64,000 nt of DNA from Spirochaetota bacterium (GCA_963663865.1 OY760686.1:1792001-1856000), one strand, 5' to 3'. Positions 1-64,000 are shown, counted from the first letter of the stretch. The notes: a model not told the origin generated them from the letters alone. Numbers and translations are program-made.

Positions 1-133
1 CATATGATTTAAAATTGCGACAGTAATTGATTTTGTGAGATGGAATCCAGGAATAGTTATAATGAGCTTGACGAAATGACAGGCAATGTTTTAAAAAAGT
101 GTTCTGAAAGCCCACAAAGGAAAATGCTGATTA

Positions 134-1237
134 TTGATGCTAACTGAATCTTATGTATCCAGGATATTTTTTGTATTTTCAATAATATTTTTCTTTTATG
201 CGCTAATGCAGCTTTTGAACAGGGCAAAGCATACTGTACATTTCCTTAAATCGTTGTTGTTCTTTTCGATAGGGTATGAATATCTGTTCTCATGGTTGGA
301 CCTGACAGGAATTTATAAAACCTCCTTATGTTTTCTGAATTACACTGATAGCAGTTTTATCTTTCTGATTGGCCCCGTTATGTATTTTTACTTCTTGAGT
401 ATCACAGGAAATAAAAATGTCCGACCCGGCAATATTCTTCTTCACGAGATTCCATTTCTAATTTCTTTTATCGTCACAGTCCTGATAAACATATATCAAC
501 CAGACACATTTCATTTCGAAACAGACTCTTCATTGTTTTATTTAAATGAGACAAAAGATTATGCTCTTAGCTTCCTGATTGTTGTGCCATATTTTTCACT
601 TTTTTTATACCTCATCCTTGCACTTCGAAAGATTTATTACTTTTTTGGAATAAAGATGAAGTCCCGTGAAATACAGACGATTCTTTTCTTTTTGGCCTTT
701 TCAATTCTGGCTACTCCTTTTATGCTTCTGGGGCATATTATTGGATCTGATTTACTAATCTATTCGGGAATGGTTTTTTTCTCGATGGTTATATTCTTAT
801 TTGTAATATTTTCAATACGATATCCGGAATATACTGTTCAGGTGATCAGGGAGTCGAGAAAACTGAGTTACAAACACAATATAGAAGCTGGAGTTAAAGA
901 TTCTATTGTCGCTGATAGGCTCGTTGAGTTGATGGAGACAGAGAAACTATTTCAAGATGAATCTCTTTCATTAAAAAAATTAAGTGAACACTTGATGGTT
1001 ACTCATCATGAGTTATCACGGATTATAAATGATGTCTTCAAACTAAATTTTTATAATCTGGTTAACAGCTACCGAATAAAAGAAGCACATAAAATATTTA
1101 TGGAAAAACCCGATAAAGCAATTATCGAGGTGGTGTTTGAAACAGGTTTTAGCACAAAAGCCTGTTTCTACAGCAACTTTGTCAAGTTTACTGGAATCTC
1201 CCCTGGTGAATTTCGTAAAAATTGCAGTATCCTCTGA
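134..1237 (+). CDS. Membrane-bound AraC-family transcriptional regulator (about 7 TM helices plus C-terminal HTH_18)
   Basis: Hydrophobic N-terminal ~230 aa. C-terminal AraC signature: LSLKKLSEHL...NFYNLVNSYRIKEA...IIEVVFETGFSTKACFYSNFVKFTGISPGEFR. Start is TTG134 or ATG137. Confidence 0.88.
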   Translation: MMLTESYVSRIFFVFSIIFFFYALMQLLNRAKHTVHFLKSLLFFSIGYEYLFSWLDLTGIYKTSLCFLNYTDSSFIFLIGPVMYFYFLSITGNKNVRPGNILLHEIPFLISFIVTVLINIYQPDTFHFETDSSLFYLNETKDYALSFLIVVPYFSLFLYLILALRKIYYFFGIKMKSREIQTILFFLAFSILATPFMLLGHIIGSDLLIYSGMVFFSMVIFLFVIFSIRYPEYTVQVIRESRKLSYKHNIEAGVKDSIVADRLVELMETEKLFQDESLSLKKLSEHLMVTHHELSRIINDVFKLNFYNLVNSYRIKEAHKIFMEKPDKAIIEVVFETGFSTKACFYSNFVKFTGISPGEFRKNCSIL

Positions 1238-1242
1238 AAATT

Positions 1243-1265
1243 GTTCAAACTTTATAAGGTTGGAC
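1243..1265. promoter_or_regulatory. Imperfect palindrome, candidate operator
   Basis: GTTCAAACTT-TAT-AAGGTTGGAC, 8 of 10 arm positions complementary. Lies 5 nt after the AraC stop and upstream of the lipoprotein gene. Confidence 0.4.
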
Positions 1266-1338
1266 GACAAGACATATTCATTTTTATAAATTGAATATAC
1301 TCATAGAGTATGTACTAATTTATAAAATGGAGAAAGTT

Positions 1339-3807
1339 ATGCGAATGAAATATTATTCAGCTTTTGTTTTACTCGTTATTATGATGTTAGGCAGTTGTTC
1401 AGGTTCGGGAGATGATAGGTCTAATGATTTGATTTCATACAGTTCAGAAGAAAATGAAAAAGTTTTAAATCAGCTGGGTATTGACACCGACCCTGGTGAC
1501 AGAATAGGCGTAAGTGGTCGAGCTTTGAGTGAAAAAGACAATCCATTGGGAAGCATGATCACAAATATTCAGAAAACTGATGAAATATTTCTGACATCAA
1601 CAGGTAATCAGTTTAATTTATTTGAAAGAAATACTGATTCAATTACAGAAAAGACAACATTTGGTAATGTTGATGATATTGCCCAGTCAGCAAACTGTTT
1701 TCGGCAAACTGTCGCAGCTGACATTGATGGTAATGGAAAGGAAGAAATTATTATTGCTGTTTTCTCAAATTCTCCAAATACGATTTCTTTGTATGAGTTG
1801 ACTGATGGGTCAGCTCAAAATATAGAATTCAAGTCATCTGTTTCATGGAATACTTCAGCGTCATACTCTGATGCACGCGACTGGTACCATAAAATTGATC
1901 TTGATTCAGCTGATCTTGATGGTGACGAAAAAGATGAAATAGTTATTACTGCTGAAAGTAATTTGTATGTTTTTGATAATGATTTTACTCAGGTAAACCT
2001 TAATATTGACACTTTCCCTCCTCTCGAAGGATCTACCAGTCAATGCCTCAGGGTTGAATGTGACGATCTTGATAAAGATGGATGTGCTGAGTTGATTTTT
2101 GTAAATGGAGATTATGCAGATAATCTTACAGCATTGATTTCAGTCTATTCATATAGTGAAGGTATACTCAATCTGTTGATTGATTCGGTACCTGCTGCCG
2201 TTGCTTCAATCTCCCTGAGGGCCGCAGATGTTAAAACAGGCGATGTCGATGGTGATTATTTGCCCGAGCTGGTATTTGCAGGAATAGACAACAGTTCGAG
2301 TGATCTGATAACATTTATAATGGACGTTGAATCGAATGAAGGAACTGTTAGTGGAACAATCCTTGATTCGTATGGCACTGATGACCTTAACAGTCAGACG
2401 AGGCTGGATCAGATCGGCAATGGTTGGTGGCCTGCAAGGGACAATGATTGTAAAATACCCATTTTGGCTGTTGGTGATCTTGATCATGATGGAAAAGATG
2501 AAATTGTTTCAAATGACGATATCTGGTCGTATAACCCTGATGTGAAGCAAATGGATTATGCGTACGATACTTCGAGTAATGAAATACTTCGCCAGGCTCT
2601 TCCGCAGGAGTATATGCCGGGAATACTGGGGATATGGGGGGTTAGACCAACAGATACGGCATGGTTTAATCAGGTCGCAATTGGTGATATCAACGGAGAT
2701 GGTCCGAAGGAAATAGTCGTACTTGACTACACCAGAGACAATTTACGAATATTCTCATACGATTCCAGGGAAGGCAAGGTTGTCAGGGGGGATGATGTCC
2801 AGTATACTACACTCTCAGATTATCCGACGCTGTCACTGGCTGATGTGGATAATGACAGTATGATTCTTGAATACATCGGGCATAAGCTTATATTTTCGAC
2901 ACCTCAGATTACAGCTGTTCTTGTTTCTCCCCCATACCATGCTGATAAGGACCAGAACATTGATAACTCGTACACTCGATACGGTAAGGTTACTTCTGTT
3001 TCGGCAGGTGTAAGCGGTACAATCGCTTATTCAATCGGTGTATCGGGTGGTATTTCTGCCGAAGTGCCGGTAATCTCAAATGGATCTGTTGAGATAAAGG
3101 CAACTGTAAGAGACACCTATGAATTCTGTGCAGATGCAGAAACTTCAGCAGATCTGTCTATAGCCTATGATTCGTATGCTGGTGAGAATAGTGTGGTTTT
3201 TACAGCTGTTCCTATAGATTGCTATATGTATGAGGTTGTAAATAAAGGTGATTATACTGAAGATGTTTCTTTGGGAGATATTTATTATATCACCGAACAT
3301 CGATCAACCAGGCTTTGTTTTACAAGTGTTGAATTTTTTAACGAGAATAATGGCGATTATGATGATATTGATGATTCTATTCTGATTCACTCTGTGGGAG
3401 ATCCGTCTTCCTACTCGAAACTATCAGAAGCGACAAAAAAGGTCAATCTTGATATAACCCAGGCACTGCTCATGAATAGCAATAGTGGCAACGTTGCTGA
3501 AGGGAACAAATATACTACTATGACATACGAGACATCAAATACTATAGGCGGTTCTTTTACATATGAATCTGAAGTCTCTCTCGAAACACAGGCTTCGTTC
3601 ATTGCGCTTATTGGTAGTGAAAGAACAGTAAGCGTTGGTCTTACACTGTCTTCCTCTGCCAGCAGTGGTACCTGTATCGAAGGCTCTGTTGGCGGATTAA
3701 ATGGCTCCGATTACAAGGCCGGCAATCTCTTTGCATGGGGCATTTATTCATACGTGGCTTCTTTGTCAGGTAATAAGTTCACTGTGGTAGATTACTGGGT
3801 GGATTAG
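1339..3807 (+). CDS. FG-GAP/VCBS-repeat lipoprotein with Ser/Thr-rich C-terminal domain
   Basis: Signal peptide ending MMLGSC (lipobox). Six full DxDGDGxxEI-type motifs (ADIDGNGKEEI, ADLDGDEKDEI, DDLDKDGCAEL, GDVDGDYLPEL, GDLDHDGKDEI, GDINGDGPKEI) plus a partial seventh (ADVDND). Start set at ATG1339 behind GGAG. Confidence 0.78.
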   Translation: MRMKYYSAFVLLVIMMLGSCSGSGDDRSNDLISYSSEENEKVLNQLGIDTDPGDRIGVSGRALSEKDNPLGSMITNIQKTDEIFLTSTGNQFNLFERNTDSITEKTTFGNVDDIAQSANCFRQTVAADIDGNGKEEIIIAVFSNSPNTISLYELTDGSAQNIEFKSSVSWNTSASYSDARDWYHKIDLDSADLDGDEKDEIVITAESNLYVFDNDFTQVNLNIDTFPPLEGSTSQCLRVECDDLDKDGCAELIFVNGDYADNLTALISVYSYSEGILNLLIDSVPAAVASISLRAADVKTGDVDGDYLPELVFAGIDNSSSDLITFIMDVESNEGTVSGTILDSYGTDDLNSQTRLDQIGNGWWPARDNDCKIPILAVGDLDHDGKDEIVSNDDIWSYNPDVKQMDYAYDTSSNEILRQALPQEYMPGILGIWGVRPTDTAWFNQVAIGDINGDGPKEIVVLDYTRDNLRIFSYDSREGKVVRGDDVQYTTLSDYPTLSLADVDNDSMILEYIGHKLIFSTPQITAVLVSPPYHADKDQNIDNSYTRYGKVTSVSAGVSGTIAYSIGVSGGISAEVPVISNGSVEIKATVRDTYEFCADAETSADLSIAYDSYAGENSVVFTAVPIDCYMYEVVNKGDYTEDVSLGDIYYITEHRSTRLCFTSVEFFNENNGDYDDIDDSILIHSVGDPSSYSKLSEATKKVNLDITQALLMNSNSGNVAEGNKYTTMTYETSNTIGGSFTYESEVSLETQASFIALIGSERTVSVGLTLSSSASSGTCIEGSVGGLNGSDYKAGNLFAWGIYSYVASLSGNKFTVVDYWVD

Positions 3808-3816
3808 TGATGTTAT

Positions 3817-3857
3817 TGTATTATTGAATTTGGCGAATAACAATAATACATCCTTTT
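3817..3857 (+). terminator. Possible intrinsic terminator after the lipoprotein gene
   Basis: TGTATTATTG...CAATAATACA 10-bp inverted repeat followed by TCCTTTT. The stem is AT-rich, so support is weak. Confidence 0.35.
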
Positions 3858-4016
3858 GGCTGTTGTTTTGCCAACGGCCTTGCCGGTATTACTTATGCAC
3901 ACGGCCTGTTAATCGTAAAAAATATTCTTGAAAAAAGGAGCAGATAATTGCGTATGAATCAATAAAGAATTATAGTATATACAATTTATTGATTACATAT
4001 TGTCAAAGGAACGAAA

Positions 4017-5210
4017 ATGCGAATAGGAACTCCACTCTCCGAATCTGCTACAAAGGTGATGCTGCTGGGCAGCGGCGAATTGGCCAAAGAGGTTGTAATC
4101 GCGCTTCAGAGACTGGGCGTGGAGGTCACGGCCGTTGACCGCTACCCCAACGCTCCGGGAATGCAGGTGGCGCATCATTCGTACACGATAGACATGTCTG
4201 ATCACACCGAGCTTCGCGCGCTGATAGAAAAAACGAAGCCGCATATAATTGTCCCTGAGATAGAGGCCATTGCCACTGAGGAGCTGCTGAAGATCGAACA
4301 GGAGGGTATTGCCGAGGTTATTCCAACGGCGAGAGCTGTTAATCTTACAATGAACCGTGAGGGTATAAGAAGGCTTGCCGCCGAGGAACTCGGGCTTCCG
4401 ACATCACGATACAGGTTTGCCGGAAGCAGGGAAGAGCTTGCGGAGGTTGTGAAAGCAATCGGTTTCCCCTGCTTTGTAAAGCCGGTCATGTCATCTTCCG
4501 GCAAGGGGCAGTCGCGTATCGACTCTGCCGACGAGGTCGATGCCGCCTGGGATTACGCTGCCAGGGGAGGCAGGGTTGACAGCGGAATGGTCATCGTTGA
4601 AGAGATGATTCACTTTGATTACGAAATCACCCAGCTTACAGTTAGGGCTGTAGGAACTTCCGGCTCTGTTGAGACCTTCTTCTGCGAGCCGGTAGGACAT
4701 GTGCAGGTCAACGGCGACTATGTCGAGAGCTGGCAGCCGATGGAGATGAGTCAAACTGCTAAATTTAGGGCGAGGGATATAGCCGGAAGAATAACCGCCG
4801 CTCTCGGAGGCAGGGGTATCTTCGGTGTTGAGCTCTTTGTGAGGGGCGATGAAGTTTTCTTCTCTGAGGTCAGCCCCCGTCCTCACGATACGGGGCTTGT
4901 TACTATGGCCACTCAGAGGTACAGCGAGTTCGATCTTCACGCGAGGGCGATACTTGGACTGCCGGTTGACGCTTCTATGAGGACGCCGGGCGCGAGCGCT
5001 GTTATTTATGGGGGGATAGAGTCTGAAGGAATTGCGTTTGAGGGTGTCGGGGAAGCACTGTCTGTTCCCGGGACCGACATCAGGCTTTTTGGAAAGCCAC
5101 GGTCTTTTGTTAAACGGAGGATGGGCGTAATCGTAGCGGAAGCTGACAGTGCTGAAGAGGCGAGGGAAAGAGCTAAAAAGGCGGCGTCGCTTGTGAGGCC
5201 GGTCAGTTAG
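4017..5210 (+). CDS. purT: Formate-dependent phosphoribosylglycinamide formyltransferase
   Basis: [62 protein letters not shown]: ATP-grasp PurT motifs. Confidence 0.96.
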
Positions 5211-5920
5211 CGTTTTTTCCCAAATATCAGCTTGCCTTCTTTCATGTCCCAGTTGAGATCAATCTCTTTGAAAGATATGCTTTCGATCAGCTTCCCGGCC
5301 GCTTTTTTGAGCTCTTCAGGGGGCTCGCCCGAATGGAGTACTGTTGTATTGAACAGGACAGTTGATATTGAGGCTTTGACTGTTGTTCCGTAGCGGGGCA
5401 GTGCGTAGCTTATCTGCAGCTTCGAAAGATGTTCTTCCTTGAGAAGCGGGCTGATATTCTTCAGACTGATACTGCTGAAAAAATCACGCCAGCTCAGCTT
5501 TGGAAGTATTTTTGATGTAACGTCATTCCAGCGCTCCCCATCAAGAAAATAGAACCTGAGCTTTGAGTTGACACCGATTCCGTCGTGTTCGGTCGTATTG
5601 GCGGCGATATACCTCGTTTTGTTCGCGTCAATAAATATCGCCATTTCGTGAATGACCGTTCCCCCTCCGGTGCCTTCGTCGGTTATGTTCAGCCAGCCGT
5701 TTTTAAAGTCAATGGTTGGAGTGAGTTCGTAGTCAGCCGACGATTGTGTGATGAACTTTCCCCCTTTATTTTCGATTTTGAATTTGGAAGGATATTCAGA
5801 GCTTATGGAAATAAGCTTCGCGGGTATCATTTGATAATAGTCGAGCACGGAAAGGTTCTTAGCGTTTGAACCTGCCGGGGCCAGTGCTATCAGTGTTAAA
5901 AGAAGTGCTGTCCTTTTCAT
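5207..5920 (-). CDS. Hypothetical secreted protein
   Basis: 237-aa ORF with signal peptide [20 protein letters not shown] and AGGAGG RBS; convergent with purT. Confidence 0.7.
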
Positions 5921-5952
5921 GTCAATCCTCCTGAATAGTTGAATAATTGAGT

Positions 5953-6717
5953 CTATATGACCGAATAACTTCGAGAACCCGATTTCTTTACCATGATTTT
6001 GCTTCCGAAGAGATCAGATAAAACCTCGTCTGTCAAACCCTTATCAATTTCTCCGCTGAAGAAGGTCTTCCCGTCTTTGAGTATCATTATTTTTTTGAAT
6101 AGAGGGGTTATTTCTTCGATGTGATGCGTCACGTAGATTATCTCTACTCCGGTATGCTCATGAAGGCTGTCAAGCAGGTGAAGGAGCTCTTCGCGTGAAG
6201 AAATGTCCAGACCCGTTGCGGCCTCATCCAGGATAAGAAGTCTCGGATTTCTAATCGTAGCCCTCAGGATGAGGCATTTCTGCCTTTCACCGTCAGAGAG
6301 TGTGCCGAAAAGGCGTCCGGCCATTTCCGACATCCCAAAGGTCTTCAGAAATTCTAAGGCCTTTTCTCTTTCGTCCTCTCCTGGAACGGAGTAGGGGCCC
6401 AGATTGGCTGAAAAGCCGCTTGCAGTAATGTCGAGCACTGATTCTCTTGATCCGACCATCTCCTTGAGGAATGTGCCGACATATCCGATGTCCTTTCTGA
6501 CCTCGCGTATGTCGGCGCCGTATTCAATGCCGAAGCGTTTGACTCTTCCTGCGCTCGGGTAAAGGTAGCCGGAGATGATCTGCAGCAGCTTTGACTTGCC
6601 GCTTCCGTTTCTGCCGAAAAGCACCCAGCTCTCTGAAGGCGATATCCTCCAGTTGATTTTTGATAAAAGCGTACTGCCGTCAGGTAGCGAATATGATACA
6701 TCCTCAAGCTCTATCAT
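5953..6717 (-). CDS. ABC transporter ATP-binding protein (ModF/YlmA-like)
   Basis: Walker A GRNGSGKS, signature LSDGERQK, Walker B LLILDEA, H-loop YVTHH. Confidence 0.85.
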   Translation of the reverse strand: MIELEDVSYSLPDGSTLLSKINWRISPSESWVLFGRNGSGKSKLLQIISGYLYPSAGRVKRFGIEYGADIREVRKDIGYVGTFLKEMVGSRESVLDITASGFSANLGPYSVPGEDEREKALEFLKTFGMSEMAGRLFGTLSDGERQKCLILRATIRNPRLLILDEAATGLDISSREELLHLLDSLHEHTGVEIIYVTHHIEEITPLFKKIMILKDGKTFFSGEIDKGLTDEVLSDLFGSKIMVKKSGSRSYSVI

Positions 6718-9700
6718 CTGGCCTTTTTCTCTTCTTTTTCCTGACGGTTTTTTCGGGAACTTCCTGTGAGGATTTCGCCCGCTCTTTTTCAGCGAATTCC
6801 TCTCTTATGATTCTCTCCCTTGTCATGTCTTCTTCGCAAAGCATGTTGTTCGCTGCAGGCCTGAATCGTTTTTCGATGAATTCACGGAACCTGTCAATGT
6901 ATTCAAACGCGGCGGGTACCATAATAAGCGTAATGAGCGTTGATATTATGAGGCCGCCAATTACGGCTACTCCCATTCCGGTGCGGTACTTTGCTGCAGC
7001 TCCGATTCCAAGGGCAACAGGCAGAGTCCCTGCAAGCATGGAGAGCGTTGTCATGAGAATCGGTCTCAGCCTTATCAGTCCGGCGTTGTAGATTGCCTCC
7101 TTTCTCGTCATGCCCGTGCGTATTCCTTCAAGAGCGAAGTCGACAAGGAGGATTGAGTTCTTGGTTACAATGCCCAGGAGCATGATTATGCCTATCATCC
7201 CGAACATGTCCATCATCTTGCCGGTTACGATGAATGCGTAAAAGGCCCCGGAAAGCGCGGGAGGCAGCGCTATCAGAATGGTCACAGGCGTGATAAATGA
7301 TTCATACAGGCTCGCCAGAACAAGATAGATAAATAAAATGGACAGAAAGAAAGCCATAATGATATTTTTTACCATGTCCTGGAAGCTGTCAGCCTGACCG
7401 ATGAATGAATAGGATACTCCTTCGGGCAGGGGCAGCTCTTCGTTTACAATCTGATGTGTGCGGCTAAGCGCGTTGCCCAGCGCCCCGTCAGGAGCAATGT
7501 TTGCCATAACCTGTACAATGCGCGCCCTTTCCTGACGGAGAATACGGGCGGGGCCTTCAGTTGATATACCTTCCGCTACAGCGTTGAGCGGTATCATGCG
7601 GTTTTGTATGTTAGGAATCTTTGTGTTTTCAAAGGCGCTCTTGAGATTGCGCTGTTCCGGTTTCAGTCTGACCCTGATATCGTATTCAAGCCCGCCTGAG
7701 TGGTACTTGCCCGCCAGGCCGCCTTCAATCTGATAGCGCAGCTCAAGGCCTGCCAGCCTCTGGCTCACTCCAACCTCTTCAAGCCTGCGCGGGTCGAGAT
7801 GTACCTGAAATTCAGGTTTGCCCGGTTCAAAGCTTGTCGTTACTTCAGTGAGGTCGGGAATTGCCTTGAGCTTTTCTATCACCTTTTCGGCGTATTCGTT
7901 AAGAACATCAAGATTCTCACCTTTTATTATGAGCACATATGGCTTGTTGGATCCGCCTCCGGCGACCCGGCTGTAGTTGTCAACAGCCGGCTTGGCATAG
8001 CTGTATTTCGCGAGAATTTTTCTCAGCTCCTGCTTTATCCCAGCCGTGTCGCGCGTTCGCTCTTCTCTGGGGACAGCGAACATTCCTATGGAAGCTACAT
8101 TGGCCTGCCCCTGGTCGTTTCCGGCCTGAAGGGTGAAAAAGTCAAGTTCCGGAAGCGACTTTAGCTCTTCAGCGATTTTGAGGGCCGTTTCGTATGAACC
8201 GTTGAGACTTGTGTCAGGAGGAAGCTGGAGGTTGATGAGAAACTCTCCCTCATCGGGGTCAGGCTGAAAGGTTTTTTTAACAGTCCCGAAGGCATAAACG
8301 CTGCCGATGAACACAGCAAGGGTAATGAGTATTATAAAAAGGGGATGATTTAGCGAGAAGCGAATAACGCTGCCGTATCCTCTTTCAAGAAAGGACTGAA
8401 GACGTTCAAAGGACTTGACCACAAAGTTGTTGTCCTTCTTTCCGCTGCCCGCGAAGTACCCGCTTAAAAGCGGAGCTACCGTCAGGGCGTCGAAAAGGCT
8501 GATTGAAATAGCAAAAACAATTGTTAAACCAAACTGCTTGAAAAAACGGCCGATTACCCCTTCAAGAAAGGCTATCGGGAAAAAAACAGCAATGATTGTA
8601 AGCGTTGTGGCTATTACAGCGAGCATGACCTCGGTAGTGCCTATCTCCGCTGCTCTCATGGAGCCGCAGCCGCCTTCGAGCTTCCTGAATATGTTCTCGC
8701 GTACAACAATGGCGTCATCAACCAGAAGGCCGATTGTAAGCGACAGAGCGAGAAGGGTCATGATGTTCAGCGTAAAGCCCATAAAGTACATGAGAACAAA
8801 TGCGCCGAGCAGGCTGTTCGGTATAGCGATACTTGTTATGATGGTTGACCTGACATTTCCGAGGAAAAGATAAACAACAAATATGGCGAGGATGATGCCG
8901 ATTATCATGGTCTCGAAAACGTCATCAATGTTGCGTCTGATGTGTTTGGCTGTGTCGTACACGAAGATGAGCTGCGGGTTGCCTTTGCCCTTTGACAGGA
9001 CCTGGTTGATGCGTCCGAGCCGTTCCATGACCCCGTCGCTTACGGCAACAGTATTGCCTCCGGACTGCTTGAATACATCGATAAGCAGGCAGGGCCTCAT
9101 ACCGCGGTCAGCTCTGTTCTTCGAGTCGGCCTGCTCATCCGCGGCGGAAGTGTTTCCGGCGGTAAATGGATAGTATATGTATGATATTGTGTTTAAATCT
9201 TCGGTGCCGTCAACTACGCGGCCAATCCGGTCAACTGTCACAGAGCTGTTAACATCCCCACCAAACGAAACGACGGCCTTCTGTATCTGGTCGAGGTCTG
9301 TGAATTGGCCGACAGTCCGGAACAGAGTGCTTCTGCCGTTGCTGTCATGTTTGCCGATAGGAACATTTGCTCCTGAATTGGAGAGCCTGTTCACCACGGT
9401 CGAGGTTGATATCTCGTATTCGTTGAGCCTGTTCCGGTCAAGTTCAACCTGAATCTCGCGCCTCGTTCCGCCTGAGATACGGACTTCGCCGACCCCGCTG
9501 ACCTGCTCAATGATGGGCTTAAGCTCTTCTTTCGCGAGATCGTAGAGCTCTGCCGGCTTAATGTCGGCAACAAGCGCGAAAGTCAGGATTGGCATATCGG
9601 TAAAGTCGAACTGTCTGACAACGGGTTCGTCAAGAAGGTCGGCTGGAAGGTTGTTGCGGGCCAGGGCGACTTTTTCACGCATCTTCTCTTCGGCGTACTG

Positions 9701-10003
9701 GATGTCGGTTTCGTAGTCGAACTCGGCGATAACGACGGACATGCCCTCGTTGTTTCTTGACGACAGGCGTTCAATCCCGGCGATGGAGCTGACCTGTTCC
9801 TCGATTGGCTTTGTGATAAGCTCCTCAATCTCAGTGGGTGTTGCGCCCGGATACAATGTCGATACGGTTACAACAGGAAAGTCAATCGGCGGGAAGAGAT
9901 CGACTCCGATTCTTCCGAGCGAGATTAAACCCAGTACAATCATGATGATGACGATGCAGGAAATAAAGATAGGGCGCTTTAGAGAGAGCCTTGCTATATT
10001 CAT
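6704..10003 (-). CDS. AcrB/AcrD/AcrF-family RND efflux permease
   Basis: VDLFPPIDFP, GLLVDDAIVVRENI, GIVTKNSILLVDF, RLRPILMTT. Start set at ATG10003 (MNIARLS) behind an RBS. Confidence 0.93.
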   Translation of the reverse strand: MNIARLSLKRPIFISCIVIIMIVLGLISLGRIGVDLFPPIDFPVVTVSTLYPGATPTEIEELITKPIEEQVSSIAGIERLSSRNNEGMSVVIAEFDYETDIQYAEEKMREKVALARNNLPADLLDEPVVRQFDFTDMPILTFALVADIKPAELYDLAKEELKPIIEQVSGVGEVRISGGTRREIQVELDRNRLNEYEISTSTVVNRLSNSGANVPIGKHDSNGRSTLFRTVGQFTDLDQIQKAVVSFGGDVNSSVTVDRIGRVVDGTEDLNTISYIYYPFTAGNTSAADEQADSKNRADRGMRPCLLIDVFKQSGGNTVAVSDGVMERLGRINQVLSKGKGNPQLIFVYDTAKHIRRNIDDVFETMIIGIILAIFVVYLFLGNVRSTIITSIAIPNSLLGAFVLMYFMGFTLNIMTLLALSLTIGLLVDDAIVVRENIFRKLEGGCGSMRAAEIGTTEVMLAVIATTLTIIAVFFPIAFLEGVIGRFFKQFGLTIVFAISISLFDALTVAPLLSGYFAGSGKKDNNFVVKSFERLQSFLERGYGSVIRFSLNHPLFIILITLAVFIGSVYAFGTVKKTFQPDPDEGEFLINLQLPPDTSLNGSYETALKIAEELKSLPELDFFTLQAGNDQGQANVASIGMFAVPREERTRDTAGIKQELRKILAKYSYAKPAVDNYSRVAGGGSNKPYVLIIKGENLDVLNEYAEKVIEKLKAIPDLTEVTTSFEPGKPEFQVHLDPRRLEEVGVSQRLAGLELRYQIEGGLAGKYHSGGLEYDIRVRLKPEQRNLKSAFENTKIPNIQNRMIPLNAVAEGISTEGPARILRQERARIVQVMANIAPDGALGNALSRTHQIVNEELPLPEGVSYSFIGQADSFQDMVKNIIMAFFLSILFIYLVLASLYESFITPVTILIALPPALSGAFYAFIVTGKMMDMFGMIGIIMLLGIVTKNSILLVDFALEGIRTGMTRKEAIYNAGLIRLRPILMTTLSMLAGTLPVALGIGAAAKYRTGMGVAVIGGLIISTLITLIMVPAAFEYIDRFREFIEKRFRPAANNMLCEEDMTRERIIREEFAEKERAKSSQEVPEKTVRKKKRKRPDDRA

Positions 10004-10132
10004 GTTATCCCTTCGCTCAGCTGAAGTATTGTTGCCGCTGTATAGCTGTTGAGAACATGTCATCTTTGATATAAAATGAAATAATATTCAATATAAAAAA
10101 TAGACTGAAGGGAATTTTATTGAGTTAAGGGC

Positions 10133-10163
10133 AAAAAAAGAGGCTGCCTGAAAGACAGCCTCC
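10133..10163 (-). terminator. Rho-independent terminator of rex-adhE
   Basis: Minus strand GAGGCTG-loop-CAGCCTC followed by a T7 run, just after the adhE stop. Confidence 0.8.
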
Positions 10164-10186
10164 GTATCTATATTAAACGAAGCAGC

Positions 10187-12781
10187 CTATGACAGCTTCC
10201 CTTCGTACGCATTAAGGTACATCTGCTTTATCTCTGAGATGAGCGGGTACCTCGGGTTCGCACCTGTGCACTGGTCGTCGAACGCGAGCTCGCACATGGT
10301 GTCAAGGGTTTCCATGAAAGCTTTCTCATCAACTCCGGCTTCTTTAATCGAGAGCGGGATATTGACTTTCTTTTTGAGCTCGTCTATCGCGTCGATAAGT
10401 CGCTGGACCTTGTCATCTGCAGTTTTCCCGCCAAGTCCAAGAAAATCAGCGATTTTCGCGTATCTTTCGCGAGCATTAGGATACTTGTACTGCGGGAAAG
10501 ATGCCTGTTTGATCGGAGCGTCCGTTGCATTGAACTTGATCGTGTGATTGATCAGTATTCCGTTTGCCAGACCGTGGGGCAGGTGGTGTTGAGCTCCGAG
10601 CTTGTGTGCCATTGAGTGGCAAACTCCAAGGAATGCGTTCGCGAAAGCTATTCCCGCGAGAGCTGAAGCGTAGTGCATTTTCTCTCTTGCCTTGAGGTCA
10701 GTCGCGCCGTTCTCGTAAGCGGACGGAAGGTACTTGAAGATCAGCCTCATGGCTTCGAGGGCAATTCCGTTCGTAAAGTCAGACGCGAGAACTGAAACAT
10801 AGGATTCAATCGCGTGAGTGAGCGCGTCAATGCCGGAGAAGGCTGTGAGTCCTTTCGGCATGCTCATTACAAGCTCGGGGTCGATGATCGCCATATTCGG
10901 TGTAAGTTCATAGTCGGCAATAGGATACTTGTGACCGGTTTTCTCGTCGGTAACAACGGCAAACGGTGTCACCTCGCTTCCCGTTCCCGATGTGGTCGGA
11001 ACGGCAACCATGACGGCCTTCTTGCCCATTGTCGGGAACTTGTAGATGCGCTTCCTGATGTCCATAAACCTGAGCGTGAGCCCTTCGAACTTTATGTCCG
11101 GATTTTCGTACATGAGCCACATTACCTTTGCCGCGTCCATTGGCGATCCGCCGCCGAGAGCGATAATAACGTCGGGCTGGAAGACGTTCATGATGGAAAG
11201 GCCCCTTGTGACAGTGGCGAGTGTAGGATCAGGTTCGACCTCGGCGAATATTTCGAAATCGATATTCAGTGTTTCAAGTACGTTCGTGATCTTGTCGGCG
11301 TAACCGAGGTCAAAAAGCGGCTTGTCGGTAACAATAAACGCTCTCTTCTTGTTTTCAAGCTCCTGAAGAGCGACTGGAAGCGAGCCGTATTTGAAGTATA
11401 TCTTTGGCGGAACTCTGAACCAGAGCATATTTTCTCTCCTTTCTGCGACGGTTTTAATGTTGATAAGGTGTTTAACGCCTACGTTCTCACTGACGCTGTT
11501 TCCTCCCCATGATCCGCAGCCGAGTGTCAGAGAGGGTTCAAGCCTGAAGTTGTAGATGTCACCGATGGCGCCGTGAGATGAAGGCATGTTTATAAGGAGA
11601 CGCCCCGTCTTAAGCCTCGCGCCGAAGCTTCTTACCCTGTCCTGGTTTTTCAGCTGGTCGGTGTATAGTACTGATGTGTGGCCCATGCCTCCGAACTCAA
11701 CGAGCTGTATTGCCTTCTCGACTGCATCTTCAAAGTTCTTTGCCCTGTAAAGCCCGAGAACTGGAGAGAGTTTTTCATGGGCGAATGATTCCTTATGGCC
11801 TATCTCTGAAGCCTCCCCAATGAGCACCTTGGCGGTTTCTGGGACCTTTATTCCGGAAAGCTTTGCGATTGTAAACGCGCTCTGTCCTACTATGGCAGCG
11901 TTCAGCTTTCCGTCCTGAATGATTGTTTTAGCGACTTTATTCTTTTCTTCTTTGTTGAGGATATATGCTCCGCGTTCCGCGAACTCCTTCTTAACCTCGT
12001 CGAAAACGTCATCAACAACAATGACGGTCTGCTCAGACGCGCAGATTACGCCGTTGTCGAATGTCTTGCTCATCAGGATGCTGTTTACAGCCATTTTCAA
12101 GTGAGCTGTTTCGTCGATAATGGCGGGAGTGTTTCCTGCTCCAACCCCGATGGCGGGCGTCCCTGACGAGTAGGCGGCCTTTACCATGCCGGGGCCTCCG
12201 GTTGCAAGGATGAGGTTGATATCATTATGCCTCATCAGCTGCTGGCTCATCTCTACCGTCGGCTCGTCTATCCAGCCGATAATGTTGTCCGGCGCTCCAG
12301 CTTTGTTGGCGGCTTCAAGCACAATCCTGGCTGCCTCAATGGTGCATCCCTTTGCTCTCGGGTGCGGTGAGAATATGATCGCGTTTCTTGTCTTAAGCGC
12401 GAGAAGCGCCTTGAAAATCGCTGTGGATGTAGGGTTTGTTGTTGGAACTACACCCGCTACGATTCCGATAGGCTCGGCAACCTTCTTGATTCCGAACGAA
12501 GGGTCCTCTTCGATGATGCCGCAGGTCTTGTCGTCCTTGTACTGGTTGTAGATGTACTCGGCGGCAAAGTGGTTCTTGATGACCTTGTCCTCGACGATTC
12601 CCATTCCAGTTTCAGCGACGGCCTGTTTCGCGAGCGATATGCGTGCCTCATTCGCTGCTATGGCCGCTCGCCTGAAAATCTCATCGACCTGTTCCTGTGA
12701 AAAAGTTGAATATGTCTTCTGGGCCTCTTTCACTTTTGCAATGAGCTTTTCAAGCTCTTCGGGGTTTGTTACTCTTGTCAT
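10187..12781 (-). CDS. adhE: Bifunctional acetaldehyde-CoA/alcohol dehydrogenase
   Basis: 864 aa. ALDH part: PTTNPTST, SKTFDNGVICASEQ, SLTLGCGSWGGNS. Fe-ADH part: GGGSPMDAAK, GVCHSMAH, HGLAN. Confidence 0.97.
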   Translation of the reverse strand: MTRVTNPEELEKLIAKVKEAQKTYSTFSQEQVDEIFRRAAIAANEARISLAKQAVAETGMGIVEDKVIKNHFAAEYIYNQYKDDKTCGIIEEDPSFGIKKVAEPIGIVAGVVPTTNPTSTAIFKALLALKTRNAIIFSPHPRAKGCTIEAARIVLEAANKAGAPDNIIGWIDEPTVEMSQQLMRHNDINLILATGGPGMVKAAYSSGTPAIGVGAGNTPAIIDETAHLKMAVNSILMSKTFDNGVICASEQTVIVVDDVFDEVKKEFAERGAYILNKEEKNKVAKTIIQDGKLNAAIVGQSAFTIAKLSGIKVPETAKVLIGEASEIGHKESFAHEKLSPVLGLYRAKNFEDAVEKAIQLVEFGGMGHTSVLYTDQLKNQDRVRSFGARLKTGRLLINMPSSHGAIGDIYNFRLEPSLTLGCGSWGGNSVSENVGVKHLINIKTVAERRENMLWFRVPPKIYFKYGSLPVALQELENKKRAFIVTDKPLFDLGYADKITNVLETLNIDFEIFAEVEPDPTLATVTRGLSIMNVFQPDVIIALGGGSPMDAAKVMWLMYENPDIKFEGLTLRFMDIRKRIYKFPTMGKKAVMVAVPTTSGTGSEVTPFAVVTDEKTGHKYPIADYELTPNMAIIDPELVMSMPKGLTAFSGIDALTHAIESYVSVLASDFTNGIALEAMRLIFKYLPSAYENGATDLKAREKMHYASALAGIAFANAFLGVCHSMAHKLGAQHHLPHGLANGILINHTIKFNATDAPIKQASFPQYKYPNARERYAKIADFLGLGGKTADDKVQRLIDAIDELKKKVNIPLSIKEAGVDEKAFMETLDTMCELAFDDQCTGANPRYPLISEIKQMYLNAYEGKLS

Positions 12782-12816
12782 GATTTGCTCTCCTTATATT
12801 TAATATTGCATGATAG

Positions 12817-13452
12817 CTATTTGATGCTGTACTGTCTTTCCTGAGCGTTTACGAAATAGATTACTGCCTCCATCTCCATCTCAAGGTTTACATTGGTTAT
12901 AATGAAGTCTTCAGGCGCCCTCAGCCGGATGGGGGCGAAGTTAAGAACACCCTTTATTCCGGCCCGTATCATGACATCAAGGACCGATTGGGCGAAAAGG
13001 TCCGGAACCGCTATGATGCCGGTTTTGATCCCGTTTTCCCTGATGTATTCTTCCATGTTCTCTACCGGAAGAACAGGCGGCTCCGCGGCGGCGTTGAGCT
13101 TTGTCCTGTCATTGTCAAAGACTGCGACAATGCTGATGCTCTCGTTCTTAAAGCCCTTGTAGGTCTCCATGGCTTTACCTATATGGCCGTAGCCGGCAAG
13201 AACCACCTTTTCTATCTCATTTTTTCCGAGGATATCGCCAAGTTTATCAAGGAGGTCTTCTATGTTGTAACCGCCCTTTTTGCTGCCTGTAATGTCGAAG
13301 AGCGAGAAGTCCTTCCTGACCTGTGACGGTGTAACTCCGATCGCGTCCGCGAGGTTGTCGGAGAATACCTTTTTGAATCCAAGTGTCCTCAGCCTCGACA
13401 GGGCCTTTCTGTATCTCGAAAGCCTCAAAATGCAGTTGCGGTTAGTCAGCAT
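12817..13452 (-). CDS. rex: Redox-sensing transcriptional repressor Rex
   Basis: RLSRYR, SQVRKDFS, GxKKGGYNI wHTH; GYGHIGKA Rossmann fold; GVLNFAP. Start ATG13452 behind AGAGGAG. Confidence 0.93.
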   Translation of the reverse strand: MLTNRNCILRLSRYRKALSRLRTLGFKKVFSDNLADAIGVTPSQVRKDFSLFDITGSKKGGYNIEDLLDKLGDILGKNEIEKVVLAGYGHIGKAMETYKGFKNESISIVAVFDNDRTKLNAAAEPPVLPVENMEEYIRENGIKTGIIAVPDLFAQSVLDVMIRAGIKGVLNFAPIRLRAPEDFIITNVNLEMEMEAVIYFVNAQERQYSIK

Positions 13453-13541
13453 GTTTATCGCTCCTCTCTTATGTGTTAATGTACCAATACTTTTCATAGA
13501 TGAGTTTGGTCAAGCATATAAAGTTCATAAAAACACAAATA

Positions 13542-13559
13542 ATGTGAAAAATATAACAT
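13542..13559. promoter_or_regulatory. Putative Rex operator
   Basis: ATGTGAA-AAAT-ATAACAT resembles the Rex consensus TTGTGAA-N4-TTCACAA and lies upstream of rex-adhE. Confidence 0.55.
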
Positions 13560-13676
13560 AATATGTTACAATAAATCTAAAATATGGGCAAATTGTGATA
13601 TAAATAGACAATATAAGCGTATATGTTTAGATGTGAGGGTGTTAGTCGCGGCTGTCGGAAGAACAGTCTTTATTGC

Positions 13677-13708
13677 AAAAAAGACACCCTGCTTTAGACA
13701 GGGTGTCT
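13677..13708 (-). terminator. Rho-independent terminator after the barrel gene pair
   Basis: AGACACCCTG/CAGGGTGTCT perfect 10-bp stem with a T-run on the minus strand. Confidence 0.8.
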
Positions 13709-13748
13709 CGATTCATACAAGCTTTGCGATGTTATGTTGTCTGAACCT

Positions 13749-14417
13749 TTAGTTGTAGGTTGCTGTTAAGGCTATCCCGTAGTAGAGATTGGATATGTTG
13801 TTAGGAAGACCCTGATCCTTCATGCTTGAGTAGCTGAAAACCCCCGCTATGCCGAGACCCCAGTTATCAGAGGTCCACCATTCCTTTCCGCATGAAATGG
13901 AAAAACCGTAACCGGTATCGCTTGAGCCCGTGGTTTCAACGCCTGAATCATTTGTGGTAATGCTTGCCTTTGTAATGTTGACTGACATGCCAAAGTAGAC
14001 ATTTGACGGGAGTATATAGTAGCTGAAGCCTAATCCCTGCGTTAAAGTGTCAGTAGTCATGTCTCTCGATTGTGCGGTTTCTTCTCCAAGTTTAAGCTCC
14101 GGATCTTCAAGGATATATATGCCCATTTCATAAAAAAGAACAATATTGGGGCTCAGTGATCCTCCGAACAAGAAATTGACATTGGTTCCGGTACCGCTCA
14201 TCTTGAGGTCGCTGTTGTAATCAAATTCTTCATAGTTGGTACTCTGGCTTCCGAAACCCATCATAAAACGGAAGAAAAAACCGTCATGGGTGTGGTAGCC
14301 GAATTCATGATTTTCTGATGTGTCCTGGGTGTTTTGCGAAAACGCGAATTCGGTGAAAAACATAAAAAGAGAGAAGAGAAAGCATACTGCAGTAATTTTT
14401 TTGAAATGGTACATCAT
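13749..14417 (-). CDS. Putative small outer-membrane beta-barrel protein (paralogue 2)
   Basis: Signal peptide, GYHTHDGFFFRF motif, alternating amphipathic strands, C-terminal ALTATYN. Confidence 0.7.
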   Translation of the reverse strand: MMYHFKKITAVCFLFSLFMFFTEFAFSQNTQDTSENHEFGYHTHDGFFFRFMMGFGSQSTNYEEFDYNSDLKMSGTGTNVNFLFGGSLSPNIVLFYEMGIYILEDPELKLGEETAQSRDMTTDTLTQGLGFSYYILPSNVYFGMSVNITKASITTNDSGVETTGSSDTGYGFSISCGKEWWTSDNWGLGIAGVFSYSSMKDQGLPNNISNLYYGIALTATYN

Positions 14418-14490
14418 GTCCTCCAGGCTGTTCTTTGTATTGATTACAGAAATGGCACTGTAATTTTCGGTTAACTTGATGAAATGTGAT

Positions 14491-15141
14491 TCAGTTGTAT
14501 GTCGCCGTCAGCGCAATTCCGAAGAAGTAGTTGCTTATGTGATTGGGAAGGCCTTCGTCCTTCATTCGCGAATAGCTGAGAATAGCCGCGAGACCTATGC
14601 CCCAGTCAGCTGACACCCATCTCTCCTGACCGGCTGTGAAGGTAAAACCGTAGCCGATTTCACTTGATCCGCTACCCTCATCGGTATCAGCAGTGATCCT
14701 GGCAAGGTCAAGACTAAGTGATAGATATGTGTTTGACGGCGTAAAGTGGTAGTTAGCTCCAAGGCCATCCGTTTTCAGTCTGTTGGTTAAACCGGAAGTG
14801 GAATAAGTCATTCCATCCTGTTCGAGCTTGGGGTTTTTCTGATTGATAATGCTGGTTTTATAGAAAAGTGAGATGTCAGGGGAAATGCTGGCTCCAACCT
14901 GGATTGACGCATTGAATCCAGGGCCACTGCAGGTAAATCCTGAAATCAGATCGGACTCTTCATAATTGGAGTTCAGATATCCGAAACCTCCCAGAAGCCT
15001 CAAAAAAAGGCCGTCATGTGTATGGTAGCCTGGCTCATTCGCAGCTGCAGATTCCGCTTCGTTTTCAGCGAATAAGGGGGCTGCTGTGAGTGTGACCAAA
15101 ATGAAGAGCAAGCATCTGTGAATAATTCTGTTTCGATACAT
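14491..15141 (-). CDS. Putative small outer-membrane beta-barrel protein (paralogue 1)
   Basis: Signal peptide, GYHTHDGLFLRL, ERWVSADWGIG, MKDEGLPNHISN, C-terminal ALTATYN; clearly homologous to 13749-14417. Start ATG15141 (alternative TTG15156). Confidence 0.7.
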   Translation of the reverse strand: MYRNRIIHRCLLFILVTLTAAPLFAENEAESAAANEPGYHTHDGLFLRLLGGFGYLNSNYEESDLISGFTCSGPGFNASIQVGASISPDISLFYKTSIINQKNPKLEQDGMTYSTSGLTNRLKTDGLGANYHFTPSNTYLSLSLDLARITADTDEGSGSSEIGYGFTFTAGQERWVSADWGIGLAAILSYSRMKDEGLPNHISNYFFGIALTATYN

Positions 15142-15541
15142 CCTGTCCGCCAGCAAGTCTGTTATATAAGGTTAATCCTTAATTACGTACACATGCTATG
15201 AAATTGCTTAAGCCTCAAGACCCTGTTGTGAAATACAACGTTTTATGCGATAATGAGAAATGTTGAGGCATATCGTTGAATATTCTTATAAATATAAAAT
15301 TCATGGTTTATAAAAAGTCAAACTTTTTTATTTTTCGATTTAATTTTGCTTAATATTGATTTCTGACAGAGGGTTTTCTGCTGTGAGAAAATAATCTTGA
15401 CAGTGGACAGGGCTCCCGGAATCTGTATGTTCCGGACGGTTTTCCGCCGCGGGATCTGCCCAGACCGCTCATTATTCTTCTAAAGGTTCAACAGGACGCT
15501 ATCCCGAAATTATAATTCTAATAATCATAGAGAGTTTGATA

Positions 15542-17176
15542 ATGCTGTACGTAAACAATGTATCTCTGTCATTTGGCGGCAGAGTCCTTTTTAAAGATGT
15601 CAACATAAAGTTCAGGCCCGGAAACTGCTACGGTCTGATCGGAGCAAACGGCGCAGGCAAGTCTACCTTCCTCAAGATAATTTCCGGTGAACTGGAGCCG
15701 GGCGAAGGTGAAGTCCTTACCGACCCGGGTGAGAGAATAGCTATTCTGCGTCAGGACCACTTTGCCTTCGACGAGTATACAGTTCTGGATACGGTCATCA
15801 TGGGGCATGCGGAGCTTTTCGATGTTCTGAGAGAGCGGGACGAGATATACAGCAAGGATGATTTCTCTGATGAAGATGGCATCAGAGCCTCCGAGCTTGA
15901 GGAGAAGGTCGCTGAGATGAACGGGTACGACGCTGAGGCCGACGCTGCTATTCTTCTTTCTGGACTTGGCGTCGATGATTCACTTCACACGAAGAAGATG
16001 AAGGAGCTTGAAGGCGGTGAGAAGGTAAAGGTGCTTCTTGCGCAGGCTCTTTACGGAAACCCCGATATCCTTCTTCTCGATGAGCCTACGAACCACCTTG
16101 ACCTTGAGTCGGTATCGTGGCTGGAGGAGTTTCTGATTGATTTCAAAAACACGGTAATTGTAGTCAGCCACGACAGGTACTTTCTTAACAGGGTTTGTAC
16201 ACACATAGCCGACATCGATTACGCTAAGATAATGGTGTACTCCGGCAACTATGCCTTCTGGCAGGAGGCAAGCCAGCTCGCGATGAAGCAGAAAAAAGAG
16301 GAAAACCGCAAAATTGAGGAAAAGCGAAAGGAGATTCAGCAGTTTGTTGAACGTTTCTCTTCAAACGCGTCGAAGGCGAAACAGGCAACGGCCCGCAAGA
16401 AGCTGCTGGATAAGCTTGTGGTAGAGGAGATTCATGCATCGTCGAGAAAATACCCCTTTATCGAGTTTAAACCGGACAGGGAGTGCGGACGTTCAATTCT
16501 CCGGATTGAAGGCCTGACAAAGTCAATCGAAGGCGAGCAGCTCTTCAAAGGCCTTGAGCTTGTGGTCAACAAGGGCGACAAAATTGCATTTCTGTCATGG
16601 AGCCATGTAGTACAGACAGCTCTCTTTAAAATCCTTACGGGTGAGATGGAGCCGGACAGCGGGTCATATACCTGGGGCGAGACAATTACACAGGCCTATA
16701 TCCCCAGGGAGAATTCTGATATCTTTGACAGCGATATGAGCATTCTTCAGTGGATCAGGCAGTACACCGAGAGTACTGACGAGAGCTTCGCGCGCGGTTT
16801 TCTGGGCAGAATGCTCTTCTCCGGCGATGAGTCGCTTAAGGGGCTTTCCGTTCTTTCGGGTGGTGAGAAGATGAGATGCCTGATCGCCAGGTCCATGCTT
16901 TCAGGCGCGAACGCCCTCATCTTTGACGACCCGACCAATCACCTTGACCTGGAAACAATCACTTCGCTCAACAACGGGCTTGCCAGGTTCCCGGAGATTG
17001 TTCTGTTTACTTCGCATGACCATGAGTTCATTAACACTGTCGCTAACCGAATTGTTGAGATTACACCTCACGGAGTCATTGACAGGATGATGAGCTTTGA
17101 CGACTATCTCGCCAGCGAAGATGTCAAAAAGCTGCGTGATGATATGTACAAGGGCCATGTAAGGCTTTCACTGTAG
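15542..17176 (+). CDS. ABC-F family ATPase (YbiT/YkpA-like)
   Basis: Two ABC domains, GLIGANGAGKSTFLK, LLLDEPTNHLD, RFSSNASKAKQATAR linker; no TM segments. Confidence 0.9.
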   Translation: MLYVNNVSLSFGGRVLFKDVNIKFRPGNCYGLIGANGAGKSTFLKIISGELEPGEGEVLTDPGERIAILRQDHFAFDEYTVLDTVIMGHAELFDVLRERDEIYSKDDFSDEDGIRASELEEKVAEMNGYDAEADAAILLSGLGVDDSLHTKKMKELEGGEKVKVLLAQALYGNPDILLLDEPTNHLDLESVSWLEEFLIDFKNTVIVVSHDRYFLNRVCTHIADIDYAKIMVYSGNYAFWQEASQLAMKQKKEENRKIEEKRKEIQQFVERFSSNASKAKQATARKKLLDKLVVEEIHASSRKYPFIEFKPDRECGRSILRIEGLTKSIEGEQLFKGLELVVNKGDKIAFLSWSHVVQTALFKILTGEMEPDSGSYTWGETITQAYIPRENSDIFDSDMSILQWIRQYTESTDESFARGFLGRMLFSGDESLKGLSVLSGGEKMRCLIARSMLSGANALIFDDPTNHLDLETITSLNNGLARFPEIVLFTSHDHEFINTVANRIVEITPHGVIDRMMSFDDYLASEDVKKLRDDMYKGHVRLSL

Positions 17177-17182
17177 GGGAAA

Positions 17183-18991
17183 ATGGCTCTCATAAATCTT
17201 CAGAATATAACGCTGTCGTTTGGAGGGCCGACGCTCCTTGACGGGATCGATCTGCAGATACAGCCGGCAGAGAGAATTTGCCTGCTCGGAAGAAATGGCG
17301 CGGGCAAGTCCTCTCTAATGCGCATCATTTCGGGGGAGATGGAACCTGACTCCGGTGAAATTGTGCGTGAAAAGGGATCAACAGCAGCCTTCCTTCCCCA
17401 GGATGTTCCTGAAGACATACGGGGGACAGCCTTTGAGGTCATTGAGTCCGGACTATACGGCGATTCGGCCCTGGACATGATGTATCATAAGGACGAGATG
17501 AAGATGAAGCTCCAGGCTGAAAAGACGCTCTCTCTTCTCTCGATGGACGGGTCGCTTGTCTTTGAGAACCTTTCAGCAGGCATGAAGAGAAGGGTGCTTC
17601 TCGGAAGGGCCCTGGTGCGCGAACCTGACATCCTGCTTCTTGATGAACCTACTAACCACCTTGACATCGAGTCGATATCGTGGCTCGAAGAATTTTTATT
17701 CAGATATAAAACCTCTGTTTTTTTTGTCACGCATGACAGGTCATTTCTTCAAAAGACCGCCGACCGAATCATAGAGCTTGACCGGGGTAAGCTTGCTGAC
17801 TGGAAATGCGATTACGCAACATTTTTAAAACGAAAGGAAGCGATGCTCGAAAACGAGGAGACACACAACGCCCTCTTCGATAAAAAGCTTGCTCAGGAAG
17901 AGGCCTGGATCAGACAGGGGATTAAGGCCAGACGTACCCGGAATGAGGGCCGCGTCAGGGCCCTTGAACAGATGAGGAAGGAGAGGGCCGAAAGGCGGGA
18001 CATGCAGGGCCGTGTCAAGATGAGCCTCAACAGCGCTGAACGCTCAGGCAGACTCATAGCTGAGGCTGAGAATATCTGCTTTTCTTACGGTGACAGCGAT
18101 ATCATTACTTCGTTTTCAACGGTCATACAGAGAGGGGACCGCGTGGCTGTGATGGGCCCGAACGGATGCGGGAAAAGCACTCTTGTTAAACTTCTTCTGG
18201 GTGAGTTAAGCCCTATTTCCGGTTCCGTAAGGCTCGGAGAGCGTATTGAGTACGCATATTTCGATCAGCTGAAATCGACCCTTGACCCTGAGAAGACTGT
18301 AAGAGAAACAGTCGAGGAAGCAGGAGAGACGGTGACTATAAACGGCAGGGACAGACATGTGATAGGCTACCTGCAGGATTTTCTGTTTTCGCCTGACCGT
18401 GCCCGGGTAAAGGTTGCATCTCTTTCGGGAGGTGAAAAGAACAGACTCCTGCTGGCAAAGCTCTTTGCCAGGCCAGCTAATCTGCTTATTCTTGATGAAC
18501 CGACAAACGATCTAGACCTCGAAACCGTTGAGCTTCTCGAAGAGCTTCTTTCTGAATACAGCGGCACAATCATACTTGTCAGTCACGACAGGGCCTTCGT
18601 AAACGCCGTAGCGACAAGCACTATCGTATTTGAAGGCGAAGGCTTAATTAGAGAGTATGCCGGCGGATACGACGACTGGCTGTATCAGAGAAAAAATGAA
18701 ACAGCTCCGCAGCCGCAGAAGGAGAAAAAAGGCCGGGAGAAGAAAACAAAGGAAAAGACAAAGCTGAGCTTTCGCGAGAAAAAGGAGCTTGAAGAGATAC
18801 CGGCCCTTATAGATAAGAAGGAATCTGATAAATCAGACCTTCTGCAGAAGATGTCCGATCCGGAACTGTTCCGGGAAGGAAGCGGAGTGAATTCCCTGCG
18901 TGGTGAATATGAAAACCTTGTAACAGAACTTGAGGCTCTTTACACAAGATGGGAAGAGCTTGAGAATATGAAGGCGGAGTACGGAGAATGA
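17183..18991 (+). CDS. uup: ABC-F family ATPase Uup
   Basis: WIRQGIKARRTRNEGRVRAL linker, LSGGEKNRLLLAKLF, C-terminal KLSFREKKELE...YTRWEELE coiled coil. Confidence 0.88.
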   Translation: MALINLQNITLSFGGPTLLDGIDLQIQPAERICLLGRNGAGKSSLMRIISGEMEPDSGEIVREKGSTAAFLPQDVPEDIRGTAFEVIESGLYGDSALDMMYHKDEMKMKLQAEKTLSLLSMDGSLVFENLSAGMKRRVLLGRALVREPDILLLDEPTNHLDIESISWLEEFLFRYKTSVFFVTHDRSFLQKTADRIIELDRGKLADWKCDYATFLKRKEAMLENEETHNALFDKKLAQEEAWIRQGIKARRTRNEGRVRALEQMRKERAERRDMQGRVKMSLNSAERSGRLIAEAENICFSYGDSDIITSFSTVIQRGDRVAVMGPNGCGKSTLVKLLLGELSPISGSVRLGERIEYAYFDQLKSTLDPEKTVRETVEEAGETVTINGRDRHVIGYLQDFLFSPDRARVKVASLSGGEKNRLLLAKLFARPANLLILDEPTNDLDLETVELLEELLSEYSGTIILVSHDRAFVNAVATSTIVFEGEGLIREYAGGYDDWLYQRKNETAPQPQKEKKGREKKTKEKTKLSFREKKELEEIPALIDKKESDKSDLLQKMSDPELFREGSGVNSLRGEYENLVTELEALYTRWEELENMKAEYGE

Positions 18992-21132
18992 TAGACACTG
19001 AAAAGGAAAGATATGCCTCGAAGATATCCTCGGAAAGCGGCATCCCTCTCCGGGGGGCGGCAGCAGTTATTGAGCTTCTTGATTCTGACGCCACAGTTCC
19101 TTTTATCGCACGCTACCGCAAGGAGGCAACCGGTAGCCTTGACGAAGTGGCGGTTGCGCTCATAAGGGACAGGCTTGCCGAACTCAGGGAGCTCGACGCG
19201 CGTAAAGACTACATCATCAAATCACTTGAGAAGAACGGCCATCTGAACGACGAGCTGGAAGCAGCTGTGATGTCAGCAGACACTATGAACGAGCTTGAAG
19301 ACATATATCTGCCATACAGGCCCAGGAGACGTACAAGGGCCCAGATTGCGAGAGAGAAGGGGCTTCAGCCCCTGGCGGAAATTATTTTTGAACAGGGCGG
19401 CGCCGATCCAGTATCAGCCGCTTCTGATTACATTAACAGCGAGCTCGGTGTGGAAGACGCGGAACAGGCGCTGGCCGGAGCTTCAGATATTATCGCCGAA
19501 ATGGTGAGCGAGAACAGCGAGGCGAGGGCCGCCATGCGTGATCTGTATGCGCGTGAATCGAACTTCTCATGCTCTGTAATATCCGGCAAGGAAGAGGAGG
19601 GCCAGAAGTTCAAAGACTACTTCGAATGGAATGAGCCGATCAGCAAAGCCCCGTCGCACAGAATTCTCGCTGTAATGAGGGGAGAATCTGAGGGTATACT
19701 TTCAGTAAAGATAAATCCGGATGAGGATTCCTCATTGAGAATACTGGAGGGTATGTTCGTCAGGGGAAACAGGGCAGACAGCGAATTTGTAAGAAGCGCG
19801 GTCAGCGACAGCTACCGTAGACTGCTTGGCCCCTCTATGGAAAACGAGGCAAGAGCTGTCTGCAAAATGAAGGCTGACGCCGAAGCTGTCCGTGTATTCG
19901 CGACAAACCTCAGAGAGCTGCTGCTTGCTGCCCCGCTCGGCGGCAGGGCCGTAATGGGAATAGACCCGGGTTTCAGGACGGGGTGTAAAGTAGTGTGTCT
20001 TGACCCGCAGGGCAAGCTCCTCTCATACGACACTGTTTTCCCGGGAATGAACCAGCAGCGTGACGCTGAAGCCGTTAGGAAGCTTACAATACTTGCTGAA
20101 AAACATGGGATTGAGGCTATAGCCGTGGGAAACGGTACGGCTGGACGTGAAACTGAAGCCTTTGTTCGCGGAATTGATTTTGGTAGAAATATTATCATTA
20201 CTCAGGTCAATGAAAGCGGTGCGTCAATTTATTCCGCTTCAGAGGCTGCCCGCGAGGAGTTCCCCGATCTTGACCTGACTGTGCGGGGCGCGGTTTCAAT
20301 AGCGAGACGCTTAATGGACCCTCTGGCTGAACTTGTTAAGATTGATCCCAGGTCGATAGGCGTTGGGCAGTACCAGCATGACGTAAATCAATCATTGCTA
20401 AAACAGACTCTCGATGATACGGTCATCAGCTGCGTTAATGCTGTCGGGGTCGATGTTAACCGGGCGAGCGCAAGGCTTCTAACATACGTGTCAGGTCTTG
20501 GACCTGAGCTCGCCGCTAACATAATCAGATACAGGGATGATAACGGGCCTTTTCGAAATAGAAATGAGCTGAAAAAAGTAAAGAGGCTCGGCCCTAAGGC
20601 CTTTGAACAGTGCGCCGGATTTCTCAGAATTACTGACGGAGACAACATACTTGATTCAAGCGCGGTCCACCCGGAGAGCTATCATATCGTTGAAAGAATG
20701 GCCGCAGACATGAATTGCAGCGTTCTTGATATGATTAAAAAGGATTCGGTCAGAAAGGGCATATCAATAAAAAATTATGTCGATGAGAAAATCGGACTGC
20801 CCACGCTTACAGACATTATGAATGAGCTGGTCAAACCGGGCCGCGATCCGAGAAGCGAGTTTAGCGTCTTTCAGTTCGCTGAGGGCGTAAATCAGATCGG
20901 CGATCTTGAAAAGGGGATGGTCCTTCCCGGTATAGTAACCAATGTCACTGCTTTCGGCGCGTTTGTTGATGTCGGGGTCCATCAGGACGGGCTGGTTCAT
21001 GTAAGCGAGCTTGCCGACACTTTTGTAAAGGATCCATCTTCCATTGTGAAGGTGCATCAGAGGGTGAGTGTCAGGATTTTAGATGTTGACATTAACCGCA
21101 AAAGAATATCATTATCTATGAAAACCAAATAA
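18988..21132 (+). CDS. tex: Tex-family RNA-binding transcription accessory protein
   Basis: ATVPFIARYRKEATG, GIDPGFRTGCK, SIGVGQYQHDV, C-terminal S1 domain (NVTAFGAFVDVGVHQDGLVHVS). Confidence 0.93.
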   Translation: MIDTEKERYASKISSESGIPLRGAAAVIELLDSDATVPFIARYRKEATGSLDEVAVALIRDRLAELRELDARKDYIIKSLEKNGHLNDELEAAVMSADTMNELEDIYLPYRPRRRTRAQIAREKGLQPLAEIIFEQGGADPVSAASDYINSELGVEDAEQALAGASDIIAEMVSENSEARAAMRDLYARESNFSCSVISGKEEEGQKFKDYFEWNEPISKAPSHRILAVMRGESEGILSVKINPDEDSSLRILEGMFVRGNRADSEFVRSAVSDSYRRLLGPSMENEARAVCKMKADAEAVRVFATNLRELLLAAPLGGRAVMGIDPGFRTGCKVVCLDPQGKLLSYDTVFPGMNQQRDAEAVRKLTILAEKHGIEAIAVGNGTAGRETEAFVRGIDFGRNIIITQVNESGASIYSASEAAREEFPDLDLTVRGAVSIARRLMDPLAELVKIDPRSIGVGQYQHDVNQSLLKQTLDDTVISCVNAVGVDVNRASARLLTYVSGLGPELAANIIRYRDDNGPFRNRNELKKVKRLGPKAFEQCAGFLRITDGDNILDSSAVHPESYHIVERMAADMNCSVLDMIKKDSVRKGISIKNYVDEKIGLPTLTDIMNELVKPGRDPRSEFSVFQFAEGVNQIGDLEKGMVLPGIVTNVTAFGAFVDVGVHQDGLVHVSELADTFVKDPSSIVKVHQRVSVRILDVDINRKRISLSMKTK

Positions 21133-21153
21133 TTCTTTTCTTCTGGAGGGAAT

Positions 21154-21414
21154 ATGCATATTCAGTCTCTGCTGCTTTTTCTGCTGATAGGAGCCATAGC
21201 TGGATGGCTTTCCGGCCTTATTACAAGGGGAGGCGGCTTCGGAATCGTGTGGAATGTCATCATCGGAACGATTGGCGCCCTCATCGGCGGTTTTCTGTTT
21301 AAGTTCTTTGAGATAAGGGTCAGCGGATTCATCGGTTCGCTTATTACAGCCACAGCCGGCGCGATTATTCTGCTCATGCTGATAGGGCTGATGCTGAAGA
21401 AGAGAAGGCGCTGA
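21154..21414 (+). CDS. GlsB/YeaQ/YmgE (transglycosylase-associated) membrane protein
   Basis: LLIGAIAGWLSGLI...GIVWNVIIGTIGALIGG...ATAGAIILL; GGAGGG RBS. Confidence 0.85.
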   Translation: MHIQSLLLFLLIGAIAGWLSGLITRGGGFGIVWNVIIGTIGALIGGFLFKFFEIRVSGFIGSLITATAGAIILLMLIGLMLKKRRR

Positions 21415-21467
21415 CCTTTCGCTGATATTATAATCCGCCATATATGGCGGTTCGGATTAGAGGGGAA

Positions 21468-21872
21468 ATGAAGCATAAAGGTTCATGTCTTTGCGGTATT
21501 ATACAATATGAGATAACAGGGATATTTGAAGATTTCTTTTTCTGTCACTGTAAATCATGTCGTAAAGATACTGGTTCAGCTCATGCTGCAAATCTTTTTT
21601 CCAAAACAGCAAAATTAAAGTGGTTGAGTGGAGCGGAAGAAATAAAAACATATAACCATAATAATTCAGGTCACATAAAGAGCTTTTGTCCTATCTGCAG
21701 TTCCGCACTGCCAAATATTCAAATGAATGGTAAACTATTAGTTGTACCTGCGGGAAGTCTGGATACAGATATTGATATAATTCCTACTGGTCATATCTAT
21801 TTGAATGAAAAAGCCAACTGGGATGACAATCTCGAAAAGTATCCACATTATGATGAGTTACCTGCAGAATAG
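21468..21872 (+). CDS. GFA/CENP-V family Zn-binding protein
   Basis: HKGSCLCG, CHCKSCRK, SFCPICSS motifs; AT-rich codon usage. Start ATG21468. Confidence 0.85.
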   Translation: MKHKGSCLCGIIQYEITGIFEDFFFCHCKSCRKDTGSAHAANLFSKTAKLKWLSGAEEIKTYNHNNSGHIKSFCPICSSALPNIQMNGKLLVVPAGSLDTDIDIIPTGHIYLNEKANWDDNLEKYPHYDELPAE

Positions 21873-21929
21873 AATGTGTAGAAGTTCTAAACTAACCGGG
21901 ATTTCGAACTCCCTCATAATCAGGAAATT

Positions 21930-22058
21930 TGTAGCCTCCATTAGGAGGTAAATATGAAATATTCGAAAGGATTTAAAAGAAACGTAGTAAGAAAGTTGCT
22001 TAAACCGAACCCGCCAACGGTTCAGGAGTCCCTCTATGTCAACATAGATGTCGCCTAA
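21930..22058 (+). mobile_element. IS3-family remnant 1 (possible left end plus truncated orfA)
   Basis: TGTAGC..., GGAGG RBS, then ATG21954 MKYSKGFKRNVVRKLLKPNPPTVQE (HTH_Tnp_1-like start); stops after 34 aa. Confidence 0.55.
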
Positions 22059-22217
22059 AATATTTAGGAGAAAGCTATGAAATACAGTCGAAGGATGAAA
22101 GAATCAGTATTGCGGAAGGTATTGCCTCCTGAGAATCGGAGTGTTCCTGATGTAGCCACAGAAATGGGTATATCAGACCAGACAATTTATAACTGGAAAC
22201 AATTCCCATTTGAGTGA
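22049..22217 (+). mobile_element. IS3-family remnant 2 (possible left end plus truncated orfA)
   Basis: TGTCGCC..., AGGAG RBS, ATG22077 MKYSRRMKESVLRKVLPPENRSVPDVATEMGISDQTIYNWKQ (HTH_Tnp_1 helix-turn-helix); stops at 46 aa with no DDE domain. Confidence 0.72.
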
Positions 22218-22389
22218 AGCTAAACACACAACGGAAAACAAATACTCAGAACTTGATAGAGCCTCACTCGACATTGTTAGAATGATAGATGAAAAAGCTG
22301 CAAAAAAAATGAGGTGTTCAGATATAAAATCAATTCGAATCAGATTGTAATGATTTGTTTTTAAATGAAAAATATTTTTTGGAGGGTTT

Positions 22390-22728
22390 ATGAAAGTATT
22401 GTATTTATCGATTGTGTCGCTCGCTTTAATCACATCCTGTTCCGGTGTTGTTGATGTTACCTGCAGCGGTCATGTTTATGATGAAGAAACAGCTGCCCCT
22501 CTACAGGGAGTAGAAGTTACTTTAGATGGGCATGATATTGTTACATTGTACACCGATGAATCAGGCTACTTTAAAGGAAAAGGCCATGCAATAACAGATT
22601 ATGTAAATAATGAAATATTAACTCTATATTTTAATAAAAACGGTTATCAACAAGCAATGATAGATATCATGGATTCTGGTGATAAAAAAACTGGTCTGGA
22701 AGTGTATCTGTACCCGTATTCATATTGA
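22390..22728 (+). CDS. Small lipoprotein with carboxypeptidase-regulatory-like beta-sandwich
   Basis: Lipobox LALITSC; SGHVYDEETAAPLQGVEVTL...YTDESGYF pattern; GGAGG RBS. Confidence 0.7.
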   Translation: MKVLYLSIVSLALITSCSGVVDVTCSGHVYDEETAAPLQGVEVTLDGHDIVTLYTDESGYFKGKGHAITDYVNNEILTLYFNKNGYQQAMIDIMDSGDKKTGLEVYLYPYSY

Positions 22729-22804
22729 AGATTTAAACATAAAAATTTAAAAATAAGCCCTGGTACCGGTTATTCTTTATTTCGGAAGCTGTTAGATTCT
22801 TTGC

Positions 22805-22870
22805 TGTCAACACCGATTGTCAACTTGAATAGATTTTGCCGCTTTTCACCGATTTAAATTTGCCGGTTTT
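22805..22870 (+). mobile_element. Possible IS21-family terminal-repeat remnant
   Basis: TGTCAACACCGATT, a second TGTCAAC, then tandem imperfect repeats GAATAGATTTTGCCG / CACCGATTTAAATTTGCCG, as in IS21 ends. No istA/istB follows. Confidence 0.45.
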
Positions 22871-23032
22871 GTGCAAAAGCCCCTTGATGACTTTGGGGAG
22901 AGCATAGCTAATTCAGTTACCGAAGGGCGCTATGTCTTAGATGAAAACCTGGAACAGACAATCTCAGAAGAAAGAATCCAGAATTCGTAAGTAGTGGGGC
23001 TGTCCTGGAAGTGGGAAGTACGTGGATTACAA

Positions 23033-24214
23033 TTAAAGGTATAGGACAGCCCCGGCAGAGATGGTGTAGCCTGAAAGCTCGGTGTTGAACGATGACCCTC
23101 TGCCGGTTTTAGTGATCCAGGAATCGTTAAAGACGTTAAAGACCCACGTGTATCCGGCAGAAAAAAACCACGAAACCGGGGAGGTGTACCTGTAAAGCAG
23201 GTCGACTGTAAAACCCGCGAAGGGTGAAGCGAAGGAATCGCTGACCTTCCCGCTGTTATCAGTCGGTAGAGGTTCTGCGAACAGGCTTGTGTTGATATGC
23301 CTGTAATTGTAACTCATGGAGAGATATCCCCCTTTTACTACCGGCCTGAAATAAAACTCGCTAAACGCTCTTATAATGTAGCCATATCCTATTGCGAACG
23401 ACGATGTGTATGTGTTTTTTATTTCAGATGAAATCTCATAGTTGCTTCCGTTGTGTTCGTATAGGGCGGAATCGTAGGAATACCATCCGCTGAATGGAGA
23501 ACGGATGTTGAATTCAGCTATAATGCTGTGATTCATCAGGACGTCGCAGATTAGACTCAGGCCTAAACCGTACTCATTTGATGCCGAAGGATTCTTATCG
23601 TAATTGAACAGCGACATCGAACCTGAAAATCGGATATAGGGCGTCCGGTAGTCGGGAGAATAGTTATCGATAAGGTACTGTTTGGAGGCCTCCGAGGCCT
23701 CAAGGAATGCAATCGTTTTATCAGAGTTGTAAAGTTGCGAGCCGGTTTTTGTGTCGTCGGCACGCAGAGCTATGGCTATTATATTTTTGTCCCTGGATAT
23801 TCTGCCGTATATTACAGCTGAAGCACCCGCGAGCGCACCCGCATGAGGAGCGAGCTTCGATGAAAACATGCCCTTATCGAAGATGTCCGGAAGGTCGAGT
23901 ATCTCTTCAAGAAGGCCTTCATCTGCGAGCTTAAAGTACCCGGCTGATTGTATTTTTTCTCGTAGAATTTCCCTCATAGCGGTAGCGACATTCCGCTCCT
24001 CTCTGGTCACTGCGCCTTCAATTGCTGCTATAGCTAGGACAGAGTTCTGTTTCAGGTTGTTTCGAAGAGTTTGTTCAGCAGCTGAAGCCTCATTGCTGAG
24101 AAATTTAACCATTATATTGGGTAGAGCCTTATCTCTTGTTTGATCTGCATATAATGTCTGTGGAACGGAGTTTGTCATTGCTGAAAAAAGAAGAAGCGGA
24201 AGAAAGAGTTTCAT
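23033..24214 (-). CDS. Secreted protein with CsgG/FlgO-like domain and C-terminal beta-barrel-like domain
   Basis: Signal peptide; LAIAAIE...GYFKLADEGLLEEIL...[15 protein letters not shown]...DTKTG (CsgG/TolB-N-like); amphipathic strands ending YTISAGAVLYL. Confidence 0.6.
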   Translation of the reverse strand: MKLFLPLLLFSAMTNSVPQTLYADQTRDKALPNIMVKFLSNEASAAEQTLRNNLKQNSVLAIAAIEGAVTREERNVATAMREILREKIQSAGYFKLADEGLLEEILDLPDIFDKGMFSSKLAPHAGALAGASAVIYGRISRDKNIIAIALRADDTKTGSQLYNSDKTIAFLEASEASKQYLIDNYSPDYRTPYIRFSGSMSLFNYDKNPSASNEYGLGLSLICDVLMNHSIIAEFNIRSPFSGWYSYDSALYEHNGSNYEISSEIKNTYTSSFAIGYGYIIRAFSEFYFRPVVKGGYLSMSYNYRHINTSLFAEPLPTDNSGKVSDSFASPFAGFTVDLLYRYTSPVSWFFSAGYTWVFNVFNDSWITKTGRGSSFNTELSGYTISAGAVLYL

Positions 24215-24259
24215 TATCAATCCTTTTTTTACCAGATATTGTTCACTTTAAAATCTTAA

Positions 24260-26080
24260 TCAGGGAACAAGTTCCCATGAAATCTCAGTTTCCTCAGCGC
24301 CATTTTGGCTGACATAGTAGCATCCGCCGGCAGGCTTAGCGCTCCTTATCACGATGTCGTACCGGACAGTTCCCTGGTAGACTGTGTGTTCTGAACCCTG
24401 GCTGTCTGTATATATTGCAGCAGCTTCAATGACACCGGCAAGATCGCCGTTTTTCGACATGTTGGAATTTGTGGCATTGCTCCCCATGAGGTGGAAATAA
24501 AAGTCACAGTAATCGCTGTATGTACAGGTTCCTATTCCTCCGAGTCCATCCATAACGACTTTGTAGTTGGCCGTGCCGGATACATTTCCGTCGGCCTTTA
24601 CATTGGCGCCCAGAGACTGGGTGCTCTCCATCTCAAAACCAAGCATTGCTTCCCATTTTTCCTGTGATTTGAGTATTTCCTTTTGATATTCGAGCATGAA
24701 TTCGAGGTCAGAGATGGTTCTGTAGCCCCAGGTTGCATTGCTGGAGATTCCCTTTGAGTCGTCCGAACCGTAGGGTACAACAAGGTATATAAAAATTCCC
24801 GGCGGAACTGATTCATCGGTGAAGGTAAGTTCGGATTCATCTGTACCGCCGGCTGTTACAGCTTTCTCGCCGGTAATTGAGTAATCGGAGCTTCCATAAG
24901 GCGCTCTTAGCACCTGATAGTATTCCGCTCCCGATACGGCGTCCCAGGCAACAGTCACGGAATTGGGCGAACTGCCCCTTGAAGCTGTTATGCCTTCTGG
25001 CGCGGTGGGGCCGTCGCTAGCATAACCTGATACGGTATCCGTAAGCAGCTTCTCGTACCCTTCAGTGCTGATTGCCCTGACACGGTAAAAGTAGTCAGGC
25101 CCAATATCAATATCAGAATCTTCAATATACATGGACGATGTTACTCCGAATGGTGAAACTGAAGGTGTTTGTTCCCCGCCGTTATCGCCATTGTCCGGCT
25201 CTTCCAGAACTTCTTCAGGTTCTTCGGAGTTTTCATCTTCAACCCTGTAGTCTTCTGGATTTCCTGTGTATTCAGAACTACTGATTTTTTGTAGGCCCTC
25301 GCTGTTTATTATTACAACCTCATCCTGTGATGTTCCACTGAAAAGCAGTAGTCCTATCGGGCTATTGGATGACAGCGCGAGCGAACTCTCATTTCTCAGG
25401 CAGATGACTCCATTGGATTTGATTTCTACGAATGATTCGCCTGATGCCGTACAGACCTCTTTGCCTGCAGCTGAGTTGATTGCATCTGCTATTTCAGACT
25501 GATTGTATCTGTTGATGTCAAACCATCTCCCGCCGGAAAAGGATACACTAAAGCTATAGTCCTCAAAATCAATACCTATTGAAGCAGTTTGCCATACGGT
25601 TACATAAACTCCGTCACCGCTAAGGTCAACATCAGAGGTGAAACATATTTCAGAAGTTGCGGGCTCCATGGTGCTATCATCCTGCGGGAGTTCACTTTCA
25701 GTTGCATCGGACTCAGTTTCGCTGTCAGTGATCTCACCCGGTTTAGGATAGACGCTGTTTTGTATGTACGCTTCAGGAGAATCCGCTGAAATCTCTGCGA
25801 AAGGAAGAAACTCTCCGTCCTTGCCGTCAGATGAGCGGTAGATAATGTACGAAGCGGCAAAAGGAATATCTGCCCACGATAAAACGATTCTATCCTTAAA
25901 GAGACCCTTTGTGGCATATATTCCTGCGGAGCTCTCGTTTTCAGGTAGTGTGTTGAGGCCGATGTCGCCTGAGCAGGATGTTGCGAATGAAGCAAGGCAG
26001 AATAGTAAAAGAGCCGCGGCTGGCCTTATTAAATAGCCAGATATGCGTAGACGTAGAATTGACAGAGCACTACAGAGCAT
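24260..26080 (-). CDS. Fibronectin type III-like lipoprotein
   Basis: Lipobox SFATSC; IYATKGLFKDRIVLSW...YIIYRS, YFYRVRA, APEGITASRG...VTVAWDAVSGAEYYQVLR; acidic linkers. Start ATG26080 behind GGAGG. Confidence 0.7.
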   Translation of the reverse strand: MLCSALSILRLRISGYLIRPAAALLLFCLASFATSCSGDIGLNTLPENESSAGIYATKGLFKDRIVLSWADIPFAASYIIYRSSDGKDGEFLPFAEISADSPEAYIQNSVYPKPGEITDSETESDATESELPQDDSTMEPATSEICFTSDVDLSGDGVYVTVWQTASIGIDFEDYSFSVSFSGGRWFDINRYNQSEIADAINSAAGKEVCTASGESFVEIKSNGVICLRNESSLALSSNSPIGLLLFSGTSQDEVVIINSEGLQKISSSEYTGNPEDYRVEDENSEEPEEVLEEPDNGDNGGEQTPSVSPFGVTSSMYIEDSDIDIGPDYFYRVRAISTEGYEKLLTDTVSGYASDGPTAPEGITASRGSSPNSVTVAWDAVSGAEYYQVLRAPYGSSDYSITGEKAVTAGGTDESELTFTDESVPPGIFIYLVVPYGSDDSKGISSNATWGYRTISDLEFMLEYQKEILKSQEKWEAMLGFEMESTQSLGANVKADGNVSGTANYKVVMDGLGGIGTCTYSDYCDFYFHLMGSNATNSNMSKNGDLAGVIEAAAIYTDSQGSEHTVYQGTVRYDIVIRSAKPAGGCYYVSQNGAEETEISWELVP

Positions 26081-26225
26081 TATTGCCTCCGGAGATTCCG
26101 TAATTGTATAGAATTCCATAGAAAATTAATTCTGTACATTACACCTTGATAATGTCAATATATTTTTAATAATATTTTAATGAGCAAAAAGGGGTGTTTC
26201 CCGCGAGGGATTTTTGTCATGTAAA

Positions 26226-27431
26226 CTAAGAAAGCCCAAACGGTTTCAGGGCCCTTTCCAGAATGCCGTGCATGTAGGCAATTATCATGCCGTAATTCGT
26301 AATGGGCACATTCTGTCCGCGCGCGTCCGCAATGCGGCTGAGTATCGAGCGCCTGTTGACCATGCAGCCGCCGCATTGGATTATAAGAGAATAGGGCGAC
26401 AGGTCCTGCGGATAGTCGCGGCCTGATACGGAATCGAATATGAGATTGCGGCCGGTATAGCTTGTAAGCCATCGCGGAATCTTGACGCGTCCGATATCGT
26501 CGGCAATCGCGTGATGAGAGCACTGTTCTGAGATGAGAATGCGGTCATTATCTTTAAGCCTGTCTATAGCCTTGAGCCCATCGGCATAGGCGGCGAGATC
26601 GCCCTTCTGCCGCGCGAAAAGAATTGAAAAGGACGTCATGGGAATATCTCCCGGGGTGTCCGCGTCAACCTTCAGAAAAGCCTGAGAATCAGTGACGACG
26701 AGCGAGGGCTTATCCCTGAGAACATTGGAATATATATACGAAAGCTCTCGCTCCTTGACAACTACAGCGTTCGCATCGCAGTCCAGAATCTCTCTTATTG
26801 TCTGAACCTGGGGCAGTATCAGCCGGCCCTTCGGTGCTTCCTTGTCGATAGGTACCACGAGGACGATGGTCTGCCCTGAGCTGATCAGATCGGCAAGTAT
26901 TGGCGGGTCAGGAATCTCTTTGCCCAGATTTTCAGCGAGGGAGTTTTTCAGCTCTTCAATCCCGGTTTTATGCAGGGCGGATACGCTGTAGGCAGGGACT
27001 GAATATTTGCGTGTAAGATTGCCTGACAGCTGTACATCGGCTTCAGCCTCGTCTGCCTTGTTGAAAATGAGAGCCCATTTTATACCACTCTTCATAATGC
27101 TTTCAGCGAGCCCTTCCTCGAACTCACCGAACTGATTTCCGGAGATAACGAGAAGAGCGAGATCGGTCCTTTTAAGGGCCTCTTTTGTTTTCAGAATACG
27201 TTTTTGGCCAAGCTCGCCCGTATCGTCTATACCGGCCGTATCAATGAAGAGAACCGGCCCGAAAGGCTGCAGCTCGTATGCCTTTTCCACCGGGTCGGTT
27301 GTTGTACCGGGAACATCGGAAACAATCGCAAGATCCTGTCCGAGCATCGCGTTAATCAGCGAGGACTTGCCCGCGTTTCTGCGGCCGTAAACTCCTATGT
27401 GAAGGCGGTTTCCCTTTGGTGTTTCATTCAT
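26226..27431 (-). CDS. hydF: [FeFe]-hydrogenase maturation GTPase HydF
   Basis: GRRNAGKSS, PGTTTDPV, DTAG, NKAD, APKGRLILPQVQ, CSHH...QCGGC. Start ATG27431 overlaps the aspA stop. Confidence 0.95.
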   Translation of the reverse strand: MNETPKGNRLHIGVYGRRNAGKSSLINAMLGQDLAIVSDVPGTTTDPVEKAYELQPFGPVLFIDTAGIDDTGELGQKRILKTKEALKRTDLALLVISGNQFGEFEEGLAESIMKSGIKWALIFNKADEAEADVQLSGNLTRKYSVPAYSVSALHKTGIEELKNSLAENLGKEIPDPPILADLISSGQTIVLVVPIDKEAPKGRLILPQVQTIREILDCDANAVVVKERELSYIYSNVLRDKPSLVVTDSQAFLKVDADTPGDIPMTSFSILFARQKGDLAAYADGLKAIDRLKDNDRILISEQCSHHAIADDIGRVKIPRWLTSYTGRNLIFDSVSGRDYPQDLSPYSLIIQCGGCMVNRRSILSRIADARGQNVPITNYGMIIAYMHGILERALKPFGLS

Positions 27432-28788
27432 CTCTGTATCCCATTGCGCAGATATTTTCAGGTTTAAGCATAGTATCAATTTCAGCGGGGGTGGCGGCAT
27501 TCAGCTCAGAGGCGGCTGTTTTCAGGTCGGCGCCGGTATCCGCCATGTGACGAGCGACGGCAGAGGCCTTTTCGTGTCCTGTGACGGGGATTAGGATAGC
27601 TGCAGTTGAGGGAGATATAAGCAGGTTCCTGGCGCATAGAGCTCTATCCGCCGATAAAGCTGAAACGCATTTTTTGGTAAAAAGCTCAACTGCCTGTGTC
27701 ATAATGTCTGTCGACTCAAGCATCATCTGACCGGCAAGCGGAAGGAAGGCGTTTAGCTCAAGTTCTCCTGACGAAAAGCAAAGCGAAGCGGTGAGTTCAT
27801 TGCCGAATACCTTTTTCGCAACTGAGCTGACCATCTCGGGAATAACCGGGTTAAACTTTCCGGGCATAATACTTGAACCCATCTGCACAGGCGGAAGAAC
27901 GATCTCGCCGATAGAAGCCATATACCTCAGGTCATTCGCTATCTTTTCAAGGTTTACAGCGGAGGTCTTGATCATGCCGAAGGCCTCCTGCAGCTGGTCG
28001 TGATTTTGCGTCGCGTCGGTCATGTTCTCAGCGCGTGAAAGCGGCAGTCCCGTAATTTCGGCGAGCTTTCTTGATACCGAGAGAATATATTTTCTGGGCG
28101 CCGCTGTTCCGGAGCCGATTGCAGTTCCGCCCAGATTGATCTGCCGTATTCGTTCGCGGCTTTTAAACACCCGCCATCGATCCCTTGAAACGGCTTCGGC
28201 GTATGCCGAGAACTCTCTCCCAAGCGTGGTCGGGACAGCCGGCATGAGCTCTGTCCGGCCGATTTTTACAACGTCGGCTAACTCTCTCTCTTTCTGCTGA
28301 AGGCCGAGCTGAAGTCCGTTAACAGCGTTTTCAAGCCTTTCCAGTCCCCGGTACACCGCAATCTTGAGCGCGGTCGGATAGACATCGTTTGTTGATTGGT
28401 GAAGATTTACATGTTCAAGGGGGTGAACGGGCTTTCCGGATTTCAGGGAAGCGAGGCTTGCAATGATTTCATTGATGTTCATGTTCGAGCTTGTGCCGGC
28501 GCCACCCTGCATGGGGTCAACGATGAAGTGCTCGATATGCAGTCCGTCCGCGCATTCCTCGCAGGCGGAGACCAGGGCCGTGCCGATATTCGGCTCAAGA
28601 TAACCCAGCTCAGTGTTAACAAGAGCGCAGGAGAGCTTAACCTGCGCCAGGGCCTTAAACAGATCAGGATATACTGGAAGCCCCGAGCGGGGGAAATTGC
28701 TATATGCCCTGAACGCATTTATCCCGTAGAGCGCATCGGCCGGAAGCTCTACTGCTCCGATGCTGTCAGTTTCTCTGCGTCCTGTCAT
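27424..28788 (-). CDS. aspA: Aspartate ammonia-lyase-like protein (fumarase/aspartase superfamily)
   Basis: QGGAGTSSNMN, HQSTNDVYPT, GSSIMPGKFNPVIPE signature, GELELNAFLP. Confidence 0.85.
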   Translation of the reverse strand: MTGRRETDSIGAVELPADALYGINAFRAYSNFPRSGLPVYPDLFKALAQVKLSCALVNTELGYLEPNIGTALVSACEECADGLHIEHFIVDPMQGGAGTSSNMNINEIIASLASLKSGKPVHPLEHVNLHQSTNDVYPTALKIAVYRGLERLENAVNGLQLGLQQKERELADVVKIGRTELMPAVPTTLGREFSAYAEAVSRDRWRVFKSRERIRQINLGGTAIGSGTAAPRKYILSVSRKLAEITGLPLSRAENMTDATQNHDQLQEAFGMIKTSAVNLEKIANDLRYMASIGEIVLPPVQMGSSIMPGKFNPVIPEMVSSVAKKVFGNELTASLCFSSGELELNAFLPLAGQMMLESTDIMTQAVELFTKKCVSALSADRALCARNLLISPSTAAILIPVTGHEKASAVARHMADTGADLKTAASELNAATPAEIDTMLKPENICAMGYRDE

Positions 28789-29794
28789 ACTCTTCCTTCA
28801 TCTTGAGTGAATCTCCCCGTCCGGTATCTATGTGTCTGCCGATTGACCCGGCAAGGGAGCTCAGTCCTGCAAGGTAGCTGTCCCAGTCTTCCTTGACGCA
28901 CTTTTTCCCTGGATATATCTCATACAGCTCTTTGTAGGGGCCCGGAGTGAAGTTCGGCATTATTACGTTTGCTCCAGCTTTGAGAGCGTCTACGCGGTAG
29001 TCCTCCTCAATGCTGCCTATCGCTGTTGTAGCGGGCAGGTGTGAGTTCTTGAGCGCGAGCCTTGTAAGGGCAATGGTTTTCAGTGTCAGCTGCAGGTTGC
29101 CGTGTGGAATGTCAGAGAGCTCTGTTGCTCTGTGAGGTATAAAAAGCCCAATCCCCACCATGTCGAAATCCATCTGCTGGAGATATTGAATGTCGCGGGC
29201 GATTATCTCTTCTGTCTGTCCCGGGAGTCCGATAAGGAGCCCTGAACCGTTCTGGTATCCGATGCGTTTCAGGCTTTCAGAGCATCTCAGCCTGTTTTTC
29301 AGATCCATGCCGGGATGCAGCCTGCCGTAAAGAGCTTCATCTGTAGTTTCAATTTTAAGCAGATAGCGGTCGGCGCCGGCTTCAAACCACGCCCTGTACA
29401 CATTGTCTTCTTTTTCGCCGGCTGAAAGGGTGATGGCCATATCAGGGAGTTCTTTTTTTATTCTTGTTATTGTCCGGGTGAGAAGTCCAGGATCAGCGCC
29501 GTGTTCCTCTCCGGACTGAAGGACAACAGAATTGATTCCGGCTGTGTTAATGTTTTTTACAGCATCAAGTATCTGCTCTTCCGTGAGCCTGTATCTCTTG
29601 AGCGTTTTGTTGTTTTTATTAAGTCCGCAGTAAGCGCAGGTGTTGTCGCAGAAGCTTGAAAACTCAACGATTCCTCGAAGGAAAATTCCGTTCCCGCAAT
29701 GCCTGCTTCTTTCAGCGTCCGCTCTCCCGAAAAGCGCGTTGAGCTCATCAGAATTCTTTATTTTCAGCTGTTCAATTATTTCGTTGTATATCAT
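28766..29794 (-). CDS. hydE: [FeFe]-hydrogenase maturation radical SAM protein HydE
   Basis: RGIVEFSSFCDNTCAYCGL, VVLQSGE, PATTA, GANVIMPN, YEIYPGK. Start ATG29794 or GTG29803. Confidence 0.92.
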   Translation of the reverse strand: MIYNEIIEQLKIKNSDELNALFGRADAERSRHCGNGIFLRGIVEFSSFCDNTCAYCGLNKNNKTLKRYRLTEEQILDAVKNINTAGINSVVLQSGEEHGADPGLLTRTITRIKKELPDMAITLSAGEKEDNVYRAWFEAGADRYLLKIETTDEALYGRLHPGMDLKNRLRCSESLKRIGYQNGSGLLIGLPGQTEEIIARDIQYLQQMDFDMVGIGLFIPHRATELSDIPHGNLQLTLKTIALTRLALKNSHLPATTAIGSIEEDYRVDALKAGANVIMPNFTPGPYKELYEIYPGKKCVKEDWDSYLAGLSSLAGSIGRHIDTGRGDSLKMKEEYDRTQRN

Positions 29795-29950
29795 GTAAAT
29801 CACCAGCAGCCAATCTGAAACAGGGAGAGGTCTTTAGCAATAAAAATTTAAGTTTGCCGCATATGCCCGATTTGCATCATAATCAAAGGGGGGATAATGG
29901 CCTGTCTGATGTCGTTGTTTTATCTCATTTAGATGCTGACCGGAATGTCG

Positions 29951-29976
29951 AAAAAAGGCCCGCTTTGAAGCGGGCC
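29951..29976 (-). terminator. Rho-independent terminator after the hydrogenase structural genes
   Basis: GGCCCGCTT/AAGCGGGCC stem with T6 on the minus strand, just after the hydA stop. Confidence 0.8.
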
Positions 29977-30001
29977 CTAAAAACATGTGTGCTTTTTAGT
30001 C

Positions 30002-31768
30002 TTATTTTGTGTAAAGCGGCCTTGAGATATACTTTGTGTGAAGCAGATGGTGCGATTTTTCACTGCCCGGTTTCTCAAGATATTCAGCGTATATCTTCTG
30101 AATCATAGGGTTATCGTGAGAACATCTGATTTTATGATCTGCATCATCCTGATAAATTCCCCCGGCCCTTTTAATCCTGATTTCGTCTGTTACGCCGTAT
30201 GGCTGTCCTCCGCCGCCTACGCAGCCTCCCGGGCATGCCATAACCTCAATGAAATGATAGGGCGGCTCCTCTCCGTTTTCCTTTGCCTTCCTGACCTTAT
30301 CAAGCACATATTCGACATTGGCAAGACCATGAGCGACAGCGACCTTAACCTTTGTCCCCTTGATGTCAACTTCGCCTTCCTTAACTCCCTGAAGGCCCCG
30401 AACGGCTTCGACATTGACGTCGGACAGGTTTTCTCCCGTTACAAAATTATAAGCTGTTCTTATGGCAGCTTCCATAACTCCGCCGGTTGCGGCAAAAATT
30501 GTACCCGCTCCGGTATAATCTCCCATAATGTGGTCGGGATCGTCATCGGGCAGATTTACGAAGTCTATACCGGACTGTTTTATCATTCGGGAAAGCTCTC
30601 TTGTCGTCAGTACAACGTCGGTGTCCTGAACCCCGGATGATGACATGTCGCGGCAGCGCTGTATCTCAAACTTTTTAGCGGTACACGGCATTATTGATAC
30701 CATGAATATTTTTTCGGGCGCTATTTTCTGCTTCTCAGCGTAGTAGGTCTTTGTCATTGCTCCCATCATCTGTTGAGGAGATTTGCAGGTTGAGAAGTTG
30801 TCAATCATGTCTATTTCGTATTTTTCCATAAAGTCAACCCATGCCGGGCAGCAGGAGGTAATGAGAGGCAGTACTCCCTTGCCGTGGGCGAATCTTTGGA
30901 CAAATTCTGTGGCTTCTTCCATGATTGTCAGGTCAGCGCTGAAGTTTGTGTCAAACACCGTTTTAAAGCCAATTCTTCTGAGAACGGAATAGAGCTTGTT
31001 TGTCAGGTTTGTTCCCGGTTCAAAGCCGAATGCTTCACCGACAGCAACCCTGACAGCGGGAGCAATCTGAACAATACAGTACTTGTTCGGGTCGTGAAGG
31101 GCCTCCCATACATCCCTTGTATTGTCGTACTCAGTGATGGCTCCGGTCGGACAGTGGGCTGAACACTGCCCGCATTTAACGCATGGGGACTCGCCGAGTT
31201 TAATATCGCCGGCAGGGGCAATTCTGGTCTTTACGCCCCGTCCAACGAAGTTGAGAGCCCAGACGTTCTGGATGTTCTGGCAGACATCAACGCAGCGTCC
31301 GCATTTTATGCATTTTTCCGCGTCAAGAATCATCGTTCCGGTAGAATCGTCTTTGTTCATTCCGAATGCGGGCAGAAAGTGGGGGAATGGCACTTCCCTG
31401 ATTCCAAAGTCCGCTGATAGCCGCTGCAGTTCGCAGTTGTTGTTTCTTCCGCACTGAAGGCAGTCATTGGGATGGTTGGCGAGAATTAGTTCAAGAACAG
31501 TCCTTCGAACCTCTACAATCTCACTGTCATGAGTTGTAATGTCCATTCCCTCTGCAATTTCAGTACAGCAGGCCCGGAGGAGCTTGTTTGAACCCTTAAC
31601 CCTCACGATGCATATCCCGCATCCGGCTGAAGCTTCAAGGTCGGGATGCTTACAGAGGGTTGGAATTCTAATGTGTACCCCGATTGCCGCGTCAAGAATT
31701 GTGGTTCCAGCGGGCACTTCCACATCGAGCCCGTTAATCTTAGCTTTTACAGTTGTAGTAGTTGTCAT
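30002..31768 (-). CDS. hydA: NADH-linked [FeFe]-hydrogenase catalytic subunit (HydA/HndD)
   Basis: H-cluster motifs TSCCPAW, MPCTAKKFE, EVMACPGGCVGGGGQP; N-terminal 2Fe-2S, His-ligated 4Fe-4S and 2x4Fe-4S domains. Start ATG31768. Confidence 0.96.
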   Translation of the reverse strand: MTTTTTVKAKINGLDVEVPAGTTILDAAIGVHIRIPTLCKHPDLEASAGCGICIVRVKGSNKLLRACCTEIAEGMDITTHDSEIVEVRRTVLELILANHPNDCLQCGRNNNCELQRLSADFGIREVPFPHFLPAFGMNKDDSTGTMILDAEKCIKCGRCVDVCQNIQNVWALNFVGRGVKTRIAPAGDIKLGESPCVKCGQCSAHCPTGAITEYDNTRDVWEALHDPNKYCIVQIAPAVRVAVGEAFGFEPGTNLTNKLYSVLRRIGFKTVFDTNFSADLTIMEEATEFVQRFAHGKGVLPLITSCCPAWVDFMEKYEIDMIDNFSTCKSPQQMMGAMTKTYYAEKQKIAPEKIFMVSIMPCTAKKFEIQRCRDMSSSGVQDTDVVLTTRELSRMIKQSGIDFVNLPDDDPDHIMGDYTGAGTIFAATGGVMEAAIRTAYNFVTGENLSDVNVEAVRGLQGVKEGEVDIKGTKVKVAVAHGLANVEYVLDKVRKAKENGEEPPYHFIEVMACPGGCVGGGGQPYGVTDEIRIKRAGGIYQDDADHKIRCSHDNPMIQKIYAEYLEKPGSEKSHHLLHTKYISRPLYTK

Positions 31769-31772
31769 ATCG

Positions 31773-33518
31773 TCACCCTTTGTTAATCGCTTCAAATTTG
31801 CATTTTTCATAGCAGAGTCCGCATTTTATACATTTTGACTGATCAATGAGGAACCCGCTTTCACGGTCGCCGGATATTGCTGAAACCGGACAAACCCGTT
31901 TGCATACGCCGCATTTGACGCATTTTTCAGTGACTATGATGTATGTCAGCAGGCTGACGCATTTACCGGCTGTACATTTTTTATGTACAATATGATCTTC
32001 ATATTCGTGGTAGAAGTACTTTAAAGCTGACTGTATCGGATTGCTGGTTGTCTGTCCGAGGGCGCAAAGGGAAGCCTTCTGCATGGCCTTTCCAATTTGC
32101 TTCATCTTTTCTATATCATCAAGTTCTCCCCGACCGCCTGAAATCTTCTCAAGGTAGGTCAGGAGTTCGCGGCCGCCGATACGGCATGGAGCGCACTTTC
32201 CGCATGACTCGTCCACTGAGAATTGCAGATAGAACTTGTTTACGTCGACCATGCAGTCGTCCTCATCCATGACGATCATTCCGCCCGAGCCCATCATGGA
32301 GCCGATGGCAGTCAGGTTTTCATAATCAATCGGAGTGTCGAGAAACTGATCAGGAATAACACCGCCGGAAGGTCCTCCTGTTTGTACGGCTTTGAACTTT
32401 TTGTTGTCCTTGATTCCCCCGCTGATGCTGTAAACGATGTCTCTAATAGGAGTTCCCATGGGAACTTCAACGAGTCCTGAGTTTTTAACCTTTCCGGTAA
32501 CGGCAAAAACCTTGGTGCCTTTTGACTTTTCTGTTCCAACGGAAGAAAACCATGCGCTTCCTTTGAGGATTACAACCGGTATGTTGGCGAAGGTTTCTAC
32601 GTTGTTTACAACCGTGGGTTTTCCCCAGAGCCCTTTGACGGCAGGGAAGGGCGGTCGAGGTTTGGGGGTTCCCCGCTCTCCTTCAAGCGATGCCAAAAGC
32701 GCTGTTTCCTCGCCGCATACAAATGCACCCGCGCCGTAACGGATTTCAATGTTGAAGCTGAAATCGCTTCCGAGAATACTATCACCAAGCAGACCTAATT
32801 CTGTAGCCTGCTTGATCGCTATCTCAAGCCGTTTAATGGCAAGGGGATATTCTGCTCTTATGTAGATGTAGCCCCTGTCAGACCCTACGGTGTAACCTGC
32901 TATTGCCATTGCCTCAAGGATTGAGTGAGGATCCCCTTCAAGAGTACTTCTGTCCATGTAGGCTCCCGGGTCTCCTTCGTCAGCATTACATACGACGTAC
33001 TTCTGGTCGCCCTGAGCTTCCTTTGTGAAGGACCACTTCATTCCTGTGGGGAAGCCGGCGCCTCCGCGCCCTCTGAGCCCGGACTTTTTTATTTCGTCAA
33101 TTACCTGATCTGGAGTCATGTCAAAGATGACTTTTTCAAGAGCTGAGTATCCGTCTCTGAGTATGTATTCTTCGATCTTTTCAGGGTCAATGACACCGCA
33201 GTTGCGGAGTACTATTCTGAACTGTTTATCAGCTTCTGTTCCTGTTCCTTCAGGTGTCTTGCCTTTGGCCAGGTGTTCCTGTACTATTGAGCGGACTTTT
33301 TCAGGCGTAACATTGTGAATGTAAATATTTTCCGGCAAAATTTTTATAAAAGTATCTTCCCGGTCGCATGCCGCTGCGTCAATTATGCTTACAACCTGAA
33401 CATCGTCAGTGAGGTTGTGTTCGGCAATCTCCTTTTCAAAAAAACTTACAAGCTCATTTCTCTTGTTGAGATTGCTTTCGCTGTCACTCGCAACAAGTAT
33501 ATAGTGATTATATGGCAT
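31773..33518 (-). CDS. hydB: Hydrogenase diaphorase subunit (HydB/HndC, NuoF-like)
   Basis: GRGGAGFPTG, NADEGDPGAYMDR, GAGAFVCGEETAL, GGPSGG, ESCGKCAPCR, C-terminal 2x[4Fe-4S]. Confidence 0.94.
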   Translation of the reverse strand: MPYNHYILVASDSESNLNKRNELVSFFEKEIAEHNLTDDVQVVSIIDAAACDREDTFIKILPENIYIHNVTPEKVRSIVQEHLAKGKTPEGTGTEADKQFRIVLRNCGVIDPEKIEEYILRDGYSALEKVIFDMTPDQVIDEIKKSGLRGRGGAGFPTGMKWSFTKEAQGDQKYVVCNADEGDPGAYMDRSTLEGDPHSILEAMAIAGYTVGSDRGYIYIRAEYPLAIKRLEIAIKQATELGLLGDSILGSDFSFNIEIRYGAGAFVCGEETALLASLEGERGTPKPRPPFPAVKGLWGKPTVVNNVETFANIPVVILKGSAWFSSVGTEKSKGTKVFAVTGKVKNSGLVEVPMGTPIRDIVYSISGGIKDNKKFKAVQTGGPSGGVIPDQFLDTPIDYENLTAIGSMMGSGGMIVMDEDDCMVDVNKFYLQFSVDESCGKCAPCRIGGRELLTYLEKISGGRGELDDIEKMKQIGKAMQKASLCALGQTTSNPIQSALKYFYHEYEDHIVHKKCTAGKCVSLLTYIIVTEKCVKCGVCKRVCPVSAISGDRESGFLIDQSKCIKCGLCYEKCKFEAINKG

Positions 33519-33521
33519 TAT

Positions 33522-33899
33522 CTATTTACCCCCTTTCATGATATCTGACGAAGGCCTGTCCTGAATTAGATTGTTGACGAGGATTTTGCGGATGACATGT
33601 TTTTCGATAATTTTACGGGCAATCTCCGGAGTAACTTTCCCGTATATTATATCAGGCATCCCGGCGACCTTCACTTCGACTGTCGGTTCTGTTTCGCACA
33701 GGCCCATACAACCCGTCTGTTTAACTGTTATGCCTGACAGGTTTTTTGAGCTGATTTCCTCCTGAAAGGCTTCAAAGGTCTTCCTGGCTCCGGCAGCCAC
33801 CCCGCATGAACCGAGGCCAACCAGAATTACGGTCTCTTCCGCCTGTTTTGTTTTAAGGTCTTCCTTGAATTTTATGAATTTACTTCTGTCTAGTTTCAT
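33522..33899 (-). CDS. Thioredoxin-like ferredoxin subunit (HndB/HydD-like)
   Basis: VGLGSCGVAAGA...TGCMGLCETEP...YGKVTPE; lies between the nuoE-like and nuoF-like genes. Confidence 0.85.
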   Translation of the reverse strand: MKLDRSKFIKFKEDLKTKQAEETVILVGLGSCGVAAGARKTFEAFQEEISSKNLSGITVKQTGCMGLCETEPTVEVKVAGMPDIIYGKVTPEIARKIIEKHVIRKILVNNLIQDRPSSDIMKGGK

Positions 33900-33911
33900 G
33901 GTTCCTCCTGG

Positions 33912-34394
33912 TCAGTACTTGAATTTGGCAATTATTTCGGCGAGTTCTTCACGCTTCACCTTTCCGAAGACCTCACCGGCGATTGTCATTACAGGGGCAA
34001 GTCCGCAGCAGCCGATACATCTAACTGCTTCAACTGAAAAAAGCCCGTCTTCGGAGGTTTGATTTACTCCGACACCGAGAAGAGTTTCAATTTCCTGAAG
34101 AAGATCTTCACCTCCCTTAAGGTAACATGCTGTTCCCATGCAGACCTGTATAGGATATTTACCCGGTTTTTTAAGTTTAAAAAGATGATAAAAAGTGAGG
34201 ACCCCGTATACTTTTGCCAGCGGGATATCGAGCAGCTCTGTCAGCTTCAGGGCCGCTTCTCTCGGGACATAACCATATTCTTCCTGTACCTTGTGAAGAA
34301 TCATGATCAGGTTGCCTGGCTTATCCTTCCACTCGTTTACGTGGTTGAGGATTTCCGGCGACAGCGTGATTGTCTTGTCGATGTGTTCTTTCAT
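33912..34394 (-). CDS. hydC: Hydrogenase [2Fe-2S] subunit (HydC/HndA, NuoE-like)
   Basis: LHKVQEEYGYVP, VCMGTACYLKG, RCIGCCGLAPV. Confidence 0.92.
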   Translation of the reverse strand: MKEHIDKTITLSPEILNHVNEWKDKPGNLIMILHKVQEEYGYVPREAALKLTELLDIPLAKVYGVLTFYHLFKLKKPGKYPIQVCMGTACYLKGGEDLLQEIETLLGVGVNQTSEDGLFSVEAVRCIGCCGLAPVMTIAGEVFGKVKREELAEIIAKFKY

Positions 34395-34625
34395 CCAATT
34401 CCTCCGGATTATTTATATCGCAAGAAGTTTAGGAAAATTTCGTAACCTGGATAGACAGGCAAAAAAACTAAACATTCTCTAGCGTTCAAAAGATTAAATC
34501 ACTGAACGAATAAAAAACTGCAAACGGATTAAGAAAGTTCTATATGTCAGAGTGAAACAAAAGTTTTAGTTTAACGTTATTTGTTAAGCTGTCCCTTTAA
34601 GATTAATAATAGAAAAGTGAAAAAG

Positions 34626-36998
34626 CTACATTATTGACTCAATTGCCCTGATGATGCACTCCTCGGTAATAGGTTTGCCGGTAAGCCAACCCTGAAAGTA
34701 ATCACATCCGAGGTGGCGAAGTATTTCGGCCTGTTTTTCTGTTTCAACACCTTCCGCTACTACCTTAATCCCGAGGTCGTGCGAGATGTTGATGATTGAG
34801 CTTGTAATGCTTCTCGATCTTTCATTGATATCAACATCATGAACAAATATCTTATCGAGCTTAAGAATGTCAATTGGCAGGCTTCTCAGATATGAAAGCG
34901 ATGAGAAACCTGTACCAAAATCATCAAGATGAATCTGGTGGCCAAGGGCCTTAAGCCGTCTAAGCATCGGCATCGCGGCGTCAAATGACTCTATAAGAAG
35001 TGATTCTGTTATTTCAATTGGAATGGATGTCGACTCAAGGTTGTTCCTGTTTAGAAGATTGGTAAGTTTTTGCGGAAACTTTTCGTCAATGAGCTGAGCC
35101 GCAGAGACGTTTACGGATATGTGCGCTCCTGATGTATCGCACGAGGACGATATAACTCCGATACTGTGAAGGACATGAGCGAAAACGCGTTCTACGAACC
35201 CGCTTGCCTCGGCAATGGGGATGAATTCAGAAGGGGGAATTGAGCCGAGCGTGGGATGATTCCACCTCGCAAGGGCTTCGAACCCTACTATACGGTTGTT
35301 GGACAGCTGGACCTGCGGCTGGAAGTCAACCGAAAGGTGTTTCTCGAGTCCGGGAGACCTGAGTTCCCTCTCAATATCTCCCTTGCGTGAGAGCCTTTTG
35401 GAAATCTGTGAATCGAAGAGTTCAAACGATTTGGTCATGGAATGCTTTGACTCTTCACGTGCCGTCATGGCATTAATTAGCAGCTCGTCATAAGTTGTCC
35501 CGTGATTGGGATACATGGCTGCTCCGACAGTAATGCTGATATGCATCTCATGCCCGCCGAAAGAAAGCGGGAGTGAATTGTCGCCGTATATGGAGGATAG
35601 GGCGTCGTTGACTGCAACAATCTCCTGGCTGGTTTCAAAATGGGGAATGAACAGGCAAAAGTTTCCGCTTGTTAGTTTTCCAACAGGGCAGCCCAGTCTG
35701 TCAAAAACCGACATCCTTTCTGCGAATGAACGCAGCATCTTGTCACCCATGTCGAAGCCCAGGGTTGTACTGACAAATGAAAGGCTTGTTATCTTGATTA
35801 CGGCAAGCATGGCGCCCATCTGATTGCCGGATTCAATAAGTTCTTTGACAAGTCTGGAAAAGAGACGTTCATTGGGCAGTGATGTGACAGTGTCATAATA
35901 CGCGAGGCGGTATATTTCGTTTTCCTTTTCTTTCAGTTGAGTTATATCCCGTCCTTCCGCTATAAAATACGAACCGCCTCTGCCGCTGTTGGTCATTGGA
36001 TAGACTGAAAAGTCCATTATCCTTATATTTCCTTCCATGTCCACGCAAGGTATTTCGTATCTATTCTGAATGCCGGTTTTTGCGTCTGATACAGCTGCAT
36101 CTATGAGTTCAGCTGAGGTAATATCCTTTTTGTAGAAGGGCATATCCTTTAGATGTTTTCCAATAAATGAGCTGGTTTCTGTTCCAAAAAGGGAACGGAA
36201 GCTCCGGTTTGCGGCAATTATACGGAAGTTTTTATCAAGGAGCGTTATGAAGTGATCAATTCCGTTGAATACAGATTCAAAACGGGTTTTGTTAAACCTC
36301 AGCCGGCGATTGGTTGAACGTAAAATATAGATTGCGGCCAGGCCAGTCACAGATAGGAGAAACGAAATAAAAGCTGACCAGCGAGAGAAATATATGTGGG
36401 CTTTACTGAGATCGCCGTAGCCCAGGCTCAGGTCAAGACCCGCGATAAGAACCGCGTTCAGACCCGGGATTGTCCTGGCCGAGCACGACTTGATACCGCC
36501 AATATCGTTTTTAGAAATTTTCCCGTCGCACTTCACGAAAGCATGTTCAAGCGACAGCGAGGATGATATGAGCTCTCTCACGATGTATTTACCTGCATTA
36601 TCCCTGTTCTCGAGAATGTTTTCTGAGTTGACCAATTCGGTTTCAGAGTCTGCAAGCAGTGTACCGTCAAGAGAAATCATTAACAGGCTGATATTGTTTT
36701 CTTTTAAGGCCCTGCTCATTGTACGGACAGCGCTGGTTGCAGCAATAAGCTTTCGGCGGTTGCTATCAATATCGCTTGAGGAGCCCGCGAAGAGAGGAGA
36801 AATAGCGTTATAGGTAATATCCAGGATAGATATTATTCTTTCATGCCTTGACTTAAGAAAAATCGAATCAGCTTTTTTTTCGATATAATCAGTGATATAA
36901 ACCTGTGAAAGGAGGAGGGCAGTAAACAGAATAGCAATAATAAGAACCGGTATAGAGGTTCTGTCAAAATATACTCTTCTCTTAGATTTTGATTTCAT
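34626..36998 (-). CDS. Membrane sensor with Cache-like, PAS, degenerate GGDEF and EAL domains; probable c-di-GMP phosphodiesterase
   Basis: Two TM segments around an RDNAGKYIVREL Cache-like region; PAS; GGDEF position reads TSGNF; intact FEALARW, EITES, DDFGTGFSSL, EGVET. Confidence 0.85.
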   Translation of the reverse strand: MKSKSKRRVYFDRTSIPVLIIAILFTALLLSQVYITDYIEKKADSIFLKSRHERIISILDITYNAISPLFAGSSSDIDSNRRKLIAATSAVRTMSRALKENNISLLMISLDGTLLADSETELVNSENILENRDNAGKYIVRELISSSLSLEHAFVKCDGKISKNDIGGIKSCSARTIPGLNAVLIAGLDLSLGYGDLSKAHIYFSRWSAFISFLLSVTGLAAIYILRSTNRRLRFNKTRFESVFNGIDHFITLLDKNFRIIAANRSFRSLFGTETSSFIGKHLKDMPFYKKDITSAELIDAAVSDAKTGIQNRYEIPCVDMEGNIRIMDFSVYPMTNSGRGGSYFIAEGRDITQLKEKENEIYRLAYYDTVTSLPNERLFSRLVKELIESGNQMGAMLAVIKITSLSFVSTTLGFDMGDKMLRSFAERMSVFDRLGCPVGKLTSGNFCLFIPHFETSQEIVAVNDALSSIYGDNSLPLSFGGHEMHISITVGAAMYPNHGTTYDELLINAMTAREESKHSMTKSFELFDSQISKRLSRKGDIERELRSPGLEKHLSVDFQPQVQLSNNRIVGFEALARWNHPTLGSIPPSEFIPIAEASGFVERVFAHVLHSIGVISSSCDTSGAHISVNVSAAQLIDEKFPQKLTNLLNRNNLESTSIPIEITESLLIESFDAAMPMLRRLKALGHQIHLDDFGTGFSSLSYLRSLPIDILKLDKIFVHDVDINERSRSITSSIINISHDLGIKVVAEGVETEKQAEILRHLGCDYFQGWLTGKPITEECIIRAIESIM

Positions 36999-37029
36999 TA
37001 TAACACCGGGCCGTAAACAGTCTGCTGTT

Positions 37030-37773
37030 CTATCTTGCGGTTATTTCCGACATTATCTGACGGATATTTTCATTGCATCTGGTTTTGTATTCCTCAATCA
37101 GAGGATTGCTCTTGACGCTTTTCAGATCTGAGTAGAGGCTTTCGTAAGAGGCGAGAGCCCTGTCGAGTTCTCCTGTTTCATAGTAAAACCTGCCGAGCGC
37201 GAACCTCGGGCGGTAATAATGTCTATTTTTTTCCGAGAGTTCGCTGAGTATACCTATTGCCTCTTTTCTGCTGTCATCAGTCTTTTTCTCATAGAATAGG
37301 AGAATTGAAAGCCCGTACCACGAGTCCTTGAGAGAAGGGTCCTTTTGAAGCGATTTGCGGTAGTTGGACTCGGCATTATTCAGGTCATTTTGGGAACCGC
37401 TCTTTTCCCAGAGGTTGGCATATGCCGCGGCAGTTATATAGTAGACATAACCTGAGCGGTTGCCATAGTATTCGGTCGCTTTGATGTTTTTTAATGCGTC
37501 TTCAAATCGGTTTAACTCGAGATATTTTTCAGCAAGGGTCAGGTGTGTAGACGAAAGGGGTTTTGATACGTCTTCGCCTGATTTTAGCTTTTTTGTGTAG
37601 TCTTTGACCTTTTCTTCAAGACGCTCAGTGACCTCAAGGGCGCGTTCAGAAGGTTCCTTTTCTGAGAGCCTGTACGCTTCAGGGGTAAAGACCTTCTTTA
37701 GCGGCGAGTCTTCTCTGCACGCGGTAAGAAGAATGAGACTCATGATATGTAGCGTTATTATTGCTCTTTTCAT
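37030..37773 (-). CDS. TPR-repeat lipoprotein
   Basis: Lipobox LILLTAC; TPR-like helices (AESNYRKSLQKDP, FALGRFYYETGELDRALASY). Confidence 0.72.
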   Translation of the reverse strand: MKRAIITLHIMSLILLTACREDSPLKKVFTPEAYRLSEKEPSERALEVTERLEEKVKDYTKKLKSGEDVSKPLSSTHLTLAEKYLELNRFEDALKNIKATEYYGNRSGYVYYITAAAYANLWEKSGSQNDLNNAESNYRKSLQKDPSLKDSWYGLSILLFYEKKTDDSRKEAIGILSELSEKNRHYYRPRFALGRFYYETGELDRALASYESLYSDLKSVKSNPLIEEYKTRCNENIRQIMSEITAR

Positions 37774-37907
37774 TACTCAGCCTGCAAAGTTTTAATAACC
37801 CTTAAGTTAGAATTCATTTTTTATACGTCAAGAACTAATTGTTTAAAGAAGAATAATGCAGTTCAATCCCTTGAGCCGGAGGGAATAAAAAAATGGATGA
37901 CTAAATT

Positions 37908-37934
37908 TAAGCGCTCCTTTAACATAACCGATAA
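37908..37934 (+). promoter_or_regulatory. Putative sigma-28 (FliA) promoter for motAB
   Basis: TAAG-N15-ACCGATAA versus consensus TAAA-N15-GCCGATAA; 60 nt upstream of motA. Confidence 0.6.
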
Positions 37935-37994
37935 TAGAATACAGTTGATCTGTACACGGTTCCATATTTTGAATAACTATATCAGGGAATAATA

Positions 37995-38774
37995 ATGGAT
38001 TTATCTACAATTATTGGCCTCGTCGCCGGTCTGGCGGCCCTCGCCATGGGTATTTTTATCGGCGGCGGTACTCTGCTGATGTTCGTTGACGCTCCGTCAG
38101 TAATGATTACCGTGGGAGGTTCATTCTGCGCCATGCTTGTTGCCCACAACATCCCCAAAATGGTCAAGATGTTCGGTGTGATGAGGTTTACGATATTCCC
38201 GCCGAAATACAATCTGAGCGAGCTGATCATCACGCTTGTCTCTTTTTCGGAAAAGGCAAGGCGCGAGGGACTTCTTGCTCTTGAGGATGACCTTGATGAG
38301 CTCGATGACCAGTTCATGAAGAAGGGGCTGCAGCTTGTAGTTGACGGAACCGATCCGGAACTGGTGCGATCAATAATGGAATCTGAGCTGGAGCAGACAC
38401 TTAACAGGCATGACGCCAGCAGGAAGCTTTTTGACGACTGGGCAGCGCTTGCGCCGTCATTCGGTATGATCGGTACCCTGCAGGGTCTTATCATGATGCT
38501 TGCGAACCTTGAAGACAGAGCGGCCCTTGGTCCGACTCTCTCCATTGCTCTTATGACAACGTTGTACGGAGCTATTATGGCGTATCTGCTTTTTTCGCCG
38601 ATGTCGTACAACCTTGAATCGCAGACCAATCATGAAGCGCTTAACAAGATGATAGTCATCGAGGGTGTTCTTTCAATTCAGTCAGGCGAGAATCCCCGAA
38701 TTGTAAAAGATAAGCTGATATCCTTCCTTCCTCCCGCGGACCGTGAGTCGATTTCCGAAGAGGTCGGAGAATAA
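37995..38774 (+). CDS. motA: Flagellar stator protein MotA
   Basis: MDLSTIIG, ARREGLLALE, KGLQLVVDG, APSFGMIGTLQGL, ALMTTLYG, IQSGENPR. Confidence 0.93.
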   Translation: MDLSTIIGLVAGLAALAMGIFIGGGTLLMFVDAPSVMITVGGSFCAMLVAHNIPKMVKMFGVMRFTIFPPKYNLSELIITLVSFSEKARREGLLALEDDLDELDDQFMKKGLQLVVDGTDPELVRSIMESELEQTLNRHDASRKLFDDWAALAPSFGMIGTLQGLIMMLANLEDRAALGPTLSIALMTTLYGAIMAYLLFSPMSYNLESQTNHEALNKMIVIEGVLSIQSGENPRIVKDKLISFLPPADRESISEEVGE

Positions 38775-39559
38775 TGGCGTTAAAGCGCAAAAAAAAGTGT
38801 CCAGTCGGTACGCCGGCGTGGATGGTCAGTATGGGAGACATGAACAACCTGCTCATGTGCTTCTTCATTATCATGATGGGCGATATAACAACAGTTACTC
38901 AGGAAGAGTTCCAGATGACTATCTCAGCGATTCAGGGCTCTCTCGGCGCCATGCCGGGGGGCGCGTCCCTTTCAAAGGGGAGGGTCATGGAGCTCGGTCA
39001 CAACATGATGACATTGCCCTCAACTGACAAGGGCCGGTCTCCCGGCAGAATGCTCCGAAAGGCCTATGAGGTCTTTAAGCCTGAGATTCAGTCAAAGTAT
39101 GTGAAGATACGCGAAGATGAACGAGGGCTCATCATTACACTGATGAGCGACCTTTTTTTTGAACCTGGAAGCGCAAGGCTTATGGACGGGGTAAGGCCTG
39201 TTCTGACAAAGGTCGCTAATCTTACTGCCGAGTTTCCGAATTTCGTCCGTATCGAGGGACATACCGACAAGGATAAACCTGTGGCCGCAAGGATGCGCGG
39301 AGGCTATGAAACCAACTGGGAGCTTTCTTCCGCGAGAAGCGTCAACGTTCTGCGGTTCATTGTTGAAGAGGAAAATGGAAACCCCAAACAGTTCTCAGCT
39401 GTCGCCTTCGGAGAGCACAGGCCGGTAGATGACAACAATACACCCGAGGGGCGCGCGGCCAATCGCAGGGTTGAAGTCGTAATACTTAAAGAAAAGTTTC
39501 TGAAAGAAGAAAAAGCCCGGGGCATCGACAGGCCTCTTCCGTCAGAAGAGTGGAGATGA
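38774..39559 (+). CDS. motB: Flagellar stator protein MotB
   Basis: PAWMVSMGDM TM with the conserved Asp; OmpA-like domain IEGHTD, NWELSSARS, NRRVEV. Confidence 0.92.
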   Translation: MALKRKKKCPVGTPAWMVSMGDMNNLLMCFFIIMMGDITTVTQEEFQMTISAIQGSLGAMPGGASLSKGRVMELGHNMMTLPSTDKGRSPGRMLRKAYEVFKPEIQSKYVKIREDERGLIITLMSDLFFEPGSARLMDGVRPVLTKVANLTAEFPNFVRIEGHTDKDKPVAARMRGGYETNWELSSARSVNVLRFIVEEENGNPKQFSAVAFGEHRPVDDNNTPEGRAANRRVEVVILKEKFLKEEKARGIDRPLPSEEWR

Positions 39560-39560
39560 A

Positions 39561-39974
39561 ATGCCCGATCTTGATATCAGCACACCAGCCCTTCTTTTCT
39601 CTGCGATTTCGCTGCTTCTTCTCGCTTTCACAAACAGGTTTCTCTCAATCGCTGCACTGGTTAGAAGCCTGCACGACTCGTATCTGGAGACGCGTTCAAA
39701 GACCATCTACTGTCAGATAGAGAACCTAAAGTCAAGGCTTCAGCTTATTAAGAACATGCAGGTTGCCGGCCTTGCCAGCCTCCTTCTCTGTGTTCTCTGT
39801 ATGTTGCTGATCTACATAGGATTGTATCTTGCAGCAAAAATCATATTTGCAATCGCACTTATTCTTATGATTTTGTCGCTTTCTCTTTCGATACGTGAGA
39901 TATTCATATCTGTAAAAGCGCTCAATCTGCACTTGAGCGATATCGAGAACACGGAAAGAGACGAATTGTCTTAG
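39561..39974 (+). CDS. DUF2721-like membrane protein
   Basis: STPALLFSAISLLLLAFTNRFL...LIKNMQ...SIREIFISVKAL pattern with 3 TM segments. Confidence 0.7.
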   Translation: MPDLDISTPALLFSAISLLLLAFTNRFLSIAALVRSLHDSYLETRSKTIYCQIENLKSRLQLIKNMQVAGLASLLLCVLCMLLIYIGLYLAAKIIFAIALILMILSLSLSIREIFISVKALNLHLSDIENTERDELS

Positions 39975-40173
39975 TCATCTTCTGATACGGCATTTCAAGT
40001 GCTATGGAACTTATTGCTCTGCGCTTGACGCTGCTCAGCCTTGCGCTTCACCTCTTCTAACCTCAATGTTTACATATCTGTAACAAAACGGGTACAAATC
40101 TGTTTGACCATCGGTTCATGAAAAGTTTTATGAATAAACATAGACTCATGAAAATTTGATCTGGGGGTGGGCT

Positions 40174-41643
40174 ATGTTATTAATATTATTAATATCTGTC
40201 GGAATAGCCGTTGTCACTTTGACAACAGCGGTTATCATTATTAAGAAAATTCATCGAAAATCAATTCAAGCCTATATCCGTCAGATAGAAGAGATGGCAG
40301 CCGATTCAGAGAAGCAGGGTAAGGAGTTGAGGGTTGTCTCTGAACGTCTCGCGTCAATCGCCGTTCAACTCGCTGATACAATAGACGAATCAAACGCGTT
40401 TTCGAAAAGCATGATGGATTTGTCGCTTGAACTTGAAAAGAACAACGGCAAGATGCTAAACAGCTCATCAAGGTCAATATTTGAGGTAAGGAAGATGACG
40501 GGCCTTCTTGACAGGATGACAGGGATGACATCATCCATGAAAAAGGCAAGCCTGGACGCCAACATGACCATCAGTGGAAGTCTTAAGGACATCTCTGCGA
40601 TAATTGACGCTGTTGAGCTTATAAACATTACTTCGTCTCAAACGGCTCAAAAGGTCGAGGATGTCCAGTCGACATCGAATCAGATCATACAAATACTTGA
40701 TACCGTCCGTGACATTTCAGAAAGGACCCAGCTTCTCGCTTTCAATGCGGCGATTGAATCGGCACGGGCGGGCGATACCGGAAGGGGGTTCGCGGTAGTT
40801 GCCGATGAGATCAGAAAGCTTTCAGGCGCGACCGGCGAGGCTGTTGAGAGTATCGGGGGCCTTGTATCATCAATTCTGGCACAGGTGGAATCGCTTCATG
40901 AGGTTTCAGCGAAGAACAGGCAAAGCGCCGTCGACGGGGCGGCATCTGTGAAAATTGTCGAGAAACGGCTGGGGGATATAACTCTCTCGTTCGAGGGCAC
41001 TCTCACAGGCATAGACAGTATATCAAAGCTGGCACTTGAACAGGATGATATGGCAAGCTCTATAGGAAAGAGCGTCAGTGTACTTGAAGAGGACATAAGG
41101 TCGGCCGATGGAAGCGTGGAGAAGGTTCACGCCGCGGTAGAAAGGCAGCACAGCGAAATAATGGGGCTGACCGATATGGCAAAGCGGCTCAATGAAGCCG
41201 CCGAGGAGATGAGGGAGATGACATCATATCTCAAGGCGGAGACCATTACGGGGGGCAGCGTTTCTGAAAGGATAATTGATTCAGCCAGGTATGCTGTTAA
41301 AAGAGGCATTCTGAGAGAAATATCGCTGCTGCCTACGACAGGAGAAGCCCACGGAGAAGCAGTAGACGAGTTCCTGAAACGTAACAGTGTTTTTGAGGCT
41401 GCCTGGACAAATGATGTGAGGGGAAGATTTATATGCTCGGTGCCGCCGTCCGGGATCGCGAACGCCACGAACAGGGAATGGTTTCGACACGCTGTAGCGG
41501 GAGAGGAATACGTATCAGAGCCCTATCTGTCTGCCATTACCGGAGAGCCCTGTGTAACGTTTTCATTCCCGCTTGCCGGCACCGACGGAAAGATATTCGG
41601 TGTTGCCGGTTTTGACATAAGCGTTAACCGCAGGCAGGGTTAA
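40174..41643 (+). CDS. Methyl-accepting chemotaxis protein with C-terminal Cache/PDC domain
   Basis: One N-terminal TM; MCP core [36 protein letters not shown]; C-terminal [33 protein letters not shown]. Confidence 0.88.
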
Positions 41644-42854
41644 TTCCCAAGCATGTCGCAGCACAGGACATAGGGTATCCCGTCAGCGGAAACGAAAGGG
41701 GCCGATATGGTTGTGCAGAGGTTGCCTGACGCGGTTGACAGATAGACGGGGCTGGTATACCGCTTTAGCCCGGTCTTAAGATAGAAGAAGTAGTCCTTGT
41801 AAGATTGGTCAGTTCCCTTCGGGTCAGGTGAAAAAAGCGGGCAGCGGGTGTAGTCCGGGAGTTCTTTGCAAAATGTTTCTGATATCTGTATGCCGTCGCT
41901 GTCGATTATATAAACACACTCGACTGCCGGCATTTTGTGAATGATTTTCCCGAGTGTGTCGTGGAAGTCGTTTGGACTCAATGCTGATAGAATTTCAATA
42001 ATGCTGCTTATAACATTGTCGTATCTGATGTGTCTGATGTGAGTCTCCCTGACTCTTTCAAGCATTTGTTCTCTGAACATGTCCGCTGCCTGCAGCATTT
42101 TCCCGGCAACTGATTCCGGCGCTTCAGGAGATTCCTGCGGTTTTGAGAAGTAAAAGCCCTGGAGAAGGTCGGCGCCGATTCTAAGGCATTCGGCAGAGTC
42201 TTCAATGTTTTCAACGCCCTCTGCGACGATTATTGATCCAGTCCCATGGCCCATCGCGGTTATCGCCTTTACTATTTCCCTGCGGTAGAAGCTTCCGCTT
42301 ATGCCCTGGACAAGAGACATGTCAATTTTGATGATGTCAGGTTTTAGAAGTATAATCCTTTCAAGGCTTGAGAACCCTGATCCGATATCATCAATTGCGA
42401 TAAGGAATCCGTAATCCCTGTATCTTCTTACAAAGTCAATCAGAACTGCATCGTCCTTGACCTGGGATTCGAGGATTTCAATCATTATCTGGCTCGGAGC
42501 AATGCCGGATTCCTCAGCGCTTCTGAGGAGGTGGTCTGACCTGTAAGCCGATTCAAGTATTGATGAATTGATGTTTATAGAGAGAACAGAACCGCGGAGG
42601 TGGGCCTCGGATCCTTTGAAACCCTGCAGCGCCGCCTTTCTGCACTGCCTGTCGAGCTCAAGAAGAGTTCCGGTTTCCTCAGCTTTGCTGAAAAGTGTAC
42701 CGGGATTGACCATTCTTCCAGATGAGTCCTTTGCCCTTGCAAGGGATTCAAAGACTGATACCGTCTTTTTTTTTACGGAAACTATCGGCTGGTACACAGA
42801 GTACAGACCTCTTTCGAGTATTTTGTTATATTCTTCATTGGTGAGGCTGTTCAT
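41640..42854 (-). CDS. EAL-domain protein with C-terminal PDC/YkuI_C-like domain
   Basis: [41 protein letters not shown]; C-terminal DQSYKDYF...[20 protein letters not shown]. Confidence 0.85.
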
Positions 42855-42973
42855 GGTTATGGACCCGTATGGTTATAAGTAATTTTATAAACACATATAT
42901 CTGAATAGTGTCAATTAATTATTTAGTCTGTGGCAGTGATTTAACAGGGATGTAATCTGCGGTATTAGAGAGC

Positions 42974-44200
42974 TTAGACTTTAGCACCGGACCTCCGGGC
43001 CGCTGAGCTTCCTGCAAGTAATCCGGTCGAGAATGCCGCCTGAAGATTGTATCCCCCCGTATATCCGTCAATATCCATTACTTCACCAGCGAAAAAGAGG
43101 CCCGGGACTTTGAGTGATTCCATTGTCTTTGGATTGATGTGCTCAATAGAGGCTCCGCCTCTGGTCGCCATTGCATGATTAAAGCCTTCGACAGCATGTA
43201 TTGTCACTTCAAAGGCTGTCAGGCTGTCAATAAGGGCCTTCCTGTTTTCTCTGGATATTTCCGAGGGATGGGTTGCCGGCTTAATGGAATGAATGTCAAG
43301 TACAACCAGAGCCAGGCGTTCTGGAAGGCCAAGACCCTGTATAAGACGTTTGATGTTCTTTGAGCCGGATGAGCGCGATTCAAGAATAAAACTTTCATTG
43401 ATAACCGAAGCTTCTTCAGAAACAAGAGAAAAGCGGAAAATGTCGCCGGGTAGAGCGAAACGGCTTATGTCAAGAACCCCCGGACCCGAAAGCCCTGTAT
43501 GAGTGAAGAGAATATCACCTGTATTCTTTGCCTCAAGCCGGCCTTTTCTGATAAGTTCGCATTTGGAAGATTTGACTGACAAACCGGCAAGTTCAGAAAT
43601 GTACGGTGACTTGATGATAAAGGGCGCAAGAGCTGGACGCTGCGCCACAGTCGGATGCCCGGCCATCTCTGTCAGCAGAGAGCCTGAACCGTCTGAGCCG
43701 GTTGCTGGATAGGATTTGCCTCCTGCTGCAATGATCAGATTTCCAGCCAGGTATTCTTCGCTGTCAGTGATTACGGTAAAACCGTCAGTTTGTCTATTAA
43801 TAGACAGAGCTGGACACTTTGTAAGGAGTTCAGCTCCGCTTTCATTGATTTCAGCAAGCAACATCCGCAGAATATCTGAGGATAACATAGAGGATGGGAA
43901 AACCTTTCCGTCTGGCCTGGTTAATGTTCTAATGCCTCTGGAGTTCAGAAGGGCAATCAATTTTTCTGGAGGAAAAGCTGAAAGCGCCGGTTTTAGAAAT
44001 CTGCCTGTACCGGGATACCTGTCTAAAAAACTGAAAATATCTCCTGTATGGGTTATGTTGCATTGGCCTGAACCGGAGATAAGAAGCTTTCTGCCGGGCA
44101 AAGCTTTTTTTTCGAGAATTAAGCAATCTGGCCCCGCATTCGCTGCCGCAAAGAGTCCAGCCGGGCCAGCTCCAATTATGATTGTTTTACAGGATTTCAT
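42974..44200 (-). CDS. HI0933/YhiN/BaiN-family flavoprotein
   Basis: IGAGPAG, GRKLLISGSGQCNIT, GGKSYPATGSDG, LFTHTGLSGP, GEVMDIDGYTGGYNLQAAFSTG. Confidence 0.9.
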   Translation of the reverse strand: MKSCKTIIIGAGPAGLFAAANAGPDCLILEKKALPGRKLLISGSGQCNITHTGDIFSFLDRYPGTGRFLKPALSAFPPEKLIALLNSRGIRTLTRPDGKVFPSSMLSSDILRMLLAEINESGAELLTKCPALSINRQTDGFTVITDSEEYLAGNLIIAAGGKSYPATGSDGSGSLLTEMAGHPTVAQRPALAPFIIKSPYISELAGLSVKSSKCELIRKGRLEAKNTGDILFTHTGLSGPGVLDISRFALPGDIFRFSLVSEEASVINESFILESRSSGSKNIKRLIQGLGLPERLALVVLDIHSIKPATHPSEISRENRKALIDSLTAFEVTIHAVEGFNHAMATRGGASIEHINPKTMESLKVPGLFFAGEVMDIDGYTGGYNLQAAFSTGLLAGSSAARRSGAKV

Positions 44201-44306
44201 TTTCGCAGAATTAAGTGTAATTGGATTGCTGTCAAACAGAGTAATGCGAGGATTGACAAAAAAAGTGATGAAAAATTTTAATAAGGAAAAAAAATTCCAA
44301 TAATTA

Positions 44307-44351
44307 TTGACAAAAGGTGAAGGAAATTTTACCTTGTTAGAAGTAGCTAAG
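44307..44351 (+). promoter_or_regulatory. Sigma-70-like promoter with adjacent operator 1 upstream of feoA
   Basis: TTGACA-N17-TACCTT followed directly by GTTAG-AAGTAG-CTAAG (44336-44351). Confidence 0.6.
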
Positions 44352-44370
44352 AATAAAAGAGGTATCTTTT

Positions 44371-44634
44371 ATGTTCGACGGCATTGTAAAACTGGAAAAC
44401 ATGGGATGTGCAAAATTGAATTTGGCTGATGCGCCCCGGGGTAAAATGCTAAAAGTAGGTCGATTTCAGGGCGGAAGGGCGTTTTATCAGAAGCTTTTAA
44501 GCCTTGGCTTTTATCCAGGAGCCGCCATCAAGGTGATTTCATCAAGCAAAAAGGGTCCTGTTATCGCTGAGATATGCGGATCAAGGGTGGTTATTGGTCA
44601 CTCCATGGCTGAAAGGATATCAATCGACTGTTAG
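44371..44634 (+). CDS. feoA: Ferrous iron transport protein A
   Basis: 87 aa, QKLLSLGFYPGAAIKVI...GPVIAEICGSRVVIGHSMAERI SH3-like FeoA pattern. Confidence 0.9.
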   Translation: MFDGIVKLENMGCAKLNLADAPRGKMLKVGRFQGGRAFYQKLLSLGFYPGAAIKVISSSKKGPVIAEICGSRVVIGHSMAERISIDC

Positions 44635-44667
44635 GAAGAAAAAAGAGAAGTTTTTTTTGAAACAAAG

Positions 44668-44683
44668 GTTAGTTAAAACAAAC
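44668..44683. promoter_or_regulatory. Operator 2 (GTTAG-N6-CTAAC-like) between feoA and feoB
   Basis: GTTAG-TTAAAA-CAAAC; one mismatch to the palindrome shared with 44336 and 49063. Confidence 0.45.
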
Positions 44684-44840
44684 AAAGTTAGATGTCAGGT
44701 TTGTTCAGATGTTCTTTTAATCTATTGTTAAAAAGAATTGTGTGGAGTTCAAGCGTTTTTTTGAAGTTCATTCGTTATGAAGACGCCGAATTCAATAATT
44801 AAGTATCAATCGAACTAATGAATTTTAATGGAGTTGGTAA

Positions 44841-47150
44841 TTGGGCAAGAGTTTAAAGGTTGCAATAGCGGGAAATCCAAACTGCGGGAAAACAACCCTG
44901 TTTAATTCGCTGACAGGCGGAAGGCAGACCATAGGAAATTGGCCCGGCGTCACCGTAGAAAAAAAAGAGGGACGCTATTCCTATAAGGGCCGCGAGGTCG
45001 AACTTGTTGATCTTCCCGGAATATATTCACTTTCTGCTCATTCGGAGGACGAGAGGGCGGCTATGGACTACCTCAACTCTCATGATGCAGACCTTGTAAT
45101 CAATGTCGTTGATGCTCTCAACCTGGAAAGAAATCTTTACCTGACGGTACAGCTTGCCGAAATGAAGGTTCCCATGGTTGTTGTTCTTAACAGGATGGAT
45201 CTCGCTGAAAAGGACAAGATTTCAATAGACATCAATCACCTCTCTGAGCATCTCGGGGTTCCCGTGGTTGGCGCCAGTGCAATAAAAAAATACAGCGTTG
45301 AGTCAGTCAAGGATGCCATTGAGAGCTCGCTGAGCGGCCCAACGATTCCTTCTCTTGCTGTGGATTATCCTGATGAAATTCAGCGATATGTCAATAAGTG
45401 GAGCTCGGATTTGACCGGTGTTGCTGGTGAATTCGGAGCTAATCCCCGCTGGTTTGCGCTGAAGATGGTTGAGGGTGACAGGTGGGCGGTCAATGAGGCC
45501 GTCTCCTCCGGGCTGGTCGGCCGCGGCGATGTTGTCGCGGCGGTGCATGAGATCGAATCCTATCTTTACGAGTCTCCGGATATAGTTATCGCAGATTACC
45601 GCTACGGCTACATAAACAGCCTTGTCCGCGAGGTGGTTACGAGAAAGGTGGACCGCCAGAGAGTGTCTGACATAATTGACCGTGTTGTTTTGAACAGGGT
45701 TCTCGGTGTTCCAGTATTTCTTGTAGTTATGTATTTTGTCTTCTGGGCTGCGATCTCATTGGGCGGTGCGTTTATTGATTTTTTCGATATCGCTTTTGGT
45801 GCAGTATTTGTAGATGGATTTGGATATCTTCTCAGTCTTGCGGGAACGCCAGCATGGCTTAATGCTCTTCTTGCCGGAGGAATTGGCGCGGGCATTCAGA
45901 CTGTTGCAACTTTTGTTCCGATTATTTTTATGATGTTTTTTATGCTCTCCCTGCTTGAGGATTCAGGGTATATGGCCCGCATCGCGTTTGTCATGGACCG
46001 ATTCATGCGCTTCATAGGCCTGCCAGGGAAGTCCTTTGTACCGCTCCTCGTAGGTTACGGCTGTACTGTGCCTGCTGTTCTCGCTACAAGGACTCTTGAG
46101 TCCAGAAGGGACAGGCTTCTTACCATACTTATAGCGCCATTTATGTCCTGCGGAGCCAGGCTGCCTGTTTATGCTCTTTTCGCGTCTTCTTTTTTTCCCG
46201 GAAACGCGGGTCTTGTAGTTTTTTCACTTTATATCGCAGGGATTGCTCTCGCGGTTGTTTCAGGTCTTGTTTTGAAAAATACACTGTTTGTCGGCGAGCC
46301 TTCTCATTTTATTATGGAGCTTCCGGTTTATAACCCGCCGCGCTTTAAACACATTATTATACACACCTGGGTCAGGCTTAAGGAGTTTGTAGTGAGGGCG
46401 GGGCAGGTTATTGTAATTGGTGTAGCTGCTCTGTCCTTTTTCAACAGCCTCGGTACAGATGGTACTTTCGGCAATGAGGGAACTGAAAAGTCGGTTCTGG
46501 CTAATGCCGGCAAGGCGATAACGCCGGTTTTTTACTCTATGGGTGTTCAGAGTGAAAACTGGCCCGCGGCAGTGGCAATTTTCTCGGGAATATTCGCCAA
46601 GGAATCAGTAGTTGGAACATTGAATTCCCTTTATTCCCAGATTGATTACTCGTATGCAGCTTATGAATCTGCTGCGGGTGAGCCCGGGGCGGCAGGTGAC
46701 GCGGGGCCCGGTGTAGGATCAGCACTGATTGAAGCTATCTCAACCATTCCGGAGAATCTGAAGCAGACGTTTGTGGGGATAACCGATCCTCTCGGAATAC
46801 AAAAGGAGTTTTCCTCCGTGAACAATCCTTCAGTCTACGAGGATAGGGTGCACAGCTCACTGAGGCGGCACTTTAAAAATAACGCAGAGGTTTATGCCTA
46901 TCTTCTGTTTATCCTTATATACTTTCCCTGTATTGCCGCTCTGGGCGCGGTGAGTAAGGAAGCAGGATTAAAGATTGCAGTTCTTCAGGCCCTGTTTCTG
47001 ACTTTGCTGGGCTGGATTGCTGCGACTCTTTTCTATCAATTCGCCGCGGGCGGCAGTTTTATGTGGATTTCCATATCGGCAGCAATGCTTCTGCTGATGG
47101 TGCTCTCTCTCAGAATTATGAGACAAAAACCGGATGATGAAGCTGAATAA
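44841..47150 (+). CDS. feoB: Ferrous iron transport protein B
   Basis: G1 GNPNCGKTT, WPGVTVEK, DLPG, NRMD; LEDSGYMAR, PFMSCGARLPVY, YFPCIA gate motifs; TTG start behind GGAG. Confidence 0.96.
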   Translation: MGKSLKVAIAGNPNCGKTTLFNSLTGGRQTIGNWPGVTVEKKEGRYSYKGREVELVDLPGIYSLSAHSEDERAAMDYLNSHDADLVINVVDALNLERNLYLTVQLAEMKVPMVVVLNRMDLAEKDKISIDINHLSEHLGVPVVGASAIKKYSVESVKDAIESSLSGPTIPSLAVDYPDEIQRYVNKWSSDLTGVAGEFGANPRWFALKMVEGDRWAVNEAVSSGLVGRGDVVAAVHEIESYLYESPDIVIADYRYGYINSLVREVVTRKVDRQRVSDIIDRVVLNRVLGVPVFLVVMYFVFWAAISLGGAFIDFFDIAFGAVFVDGFGYLLSLAGTPAWLNALLAGGIGAGIQTVATFVPIIFMMFFMLSLLEDSGYMARIAFVMDRFMRFIGLPGKSFVPLLVGYGCTVPAVLATRTLESRRDRLLTILIAPFMSCGARLPVYALFASSFFPGNAGLVVFSLYIAGIALAVVSGLVLKNTLFVGEPSHFIMELPVYNPPRFKHIIIHTWVRLKEFVVRAGQVIVIGVAALSFFNSLGTDGTFGNEGTEKSVLANAGKAITPVFYSMGVQSENWPAAVAIFSGIFAKESVVGTLNSLYSQIDYSYAAYESAAGEPGAAGDAGPGVGSALIEAISTIPENLKQTFVGITDPLGIQKEFSSVNNPSVYEDRVHSSLRRHFKNNAEVYAYLLFILIYFPCIAALGAVSKEAGLKIAVLQALFLTLLGWIAATLFYQFAAGGSFMWISISAAMLLLMVLSLRIMRQKPDDEAE

Positions 47151-47185
47151 ATATTTTAATATCACTATATTTTTGGAGAAATGGT

Positions 47186-47959
47186 ATGCAGGAGTTAATC
47201 AATATAATTGAAAAAGGCGGAGCCGTTATGTGGCCAATCGCTTTTTGCGCCTTTGTTACTGTAGTAATCTTAATTGAACGTTATCTGTATTTTAGAGTGA
47301 CTCATGTGCGTTATGATGTTTTTCGTGACTGTCTTGTCGAGAGAATAAGCAAAAACGAAATATCTGAAATTGATTTCAGAAGGGAATATGTGCCTGCGGG
47401 TACAGAAAAAGGTGTTGTTTCCAGAGCTGTCATTCCTTTTAAAAACGCATACAGAAAGTTCTCAGTTCTTGTATGGAACGCCAGTCCGTTTACAAAAATA
47501 GCCTCAGAGTATTCAGCAAACGCAAAGGCTGATGAAAAAACAAGAAATGAGGCTCTGATGAGGACCGGATCACTGGAAATCGAAAAGATGGAAAAACACT
47601 TCAAGATTCTCTCAGCTATAAGCACAATAGCCCCGCTTCTTGGTCTGCTGGGTACAGTAATAGGTATACTTGAGAGCTTTCAGACCATACAGAGGATGGG
47701 CGGACAGGTTGACGTTAATTCACTGGCCGGCGGAATATGGGTTGCTCTTCTGACCACGGTCGCAGGTCTGATAGTCGCGATACCGGCCCAGCTTGGATAC
47801 ATTTATTTTGACAAGAAGGTTACTGAGCGGTCAAACCGTATGAACTATGTAACAACCTATCTGAACGAAAAGCTTTTTGCCCGGTCTGACAGCTCATATT
47901 CATCTGCCGGGGTTGTGTCATCAGTTCAGCGAGACGATTTTGAGCAGAGGCTGGTATGA
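47186..47959 (+). CDS. exbB: ExbB/TolQ-family proton channel
   Basis: GGAVMWPI, APLLGLLGTVIGI, AGGIWVALLTTVAGLIVAIPA. Confidence 0.88.
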   Translation: MQELINIIEKGGAVMWPIAFCAFVTVVILIERYLYFRVTHVRYDVFRDCLVERISKNEISEIDFRREYVPAGTEKGVVSRAVIPFKNAYRKFSVLVWNASPFTKIASEYSANAKADEKTRNEALMRTGSLEIEKMEKHFKILSAISTIAPLLGLLGTVIGILESFQTIQRMGGQVDVNSLAGGIWVALLTTVAGLIVAIPAQLGYIYFDKKVTERSNRMNYVTTYLNEKLFARSDSSYSSAGVVSSVQRDDFEQRLV

Positions 47960-48357
47960 TGTTTGTCAGAAAACAAGCGGAGATGCCGTTTATCAATGTA
48001 GCTCCGCTTGTAGATATTATTTTTATACTTTTGATTTTCTTCATGTTGAGCTCGAATTTTATCAAACCGATGCTGATGATGGAGCTGCCCAAAGCATCCC
48101 ATGTTGAAGAGAAGCTTGAGAAGGTTGATATTATCGTGACAGCTGATTCTGCCGGCGCCCTTTACGTTAATCGAGTTCCTGTAGAAATAAACAATCTGCA
48201 GAATTTGCTGACTGAAAGAATGGCCGAGGTCGGGAAATATGATGTGATTTTCAGCGGAGACGGTTCAATCCCCTACGAGATGTTCGTTAAAATCCTTGAT
48301 ATCGCAAAAGAAGCCGGAGCGACAAGTTTTTCCGTGGAACACGACAAGGAGAAGTGA
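47956..48357 (+). CDS. exbD: ExbD biopolymer transport protein
   Basis: INVAPLVDIIFILLIFFML with the conserved Asp; ATGA overlap with exbB. Confidence 0.9.
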   Translation: MMFVRKQAEMPFINVAPLVDIIFILLIFFMLSSNFIKPMLMMELPKASHVEEKLEKVDIIVTADSAGALYVNRVPVEINNLQNLLTERMAEVGKYDVIFSGDGSIPYEMFVKILDIAKEAGATSFSVEHDKEK

Positions 48358-48361
48358 CTGA

Positions 48362-48907
48362 ATGGGATTTCTTGAGAGGTTTTACGGGCTGGTTGAACAG
48401 GGCAGGTTTTTCAGGATTCTTCAACTCATTTTGCTCTTTGCGCTGGTTGCGGCATATTTAATTTCAGGCATTACCTTCGGCGGGGCAGAGGTCTATAAGA
48501 ATGAACACAGCGAGGTAAAGAGGTACATCGTTAAGAAAGTTTCCAGGCTGCCTGAGAAGGCAGAGCAAAAGGATACTGAAACAGAAAAAAGGGAAGCCGA
48601 TACAATTTCCCCTGAGGATATCAAAAAAAGGTACATATCTTACGTCATATCAAAAATTGAACAGAATAAGATTTATCCGGTCTCTGAACAGCGTCTTAAT
48701 CATGAAGGTAATGTGACATTTATTCTGGAGATAAAAAGAAGCGGAGAAGTTGCGAGTTTTACTTATCTTAACCGATGCCGCTATTCCAATCTTAACAGCG
48801 CGGCTGTTGAGGCGGTCAGGAAATCGGCTCCGTTTGCCCGGATTCCGCCGCAGCTTGAGGAAGATGTGATAAGAATCAAGGTTACTATGAGCTATTTTTT
48901 AAGATAG
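48362..48907 (+). CDS. tonB: Short TonB-family energy transducer
   Basis: N-terminal TM; TonB_C pattern YPVSEQRLNHEGNVTFILEIKRSGEV...LNSAAVEAVRKSAPF; no Pro-rich linker. Confidence 0.8.
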   Translation: MGFLERFYGLVEQGRFFRILQLILLFALVAAYLISGITFGGAEVYKNEHSEVKRYIVKKVSRLPEKAEQKDTETEKREADTISPEDIKKRYISYVISKIEQNKIYPVSEQRLNHEGNVTFILEIKRSGEVASFTYLNRCRYSNLNSAAVEAVRKSAPFARIPPQLEEDVIRIKVTMSYFLR

Positions 48908-49032
48908 CACTCAATGTTAATCCGCTTAAGAAGTCTGCTAAGGAGAAAATGATACTCTTTACTTAAGAACCAGCTTTTTACATCAACTCGCAATTCAGGG
49001 CAATAAAATTATTACCTAAAACTAAAATAAAT

Positions 49033-49081
49033 TTGACAAAAGGAATATCCTTTACAGTGTATGTTAGTTAAGATTAACATA
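49033..49081 (+). promoter_or_regulatory. Internal promoter and operator 3 upstream of the TonB-dependent receptor
   Basis: TTGACAAAAGG (identical 11-mer to 44307-44317), then TATGTTAG-TTAAGA-TTAACATA palindrome at 49060-49081. The -10 element is weak. Confidence 0.6.
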
Positions 49082-49103
49082 TTTAGTCCTATAGGAGAGA
49101 TTT

Positions 49104-51188
49104 ATGGAAACACTTTTTAGCAAAAAGGCATTGATAGTTTTATTTATGATAATGCCTTCTTTGTCTCTTTTTGCGTTTGAAGTTCAGGATTCAACATCTG
49201 GAGCCGTTCCTGTAGACAACCGTGAAGCTGAAAAGGTTGTCGTTACGGGAACAAAGACGGCAAAGCTTATGAGGACAGCACCGGTTAAAACCGAGGTTAT
49301 CAGCAGAGACAGGATTGAAGCCAAGGGCGCGGATACGGTTTTTGAAGCGTTAAAAGGCGAAGTCGGACTGATGGTAGAAAACAACTGTCAGAACTGCGCG
49401 GCTAATACCGTTGCCCTGAACGGTCTCGGAGGAAACTATACGCAGATTCTTATGAACGGATTTCCCTCAATTTCCTCGCTTGCGGGCGTTTACTTTCTTC
49501 AGCAGGCTCCGGCTTCAATGATTGACCGGATTGAGATAGTTAGAGGGGGCGGATCGGCCCTGTACGGTCCCGGCGCTATTGGCGGAGTAATTAACGTTAT
49601 CACGCAAAAGCCTAAAACAAACGGAGCAAATGTTGAATACAGGCAGGAGTTTATAGAAGGATTCAGCAATCCGACATGGGTTGCTAATGTAGATGCTTCC
49701 TACGTGAGCAACGACGGCAAAACCGGCCTGACAGTTTACGGAAGCAAGAAGGACCAGGACAGCTGGGACGGTAATGACGACAGCTATTCCGACCTTCCTG
49801 AACTTAAATCCACTTCAATAGGAGTTGGCGGATTTTTTAACATCATTGAGGGCATGGAGCTGACGTATAACGCCTTTGGAGTTGAGGAGTTCAGAAGAGG
49901 AGGCAACAGTTTTGATCTGGTGCCTGAGAAATCCGGAATCTGCGAGCAGATTGACTCAAACAGGGCTTCAGGTGATTTCAAGCTTTCGCATACGGTTAAT
50001 GATTTCTTTAATTATTCAGTTTATTACGGCTTTGCGAATACAGCACGAAAAACATATTATGGTCCGATGAACTCAGAGCCTTCAACAGACGAACAGTTGG
50101 CTGAAAATCTGCAGAACAACGGAACTACAGACAATCTGTTCCAGGTCGCGGGAACTGACTTCGGGTTTGCAATTGACAAAAACAATCTCATTCAGGCAGG
50201 ATTTGAATACTCTTACGATTCGGTTGTGGATAAAAACGCCAGTATCGAACGCGAGATAAATGATGAACATAATGATGTAGGAATGTACGCTCAATATAAC
50301 GCAAACTATGATTTGTTTGAGACCATCGTTGGTCTTAGGGCTGACAAGCACAGCAAGCTCGATGAATGGGTCTTCAGCCCCAGAGCAAGCGCTATACTCA
50401 AGCCGCTTAAAAGTCTGCGCTGGAGGGCCACTGTCTCGACTGGTTTTGTTGCTCCCCAGGTTTTCGATGAAGACTACCACATAGAGATTGGTCTTGCGGG
50501 TGATACTTCAACTCAGCATGTTATTGTTAACAGCGATGATCTCAAAGAAGAAAAATCAATCAGCTATTCTACCGACCTGGGATATAACATCAAGGCCGGT
50601 AAATTTGACTTTGACGTTAATGTTGGAGGATTTTATACCTCAATCGAGGACGCGATGTTCATCGACTATGACAATGTCGAGTCGACTAACTCAGCTGTTT
50701 ACTATTATAGAAGAAACGCTGAAGGTACAACCAGGGTTTACGGTGGAACCTTCGAGTTTATGGCTGAATACGGTAATATGATCAGCTGGTCAAACGCACT
50801 TACCGTTCAGGACGCGGATATGCCGGATGCGGGAGATCAGTACATGAACAAAATGCCCAATATTCACGGAGCTTCAATGCTGCAGTTGAAGTGGAAAAAA
50901 GCCGAGCTTGACCTCTCTGCCCAGTATATCGGTAAAACCAATGTCTTCAAGGAAGACGAAGGAGAAGAAGGAGAATTTGTCAAGACAGATGACTTCATTG
51001 TTTACGGCGTTAAGGTGAAATACGATCTGCCGTACGGCGGGAACAATGTTGCTTTATACGCTGGTATTGATAATATTACCAACGCCTATCAGGAGGACCT
51101 TGGGGTTGGTACCGACAGGCCTGCCGGATACCTCTACGGTCCAACAAGGCCGCGTACATATTACGCCGGATGTAAGCTTTCACTGTGA
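49104..51188 (+). CDS. TonB-dependent outer-membrane receptor with CxxC in the plug
   Basis: Signal peptide, EKVVVTGTK, plug IDRIEIVRGGGSALYGPGAIGGVINVITQKP, NNCQNC, barrel end GIDNITN...YLYGPTRPRTYYAGCKLSL. Confidence 0.92.
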   Translation: METLFSKKALIVLFMIMPSLSLFAFEVQDSTSGAVPVDNREAEKVVVTGTKTAKLMRTAPVKTEVISRDRIEAKGADTVFEALKGEVGLMVENNCQNCAANTVALNGLGGNYTQILMNGFPSISSLAGVYFLQQAPASMIDRIEIVRGGGSALYGPGAIGGVINVITQKPKTNGANVEYRQEFIEGFSNPTWVANVDASYVSNDGKTGLTVYGSKKDQDSWDGNDDSYSDLPELKSTSIGVGGFFNIIEGMELTYNAFGVEEFRRGGNSFDLVPEKSGICEQIDSNRASGDFKLSHTVNDFFNYSVYYGFANTARKTYYGPMNSEPSTDEQLAENLQNNGTTDNLFQVAGTDFGFAIDKNNLIQAGFEYSYDSVVDKNASIEREINDEHNDVGMYAQYNANYDLFETIVGLRADKHSKLDEWVFSPRASAILKPLKSLRWRATVSTGFVAPQVFDEDYHIEIGLAGDTSTQHVIVNSDDLKEEKSISYSTDLGYNIKAGKFDFDVNVGGFYTSIEDAMFIDYDNVESTNSAVYYYRRNAEGTTRVYGGTFEFMAEYGNMISWSNALTVQDADMPDAGDQYMNKMPNIHGASMLQLKWKKAELDLSAQYIGKTNVFKEDEGEEGEFVKTDDFIVYGVKVKYDLPYGGNNVALYAGIDNITNAYQEDLGVGTDRPAGYLYGPTRPRTYYAGCKLSL

Positions 51189-51206
51189 TCAAGTAACTTT
51201 AAACTC

Positions 51207-51236
51207 ATGACGGTGTCATAGAAACGACACCGTCAT
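51207..51236. other. Stem-loop between the receptor and feoC
   Basis: ATGACGGTGTC-N8-GACACCGTCAT perfect 11-bp stem without a U-tract. Confidence 0.6.
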
Positions 51237-51255
51237 AATACTGCCTGGAGGTTTT

Positions 51256-51486
51256 ATGTTATTATCTGATATGAAACAGCTTCTTATAAAAAACGGGCCG
51301 CTTTCGATCAGAGAGCTGTCAGTTCTGTTAAAGCAAGACGAAGCCGCAGTTGAGCATGGACTTAGAATGTGGCTTGATAAGGGCAGTGTTAAAAAGGAGT
51401 CAGTGCAAACTTCATGCAGCGGCTGTTCTTCCTGCGCGTCTGCCTCCCTTTGCTCAGATTCAGCTGTGTACAGATGGATTGCATGA
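51256..51486 (+). CDS. feoC: FeoC-like winged-helix Cys-rich protein
   Basis: 76 aa, LLSDMKQLL...LSIRELS...AVEHGLRMWLDKGSVKK...SCSGCSSC...C...VYRW; GGAGG RBS. Confidence 0.8.
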   Translation: MLLSDMKQLLIKNGPLSIRELSVLLKQDEAAVEHGLRMWLDKGSVKKESVQTSCSGCSSCASASLCSDSAVYRWIA

Positions 51487-51682
51487 TTCCTTGAGCAGGC
51501 TGTTTGCTTACTGCCGAGAGCTTTATCCCCCCTCCAAAAACAAAGCACATTCCATCAAAATTTTAACTTGATTTTTATCCGATGTTTCAAAGATATTCAG
51601 GTGAAACGCATTTTCCCGGATGTGTAACTCGCATAATTTCCTTAAAATTATGTTGAATAATTATTATTTAAAGGTGTTTAAT

Positions 51683-52174
51683 TTGAAGCCATTAACATTA
51701 ACTGAAGAGAAGATAAACGCCGCTGTAGAAGAGCTCAGCCTTCTAAAAAACCCGCTTGATGAGGCGCTTGCCCTGCTGGACAGGGAGCAGCCATATACCG
51801 CTGACTATATCCACGGTGAAATGACTGATGAACTCACTGATTCAGAAAGGGCTGTTCTGGTGGATATAGCCTCGACCGTCTACTACATAATCAGCAAAAA
51901 TTTCACTGCCGTCAGGGCTACGCAGCAATCTCTTGAAAAGGCATATTCAGAGAATGTCGGCAGATTCGAAGAACTGTTCAGAACCTCAGATGAGGAGGAT
52001 TTCAGTATCGAGGTGTTTTTTGACTATCTTGTTTCCGGCAACTCTCAGGAGCCTCTGTTTCTTTTCGCGGCTGAACTCATAACTGAGGCGCTGGAAGATG
52101 AAGCTGATGATTTTACTGAATCTTTTTCTGTTATACTTGTCCACCTGAAGACAATCATTGATGCTGTTCTCTGA
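51683..52174 (+). CDS. Acidic hypothetical protein
   Basis: Open frame with a probable TTG51683 start behind AAGGTG; helical and acidic; no recognised motif. Confidence 0.6.
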   Translation: MKPLTLTEEKINAAVEELSLLKNPLDEALALLDREQPYTADYIHGEMTDELTDSERAVLVDIASTVYYIISKNFTAVRATQQSLEKAYSENVGRFEELFRTSDEEDFSIEVFFDYLVSGNSQEPLFLFAAELITEALEDEADDFTESFSVILVHLKTIIDAVL

Positions 52175-52378
52175 TTATTTAAAAAAAAATAGCAGTATTC
52201 AGAGCAAAACCGGCAATTACTGTTGAAAAATATTTTAAATGGTATATAGTGCAGTTGTCTGATTATCTGACGTCACTGAACTGATCAGGATGATTGGAGC
52301 GTTGTATTAGTACGGAAGAATAGTAAATCTGATAGTCTTAGGGTGGCGTATTGCATCTGAAATAACACTGATAAGTAT

Positions 52379-55300
52379 ATGAAAGATGAAAGAATAAATA
52401 AAATACTGCAAGTTCTGATCAATGCCAAAAATGGTGATTATTCAGTAAATGAAACCGTTACGGGAGCCGATGACATTGCAGAAATATCCTCTCTCGTAAA
52501 CAGCCTTATAGGCAGGCTGAATCAGATTAGCAGCAAAACCGAGCTGGCGCAGGCCGCCTTTGATGAAAGCCTGAAGAAATACCGTCATTTTAATTCCCTT
52601 CTTCAAAGTGTATTTTTTGTGTACTCCTACATCGGTGACGGTGATTTTAATTTTATCTATATATCTGAAGAAACTGAAGCGCTTCTCGGTATTGACTCAA
52701 AAAGGATTATTGAAGATTACAACCGTCTTCTTGAACTGGTTAAGCCTGAGGACAGGAGGGCTTTCGTTGATGTAATCAAGTCTTCGAAGGATAGCATTAA
52801 TCAGTGGCAGCATGAGCTCAGGATTAAGACGGATGGAAGTTACAGATGGTACAGATGCAGCGCAAGACGTGATTACGATCTTGGCGAGGGGAATATATGG
52901 AGCGGGGTGCTTCTTGATATTACCGGCCAGAAGGAGTCCTCTGAGCTCATTTCTTTGCAGAAGGCCGAGATTGAGCTTGCTTATATGGAACTCCAATCGG
53001 TAATCCAGGAGCTTTCTGCCACCAATGAAGAGATGGAAGCTATCAATGAAGAGCTTACGGCCTCGCAGGACGAGCTCATTCAACGGGAGGTTGAGCTTCA
53101 GCGTAACCTCAGGGAAACAACATACAGATACGATATAAGCAGGGCGCTTAACGGCATTGACACTGAAAGCCATGTGCTTGATGTCCTGATTGAACAGGCT
53201 GAGATATTTTCTGAAGCATGCGTAATCCTGTTCAGCAACCGATACAACGGAAAGGGCAGAATTGTTACTGTAAGAAGGATAAATCCATTTAAAAGCGGAA
53301 TTGAGATAGCGATTCTAAAAAAGAACAGGGATATTATAGTAAGCGATTACGACAACACATGGCAGCTCAACGATACTGAGCCTTTTATATGCAATAACCT
53401 GGAACGTGACGGCAGAGTCATTCCTATTGCTAAAAAAGCATACGCGGAGTCTGGAATTAAAAGCTTCGCCATTTTTCCGATGAACTCCGGCGGCGCGTGG
53501 GTTGGTGATATTGGCGTTTTCAATACTAAAAGTGATTATTTTGACCGCGAGAAGATTGTGCTGTACTCAACTCTGGCTGAACAGGGCGCTGTAGCGCTTG
53601 CTGCGGCAAGGCTCAGAGACGAGATTTCCAGCTCAAGACAGAGGATGTCGCAGATTGTGGAACAGTCGCCTCTCGCTATAATCGAGTGGTCAACTACGCT
53701 TTCCATAGTATCGTGGAACAGCTCAGCAGAAAGGATATTCATGCATTCTGTGGATTGGGCAGTTGGCAGGGATTGCAGGGCCATAGTTGATGAAACCTAT
53801 GAAAAGGATTTTACAGATGAGCTTCAATCTGTATTGTCCGGCACTTACAGCGCTCACTATGAAGCTGAATGCAGGCGGGGCGATGATAGTATCATTGTCT
53901 GCGAGTGGCATTTCGCGCCGATTATCGATGGAAGAGGGAAGGTTTCAGGGATAGTCTCCATTGCCGAAGATATCACAGAAAAAAGAAAGTATTCGGCAGC
54001 GCTGGAGCAGGAAAAAGCCCTTCTGAGGACGCTCATAGACATGATACCTGACCCGATATATATGAAGGACATGTCCGGCCGGAAGACACTCGCCAACCCG
54101 GTTGATGTGTATCTGATGGGCGCGTCAAATGAGGCGGATGTTATCGGGAAAAATGATTTCGATGTCTATTCGCCGGAGGATGCCGCTAAATTCTGGGAAG
54201 ATGATGAAAAGGTCCTTTTCGAAGGACAAAAAATTCTCAATAGAGAGGAAGAATTTATTCTCAATGACGGATCAACGCTCAATATTTTAACGAGCAAGGT
54301 TCCGCTAAAAAATGAAAACGGCGAGATTGTAGGACTGCTTGGTGTAGGCAGGGACATTACTGACAGGAAAAAGTATGAGCATGAACTGGAAAGCAGCTTA
54401 AAGCAGACCAGGATGCGCTATGATTTCAGCAGAAAGTTCGCGACCTGCAGGAATGTTGAAGAGGTCATTGACGTTATAATAAGCGAATCAAAGATCAACA
54501 CTCAGGTATCCATAGGAATCAGTACGCTTATCTCAAAGGATACTGAACTCGTATTTAAAGTCAGGCGCTATGAAGAATACGATTCCGGGTTGCCCGCGCC
54601 TGTTAAGCCGGGAACAGTAATAAACGAATCTAATGATGATTTTGTCAGAAATCTGTACAGTGACAAAATCATTATCGCAGATCCGGTAGTATCTTCAAAT
54701 GAAATTGACCGCAAATTCAAGAAAATTTTCGCTGTTTCGGGAGTACAATCCTATTCACTGTTCCCTATTTCCGGAGCAATGGAGTGGTTTGGATTTATCG
54801 CTGGAGCATCAAGGGTTCAAGGCGTTATGGATGAGGACTTTGTTCAGCATTTTTCAATTTTGTCTGAACAGGCATCAATCGCTTTCAGAGCTACAATACT
54901 CAGGGAGAGGATCGCGGAATCTCAGAACAGGTTGATGCTTCTCTTCGAGCAGTCTCCTCTCGGCATTATTGAATCCAATACGGAGATGAAGGTCGTATTC
55001 TGGAACAAGGCAGCCCAGACTATATTCGGCTATTCATACTCTGAGGCAGTCGGGAACGATGTTTTTTCTCTCATTTTCGGAGACACTCCTGACCAGAGAT
55101 TCGCGGATGACTGGAGGAAGGTCAGCAGCACCGGAAGGCAGATACAGTCTATCTGTCAGTGTACAACCATGGAAGGCGGGAAGCTGATTTGCAATTTTTT
55201 TACATCTGCAATAACCGGCAATGATGGTGTGATTAAAGGCATTGTTTCAATGGTGCAGGATGTGACTGAAAGGGAAAAGGCGTTTGCCGAGAAGAAAAGG

Positions 55301-56446
55301 CTTGAGGAGGATCTTCAACACGCTCAAAAAATTGAGTCCGTCGGACGCCTGGCCGGAGGGGTTGCGCATGACTTTAACAACATGCTTACCGTTATTCTTG
55401 GCCGCACAGAGCTTATTAAATCGCGCATTAACGGCAATTCGGAAATAAAGGATGATATCGTTGAAATCGAAAAGGCAGCGAGGCATTCGAAGGATGTGAC
55501 CACACAGCTTCTTGCTTTTTCAAGGAAGCAGATCATCAAGCCCGAAATAATAAATATGAATGAGCGCTTCCCGGAACTCCGGCGAACCCTGATCAGGCTG
55601 ATTGGAGAGGATATTGAAATAGCATATATTCCCGGTAGAGACCTGTGGAATATAAAATTTGACCCATTTCAGATTGATCAGATCATAATGAACCTGTCAC
55701 TCAACAGCCGTGATGCAATGCCCGATGGCGGCAAACTGTCAATACAGACCGATAATGTCACTATTGACGAAAATGAAAGTATAGCCAGACCGGAATTCAG
55801 AGCGGGAGAATTTGTCCGAATAACGCTGCGTGATTCCGGCACCGGAATGGACAGTGAAACGCTGCAGTATATATTTGAGCCGTTCTTTACGACCAAGGAG
55901 ATTGGACGCGGTACTGGACTTGGACTCGCTACTGTGTACGGTATGGTAAAGCAGAACAATGGCTTTATCACTGTGGATAGCAGTCCGGGCGAAGGGACTT
56001 CCTTTGAAATCTATATTCCCAGATCTTATGAAGATATATCCGCCGTTATCAAGAGCTGTTCAATTAAGCCGGTAAAGGGAGAGGGAACAATTCTTCTTGT
56101 TGAAGATGATATGCTCGTAAGGAGAATGGTAAGCGCAATGCTGACGCAACTCGGCTATTATACAATGATTGCAGAGACGCCCGGGCAGGCCGTAGCCATA
56201 TTCAGGGAGAAGAGTGAGTCCATTGATATGGTTATCTCCGACGTAATTATGCCGGAGATGAGCGGTGTGGATTTGCGTACTGAACTGGAAAAACATTCTT
56301 CCGGAGTAAAGATACTCTTCATGTCCGGTTACACCGCGGATGTTCTCATGTCCAAAGGAGGACTTGAGGAGGGGGTTAACTTCATCTCAAAGCCTTTTTC
56401 CATTTCTGAACTTTCCGATAAGGTCAGAGAGGTAATTTCCAGCTGA
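52379..56446 (+). CDS. Hybrid sensor histidine kinase (PAS/GAF/PAS/PAS/GAF/PAS-HisKA-HATPase-REC)
   Basis: GRLAGGVAHDFNNML H-box, NLSLNSRDAM, DSGTGM, FEPFFTTK, GTGLGL, REC ISDVIMP...KPFS; several PAS/PAC motifs; no TM segments. Confidence 0.92.
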   Translation: MKDERINKILQVLINAKNGDYSVNETVTGADDIAEISSLVNSLIGRLNQISSKTELAQAAFDESLKKYRHFNSLLQSVFFVYSYIGDGDFNFIYISEETEALLGIDSKRIIEDYNRLLELVKPEDRRAFVDVIKSSKDSINQWQHELRIKTDGSYRWYRCSARRDYDLGEGNIWSGVLLDITGQKESSELISLQKAEIELAYMELQSVIQELSATNEEMEAINEELTASQDELIQREVELQRNLRETTYRYDISRALNGIDTESHVLDVLIEQAEIFSEACVILFSNRYNGKGRIVTVRRINPFKSGIEIAILKKNRDIIVSDYDNTWQLNDTEPFICNNLERDGRVIPIAKKAYAESGIKSFAIFPMNSGGAWVGDIGVFNTKSDYFDREKIVLYSTLAEQGAVALAAARLRDEISSSRQRMSQIVEQSPLAIIEWSTTLSIVSWNSSAERIFMHSVDWAVGRDCRAIVDETYEKDFTDELQSVLSGTYSAHYEAECRRGDDSIIVCEWHFAPIIDGRGKVSGIVSIAEDITEKRKYSAALEQEKALLRTLIDMIPDPIYMKDMSGRKTLANPVDVYLMGASNEADVIGKNDFDVYSPEDAAKFWEDDEKVLFEGQKILNREEEFILNDGSTLNILTSKVPLKNENGEIVGLLGVGRDITDRKKYEHELESSLKQTRMRYDFSRKFATCRNVEEVIDVIISESKINTQVSIGISTLISKDTELVFKVRRYEEYDSGLPAPVKPGTVINESNDDFVRNLYSDKIIIADPVVSSNEIDRKFKKIFAVSGVQSYSLFPISGAMEWFGFIAGASRVQGVMDEDFVQHFSILSEQASIAFRATILRERIAESQNRLMLLFEQSPLGIIESNTEMKVVFWNKAAQTIFGYSYSEAVGNDVFSLIFGDTPDQRFADDWRKVSSTGRQIQSICQCTTMEGGKLICNFFTSAITGNDGVIKGIVSMVQDVTEREKAFAEKKRLEEDLQHAQKIESVGRLAGGVAHDFNNMLTVILGRTELIKSRINGNSEIKDDIVEIEKAARHSKDVTTQLLAFSRKQIIKPEIINMNERFPELRRTLIRLIGEDIEIAYIPGRDLWNIKFDPFQIDQIIMNLSLNSRDAMPDGGKLSIQTDNVTIDENESIARPEFRAGEFVRITLRDSGTGMDSETLQYIFEPFFTTKEIGRGTGLGLATVYGMVKQNNGFITVDSSPGEGTSFEIYIPRSYEDISAVIKSCSIKPVKGEGTILLVEDDMLVRRMVSAMLTQLGYYTMIAETPGQAVAIFREKSESIDMVISDVIMPEMSGVDLRTELEKHSSGVKILFMSGYTADVLMSKGGLEEGVNFISKPFSISELSDKVREVISS

Positions 56447-56518
56447 CTGCAAAACGGTATTCAGCAGCTTTAATGATTTTATTAACTGAATATTTTACAA
56501 AAAATAAGAGCATAAGTC

Positions 56519-56569
56519 TTGACAGATCAAAGGCTAATCCCTACAATACCTACTAATTTACTTGTAATT
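56519..56569 (+). promoter_or_regulatory. Sigma-70 promoter with overlapping Rrf2-type operator upstream of metY
   Basis: TTGACA-N17-TACAAT (56519-56547), overlapped by ATACCTACT-AATTT-ACTTGTAAT. Confidence 0.6.
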
Positions 56570-56583
56570 AAGAGAGGGTTGCC

Positions 56584-57879
56584 ATGACAAAGGAAAAAAA
56601 TAAAAGTTTGAGACCCGAATCGCTCCTGGTACACGGTGGGCAAAGCCCCGATAGCGCTACGGGTTCAAGGGCTGTTCCTATATATCAGACAACAGCGTAT
56701 CAGTTTCATGACACAGATCATGCAGCTTCGCTGTTTGCCCTCACCGAACCGGGGAATATATACACCCGCCTCATGAATCCGACTACAGAAGTGCTTGAAA
56801 ACAGGGTTAGTTTGCTTGAAGGAGGGGCCGGCGCCCTTGCGACCTCAAGCGGGACTTCGGCAATCCTGTTGTCAATGCTCAATATCGCCTCTGCTGGAGA
56901 TGAGATAGTCTCCGCTGAAAACCTTTATGGAGGCACCTACAACCTTTTCAAAAACACCCTTCCGAGGATGGGCATTAAGGTAAACTTTTTTGCTCCGAAT
57001 GATTTCAATGCGTTGAGAGAAAAAATCACGCCCTCGACCAAAGCTGTGTATGCCGAGACTGTGGGAAATCCCAGGCTTGATATTGCTGATATTGAAAAGC
57101 TGGCGGAGATAGCCCACGAAAACGGAATTCCTCTGATTGTTGACAACACATGCGTTCCATATCTTCTTAAGCCGATAGACTACGGCGCGGATATTGTGGT
57201 GTATTCGGCGACCAAGTTCCTGGGTGGGCATGGAAATTCCATGGGGGGTGTCATCGTAGATTCAGGGCGTTTCGACTGGTCGACAGGCAGGTTCCCTCTT
57301 ATTTCTGATCCTGATCCAAGTTATCACGGCATGGATTTTATCAGGGCGTTGAGTCCTTCAAATACTGCATATATCGTCAAGGCCCGGGTCTGTCTCATGA
57401 GGGACCTCGGACCGGCCATATCCCCCTTCAATTCTTTTCTTATTTTGCAGGGCCTCGAAACTCTTCATCTGAGGATGGAAAGGCATTCACACAACGCGAT
57501 GGCAGTGGCAAGCTACCTTGAGTCCAATTCGGCGGTTGAGTGGGTGAATTATCCTGGACTTGAATCGAGTTCTGAAAAAGCCAGAGCGGACAGGTATCTT
57601 CCATGCGGGGCTGGAGCAATAATAGGTTTCGGCATTAAAGGCGGCCATGCTGAGGGAAAGACGTTCATTGATTCACTCAGTATGATCTCCCACGTTGCAA
57701 ACATAGGCGATACGAGAACGCTGGCGATTCATCCGGCGAGCACAACTCATCAGCAGCTCAACCGGGAAGAACAGGAAGCAGCGGGAGTCAATCCCGGGTT
57801 CATAAGACTGTCCATAGGAATAGAAAATTCTGAAGATATAATTGAGGATATTGACCAGGCGATACGAAAGAGCTGCTGA
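56584..57879 (+). CDS. metY: O-acetylhomoserine/O-acetylserine sulfhydrylase
   Basis: [29 protein letters not shown] (PLP Lys), [21 protein letters not shown]. Confidence 0.92.
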
Positions 57880-57904
57880 CGCTAACAAAACAAAGGAGAT
57901 TAAA

Positions 57905-58825
57905 GTGCCAATTTACAATGACATTACGGAAACAATAGGCAATACGCCTCTTGTGAGAATAAACAGGCTCAATGATACCGATGCTGTTATTTTAGCGAAG
58001 ATTGAGTCATTCAACCCCCTTTCAAGCGTTAAGGATAGAATAGGCGTAGCGATGATTAACGACGCTGAAAAGAAAGGAAAGCTTAAAAAAGGAGACACTG
58101 TAATAGAGCCCACGAGCGGCAACACAGGCATTGCTCTGGCCTTTGCCTGCGCGGCCAGGGGATATAACCTTGTTCTTACAATGCCTGACACCATGAGCAC
58201 CGAAAGAAGACAGCTCCTGGAGATTCTTGGGGCTCGAATCGTGCTTACCGACGGGCGTCTCGGAATGAAGGGAGCCATTGAAACAGCTCTGAAGTTACAG
58301 TCCGAGACACCCGGCAGCTTCATGCCCCAGCAGTTCAGGAATCAGGCAAATCCTGAAATTCACATGAGCACAACCGGGCCGGAGATATGGAGCGACTGCG
58401 AAGGGAAGGTCGATTACTTCGTTGCCGGAGTCGGTACGGGCGGAACAATAACCGGAACCGGGGCTTATCTGAAGAAGATGAATCCGGATATTAAAATCAT
58501 TGCCGTTGAACCGGAAGATTCGGCGGTCTTAAGCGGAAGGGAGAGCGGGCCGCATAGAATTCAGGGGCTAGGAGCCGGATTCATACCGGAAGTTCTGAAA
58601 ATGGAGATTATTGATGAGGTGATTCCTGTAACCGACGCTGATGCCGCTGAAACAGCGAGAAGGCTGCCGGTGCTTGAGGGAATCTTGACCGGCATATCGG
58701 GCGGCGCCGCTATGAATGCGGCTCTCACCGTCGCGGCCAGACCCGAGTCAGCCGGAAAGGTAATAGTAGTTATTCTGCCTGACAGCGGTGAGAGGTATCT
58801 TTCAACATGGCTTTTCGCGGATTAA
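57905..58825 (+). CDS. cysK: Cysteine synthase A
   Basis: [47 protein letters not shown]; GTG57905 start behind AAGGAG. Confidence 0.95.
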
Positions 58826-58847
58826 TGATGATTACACTGGAGATTAG

Positions 58848-59294
58848 ATGAGACTTTCCACCAGGTCGAGATACGGAATAAGGCTGATGATGGCCCTTGC
58901 AATGGAAGAAAGCAGCGAGCCAGTCTTCCTCAAGCAGATAGCGACTTCGGAAGGCATATCCGAGAAGTATCTGAGCCAGATTATTATCCCCCTGAAAAAC
59001 AGCGGACTCGTAATTACATACAGAGGGGCTCACGGCGGTTACAAGTTAAGCCGTAAGCCATCAGAGATTAACATCAGGGAAATAGTGGAACCTCTTGAAG
59101 GAGACCTTAGTCTTGTCGAATGCGTCGCTGTACCGGGAAGCTGCGGAAAATCGAGCGAATGCGTGTCAAGGTCGCTATGGGATGAAATGAGCAGAATGAT
59201 TATCGATTACCTCTCAGGCATAACACTTGCGGACCTAATAGAAAGATGCAGAAAAATTTCACATGCCGGAGATGCTGTTAACTACGTGATATAG
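58848..59294 (+). CDS. Rrf2-family regulator (IscR/CymR-like, three Cys)
   Basis: MRLSTRSRYG, ISEKYLSQI, RGAHGGYKL, LVEC-x6-C-x5-C. Confidence 0.9.
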   Translation: MRLSTRSRYGIRLMMALAMEESSEPVFLKQIATSEGISEKYLSQIIIPLKNSGLVITYRGAHGGYKLSRKPSEINIREIVEPLEGDLSLVECVAVPGSCGKSSECVSRSLWDEMSRMIIDYLSGITLADLIERCRKISHAGDAVNYVI

Positions 59295-59303
59295 GAGCCG
59301 CAG

Positions 59304-59972
59304 TCACATCTTTTTTTGTTCGAAAATAAAAGGAGTGTTCCGCATCGCGCCTTCGATGTCAAGGCCGTAGCCTCCTGCCCAGACGTCAGGGATAAAAAAG
59401 CCTGTGTAATCAGGTTTTATTTTTTTTCTGAGTTCGCTCACAGCCGCGGAAGGATTATCGAGCTTCTTGTTCAGCAGCGTGCATATTCTTATCGAGTTCA
59501 CGGTACGCACAATGCTCAGATAGTCGAGCATCCATGCCAGAGTGAAACCCTGGTCGATGATATCCTCAACTACTATAATATCCCGACCTTCAATTTCAGG
59601 CGGCGTCATAATCAGTTTGATGCGCCGGTCTGTTTCTCCTTCTTCTTTCCGTCCGTTTCCGTACGCGCTGAGTTTTATGAAGTGCAGATTTACGCTTATG
59701 CGGTATTTTCTGAAAAGCTCTCTTGAGAGGTCAGCGGCAAAAATACAGGAGCCGTTAAGTACGGCAAGAAAGTCAATGCCGCTTTCCTGTTTGTCGTTTG
59801 CCAGTTCATCGGCAAGAACAGTAATTCTTTTCTGCAGGCATGCTTCAGGAATAAGAACTGACGGGTGTAAAGCCTCGCAAGCGGTTATGGGGTTTGAAGA
59901 ATCCCTGACTCCGGCGGCCGGCACTTCTACCGGAAAAAGATAGTCAGAGTCAATCAGTATACGCTGTTTCAT
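59304..59972 (-). CDS. hpt: Hypoxanthine phosphoribosyltransferase-like protein
   Basis: VLNGSCIFAADL, IIVVEDIIDQGFTL PRPP-binding motif, GYGLD...RN. ATG59972 overlaps the upstream stop. Confidence 0.82.
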   Translation of the reverse strand: MKQRILIDSDYLFPVEVPAAGVRDSSNPITACEALHPSVLIPEACLQKRITVLADELANDKQESGIDFLAVLNGSCIFAADLSRELFRKYRISVNLHFIKLSAYGNGRKEEGETDRRIKLIMTPPEIEGRDIIVVEDIIDQGFTLAWMLDYLSIVRTVNSIRICTLLNKKLDNPSAAVSELRKKIKPDYTGFFIPDVWAGGYGLDIEGAMRNTPFIFEQKKM

Positions 59973-61453
59973 ATCGCTTCCTTTTGTTTTCTTCCGCGCA
60001 CATGCCACTCGTACATCGCAAGAGTTGCCGCAATGGGAGCGTTTAGAGATTCCACGCAGTCGGAAAGAGGCAGTGAAAAGGAGTTCTTTCTCAATGCTTC
60101 CGGAAGCCCAGGGCCCTCAAGGCCGGGTATCAGGATAAAGCTTTCGGGGAAACTGGCAGCCTCTATCGGTTCGCCCGAGCTGTCGAGGGACATTACCGGG
60201 CAGCAGAGTGACTCGGGATCAATATCGTATATCGACGGCCCCCTGAATATCTCAGCTGAGAATACCGTACCGGAAGAAGATCTTACGGCCCTGGGGTGAT
60301 AGGGGTTCGCGGCCTCCTGGAGCATTACCATGCGTTTTATTCCCATAGCGCATGCGCTTCTGATGACAGTGCCTACATTGGCCGGATCCTGAAACGGAAT
60401 CATCAGCGTGCATCCGGGGGAGGGCTGCCTGTCCCATTCGGCTACGAACGGCACTCTCACTGTGAGAAGTGGCGACTCCGTTTTATAAAGATCAATCTCG
60501 TTAAAAAGGGCTTTTTTAAGAATTATAAGCTTTCCTCTTTCGTGATAATCCATCATAATCTGATTAAAGTTATCGTTCTTTTCGCTGTATCCGTCAAAGA
60601 TGATAAGGTGCTCTTTTTTTATGTCGCTGTTGTTGAGTATTTCCCTGACTATCTTTTTACCGCTTATTATTGTAGCTCCCTGCTTTTTTACGCCTTCAAC
60701 GCTGGTGAGTTTTTTTATGGTCTTGTAAGTTCTGTTGTCAGCTGAGGCGATCGGAATGCCTATTGTTTCCGATGGATCATGGAAGATATGATACTTTTTT
60801 TCAAAAGTAGAAGATGTTTTCTGGAAGATGAGCAGCCTGCGCCTGTGTGATGATTGCGGAAGCGTGTATTCGAGGTCACGGTCAACGCGGTAATCAGCGC
60901 TGTTGGAGGGGGCAAGGGCGTTAAGGTCCTTATCTGCTTCAGGACCCTTCATGAATAGTACACGGCCGCCGCCAGGGAGAAAGTGTTTGACTCTATCGAG
61001 GGTGTCGTTTACTGATTCAAGAGCCCTTGTTATTACTCCGTTAACATCGAAATACGACTTGTCGGTAACCTTGTGAGGATATATCTCTACCCTGTCAAGC
61101 CCGAGCTCAGCTATTACTGTTTCCATGAACTTGACCCTTCTGAATCTTGGCTCAGCCAGAATTATTCTCAGATTAGGCATGAAAATTTTTAGCGGAATAC
61201 CGGGAAAGCCGGCCCCTGTTCCAATGTCGACAATAGAGTCAGGTATCTCTGTCAGTCTGGTAAAGTATATTGAATCAATAAAGTGTTTAATAACGATATC
61301 CTCAAAGGTTTTAAGCCTGGTAAGGTCATACTCCTCATTGTAACGGATTAAGAGCTGGTAGAAGATGTAAAACTGATCCTCCTGGAGTCCGGTTAATGGC
61401 ATACCACAGGCGTTGAAAATATCAGTCATGTTTTCTTTTGTTCGTAATTGCAT
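59969..61453 (-). CDS. rsmG: Fusion of 16S rRNA m7G527 methyltransferase RsmG and a TrmH/SpoU (SPOUT) methyltransferase
   Basis: N-half: KHFIDS, DIGTGAGFPGIPL, VITRAL, FMKG. C-half: QDPANVGTVIRSA, PRAVRSSSG, GLEGPGL, ESLNAPIA. Confidence 0.88.
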   Translation of the reverse strand: MQLRTKENMTDIFNACGMPLTGLQEDQFYIFYQLLIRYNEEYDLTRLKTFEDIVIKHFIDSIYFTRLTEIPDSIVDIGTGAGFPGIPLKIFMPNLRIILAEPRFRRVKFMETVIAELGLDRVEIYPHKVTDKSYFDVNGVITRALESVNDTLDRVKHFLPGGGRVLFMKGPEADKDLNALAPSNSADYRVDRDLEYTLPQSSHRRRLLIFQKTSSTFEKKYHIFHDPSETIGIPIASADNRTYKTIKKLTSVEGVKKQGATIISGKKIVREILNNSDIKKEHLIIFDGYSEKNDNFNQIMMDYHERGKLIILKKALFNEIDLYKTESPLLTVRVPFVAEWDRQPSPGCTLMIPFQDPANVGTVIRSACAMGIKRMVMLQEAANPYHPRAVRSSSGTVFSAEIFRGPSIYDIDPESLCCPVMSLDSSGEPIEAASFPESFILIPGLEGPGLPEALRKNSFSLPLSDCVESLNAPIAATLAMYEWHVRGRKQKEAI

Positions 61454-61640
61454 ATTCCTCTGTAGGGGGCTGATTTATAGTAATGGTATCATGCAACACT
61501 TATTGACAAAACCTGAAAAGTAAATAAAGTGACTTTCAGGTTTTAACATTTACCCTTGCCGTTGAGTTGCGCGATGCGTTAAGGTTATAATTTATTTGTG
61601 ACGGAAAATATCAATAACAAAATGGATACGGGTTTTAAAG

Positions 61641-62021
61641 ATGGATAATGACGAATTTATACCACCATGCGATGAATGCGGAGGGACTTGCTGCCGCTAT
61701 GTGGCCATTGAAATAGACAGGCCGGCAACAAAGACTGACTATGATCATATAAGATGGTATCTTCTGCACGAAAAGGTTAATGTTTTTGTCGATCATGACA
61801 GGAAATGGTATGTTGAATTCAGGACACCATGCACGAAACAGTTTCCTGACAACCGCTGCGGAATTTATGAAGAAAGGCCCAATATCTGCAGGGGGCATGG
61901 TACCGGGGAGGGAGAATGTGAATTTTATGATTCTCCATACAGCCTCTATTTTTCTACAGAAGAGGAGTTTGTGAATTATCTTGATTCTAAAAACCGCAAT
62001 TGGAGATTCAAAAAGCGCTGA
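61641..62021 (+). CDS. YkgJ-family (CxxCxxCC) cysteine-cluster protein
   Basis: CDECGGTCC...PC...RCGIYEERPNICR. Confidence 0.85.
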   Translation: MDNDEFIPPCDECGGTCCRYVAIEIDRPATKTDYDHIRWYLLHEKVNVFVDHDRKWYVEFRTPCTKQFPDNRCGIYEERPNICRGHGTGEGECEFYDSPYSLYFSTEEEFVNYLDSKNRNWRFKKR

Positions 62022-62074
62022 AACGCTTTTATTAAGATATCAAGTGAATCATAATATCTTCCGAAAATCCTGTT

Positions 62075-63238
62075 ATGAAGGTTAAACGTTCAAAGACAAT
62101 TGCTGCAGCGGCCATTTTAATTGTAAGCGGGGCTGTGCTTCTTCTCAGGGCACAGAACCGAACTCAGGAAGGCCTGAGCAGCGCCGAGTTGGCTGATATT
62201 GAAAATGCTATAATTATCAACGGCATTGAAATGTCAAGCGATGAGCCGCAAATTATTGATGAGGAGACTGATTCCAAAACCGGGCAATCGGCCGGTAAAA
62301 TTATATACGATGACTCCATTGTCTCTGTCGGAGCGGAAGAGGTTCAAACACTTCCACAGGGAAAAGGCAAAAGCAGCGATTTCCCGTCAGGCAAAACCAT
62401 CATGGAATCGCTGAAAAAAAAGGACGGCCGTTTTCATCTCGTTGACTATGTTATTCAAAGCGGAGACAATCTCTGGAACATCGCTGAAAGGTGCGGAGTC
62501 AGCCATACCGATCTGATTCACTTAAACGGCATAAGAAACGCTGACTGCATCAGGTCGGGAAGAATAATAAAAGTGCCGTCCAGGGCGGGGGTATATCATA
62601 CTGTAAAAAAAGGAGATACGCTTACAGAGCTTGCTTCAGTTTATAATGCTGATGTCGAGCGTATTGAGCGTCATAACAAAATAAAAAAGTCGTTGATTAT
62701 TGCTGGAGAGCGGATTTTTATTCCTGACGGGCGAAGGCCCCGGGAAGCAAAGGCAGATGTTTCTCCCAACCGCAGCGGGGGCGGGATGATTTCGTCAGCC
62801 AAAACGAAGAAAACACAGATTGCTTCCTCTGCCAAAAAGTCATCAACGTTGTCGGGGCTCAAGTTCGCATGGCCTCTCAGGGGCCGAATAACCTCCGGAT
62901 TCGGAAGAAGAACCAATCCTATTGAGGGCGGGAAGCACTTTCATTGCGGAATCGATATCAGCGTAAATTCCGGGACTCCCGTAAAAGCCGCAGAGAGCGG
63001 GAAAGTAATCTTCAGCGGATGGAAGGGCGGATACGGAAAGGCCGTCATTATTCGTCATGCCGGCGGCTATATATCAGTCTATGCCCACAACAGTGAAAAT
63101 CTTTGCAGTCCGGGACAGGCGGTTAAAAAGGGTGAGGTTGTAGCGAAGTCTGGAATGACAGGAGCTGTAACCGGTGCACACCTGCATTTTGAGATAAGAA
63201 AATATGTTACGCCCCTCAATCCAATGAGGTTTCTATGA
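62075..63238 (+). CDS. LysM-containing M23 peptidase
   Basis: N-terminal TM, two LysM domains (YVIQSGDNLWNIA, HTVKKGDTL), M23 motifs HCGIDI, YAHN, TGAHLHFEIR. Confidence 0.9.
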   Translation: MKVKRSKTIAAAAILIVSGAVLLLRAQNRTQEGLSSAELADIENAIIINGIEMSSDEPQIIDEETDSKTGQSAGKIIYDDSIVSVGAEEVQTLPQGKGKSSDFPSGKTIMESLKKKDGRFHLVDYVIQSGDNLWNIAERCGVSHTDLIHLNGIRNADCIRSGRIIKVPSRAGVYHTVKKGDTLTELASVYNADVERIERHNKIKKSLIIAGERIFIPDGRRPREAKADVSPNRSGGGMISSAKTKKTQIASSAKKSSTLSGLKFAWPLRGRITSGFGRRTNPIEGGKHFHCGIDISVNSGTPVKAAESGKVIFSGWKGGYGKAVIIRHAGGYISVYAHNSENLCSPGQAVKKGEVVAKSGMTGAVTGAHLHFEIRKYVTPLNPMRFL

Positions 63239-64000
63239 GTTCAGTTTTGCGTATCTCCATTTGTCTTCTTTCTTTGCTTGCGGTCTCCAACTTGAGCGAA
63301 GTTGAAGCAGTCCAGCTCAAAAGGACCGGGCCGGAACGGACCAGCGCCTTCTATTCTCAGGCTGATCAGCATGGCTGGTCTGTAGATGTCGTCGGTAAGA
63401 TAATGTCATTTTCATCTCTGGATTATGCGGATGGCGATAACCTTTCCGGTAAAGCCAGAGTAAAATCGGCGGTTACAGTCCGACTCTTTGAACAGCAGGG
63501 AATAAGGGAAGGTGATGAACTCTTCGTAATCGATTCAAAAAATCTGATAACAGCGCGTATAAATGTAAAGAGAGTTTTTCAGTCAAAGTCTTTTGGATGG
63601 ATGATGATCGGAAACGGTAATTTTCGCAACTGCAGGCAAAACGACAGGGTAGTTCAGCGAAGGGTCTCCGGAGCTTCTGATTATGCCAATATTCACAGGG
63701 TGCGGGGCGACTATTTCCGCAATACTGGAGACAACGGGAAGGCCATCTTCGAATATAAAAACGCTATCAAACTCGATCCGGGATGTCCTGAAGCAAGAAT
63801 GGGGCTTGGCCTTCTCTATCTTCAGGACAATATGCTTCAATTTGCCTTCAATGAGCTCCTTCTGGCTTACGGCCGGCTCAGCCATGTGTATGACAGGGAG
63901 GACAGGTTTTTAATACTGGGCGGACTGGCGCAAATACGTTTCAGGGAATACTTCGAACTGGATTTACCGGAAAGCAGGCTTGTGAAATTCCGTGATGAAG
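63235..64000 (+). CDS. Secreted TPR-containing protein, truncated by the window end
   Basis: ATG63235 overlaps the M23 stop; MSSVLRISICLLSLLAVS signal; TPR GDYFRNTGDNGKAIFEYKNAIKLDPGCPEARMGLG; frame stays open to 64000 (absent from the ORF track). Confidence 0.75.
   Translation, partial: MSSVLRISICLLSLLAVSNLSEVEAVQLKRTGPERTSAFYSQADQHGWSVDVVGKIMSFSSLDYADGDNLSGKARVKSAVTVRLFEQQGIREGDELFVIDSKNLITARINVKRVFQSKSFGWMMIGNGNFRNCRQNDRVVQRRVSGASDYANIHRVRGDYFRNTGDNGKAIFEYKNAIKLDPGCPEARMGLGLLYLQDNMLQFAFNELLLAYGRLSHVYDREDRFLILGGLAQIRFREYFELDLPESRLVKFRDE

Follow-up and report, generated by a model that had tools for sequence, protein, structure and literature searches.

How would metal reach FeoB, an inner membrane importer, when the feo genes enclose a complete TonB-dependent outer membrane system? 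The question is raised by seven genes found at 44371-51486 of the 64 kb window (the whole stretch of DNA that was analyzed), in the order feoA, feoB, exbB, exbD, tonB, TonB-dependent receptor and feoC-like (Table 1). We propose that they form a two-membrane metal uptake unit in which a TonB-energized outer membrane step feeds Feo, probably with Fe(II), and we consider the chances of this reading to be about even.

Table 1. Genes and non-coding features of the cluster (bit scores are given against the cut-off of each profile)
Feature	Coordinates	Strand	Evidence
Upstream region of feoA, two TTGACAAAA repeats	44201-44370	+	candidate promoter, sequence read
feoA, 87 aa	44371-44634	+	PF04023 FeoA, 50.8 bits vs 23, E 1.8e-13
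feoA-feoB spacer, 206 nt, unusually long for feoAB	44635-44840	+	ORF coordinates, sequence
feoB, 769 aa, TTG start	44841-47150	+	NF007105, 725.1 bits vs 683; TIGR00437, 640.4 vs 315.65
exbB, 257 aa	47186-47959	+	PF01618 MotA_ExbB, 101.6 bits vs 22.9
exbD, 133 aa	47956-48357	+	PF02472 ExbD, 96.4 bits vs 25.4
tonB, 181 aa	48362-48907	+	PF03544 TonB_C, 32.6 bits vs 24.6; TIGR01352, 35.7 vs 27.1
tonB-receptor spacer, 196 nt	48908-49103	+	promoter-like site 49051-49080, weak dyad 49064-49082, 5-codon mini-ORF
TonB-dependent receptor, 694 aa	49104-51188	+	plug 80.2 bits vs 23.9; barrel 100.7 vs 27
Perfect 11-bp stem-loop, receptor-feoC gap	51207-51237	+	fold -20.3 kcal/mol, z -2.51
feoC-like, 76 aa	51256-51486	+	PF09012, 40 bits vs 21

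Gene content and arrangement

The ORF list, Pfam and NCBIfam agree with the first-pass annotation on seven co-oriented genes, and the coordinates bear out its spacings of 35 nt between feoB and exbB, a 4-nt overlap of exbB and exbD, and 4 nt between exbD and tonB. Its claim that an ExbBD-TonB-receptor block splits the feoABC order also stands, feoC beginning 4,105 nt past the feoB stop, as does the absence of binding-protein, ABC-permease, reductase and haem genes from the locus. Its start at 44307 has to be moved, since that position opens the second TTGACA hexamer upstream of feoA (44307-44312), out of frame with the gene, whose ATG at 44371 is preceded by an AGAGG ribosome site. Two long spacers, feoA-feoB and tonB-receptor, break the tightness of the cluster.

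FeoB combines a G-protein domain, carrying the G1 motif GNPNCGKT, with a polytopic Gate/FeoB_C domain, and scores above curated equivalog cut-offs; Pfam resolves FeoB_N, the helical FeoB_Cyto, two Gate domains and FeoB_C. The TTG start is served by a GGAG ribosome site and is supported by the profile match, which begins at residue 3. FeoA is a small SH3-like protein encoded farther from feoB than usual, and reaches 21.4 bits against the cut-off of 102 for the enterobacterial FeoA equivalog of NCBIfam.

The feoC-like product has the size (∼75 residues) and winged-helix N terminus of FeoC and ends in a C-x2-C-x2-C-x5-C cluster. Among 34 aligned relatives, all of which match PF09012, C54 and C57 never vary and C60 is almost invariant, and the profile also matches the solved FeoC chains 4awx_B, 7wqu_B, 2k02 and 1xn7. 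A complex with the FeoB N-domain was predicted with a score of 0.65, against 0.01 for the best of three controls, with a contact agreement between runs of at least 95% and a partner pLDDT of at least 76. The mark that this prediction passes admits 116 of 157 solved complexes and 2 of 215 mismatched pairs, and the pass may reflect memorization by the predictor, like complexes having been solved (4awx, 7wqu); the modeled pairing is a likeness to FeoC, short of proof of binding.

The cluster thus shares FeoA, a PRK09554-equivalog FeoB and a winged-helix, four-cysteine FeoC with the feoABC operons of Gammaproteobacteria, but differs in placing feoC 4.1 kb downstream of feoB, behind exbB, exbD, tonB and the receptor gene, rather than directly downstream of feoAB. 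A survey of feo loci found feoC downstream of feoAB at similar spacing in all species having feoC, and the terms "TonB" and "outer membrane" do not occur in it (PMC8749426).

ExbB, ExbD and TonB are encoded together and each exceeds its Pfam cut-off. TonB, which also passes TIGR01352, shows an N-terminal membrane helix, a charged linker and a TonB_C domain. Every TolQ/ExbB and TolR/ExbD equivalog of NCBIfam stayed below its cut-off for the window ExbB and ExbD, and Pfam identified neither pal nor tolB among the neighbors of the cluster; the proteins are assigned to Ton rather than Tol from genomic context only.

The receptor and its likely ligand

The receptor is a TonB-dependent transporter with a signal peptide, a TonB box (EKVVVTGT, aligned with ETMVVTAS of Cir), a plug containing ENNCQNC (C95 and C98) and a 22-strand barrel. 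A second motif, QVFDEDYH (E456, D457 and H459; QVFDEDxH in the family), lies in extracellular loop 7. The AF2 model (pLDDT 82.5, pTM 0.84) has short extracellular loops and resembles PirA, Cir, FepA, PfeA and BtuB with TM scores of 0.70-0.75; residues 450-469 lie between its strands 13 and 14, and residues 457-460 have a pLDDT below 50. Both motifs are invariant across 37 homologs of 33-63% identity, collected by a word search and not by a motif search. They are likewise present in 78 of 78 aligned receptors, an invariance that is partly by construction, since ENNCQNC and QVFDEDxH served as the search patterns with which the family loci were retrieved. Several arginines (R264, R412, R427 and others) are also conserved.

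When the receptor is aligned with Cir, CQNC corresponds to the plug loop "EGDN--R", and FDEDxH lines up with the beginning of the Cys-bearing loop-7 region. We infer that the invariant Cys, His and carboxylate motifs occupy predicted ligand-site positions, even if C95 and C98 could instead form a structural disulfide. This family is widespread and unstudied, numbers 544 or more loci in genomes that represent species, and looks built to bind a metal.

Our working model joins two modules: exbB-exbD-tonB-receptor, which is also a block in related Spirochaetota, and the FeoA/FeoB/FeoC inner membrane importer. The receptor, a compact Cir-like 22-strand transporter, would bind a metal species on the extracellular side, in a pocket lined by C95-x-x-C98 at the plug apex, by E456, D457 and H459 of loop 7, and by other invariant carboxylates, histidines and arginines. 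The dedicated ExbB-ExbD-TonB complex would pull on the TonB box and let the metal enter the periplasm, from where FeoB, with FeoA and the Fe-S-type FeoC, would take it over and move it into the cytoplasm; the seven genes would presumably be co-expressed. Fe(II), as the free ion or in a weak complex, is the most likely substrate, and Mn, another metal or a small chelate may take its place.

The first-pass annotation had named clustering with haem, B12 or siderophore receptors as a finding that would refute its proposal. The receptor reached no curated NCBIfam cut-off: TonB-hemin (104.6 vs 316.85), TonB-siderophor (104.1 vs 223.5), TonB-B12 (91.9 vs 599.7), CirA (69.6 vs 745), FepA-type (56.3 vs 493), FhuA (47.3 vs 803), FecA (38.9 vs 1100) and ZnuD (33.6 vs 950). 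On this basis, we rejected the siderophore, haem, B12 and zinc-piracy subfamilies.

The import of a small iron chelate, in which citrate-, catechol- or thiol-bound iron would be released or reduced in the periplasm and passed to Feo, is nonetheless a reading to be weighed, since such routes have precedents. TonB receptor-to-FeoB routes and ionic-metal receptors were known beforehand, and Leptospira biflexa FecA and FeoB are reportedly a further case. A TonB-dependent outer membrane step that delivers to Feo, and not to an ABC importer, has been proposed for ferric citrate in Pseudomonas aeruginosa (FecA/FeoB) and Stenotrophomonas maltophilia (FciA/FeoABI) (PMC9047314), and for FiuA-TonB2/FeoB of Sphingobium SYK-6 (PMC7376174). 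The copper receptor CrtA, for its part, seems to take copper bound to small carboxylates (PMC12914433). By sequence, the closest solved relative of the window receptor is Escherichia coli Cir (CirA), a catecholate and colicin I receptor (E 1.9e-52, residues 53-630), and the invariant arginines of the predicted pocket would suit an anionic chelate. On the other hand, the published systems have the receptor gene and feo at different loci and take ferric citrate or a siderophore as ligand, whereas in the window both belong to a single co-oriented cluster that includes exbBD-tonB, and the receptor comes from a Cys/His-motif family. Cir resembles the receptor model in fold (TM 0.75/0.81) but shares only 18% identity in the structural alignment and lacks both CQNC and FDEDxH, and the CirA equivalog is far from reached. 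The short extracellular loops of the model also count against a chelate, and siderophore synthesis, reductase and PepSY genes are not recurrent near the receptor family. We regard import of a chelate as unlikely.

Direct binding of metal, as our two-membrane reading would have it, finds an analog in OprC of P. aeruginosa, whose site for ionic copper combines the plug residues Cys143 and Met147 with the barrel residues His323 and Met325 (PMC8610252). The design of OprC, CxxxM in the plug and HxM in the barrel, appears analogous to CQNC in the plug and EDxH in loop 7 of the window receptor, from which OprC differs in motifs and likely metal. OprC is absent from the 46 PDB sequences that the receptor matches at E ≤ 1e-5, and an OprC-type ionic-copper transporter, defined by the CxxxM and HxM site with a methionine track, was rejected, the conserved motifs of the family being ENNCQNC and QVFDEDxH. 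Another point of comparison is Francisella FupA, which is not known to be a TonB-dependent transporter. There, a dedicated outer membrane protein for ferrous iron is reportedly paired with FeoB (PMC4905997).

Neighborhoods of the receptor family and the metal carried

We surveyed 80 loci of the receptor family, whose flanks add up to 1.03 Mb. Among specific transporter genes feoB was the most frequent, being present within 10 kb at seven loci (L008, L024, L033, L041, L048, L052 and L053) scattered over the tree and belonging to six species, L048 and L053 being from one. If one or two feoB genes are assumed per genome of 3-5 Mb, which is our own rough estimate of gene density, chance would provide fewer than one at these loci. 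The linkages are independent in that the eight labeled rows (these seven loci and the window) need seven changes on the tree. Their arrangements differ as well: L008, a metagenome-assembled genome, has a tight DtxR/FeoA-domain protein, feoB, receptor, exbB, exbD and tonB, in an order unlike that of the window, and L041 keeps a contiguous feoA-feoB-feoC intact beside the receptor. Since the family adjoins feoB in independent arrangements in several phyla, a functional link between the receptor family and Feo is plausible. The coupling is not obligatory, as feoB was not found in the flanks covered at 73 of the 80 loci.

Clustering of 827 neighbor ORFs from the 80 loci showed no recurrent ABC importer or binding protein, an ABC ATPase cluster from seven loci having no fixed position, and no recurrent ZnuABC, NikABC, CorA, NRAMP or copper chaperone cluster. 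The first-pass proposal of an importer that hands free Fe2+ (or Mn2+) to FeoB is partly backed, namely by the gene content, the lack of an ABC partner, the feoB linkage, the invariant receptor motifs, the failure to reach any curated receptor cut-off, and the DtxR-type regulators and metal-sensing-type RxPP leader ORFs that go with the family; it overstated the case in specifying free Fe2+.

The metal may also be Mn(II), Zn, Ni, Co or Cu and not iron, in which case Feo would carry Mn or be merely co-regulated. DtxR-type Fe/Mn regulators occur at 6 of the 80 loci, with the gene immediately adjacent to the receptor unit in L004 and L006, and Mn sensors are found among DtxR-family regulators. The Cys/His sites of the receptor are well suited to Zn, Ni and Cu. 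P. gingivalis has FeoB homologs for both iron and manganese (PMC12094164).

Further hints come from leader ORFs. An exported, Cys/His-rich ORF ending in RxPP (RAPP, RGPP or RSPP), similar to the arrest peptide CruR, lies just upstream of the receptor gene at 54 of the 74 loci with enough upstream DNA, an ending seen in only 10 of ∼2,840 other ORFs of 60-200 aa. These leaders are His-rich (median 8 His) and match no Pfam or NCBIfam family, which also sets them apart from DUF2946; in Bacteroidota they bear a weak likeness to the nickel-binding prefix of HypB (23.1 bits, below the cut-off of 35), which hints at a metal other than iron. RAPP/RGPP ORFs upstream of TonB-dependent receptor genes have been reported as a class (PMC12992588), and a characterized leader of this type, CruR (CXXC plus RAPP), senses copper for the receptor BfrG (PMC9426467). 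The CruR-CrtA (BfrG) system of Bordetella pertussis shares its leader type with relatives of the window receptor and not with the window itself, and the lack of any conserved Cys in CrtA sets the family receptors apart from it. The window has no RxPP ORF near the cluster, including the tonB-receptor spacer where relatives carry one, and tblastn with spirochaete leaders gave no remnant (best E 0.05, elsewhere).

Against another metal stand the equivalogs that the window FeoB passes, which are those of Fe(2+) transporters; the prominence of feoB near the family, where importer clusters for Zn, Ni, Mn or Cu do not recur; and the receptor itself, in which no OprC-like Met-rich track was noted. A metal other than iron seems to us rather improbable, and Fe(II) moving through a receptor-Feo unit is the reading that we keep.

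One unit or two

Among relatives whose flanking sequence is long enough, the four closest (L001, L003, L005 and L030) keep exbB-exbD-tonB-receptor, with orthologs of all three Ton genes preceding the receptor (exbB, E 1e-61 to 4e-70), and have no feoB upstream of the Ton block within the ∼3.6-7.8 kb covered. Relatives with feoABC intact and the Ton block elsewhere had been named in the first-pass annotation as evidence of a chance insertion that would refute its proposal; these four, and L041 with its intact feoA-feoB-feoC, count in part in that direction, and the recurrent feoB linkage elsewhere counts against it. Given the upstream DNA of these relatives, the joining to Feo looks lineage-specific, and the order in the window looks like a joining of two modules in one lineage and not like a conserved operon.

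The non-coding stretches allow separate transcription units: two of the spacers are long, a promoter-like site precedes the receptor gene, and a hairpin precedes feoC. The hairpin has no U tract, is equaled in folding by 3 of 200 shuffles and was not called by a terminator scan. A consensus promoter scan of 44201-44370 listed no + strand promoter, and no Rfam family matched the feoA-feoB spacer. A 24-nt element in that spacer (44668-44691) is 79% identical to 49063-49086, a pair that does not stand out from the chance two-copy families given by the same repeat search. The 64 kb window has no Fur box, even when three mismatches are allowed. The best matches to Fur and DtxR/IdeR consensus sequences both fall in the tonB-receptor spacer and are weak: a Fur-like site at 48945 (5 of 19 mismatched) and a DtxR/IdeR-like site at 49064 (13 of 19 matched, both strands), which is among the four best positions in the window. 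Neither scan yielded a convincing Fur or DtxR operator.

Iron genes often cluster without a common substrate. The locus could accordingly hold two independent uptake systems joined by rearrangement and sharing regulation at most, with the feoC-like gene encoding a winged-helix regulator of the receptor; the Pfam name reflects the original annotation of FeoC as a transcriptional regulator, and in L004 the gene directly downstream of the receptor, in the position of the window's feoC, encodes a DtxR protein. We find this improbable, more so than either alternative above, for although the closest relatives lack feo beside the Ton block and the spacers, promoter-like site and hairpin would suit it, the feoB linkage recurs independently in several phyla, feoB and exbB are 35 nt apart with no terminator, no alternative inner membrane importer is associated with the family, and docking of the FeoC-like protein on the N-domain of FeoB is predicted, with the reservation noted above that like complexes have been solved.

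Surroundings of the cluster

The host is an anaerobic spirochaete-like bacterium. By Pfam, the neighbors of the cluster encode a chemoreceptor, an EAL protein, a flavoprotein, an unknown ORF and a PAS histidine kinase. The hydrogenase genes placed ∼10 kb away by the first-pass annotation are indeed present, as [FeFe]-hydrogenase genes at 30002-34394.

A feo cluster with its own Ton motor and receptor

The cluster comprises seven genes, whose identities are secure at the level of sequence families: the feoA product matches PF04023, FeoB passes NF007105 (725.1 vs a cut-off of 683) and TIGR00437 (640.4 vs 315.65), ExbB, ExbD and a short TonB with a TonB_C domain are identified by Pfam and NCBIfam, the 694-aa TonB-dependent receptor possesses a plug and a barrel (Pfam), and the 76-aa feoC-like product matches PF09012 with 40 bits (cut-off, 21). 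The first-pass annotation, which had described a Feo operon with a complete TonB-dependent uptake cassette inside it, gave spacings that the ORF coordinates reproduce exactly (feoB-exbB, 35 nt; exbB/exbD, 4-nt overlap; exbD-tonB, 4 nt); its start of the cluster, 44307, is a TTGACA hexamer outside the feoA frame, and feoA begins at 44371. Longer spacers separate feoA from feoB (206 nt) and tonB from the receptor gene (196 nt), the latter containing a promoter-like site, and each of the seven genes is preceded by a Shine-Dalgarno-like sequence. The hairpin upstream of feoC could conceivably serve in attenuation, processing or stabilisation of the transcript. The genes around the cluster (chemoreceptor, EAL protein, flavoprotein, unknown ORF and PAS hybrid kinase) have no link to metal transport according to Pfam. 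The acidic product of orf184 (163-184 aa), downstream of feoC, matches no family in either Pfam or NCBIfam, and its look-alikes, at 0.90, are all "hypothetical".

Features of the window and of related loci (L numbers) carrying the same receptor family
Sequence	Position	Strand	Feature	Remarks
Window	10187-12781		AdhE	
Window	30002-34394	-	[FeFe]-hydrogenase cluster	four genes
Window	40156-41643		chemoreceptor-like ORF	
Window	44371-51486	+	seven-gene cluster	feoA, feoB, exbB, exbD, tonB, receptor, feoC-like (ORF calls, Pfam, NCBIfam)
Window	44668-44691		24-nt element	feoA-feoB spacer
Window	48945		Fur-like match	weak
Window	49051-49080		promoter-like site	tonB-receptor spacer
Window	49063-49086		24-nt element	tonB-receptor spacer
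Window	49064		DtxR-like match	weak
Window	51207-51237		hairpin	between receptor stop and feoC ribosome site; perfect 11-bp, GC-rich, without U tract; -20.3 kcal/mol, z -2.5
Window	51620-52174		orf184	likely TTG start 51684
L001	7337-7621		second RxPP leader	spirochaete type, upstream of exbB
L003	7262-7552		second RxPP leader	spirochaete type, upstream of exbB
L003	9458-9751		leader ORF	directly upstream of receptor
L023	143-421		leader ORF	directly upstream of receptor
L078	2910-3272		leader ORF	directly upstream of receptor
L004	2094-2609		DtxR gene	directly downstream of receptor
L006	8655-9110		DtxR gene	directly upstream of leader ORF
L008			DtxR with FeoA-type domain, feoB, receptor, exbB, exbD, tonB	Myxococcota/deltaproteobacterial MAG; tightly spaced; window's gene set, other order
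L024			two DtxR-type genes, split feoB, then receptor	Melioribacteraceae
L033			DtxR, DtxR-FeoA, feoB	Calditrichota; 5 kb upstream of receptor
L041			intact feoA-feoB-feoC and DtxR	Aegiribacteria; convergent with receptor
L048	9650-14976		receptor, then ~215 nt on feoAB fusion (FeoA-FeoB, 841 aa)	Porphyromonas endodontalis, oral anaerobe
L053	9650-14973		as L048	Porphyromonas endodontalis
L052			feoAB divergent from receptor	Bacteroidales

The feoC-like protein is FeoC in every feature but position. A word-index search returned one relative at 95% identity and an exhaustive search 38, of which 34 small proteins can be aligned from end to end; two of their cysteines are invariant and a third nearly so, and all 34 match PF09012. 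As a single sequence the protein found no FeoC in the PDB; its profile matches the solved FeoC chains 4awx_B, 7wqu_B, 2k02 and 1xn7. The complex predicted with the FeoB N-domain (residues 1-275) scored 0.65 (best of the three controls, 0.01). Of 157 solved complexes 116 attain this mark, as do 2 of 215 mismatched pairs. The score gauges likeness to FeoC-FeoB pairs rather than binding, and may reflect the predictor's exposure to like complexes, which have been solved; contact agreement between runs was at least 95% and partner pLDDT at least 76. As to position, a survey of Feo architectures places feoC, wherever a species has the gene, downstream of feoAB at a similar distance (PMC8749426), and neither "TonB" nor "outer membrane" occurs in the text of that survey.

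A receptor family with two conserved motifs

As the first-pass reading of the locus called for, the receptor stands apart from the named ligand subfamilies, scoring below every NCBIfam cut-off (haem, siderophore, B12, CirA, FepA, FhuA, FecA and ZnuD). Among solved structures, E. coli Cir comes nearest to it in sequence (E 1.9e-52), and an AlphaFold2 model built from 37 homologues is confident (pLDDT 82.5, pTM 0.84) and superposes on PirA, Cir, FepA, PfeA and BtuB with TM scores of 0.70-0.75 at 15-19% identity; the model depicts a generic 22-strand transporter with short loops. A role as a signalling transducer of the FecA type was rejected because Pfam finds neither an N-terminal extension nor an STN domain.

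Two motifs are invariant in the homologues obtained by word search (33-63% identity), namely ENNCQNC (C95, C98) and QVFDEDxH (E456, D457, H459), and both are absent from Cir. The former lies in a plug loop aligned to "EGDN--R" of Cir, and the latter at the start of the region aligned to its Cys-bearing loop 7. Counting strands along the model, the loop that joins strands 13 and 14 comprises residues 450-469; it would be extracellular provided that strand 1 runs outward, as it does in solved transporters. Further polar residues are invariant (D222, D226, R264, E281, D376, R412, R427) or commonly conserved (D414, H416), and the model places them at or near the outer strand ends and in loops 2, 3 and 6. 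We infer that the invariant polar residues and the two cysteines may join in one pocket, an arrangement for which OprC provides a precedent: its ionic-copper site is described as combining two plug residues, Cys143 and Met147, with two barrel residues, His323 and Met325 (PMC8610252).

Genomic neighbourhoods of the family

Scanning species-representative genomes with the two motifs as seeds yielded at least 601 stretches, at least 544 of which encode relatives, and 80 loci were kept. Both motifs occur in each of the 78 receptors that reach 600 aa, an invariance that is partly by construction, both being search patterns. The ORFs called in each locus were searched with the window proteins, 827 neighbour ORFs within 6 kb were clustered, and cluster representatives and selected neighbours were annotated; the resulting counts cover 80 of at least 544 loci and leave out the three closest receptor homologues (58-63% identity), which lie on short contigs.

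The nearest relatives of the window receptor come from Spirochaetota MAGs, and FastTree groups it with L001, L002, L003 and L005 in a fully supported clade. Among the matches listed, exbB-exbD-tonB lie directly 5' of the receptor gene in all four closest loci with upstream DNA (L001, L003, L005, L030), which argues that exbB-exbD-tonB-receptor is an inherited module. None of these four loci has feoB in the ~3.6-7.8 kb of upstream DNA covered. Ton genes adjoin the receptor gene in 9 of 80 loci, other lineages included (L008, L009, L018, L022, L027). In the Chlorobiaceae (green sulfur bacteria) loci L022 and L027, exbB-exbD follow the receptor gene, and two unrelated TonB-dependent receptor genes lie upstream.

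The association with feoB proposed from the window alone holds in part: feoB is found in the flanking DNA covered in seven of the 80 loci (table), and the window's gene set recurs once, reordered. Chance would give fewer than one feoB neighbour in the 1.03 Mb of flanking DNA, a rough estimate rather than a test, which assumes 1-2 feoB per 3-5 Mb and is to be read knowing that iron genes tend to cluster. On a FastTree phylogeny of 78 receptors, the eight feoB-linked rows (window included) require seven changes, so that the linkages were gained or lost independently; shuffled labels require 7.7 on average, and the label is therefore not clustered. Genes for DtxR-family (Fe/Mn) regulators occur in six of 80 loci (L004, L006, L008, L024, L033, L041), and that of L004 occupies the place of feoC in the window. 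No ABC importer or binding protein recurs near the family among the 80 loci and the 827 clustered neighbour ORFs; a single ABC-ATPase cluster is present in seven loci, in no fixed position. The homologues of Porphyromonas loveana (L055) and P. gulae (L059) have no feoB nearby, and that of P. gulae follows three FKBP-type isomerase genes; the latter may correspond to P. gingivalis PG0707, a tentative match that we do not use as evidence. PG0707 is a receptor reported to be up 2.0-fold on iron depletion (PMC10434189).

Leader ORFs and control

A small ORF of 90-160 aa precedes the receptor gene in 54 of the 74 loci with enough upstream DNA, ending a median of 107 nt before it, and encodes one or two hydrophobic segments (membrane or signal), a His- or Cys-rich motif of metal type and a C-terminal RxPP (RAPP 26, RGPP 14, RSPP 12, RDPP 1, RCPP 1) at a median of three residues from the end. 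This ending occurs in only 10 of ~2,840 other 60-200-aa ORFs of the loci. The motif varies with lineage: HxH...HAHP...HHH in Bacteroidota, CPACHF in Aminicenantes and FDPHxG...D(I)FC in the spirochaete clade; none of the leaders matches a Pfam or NCBIfam family. L001 and L003 also carry a second leader; in these relatives the motor genes, like the receptor gene, would seem to be served by a leader of their own. The design is shared with CruR, an exported CXXC leader ending in RAPP, whose ribosome arrest is reported to give a TonB-dependent receptor gene its copper response (PMC9426467), and RAPP/RGPP ORFs are described as over-represented upstream of such genes in a 2025 survey (PMC12992588). 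The leaders of the relatives look like CruR-type metal-sensing arrest peptides with three lineage-specific metal motifs, and their presence argues that the substrate of the family is a metal that the cell must meter.

The window contains no RxPP leader ORF and no remnant of one. Five of the 20 leader-less loci are feo-linked (L008, L024, L041, L048, L053), which suggests a second mode of control, by incorporation of the receptor gene into a feo/DtxR unit. A search for Fur boxes across the 64-kb window, allowing up to three mismatches, gave no match, and consensus scans for Fur, DtxR and PerR gave weak matches only. Rfam had no match in the window at gathering thresholds, so the long spacers of the cluster hold no known riboswitch or leader, and a terminator scan of the window returned three sites vs 8.9 expected, the sole + strand site lying inside feoB and not meaningful. 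Each long spacer carries one copy of a 24-nt element (GTTAGTTAA...TTAG; 79% identity between copies), the second overlapping a weak dyad, TGTTA-N8-TAACA, just 5' of the receptor ribosome site; the element could be an operator, yet it is statistically no better than the other chance two-copy repeats of the region.

Proposed function

The most likely working of the cluster is that the dedicated ExbB-ExbD-TonB complex would energise the receptor, which would move an external metal species into the periplasm, from where FeoB, with FeoA and FeoC, would move the metal on into the cytoplasm. Three observations favour iron: the scores of FeoB against its equivalog models, the Feo/DtxR setting that recurs in the family, and the lack of any other importer. 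Manganese or another metal is a live rival: manganese is handled by DtxR regulators and, reportedly, by some FeoB homologues (PMC12094164), and the His-rich leaders weakly resemble, below cut-off, the nickel-binding prefix of HypB. If iron is the metal, the species imported may be either bare Fe(II) or a weak Fe complex; an anionic partner would match the conserved arginines. Finally, Feo and the receptor may simply be co-located without hand-off, a reading in keeping with the feo-less nearest relatives and with spacers that permit separate transcripts; were the coupling co-regulation only, the cluster would be an ordinary iron island.

For ferrous iron, passive passage through outer-membrane porins is the general assumption. 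Feo- and OmpC-mediated uptake has been described in E. coli (PMC7315122). Receptors that feed FeoB and not an ABC importer are already known, namely P. aeruginosa FecA/FeoB and S. maltophilia FciA/FeoABI (PMC9047314) and Sphingobium FiuA-TonB2/FeoB (PMC7376174), as are receptors for ionic metals (OprC) and control by RAPP leaders (CruR). We found no TonB-dependent transporter for ionic iron in the literature searched, and, in open-access text, neither a cluster that unites feoAB with exbBD-tonB, a receptor and feoC nor a description of the ENNCQNC/QVFDEDxH family. The full proposal, which we regard as doubtful when taken as a whole, is that these receptors would be the first TonB-dependent transporters of unchelated Fe(II), or Fe(II)/Mn(II), using a Cys2-His-carboxylate site split between the plug and loop 7, and would offer anaerobes of sulfidic, metal-starved habitats an energised path across the outer membrane, with the ion passing directly to Feo. 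Under this proposal metal-sensing RxPP arrest peptides would switch the receptor in most lineages, and in a few genomes, this one among them, the receptor would instead be part of a feo or DtxR operon.

If true, the family would supply the outer-membrane step that the Feo pathway has lacked in many anaerobes, among them Spirochaetota, Bacteroidota, Aminicenantes, Calditrichota and Chlorobiota. It would also lengthen by one metal the short list of ions that TonB-dependent transporters import directly, and would assign a role to genes, at least several hundred in number, whose annotation reads merely "TonB-dependent receptor." Nature hints at the partner most clearly in the window and in L008, where receptor, motor and Feo sit in one cluster, and C95, C98, E456, D457 and H459 are directly testable residues.

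Elsewhere in the window, the hydrogenase cluster is of the NADH/ferredoxin-linked type (a large subunit with Fe-S domains, a Nuo51-like subunit and two thioredoxin-like [2Fe-2S] proteins, followed by a radical-SAM gene) and, together with AdhE, matches a fermenting anaerobe whose need for Fe-S clusters is high. The chemoreceptor-like ORF has an unusual domain order, its MCP signalling domain (residues 161-311) preceding a weak Cache match, below cut-off, at C-terminal residues 422-491.
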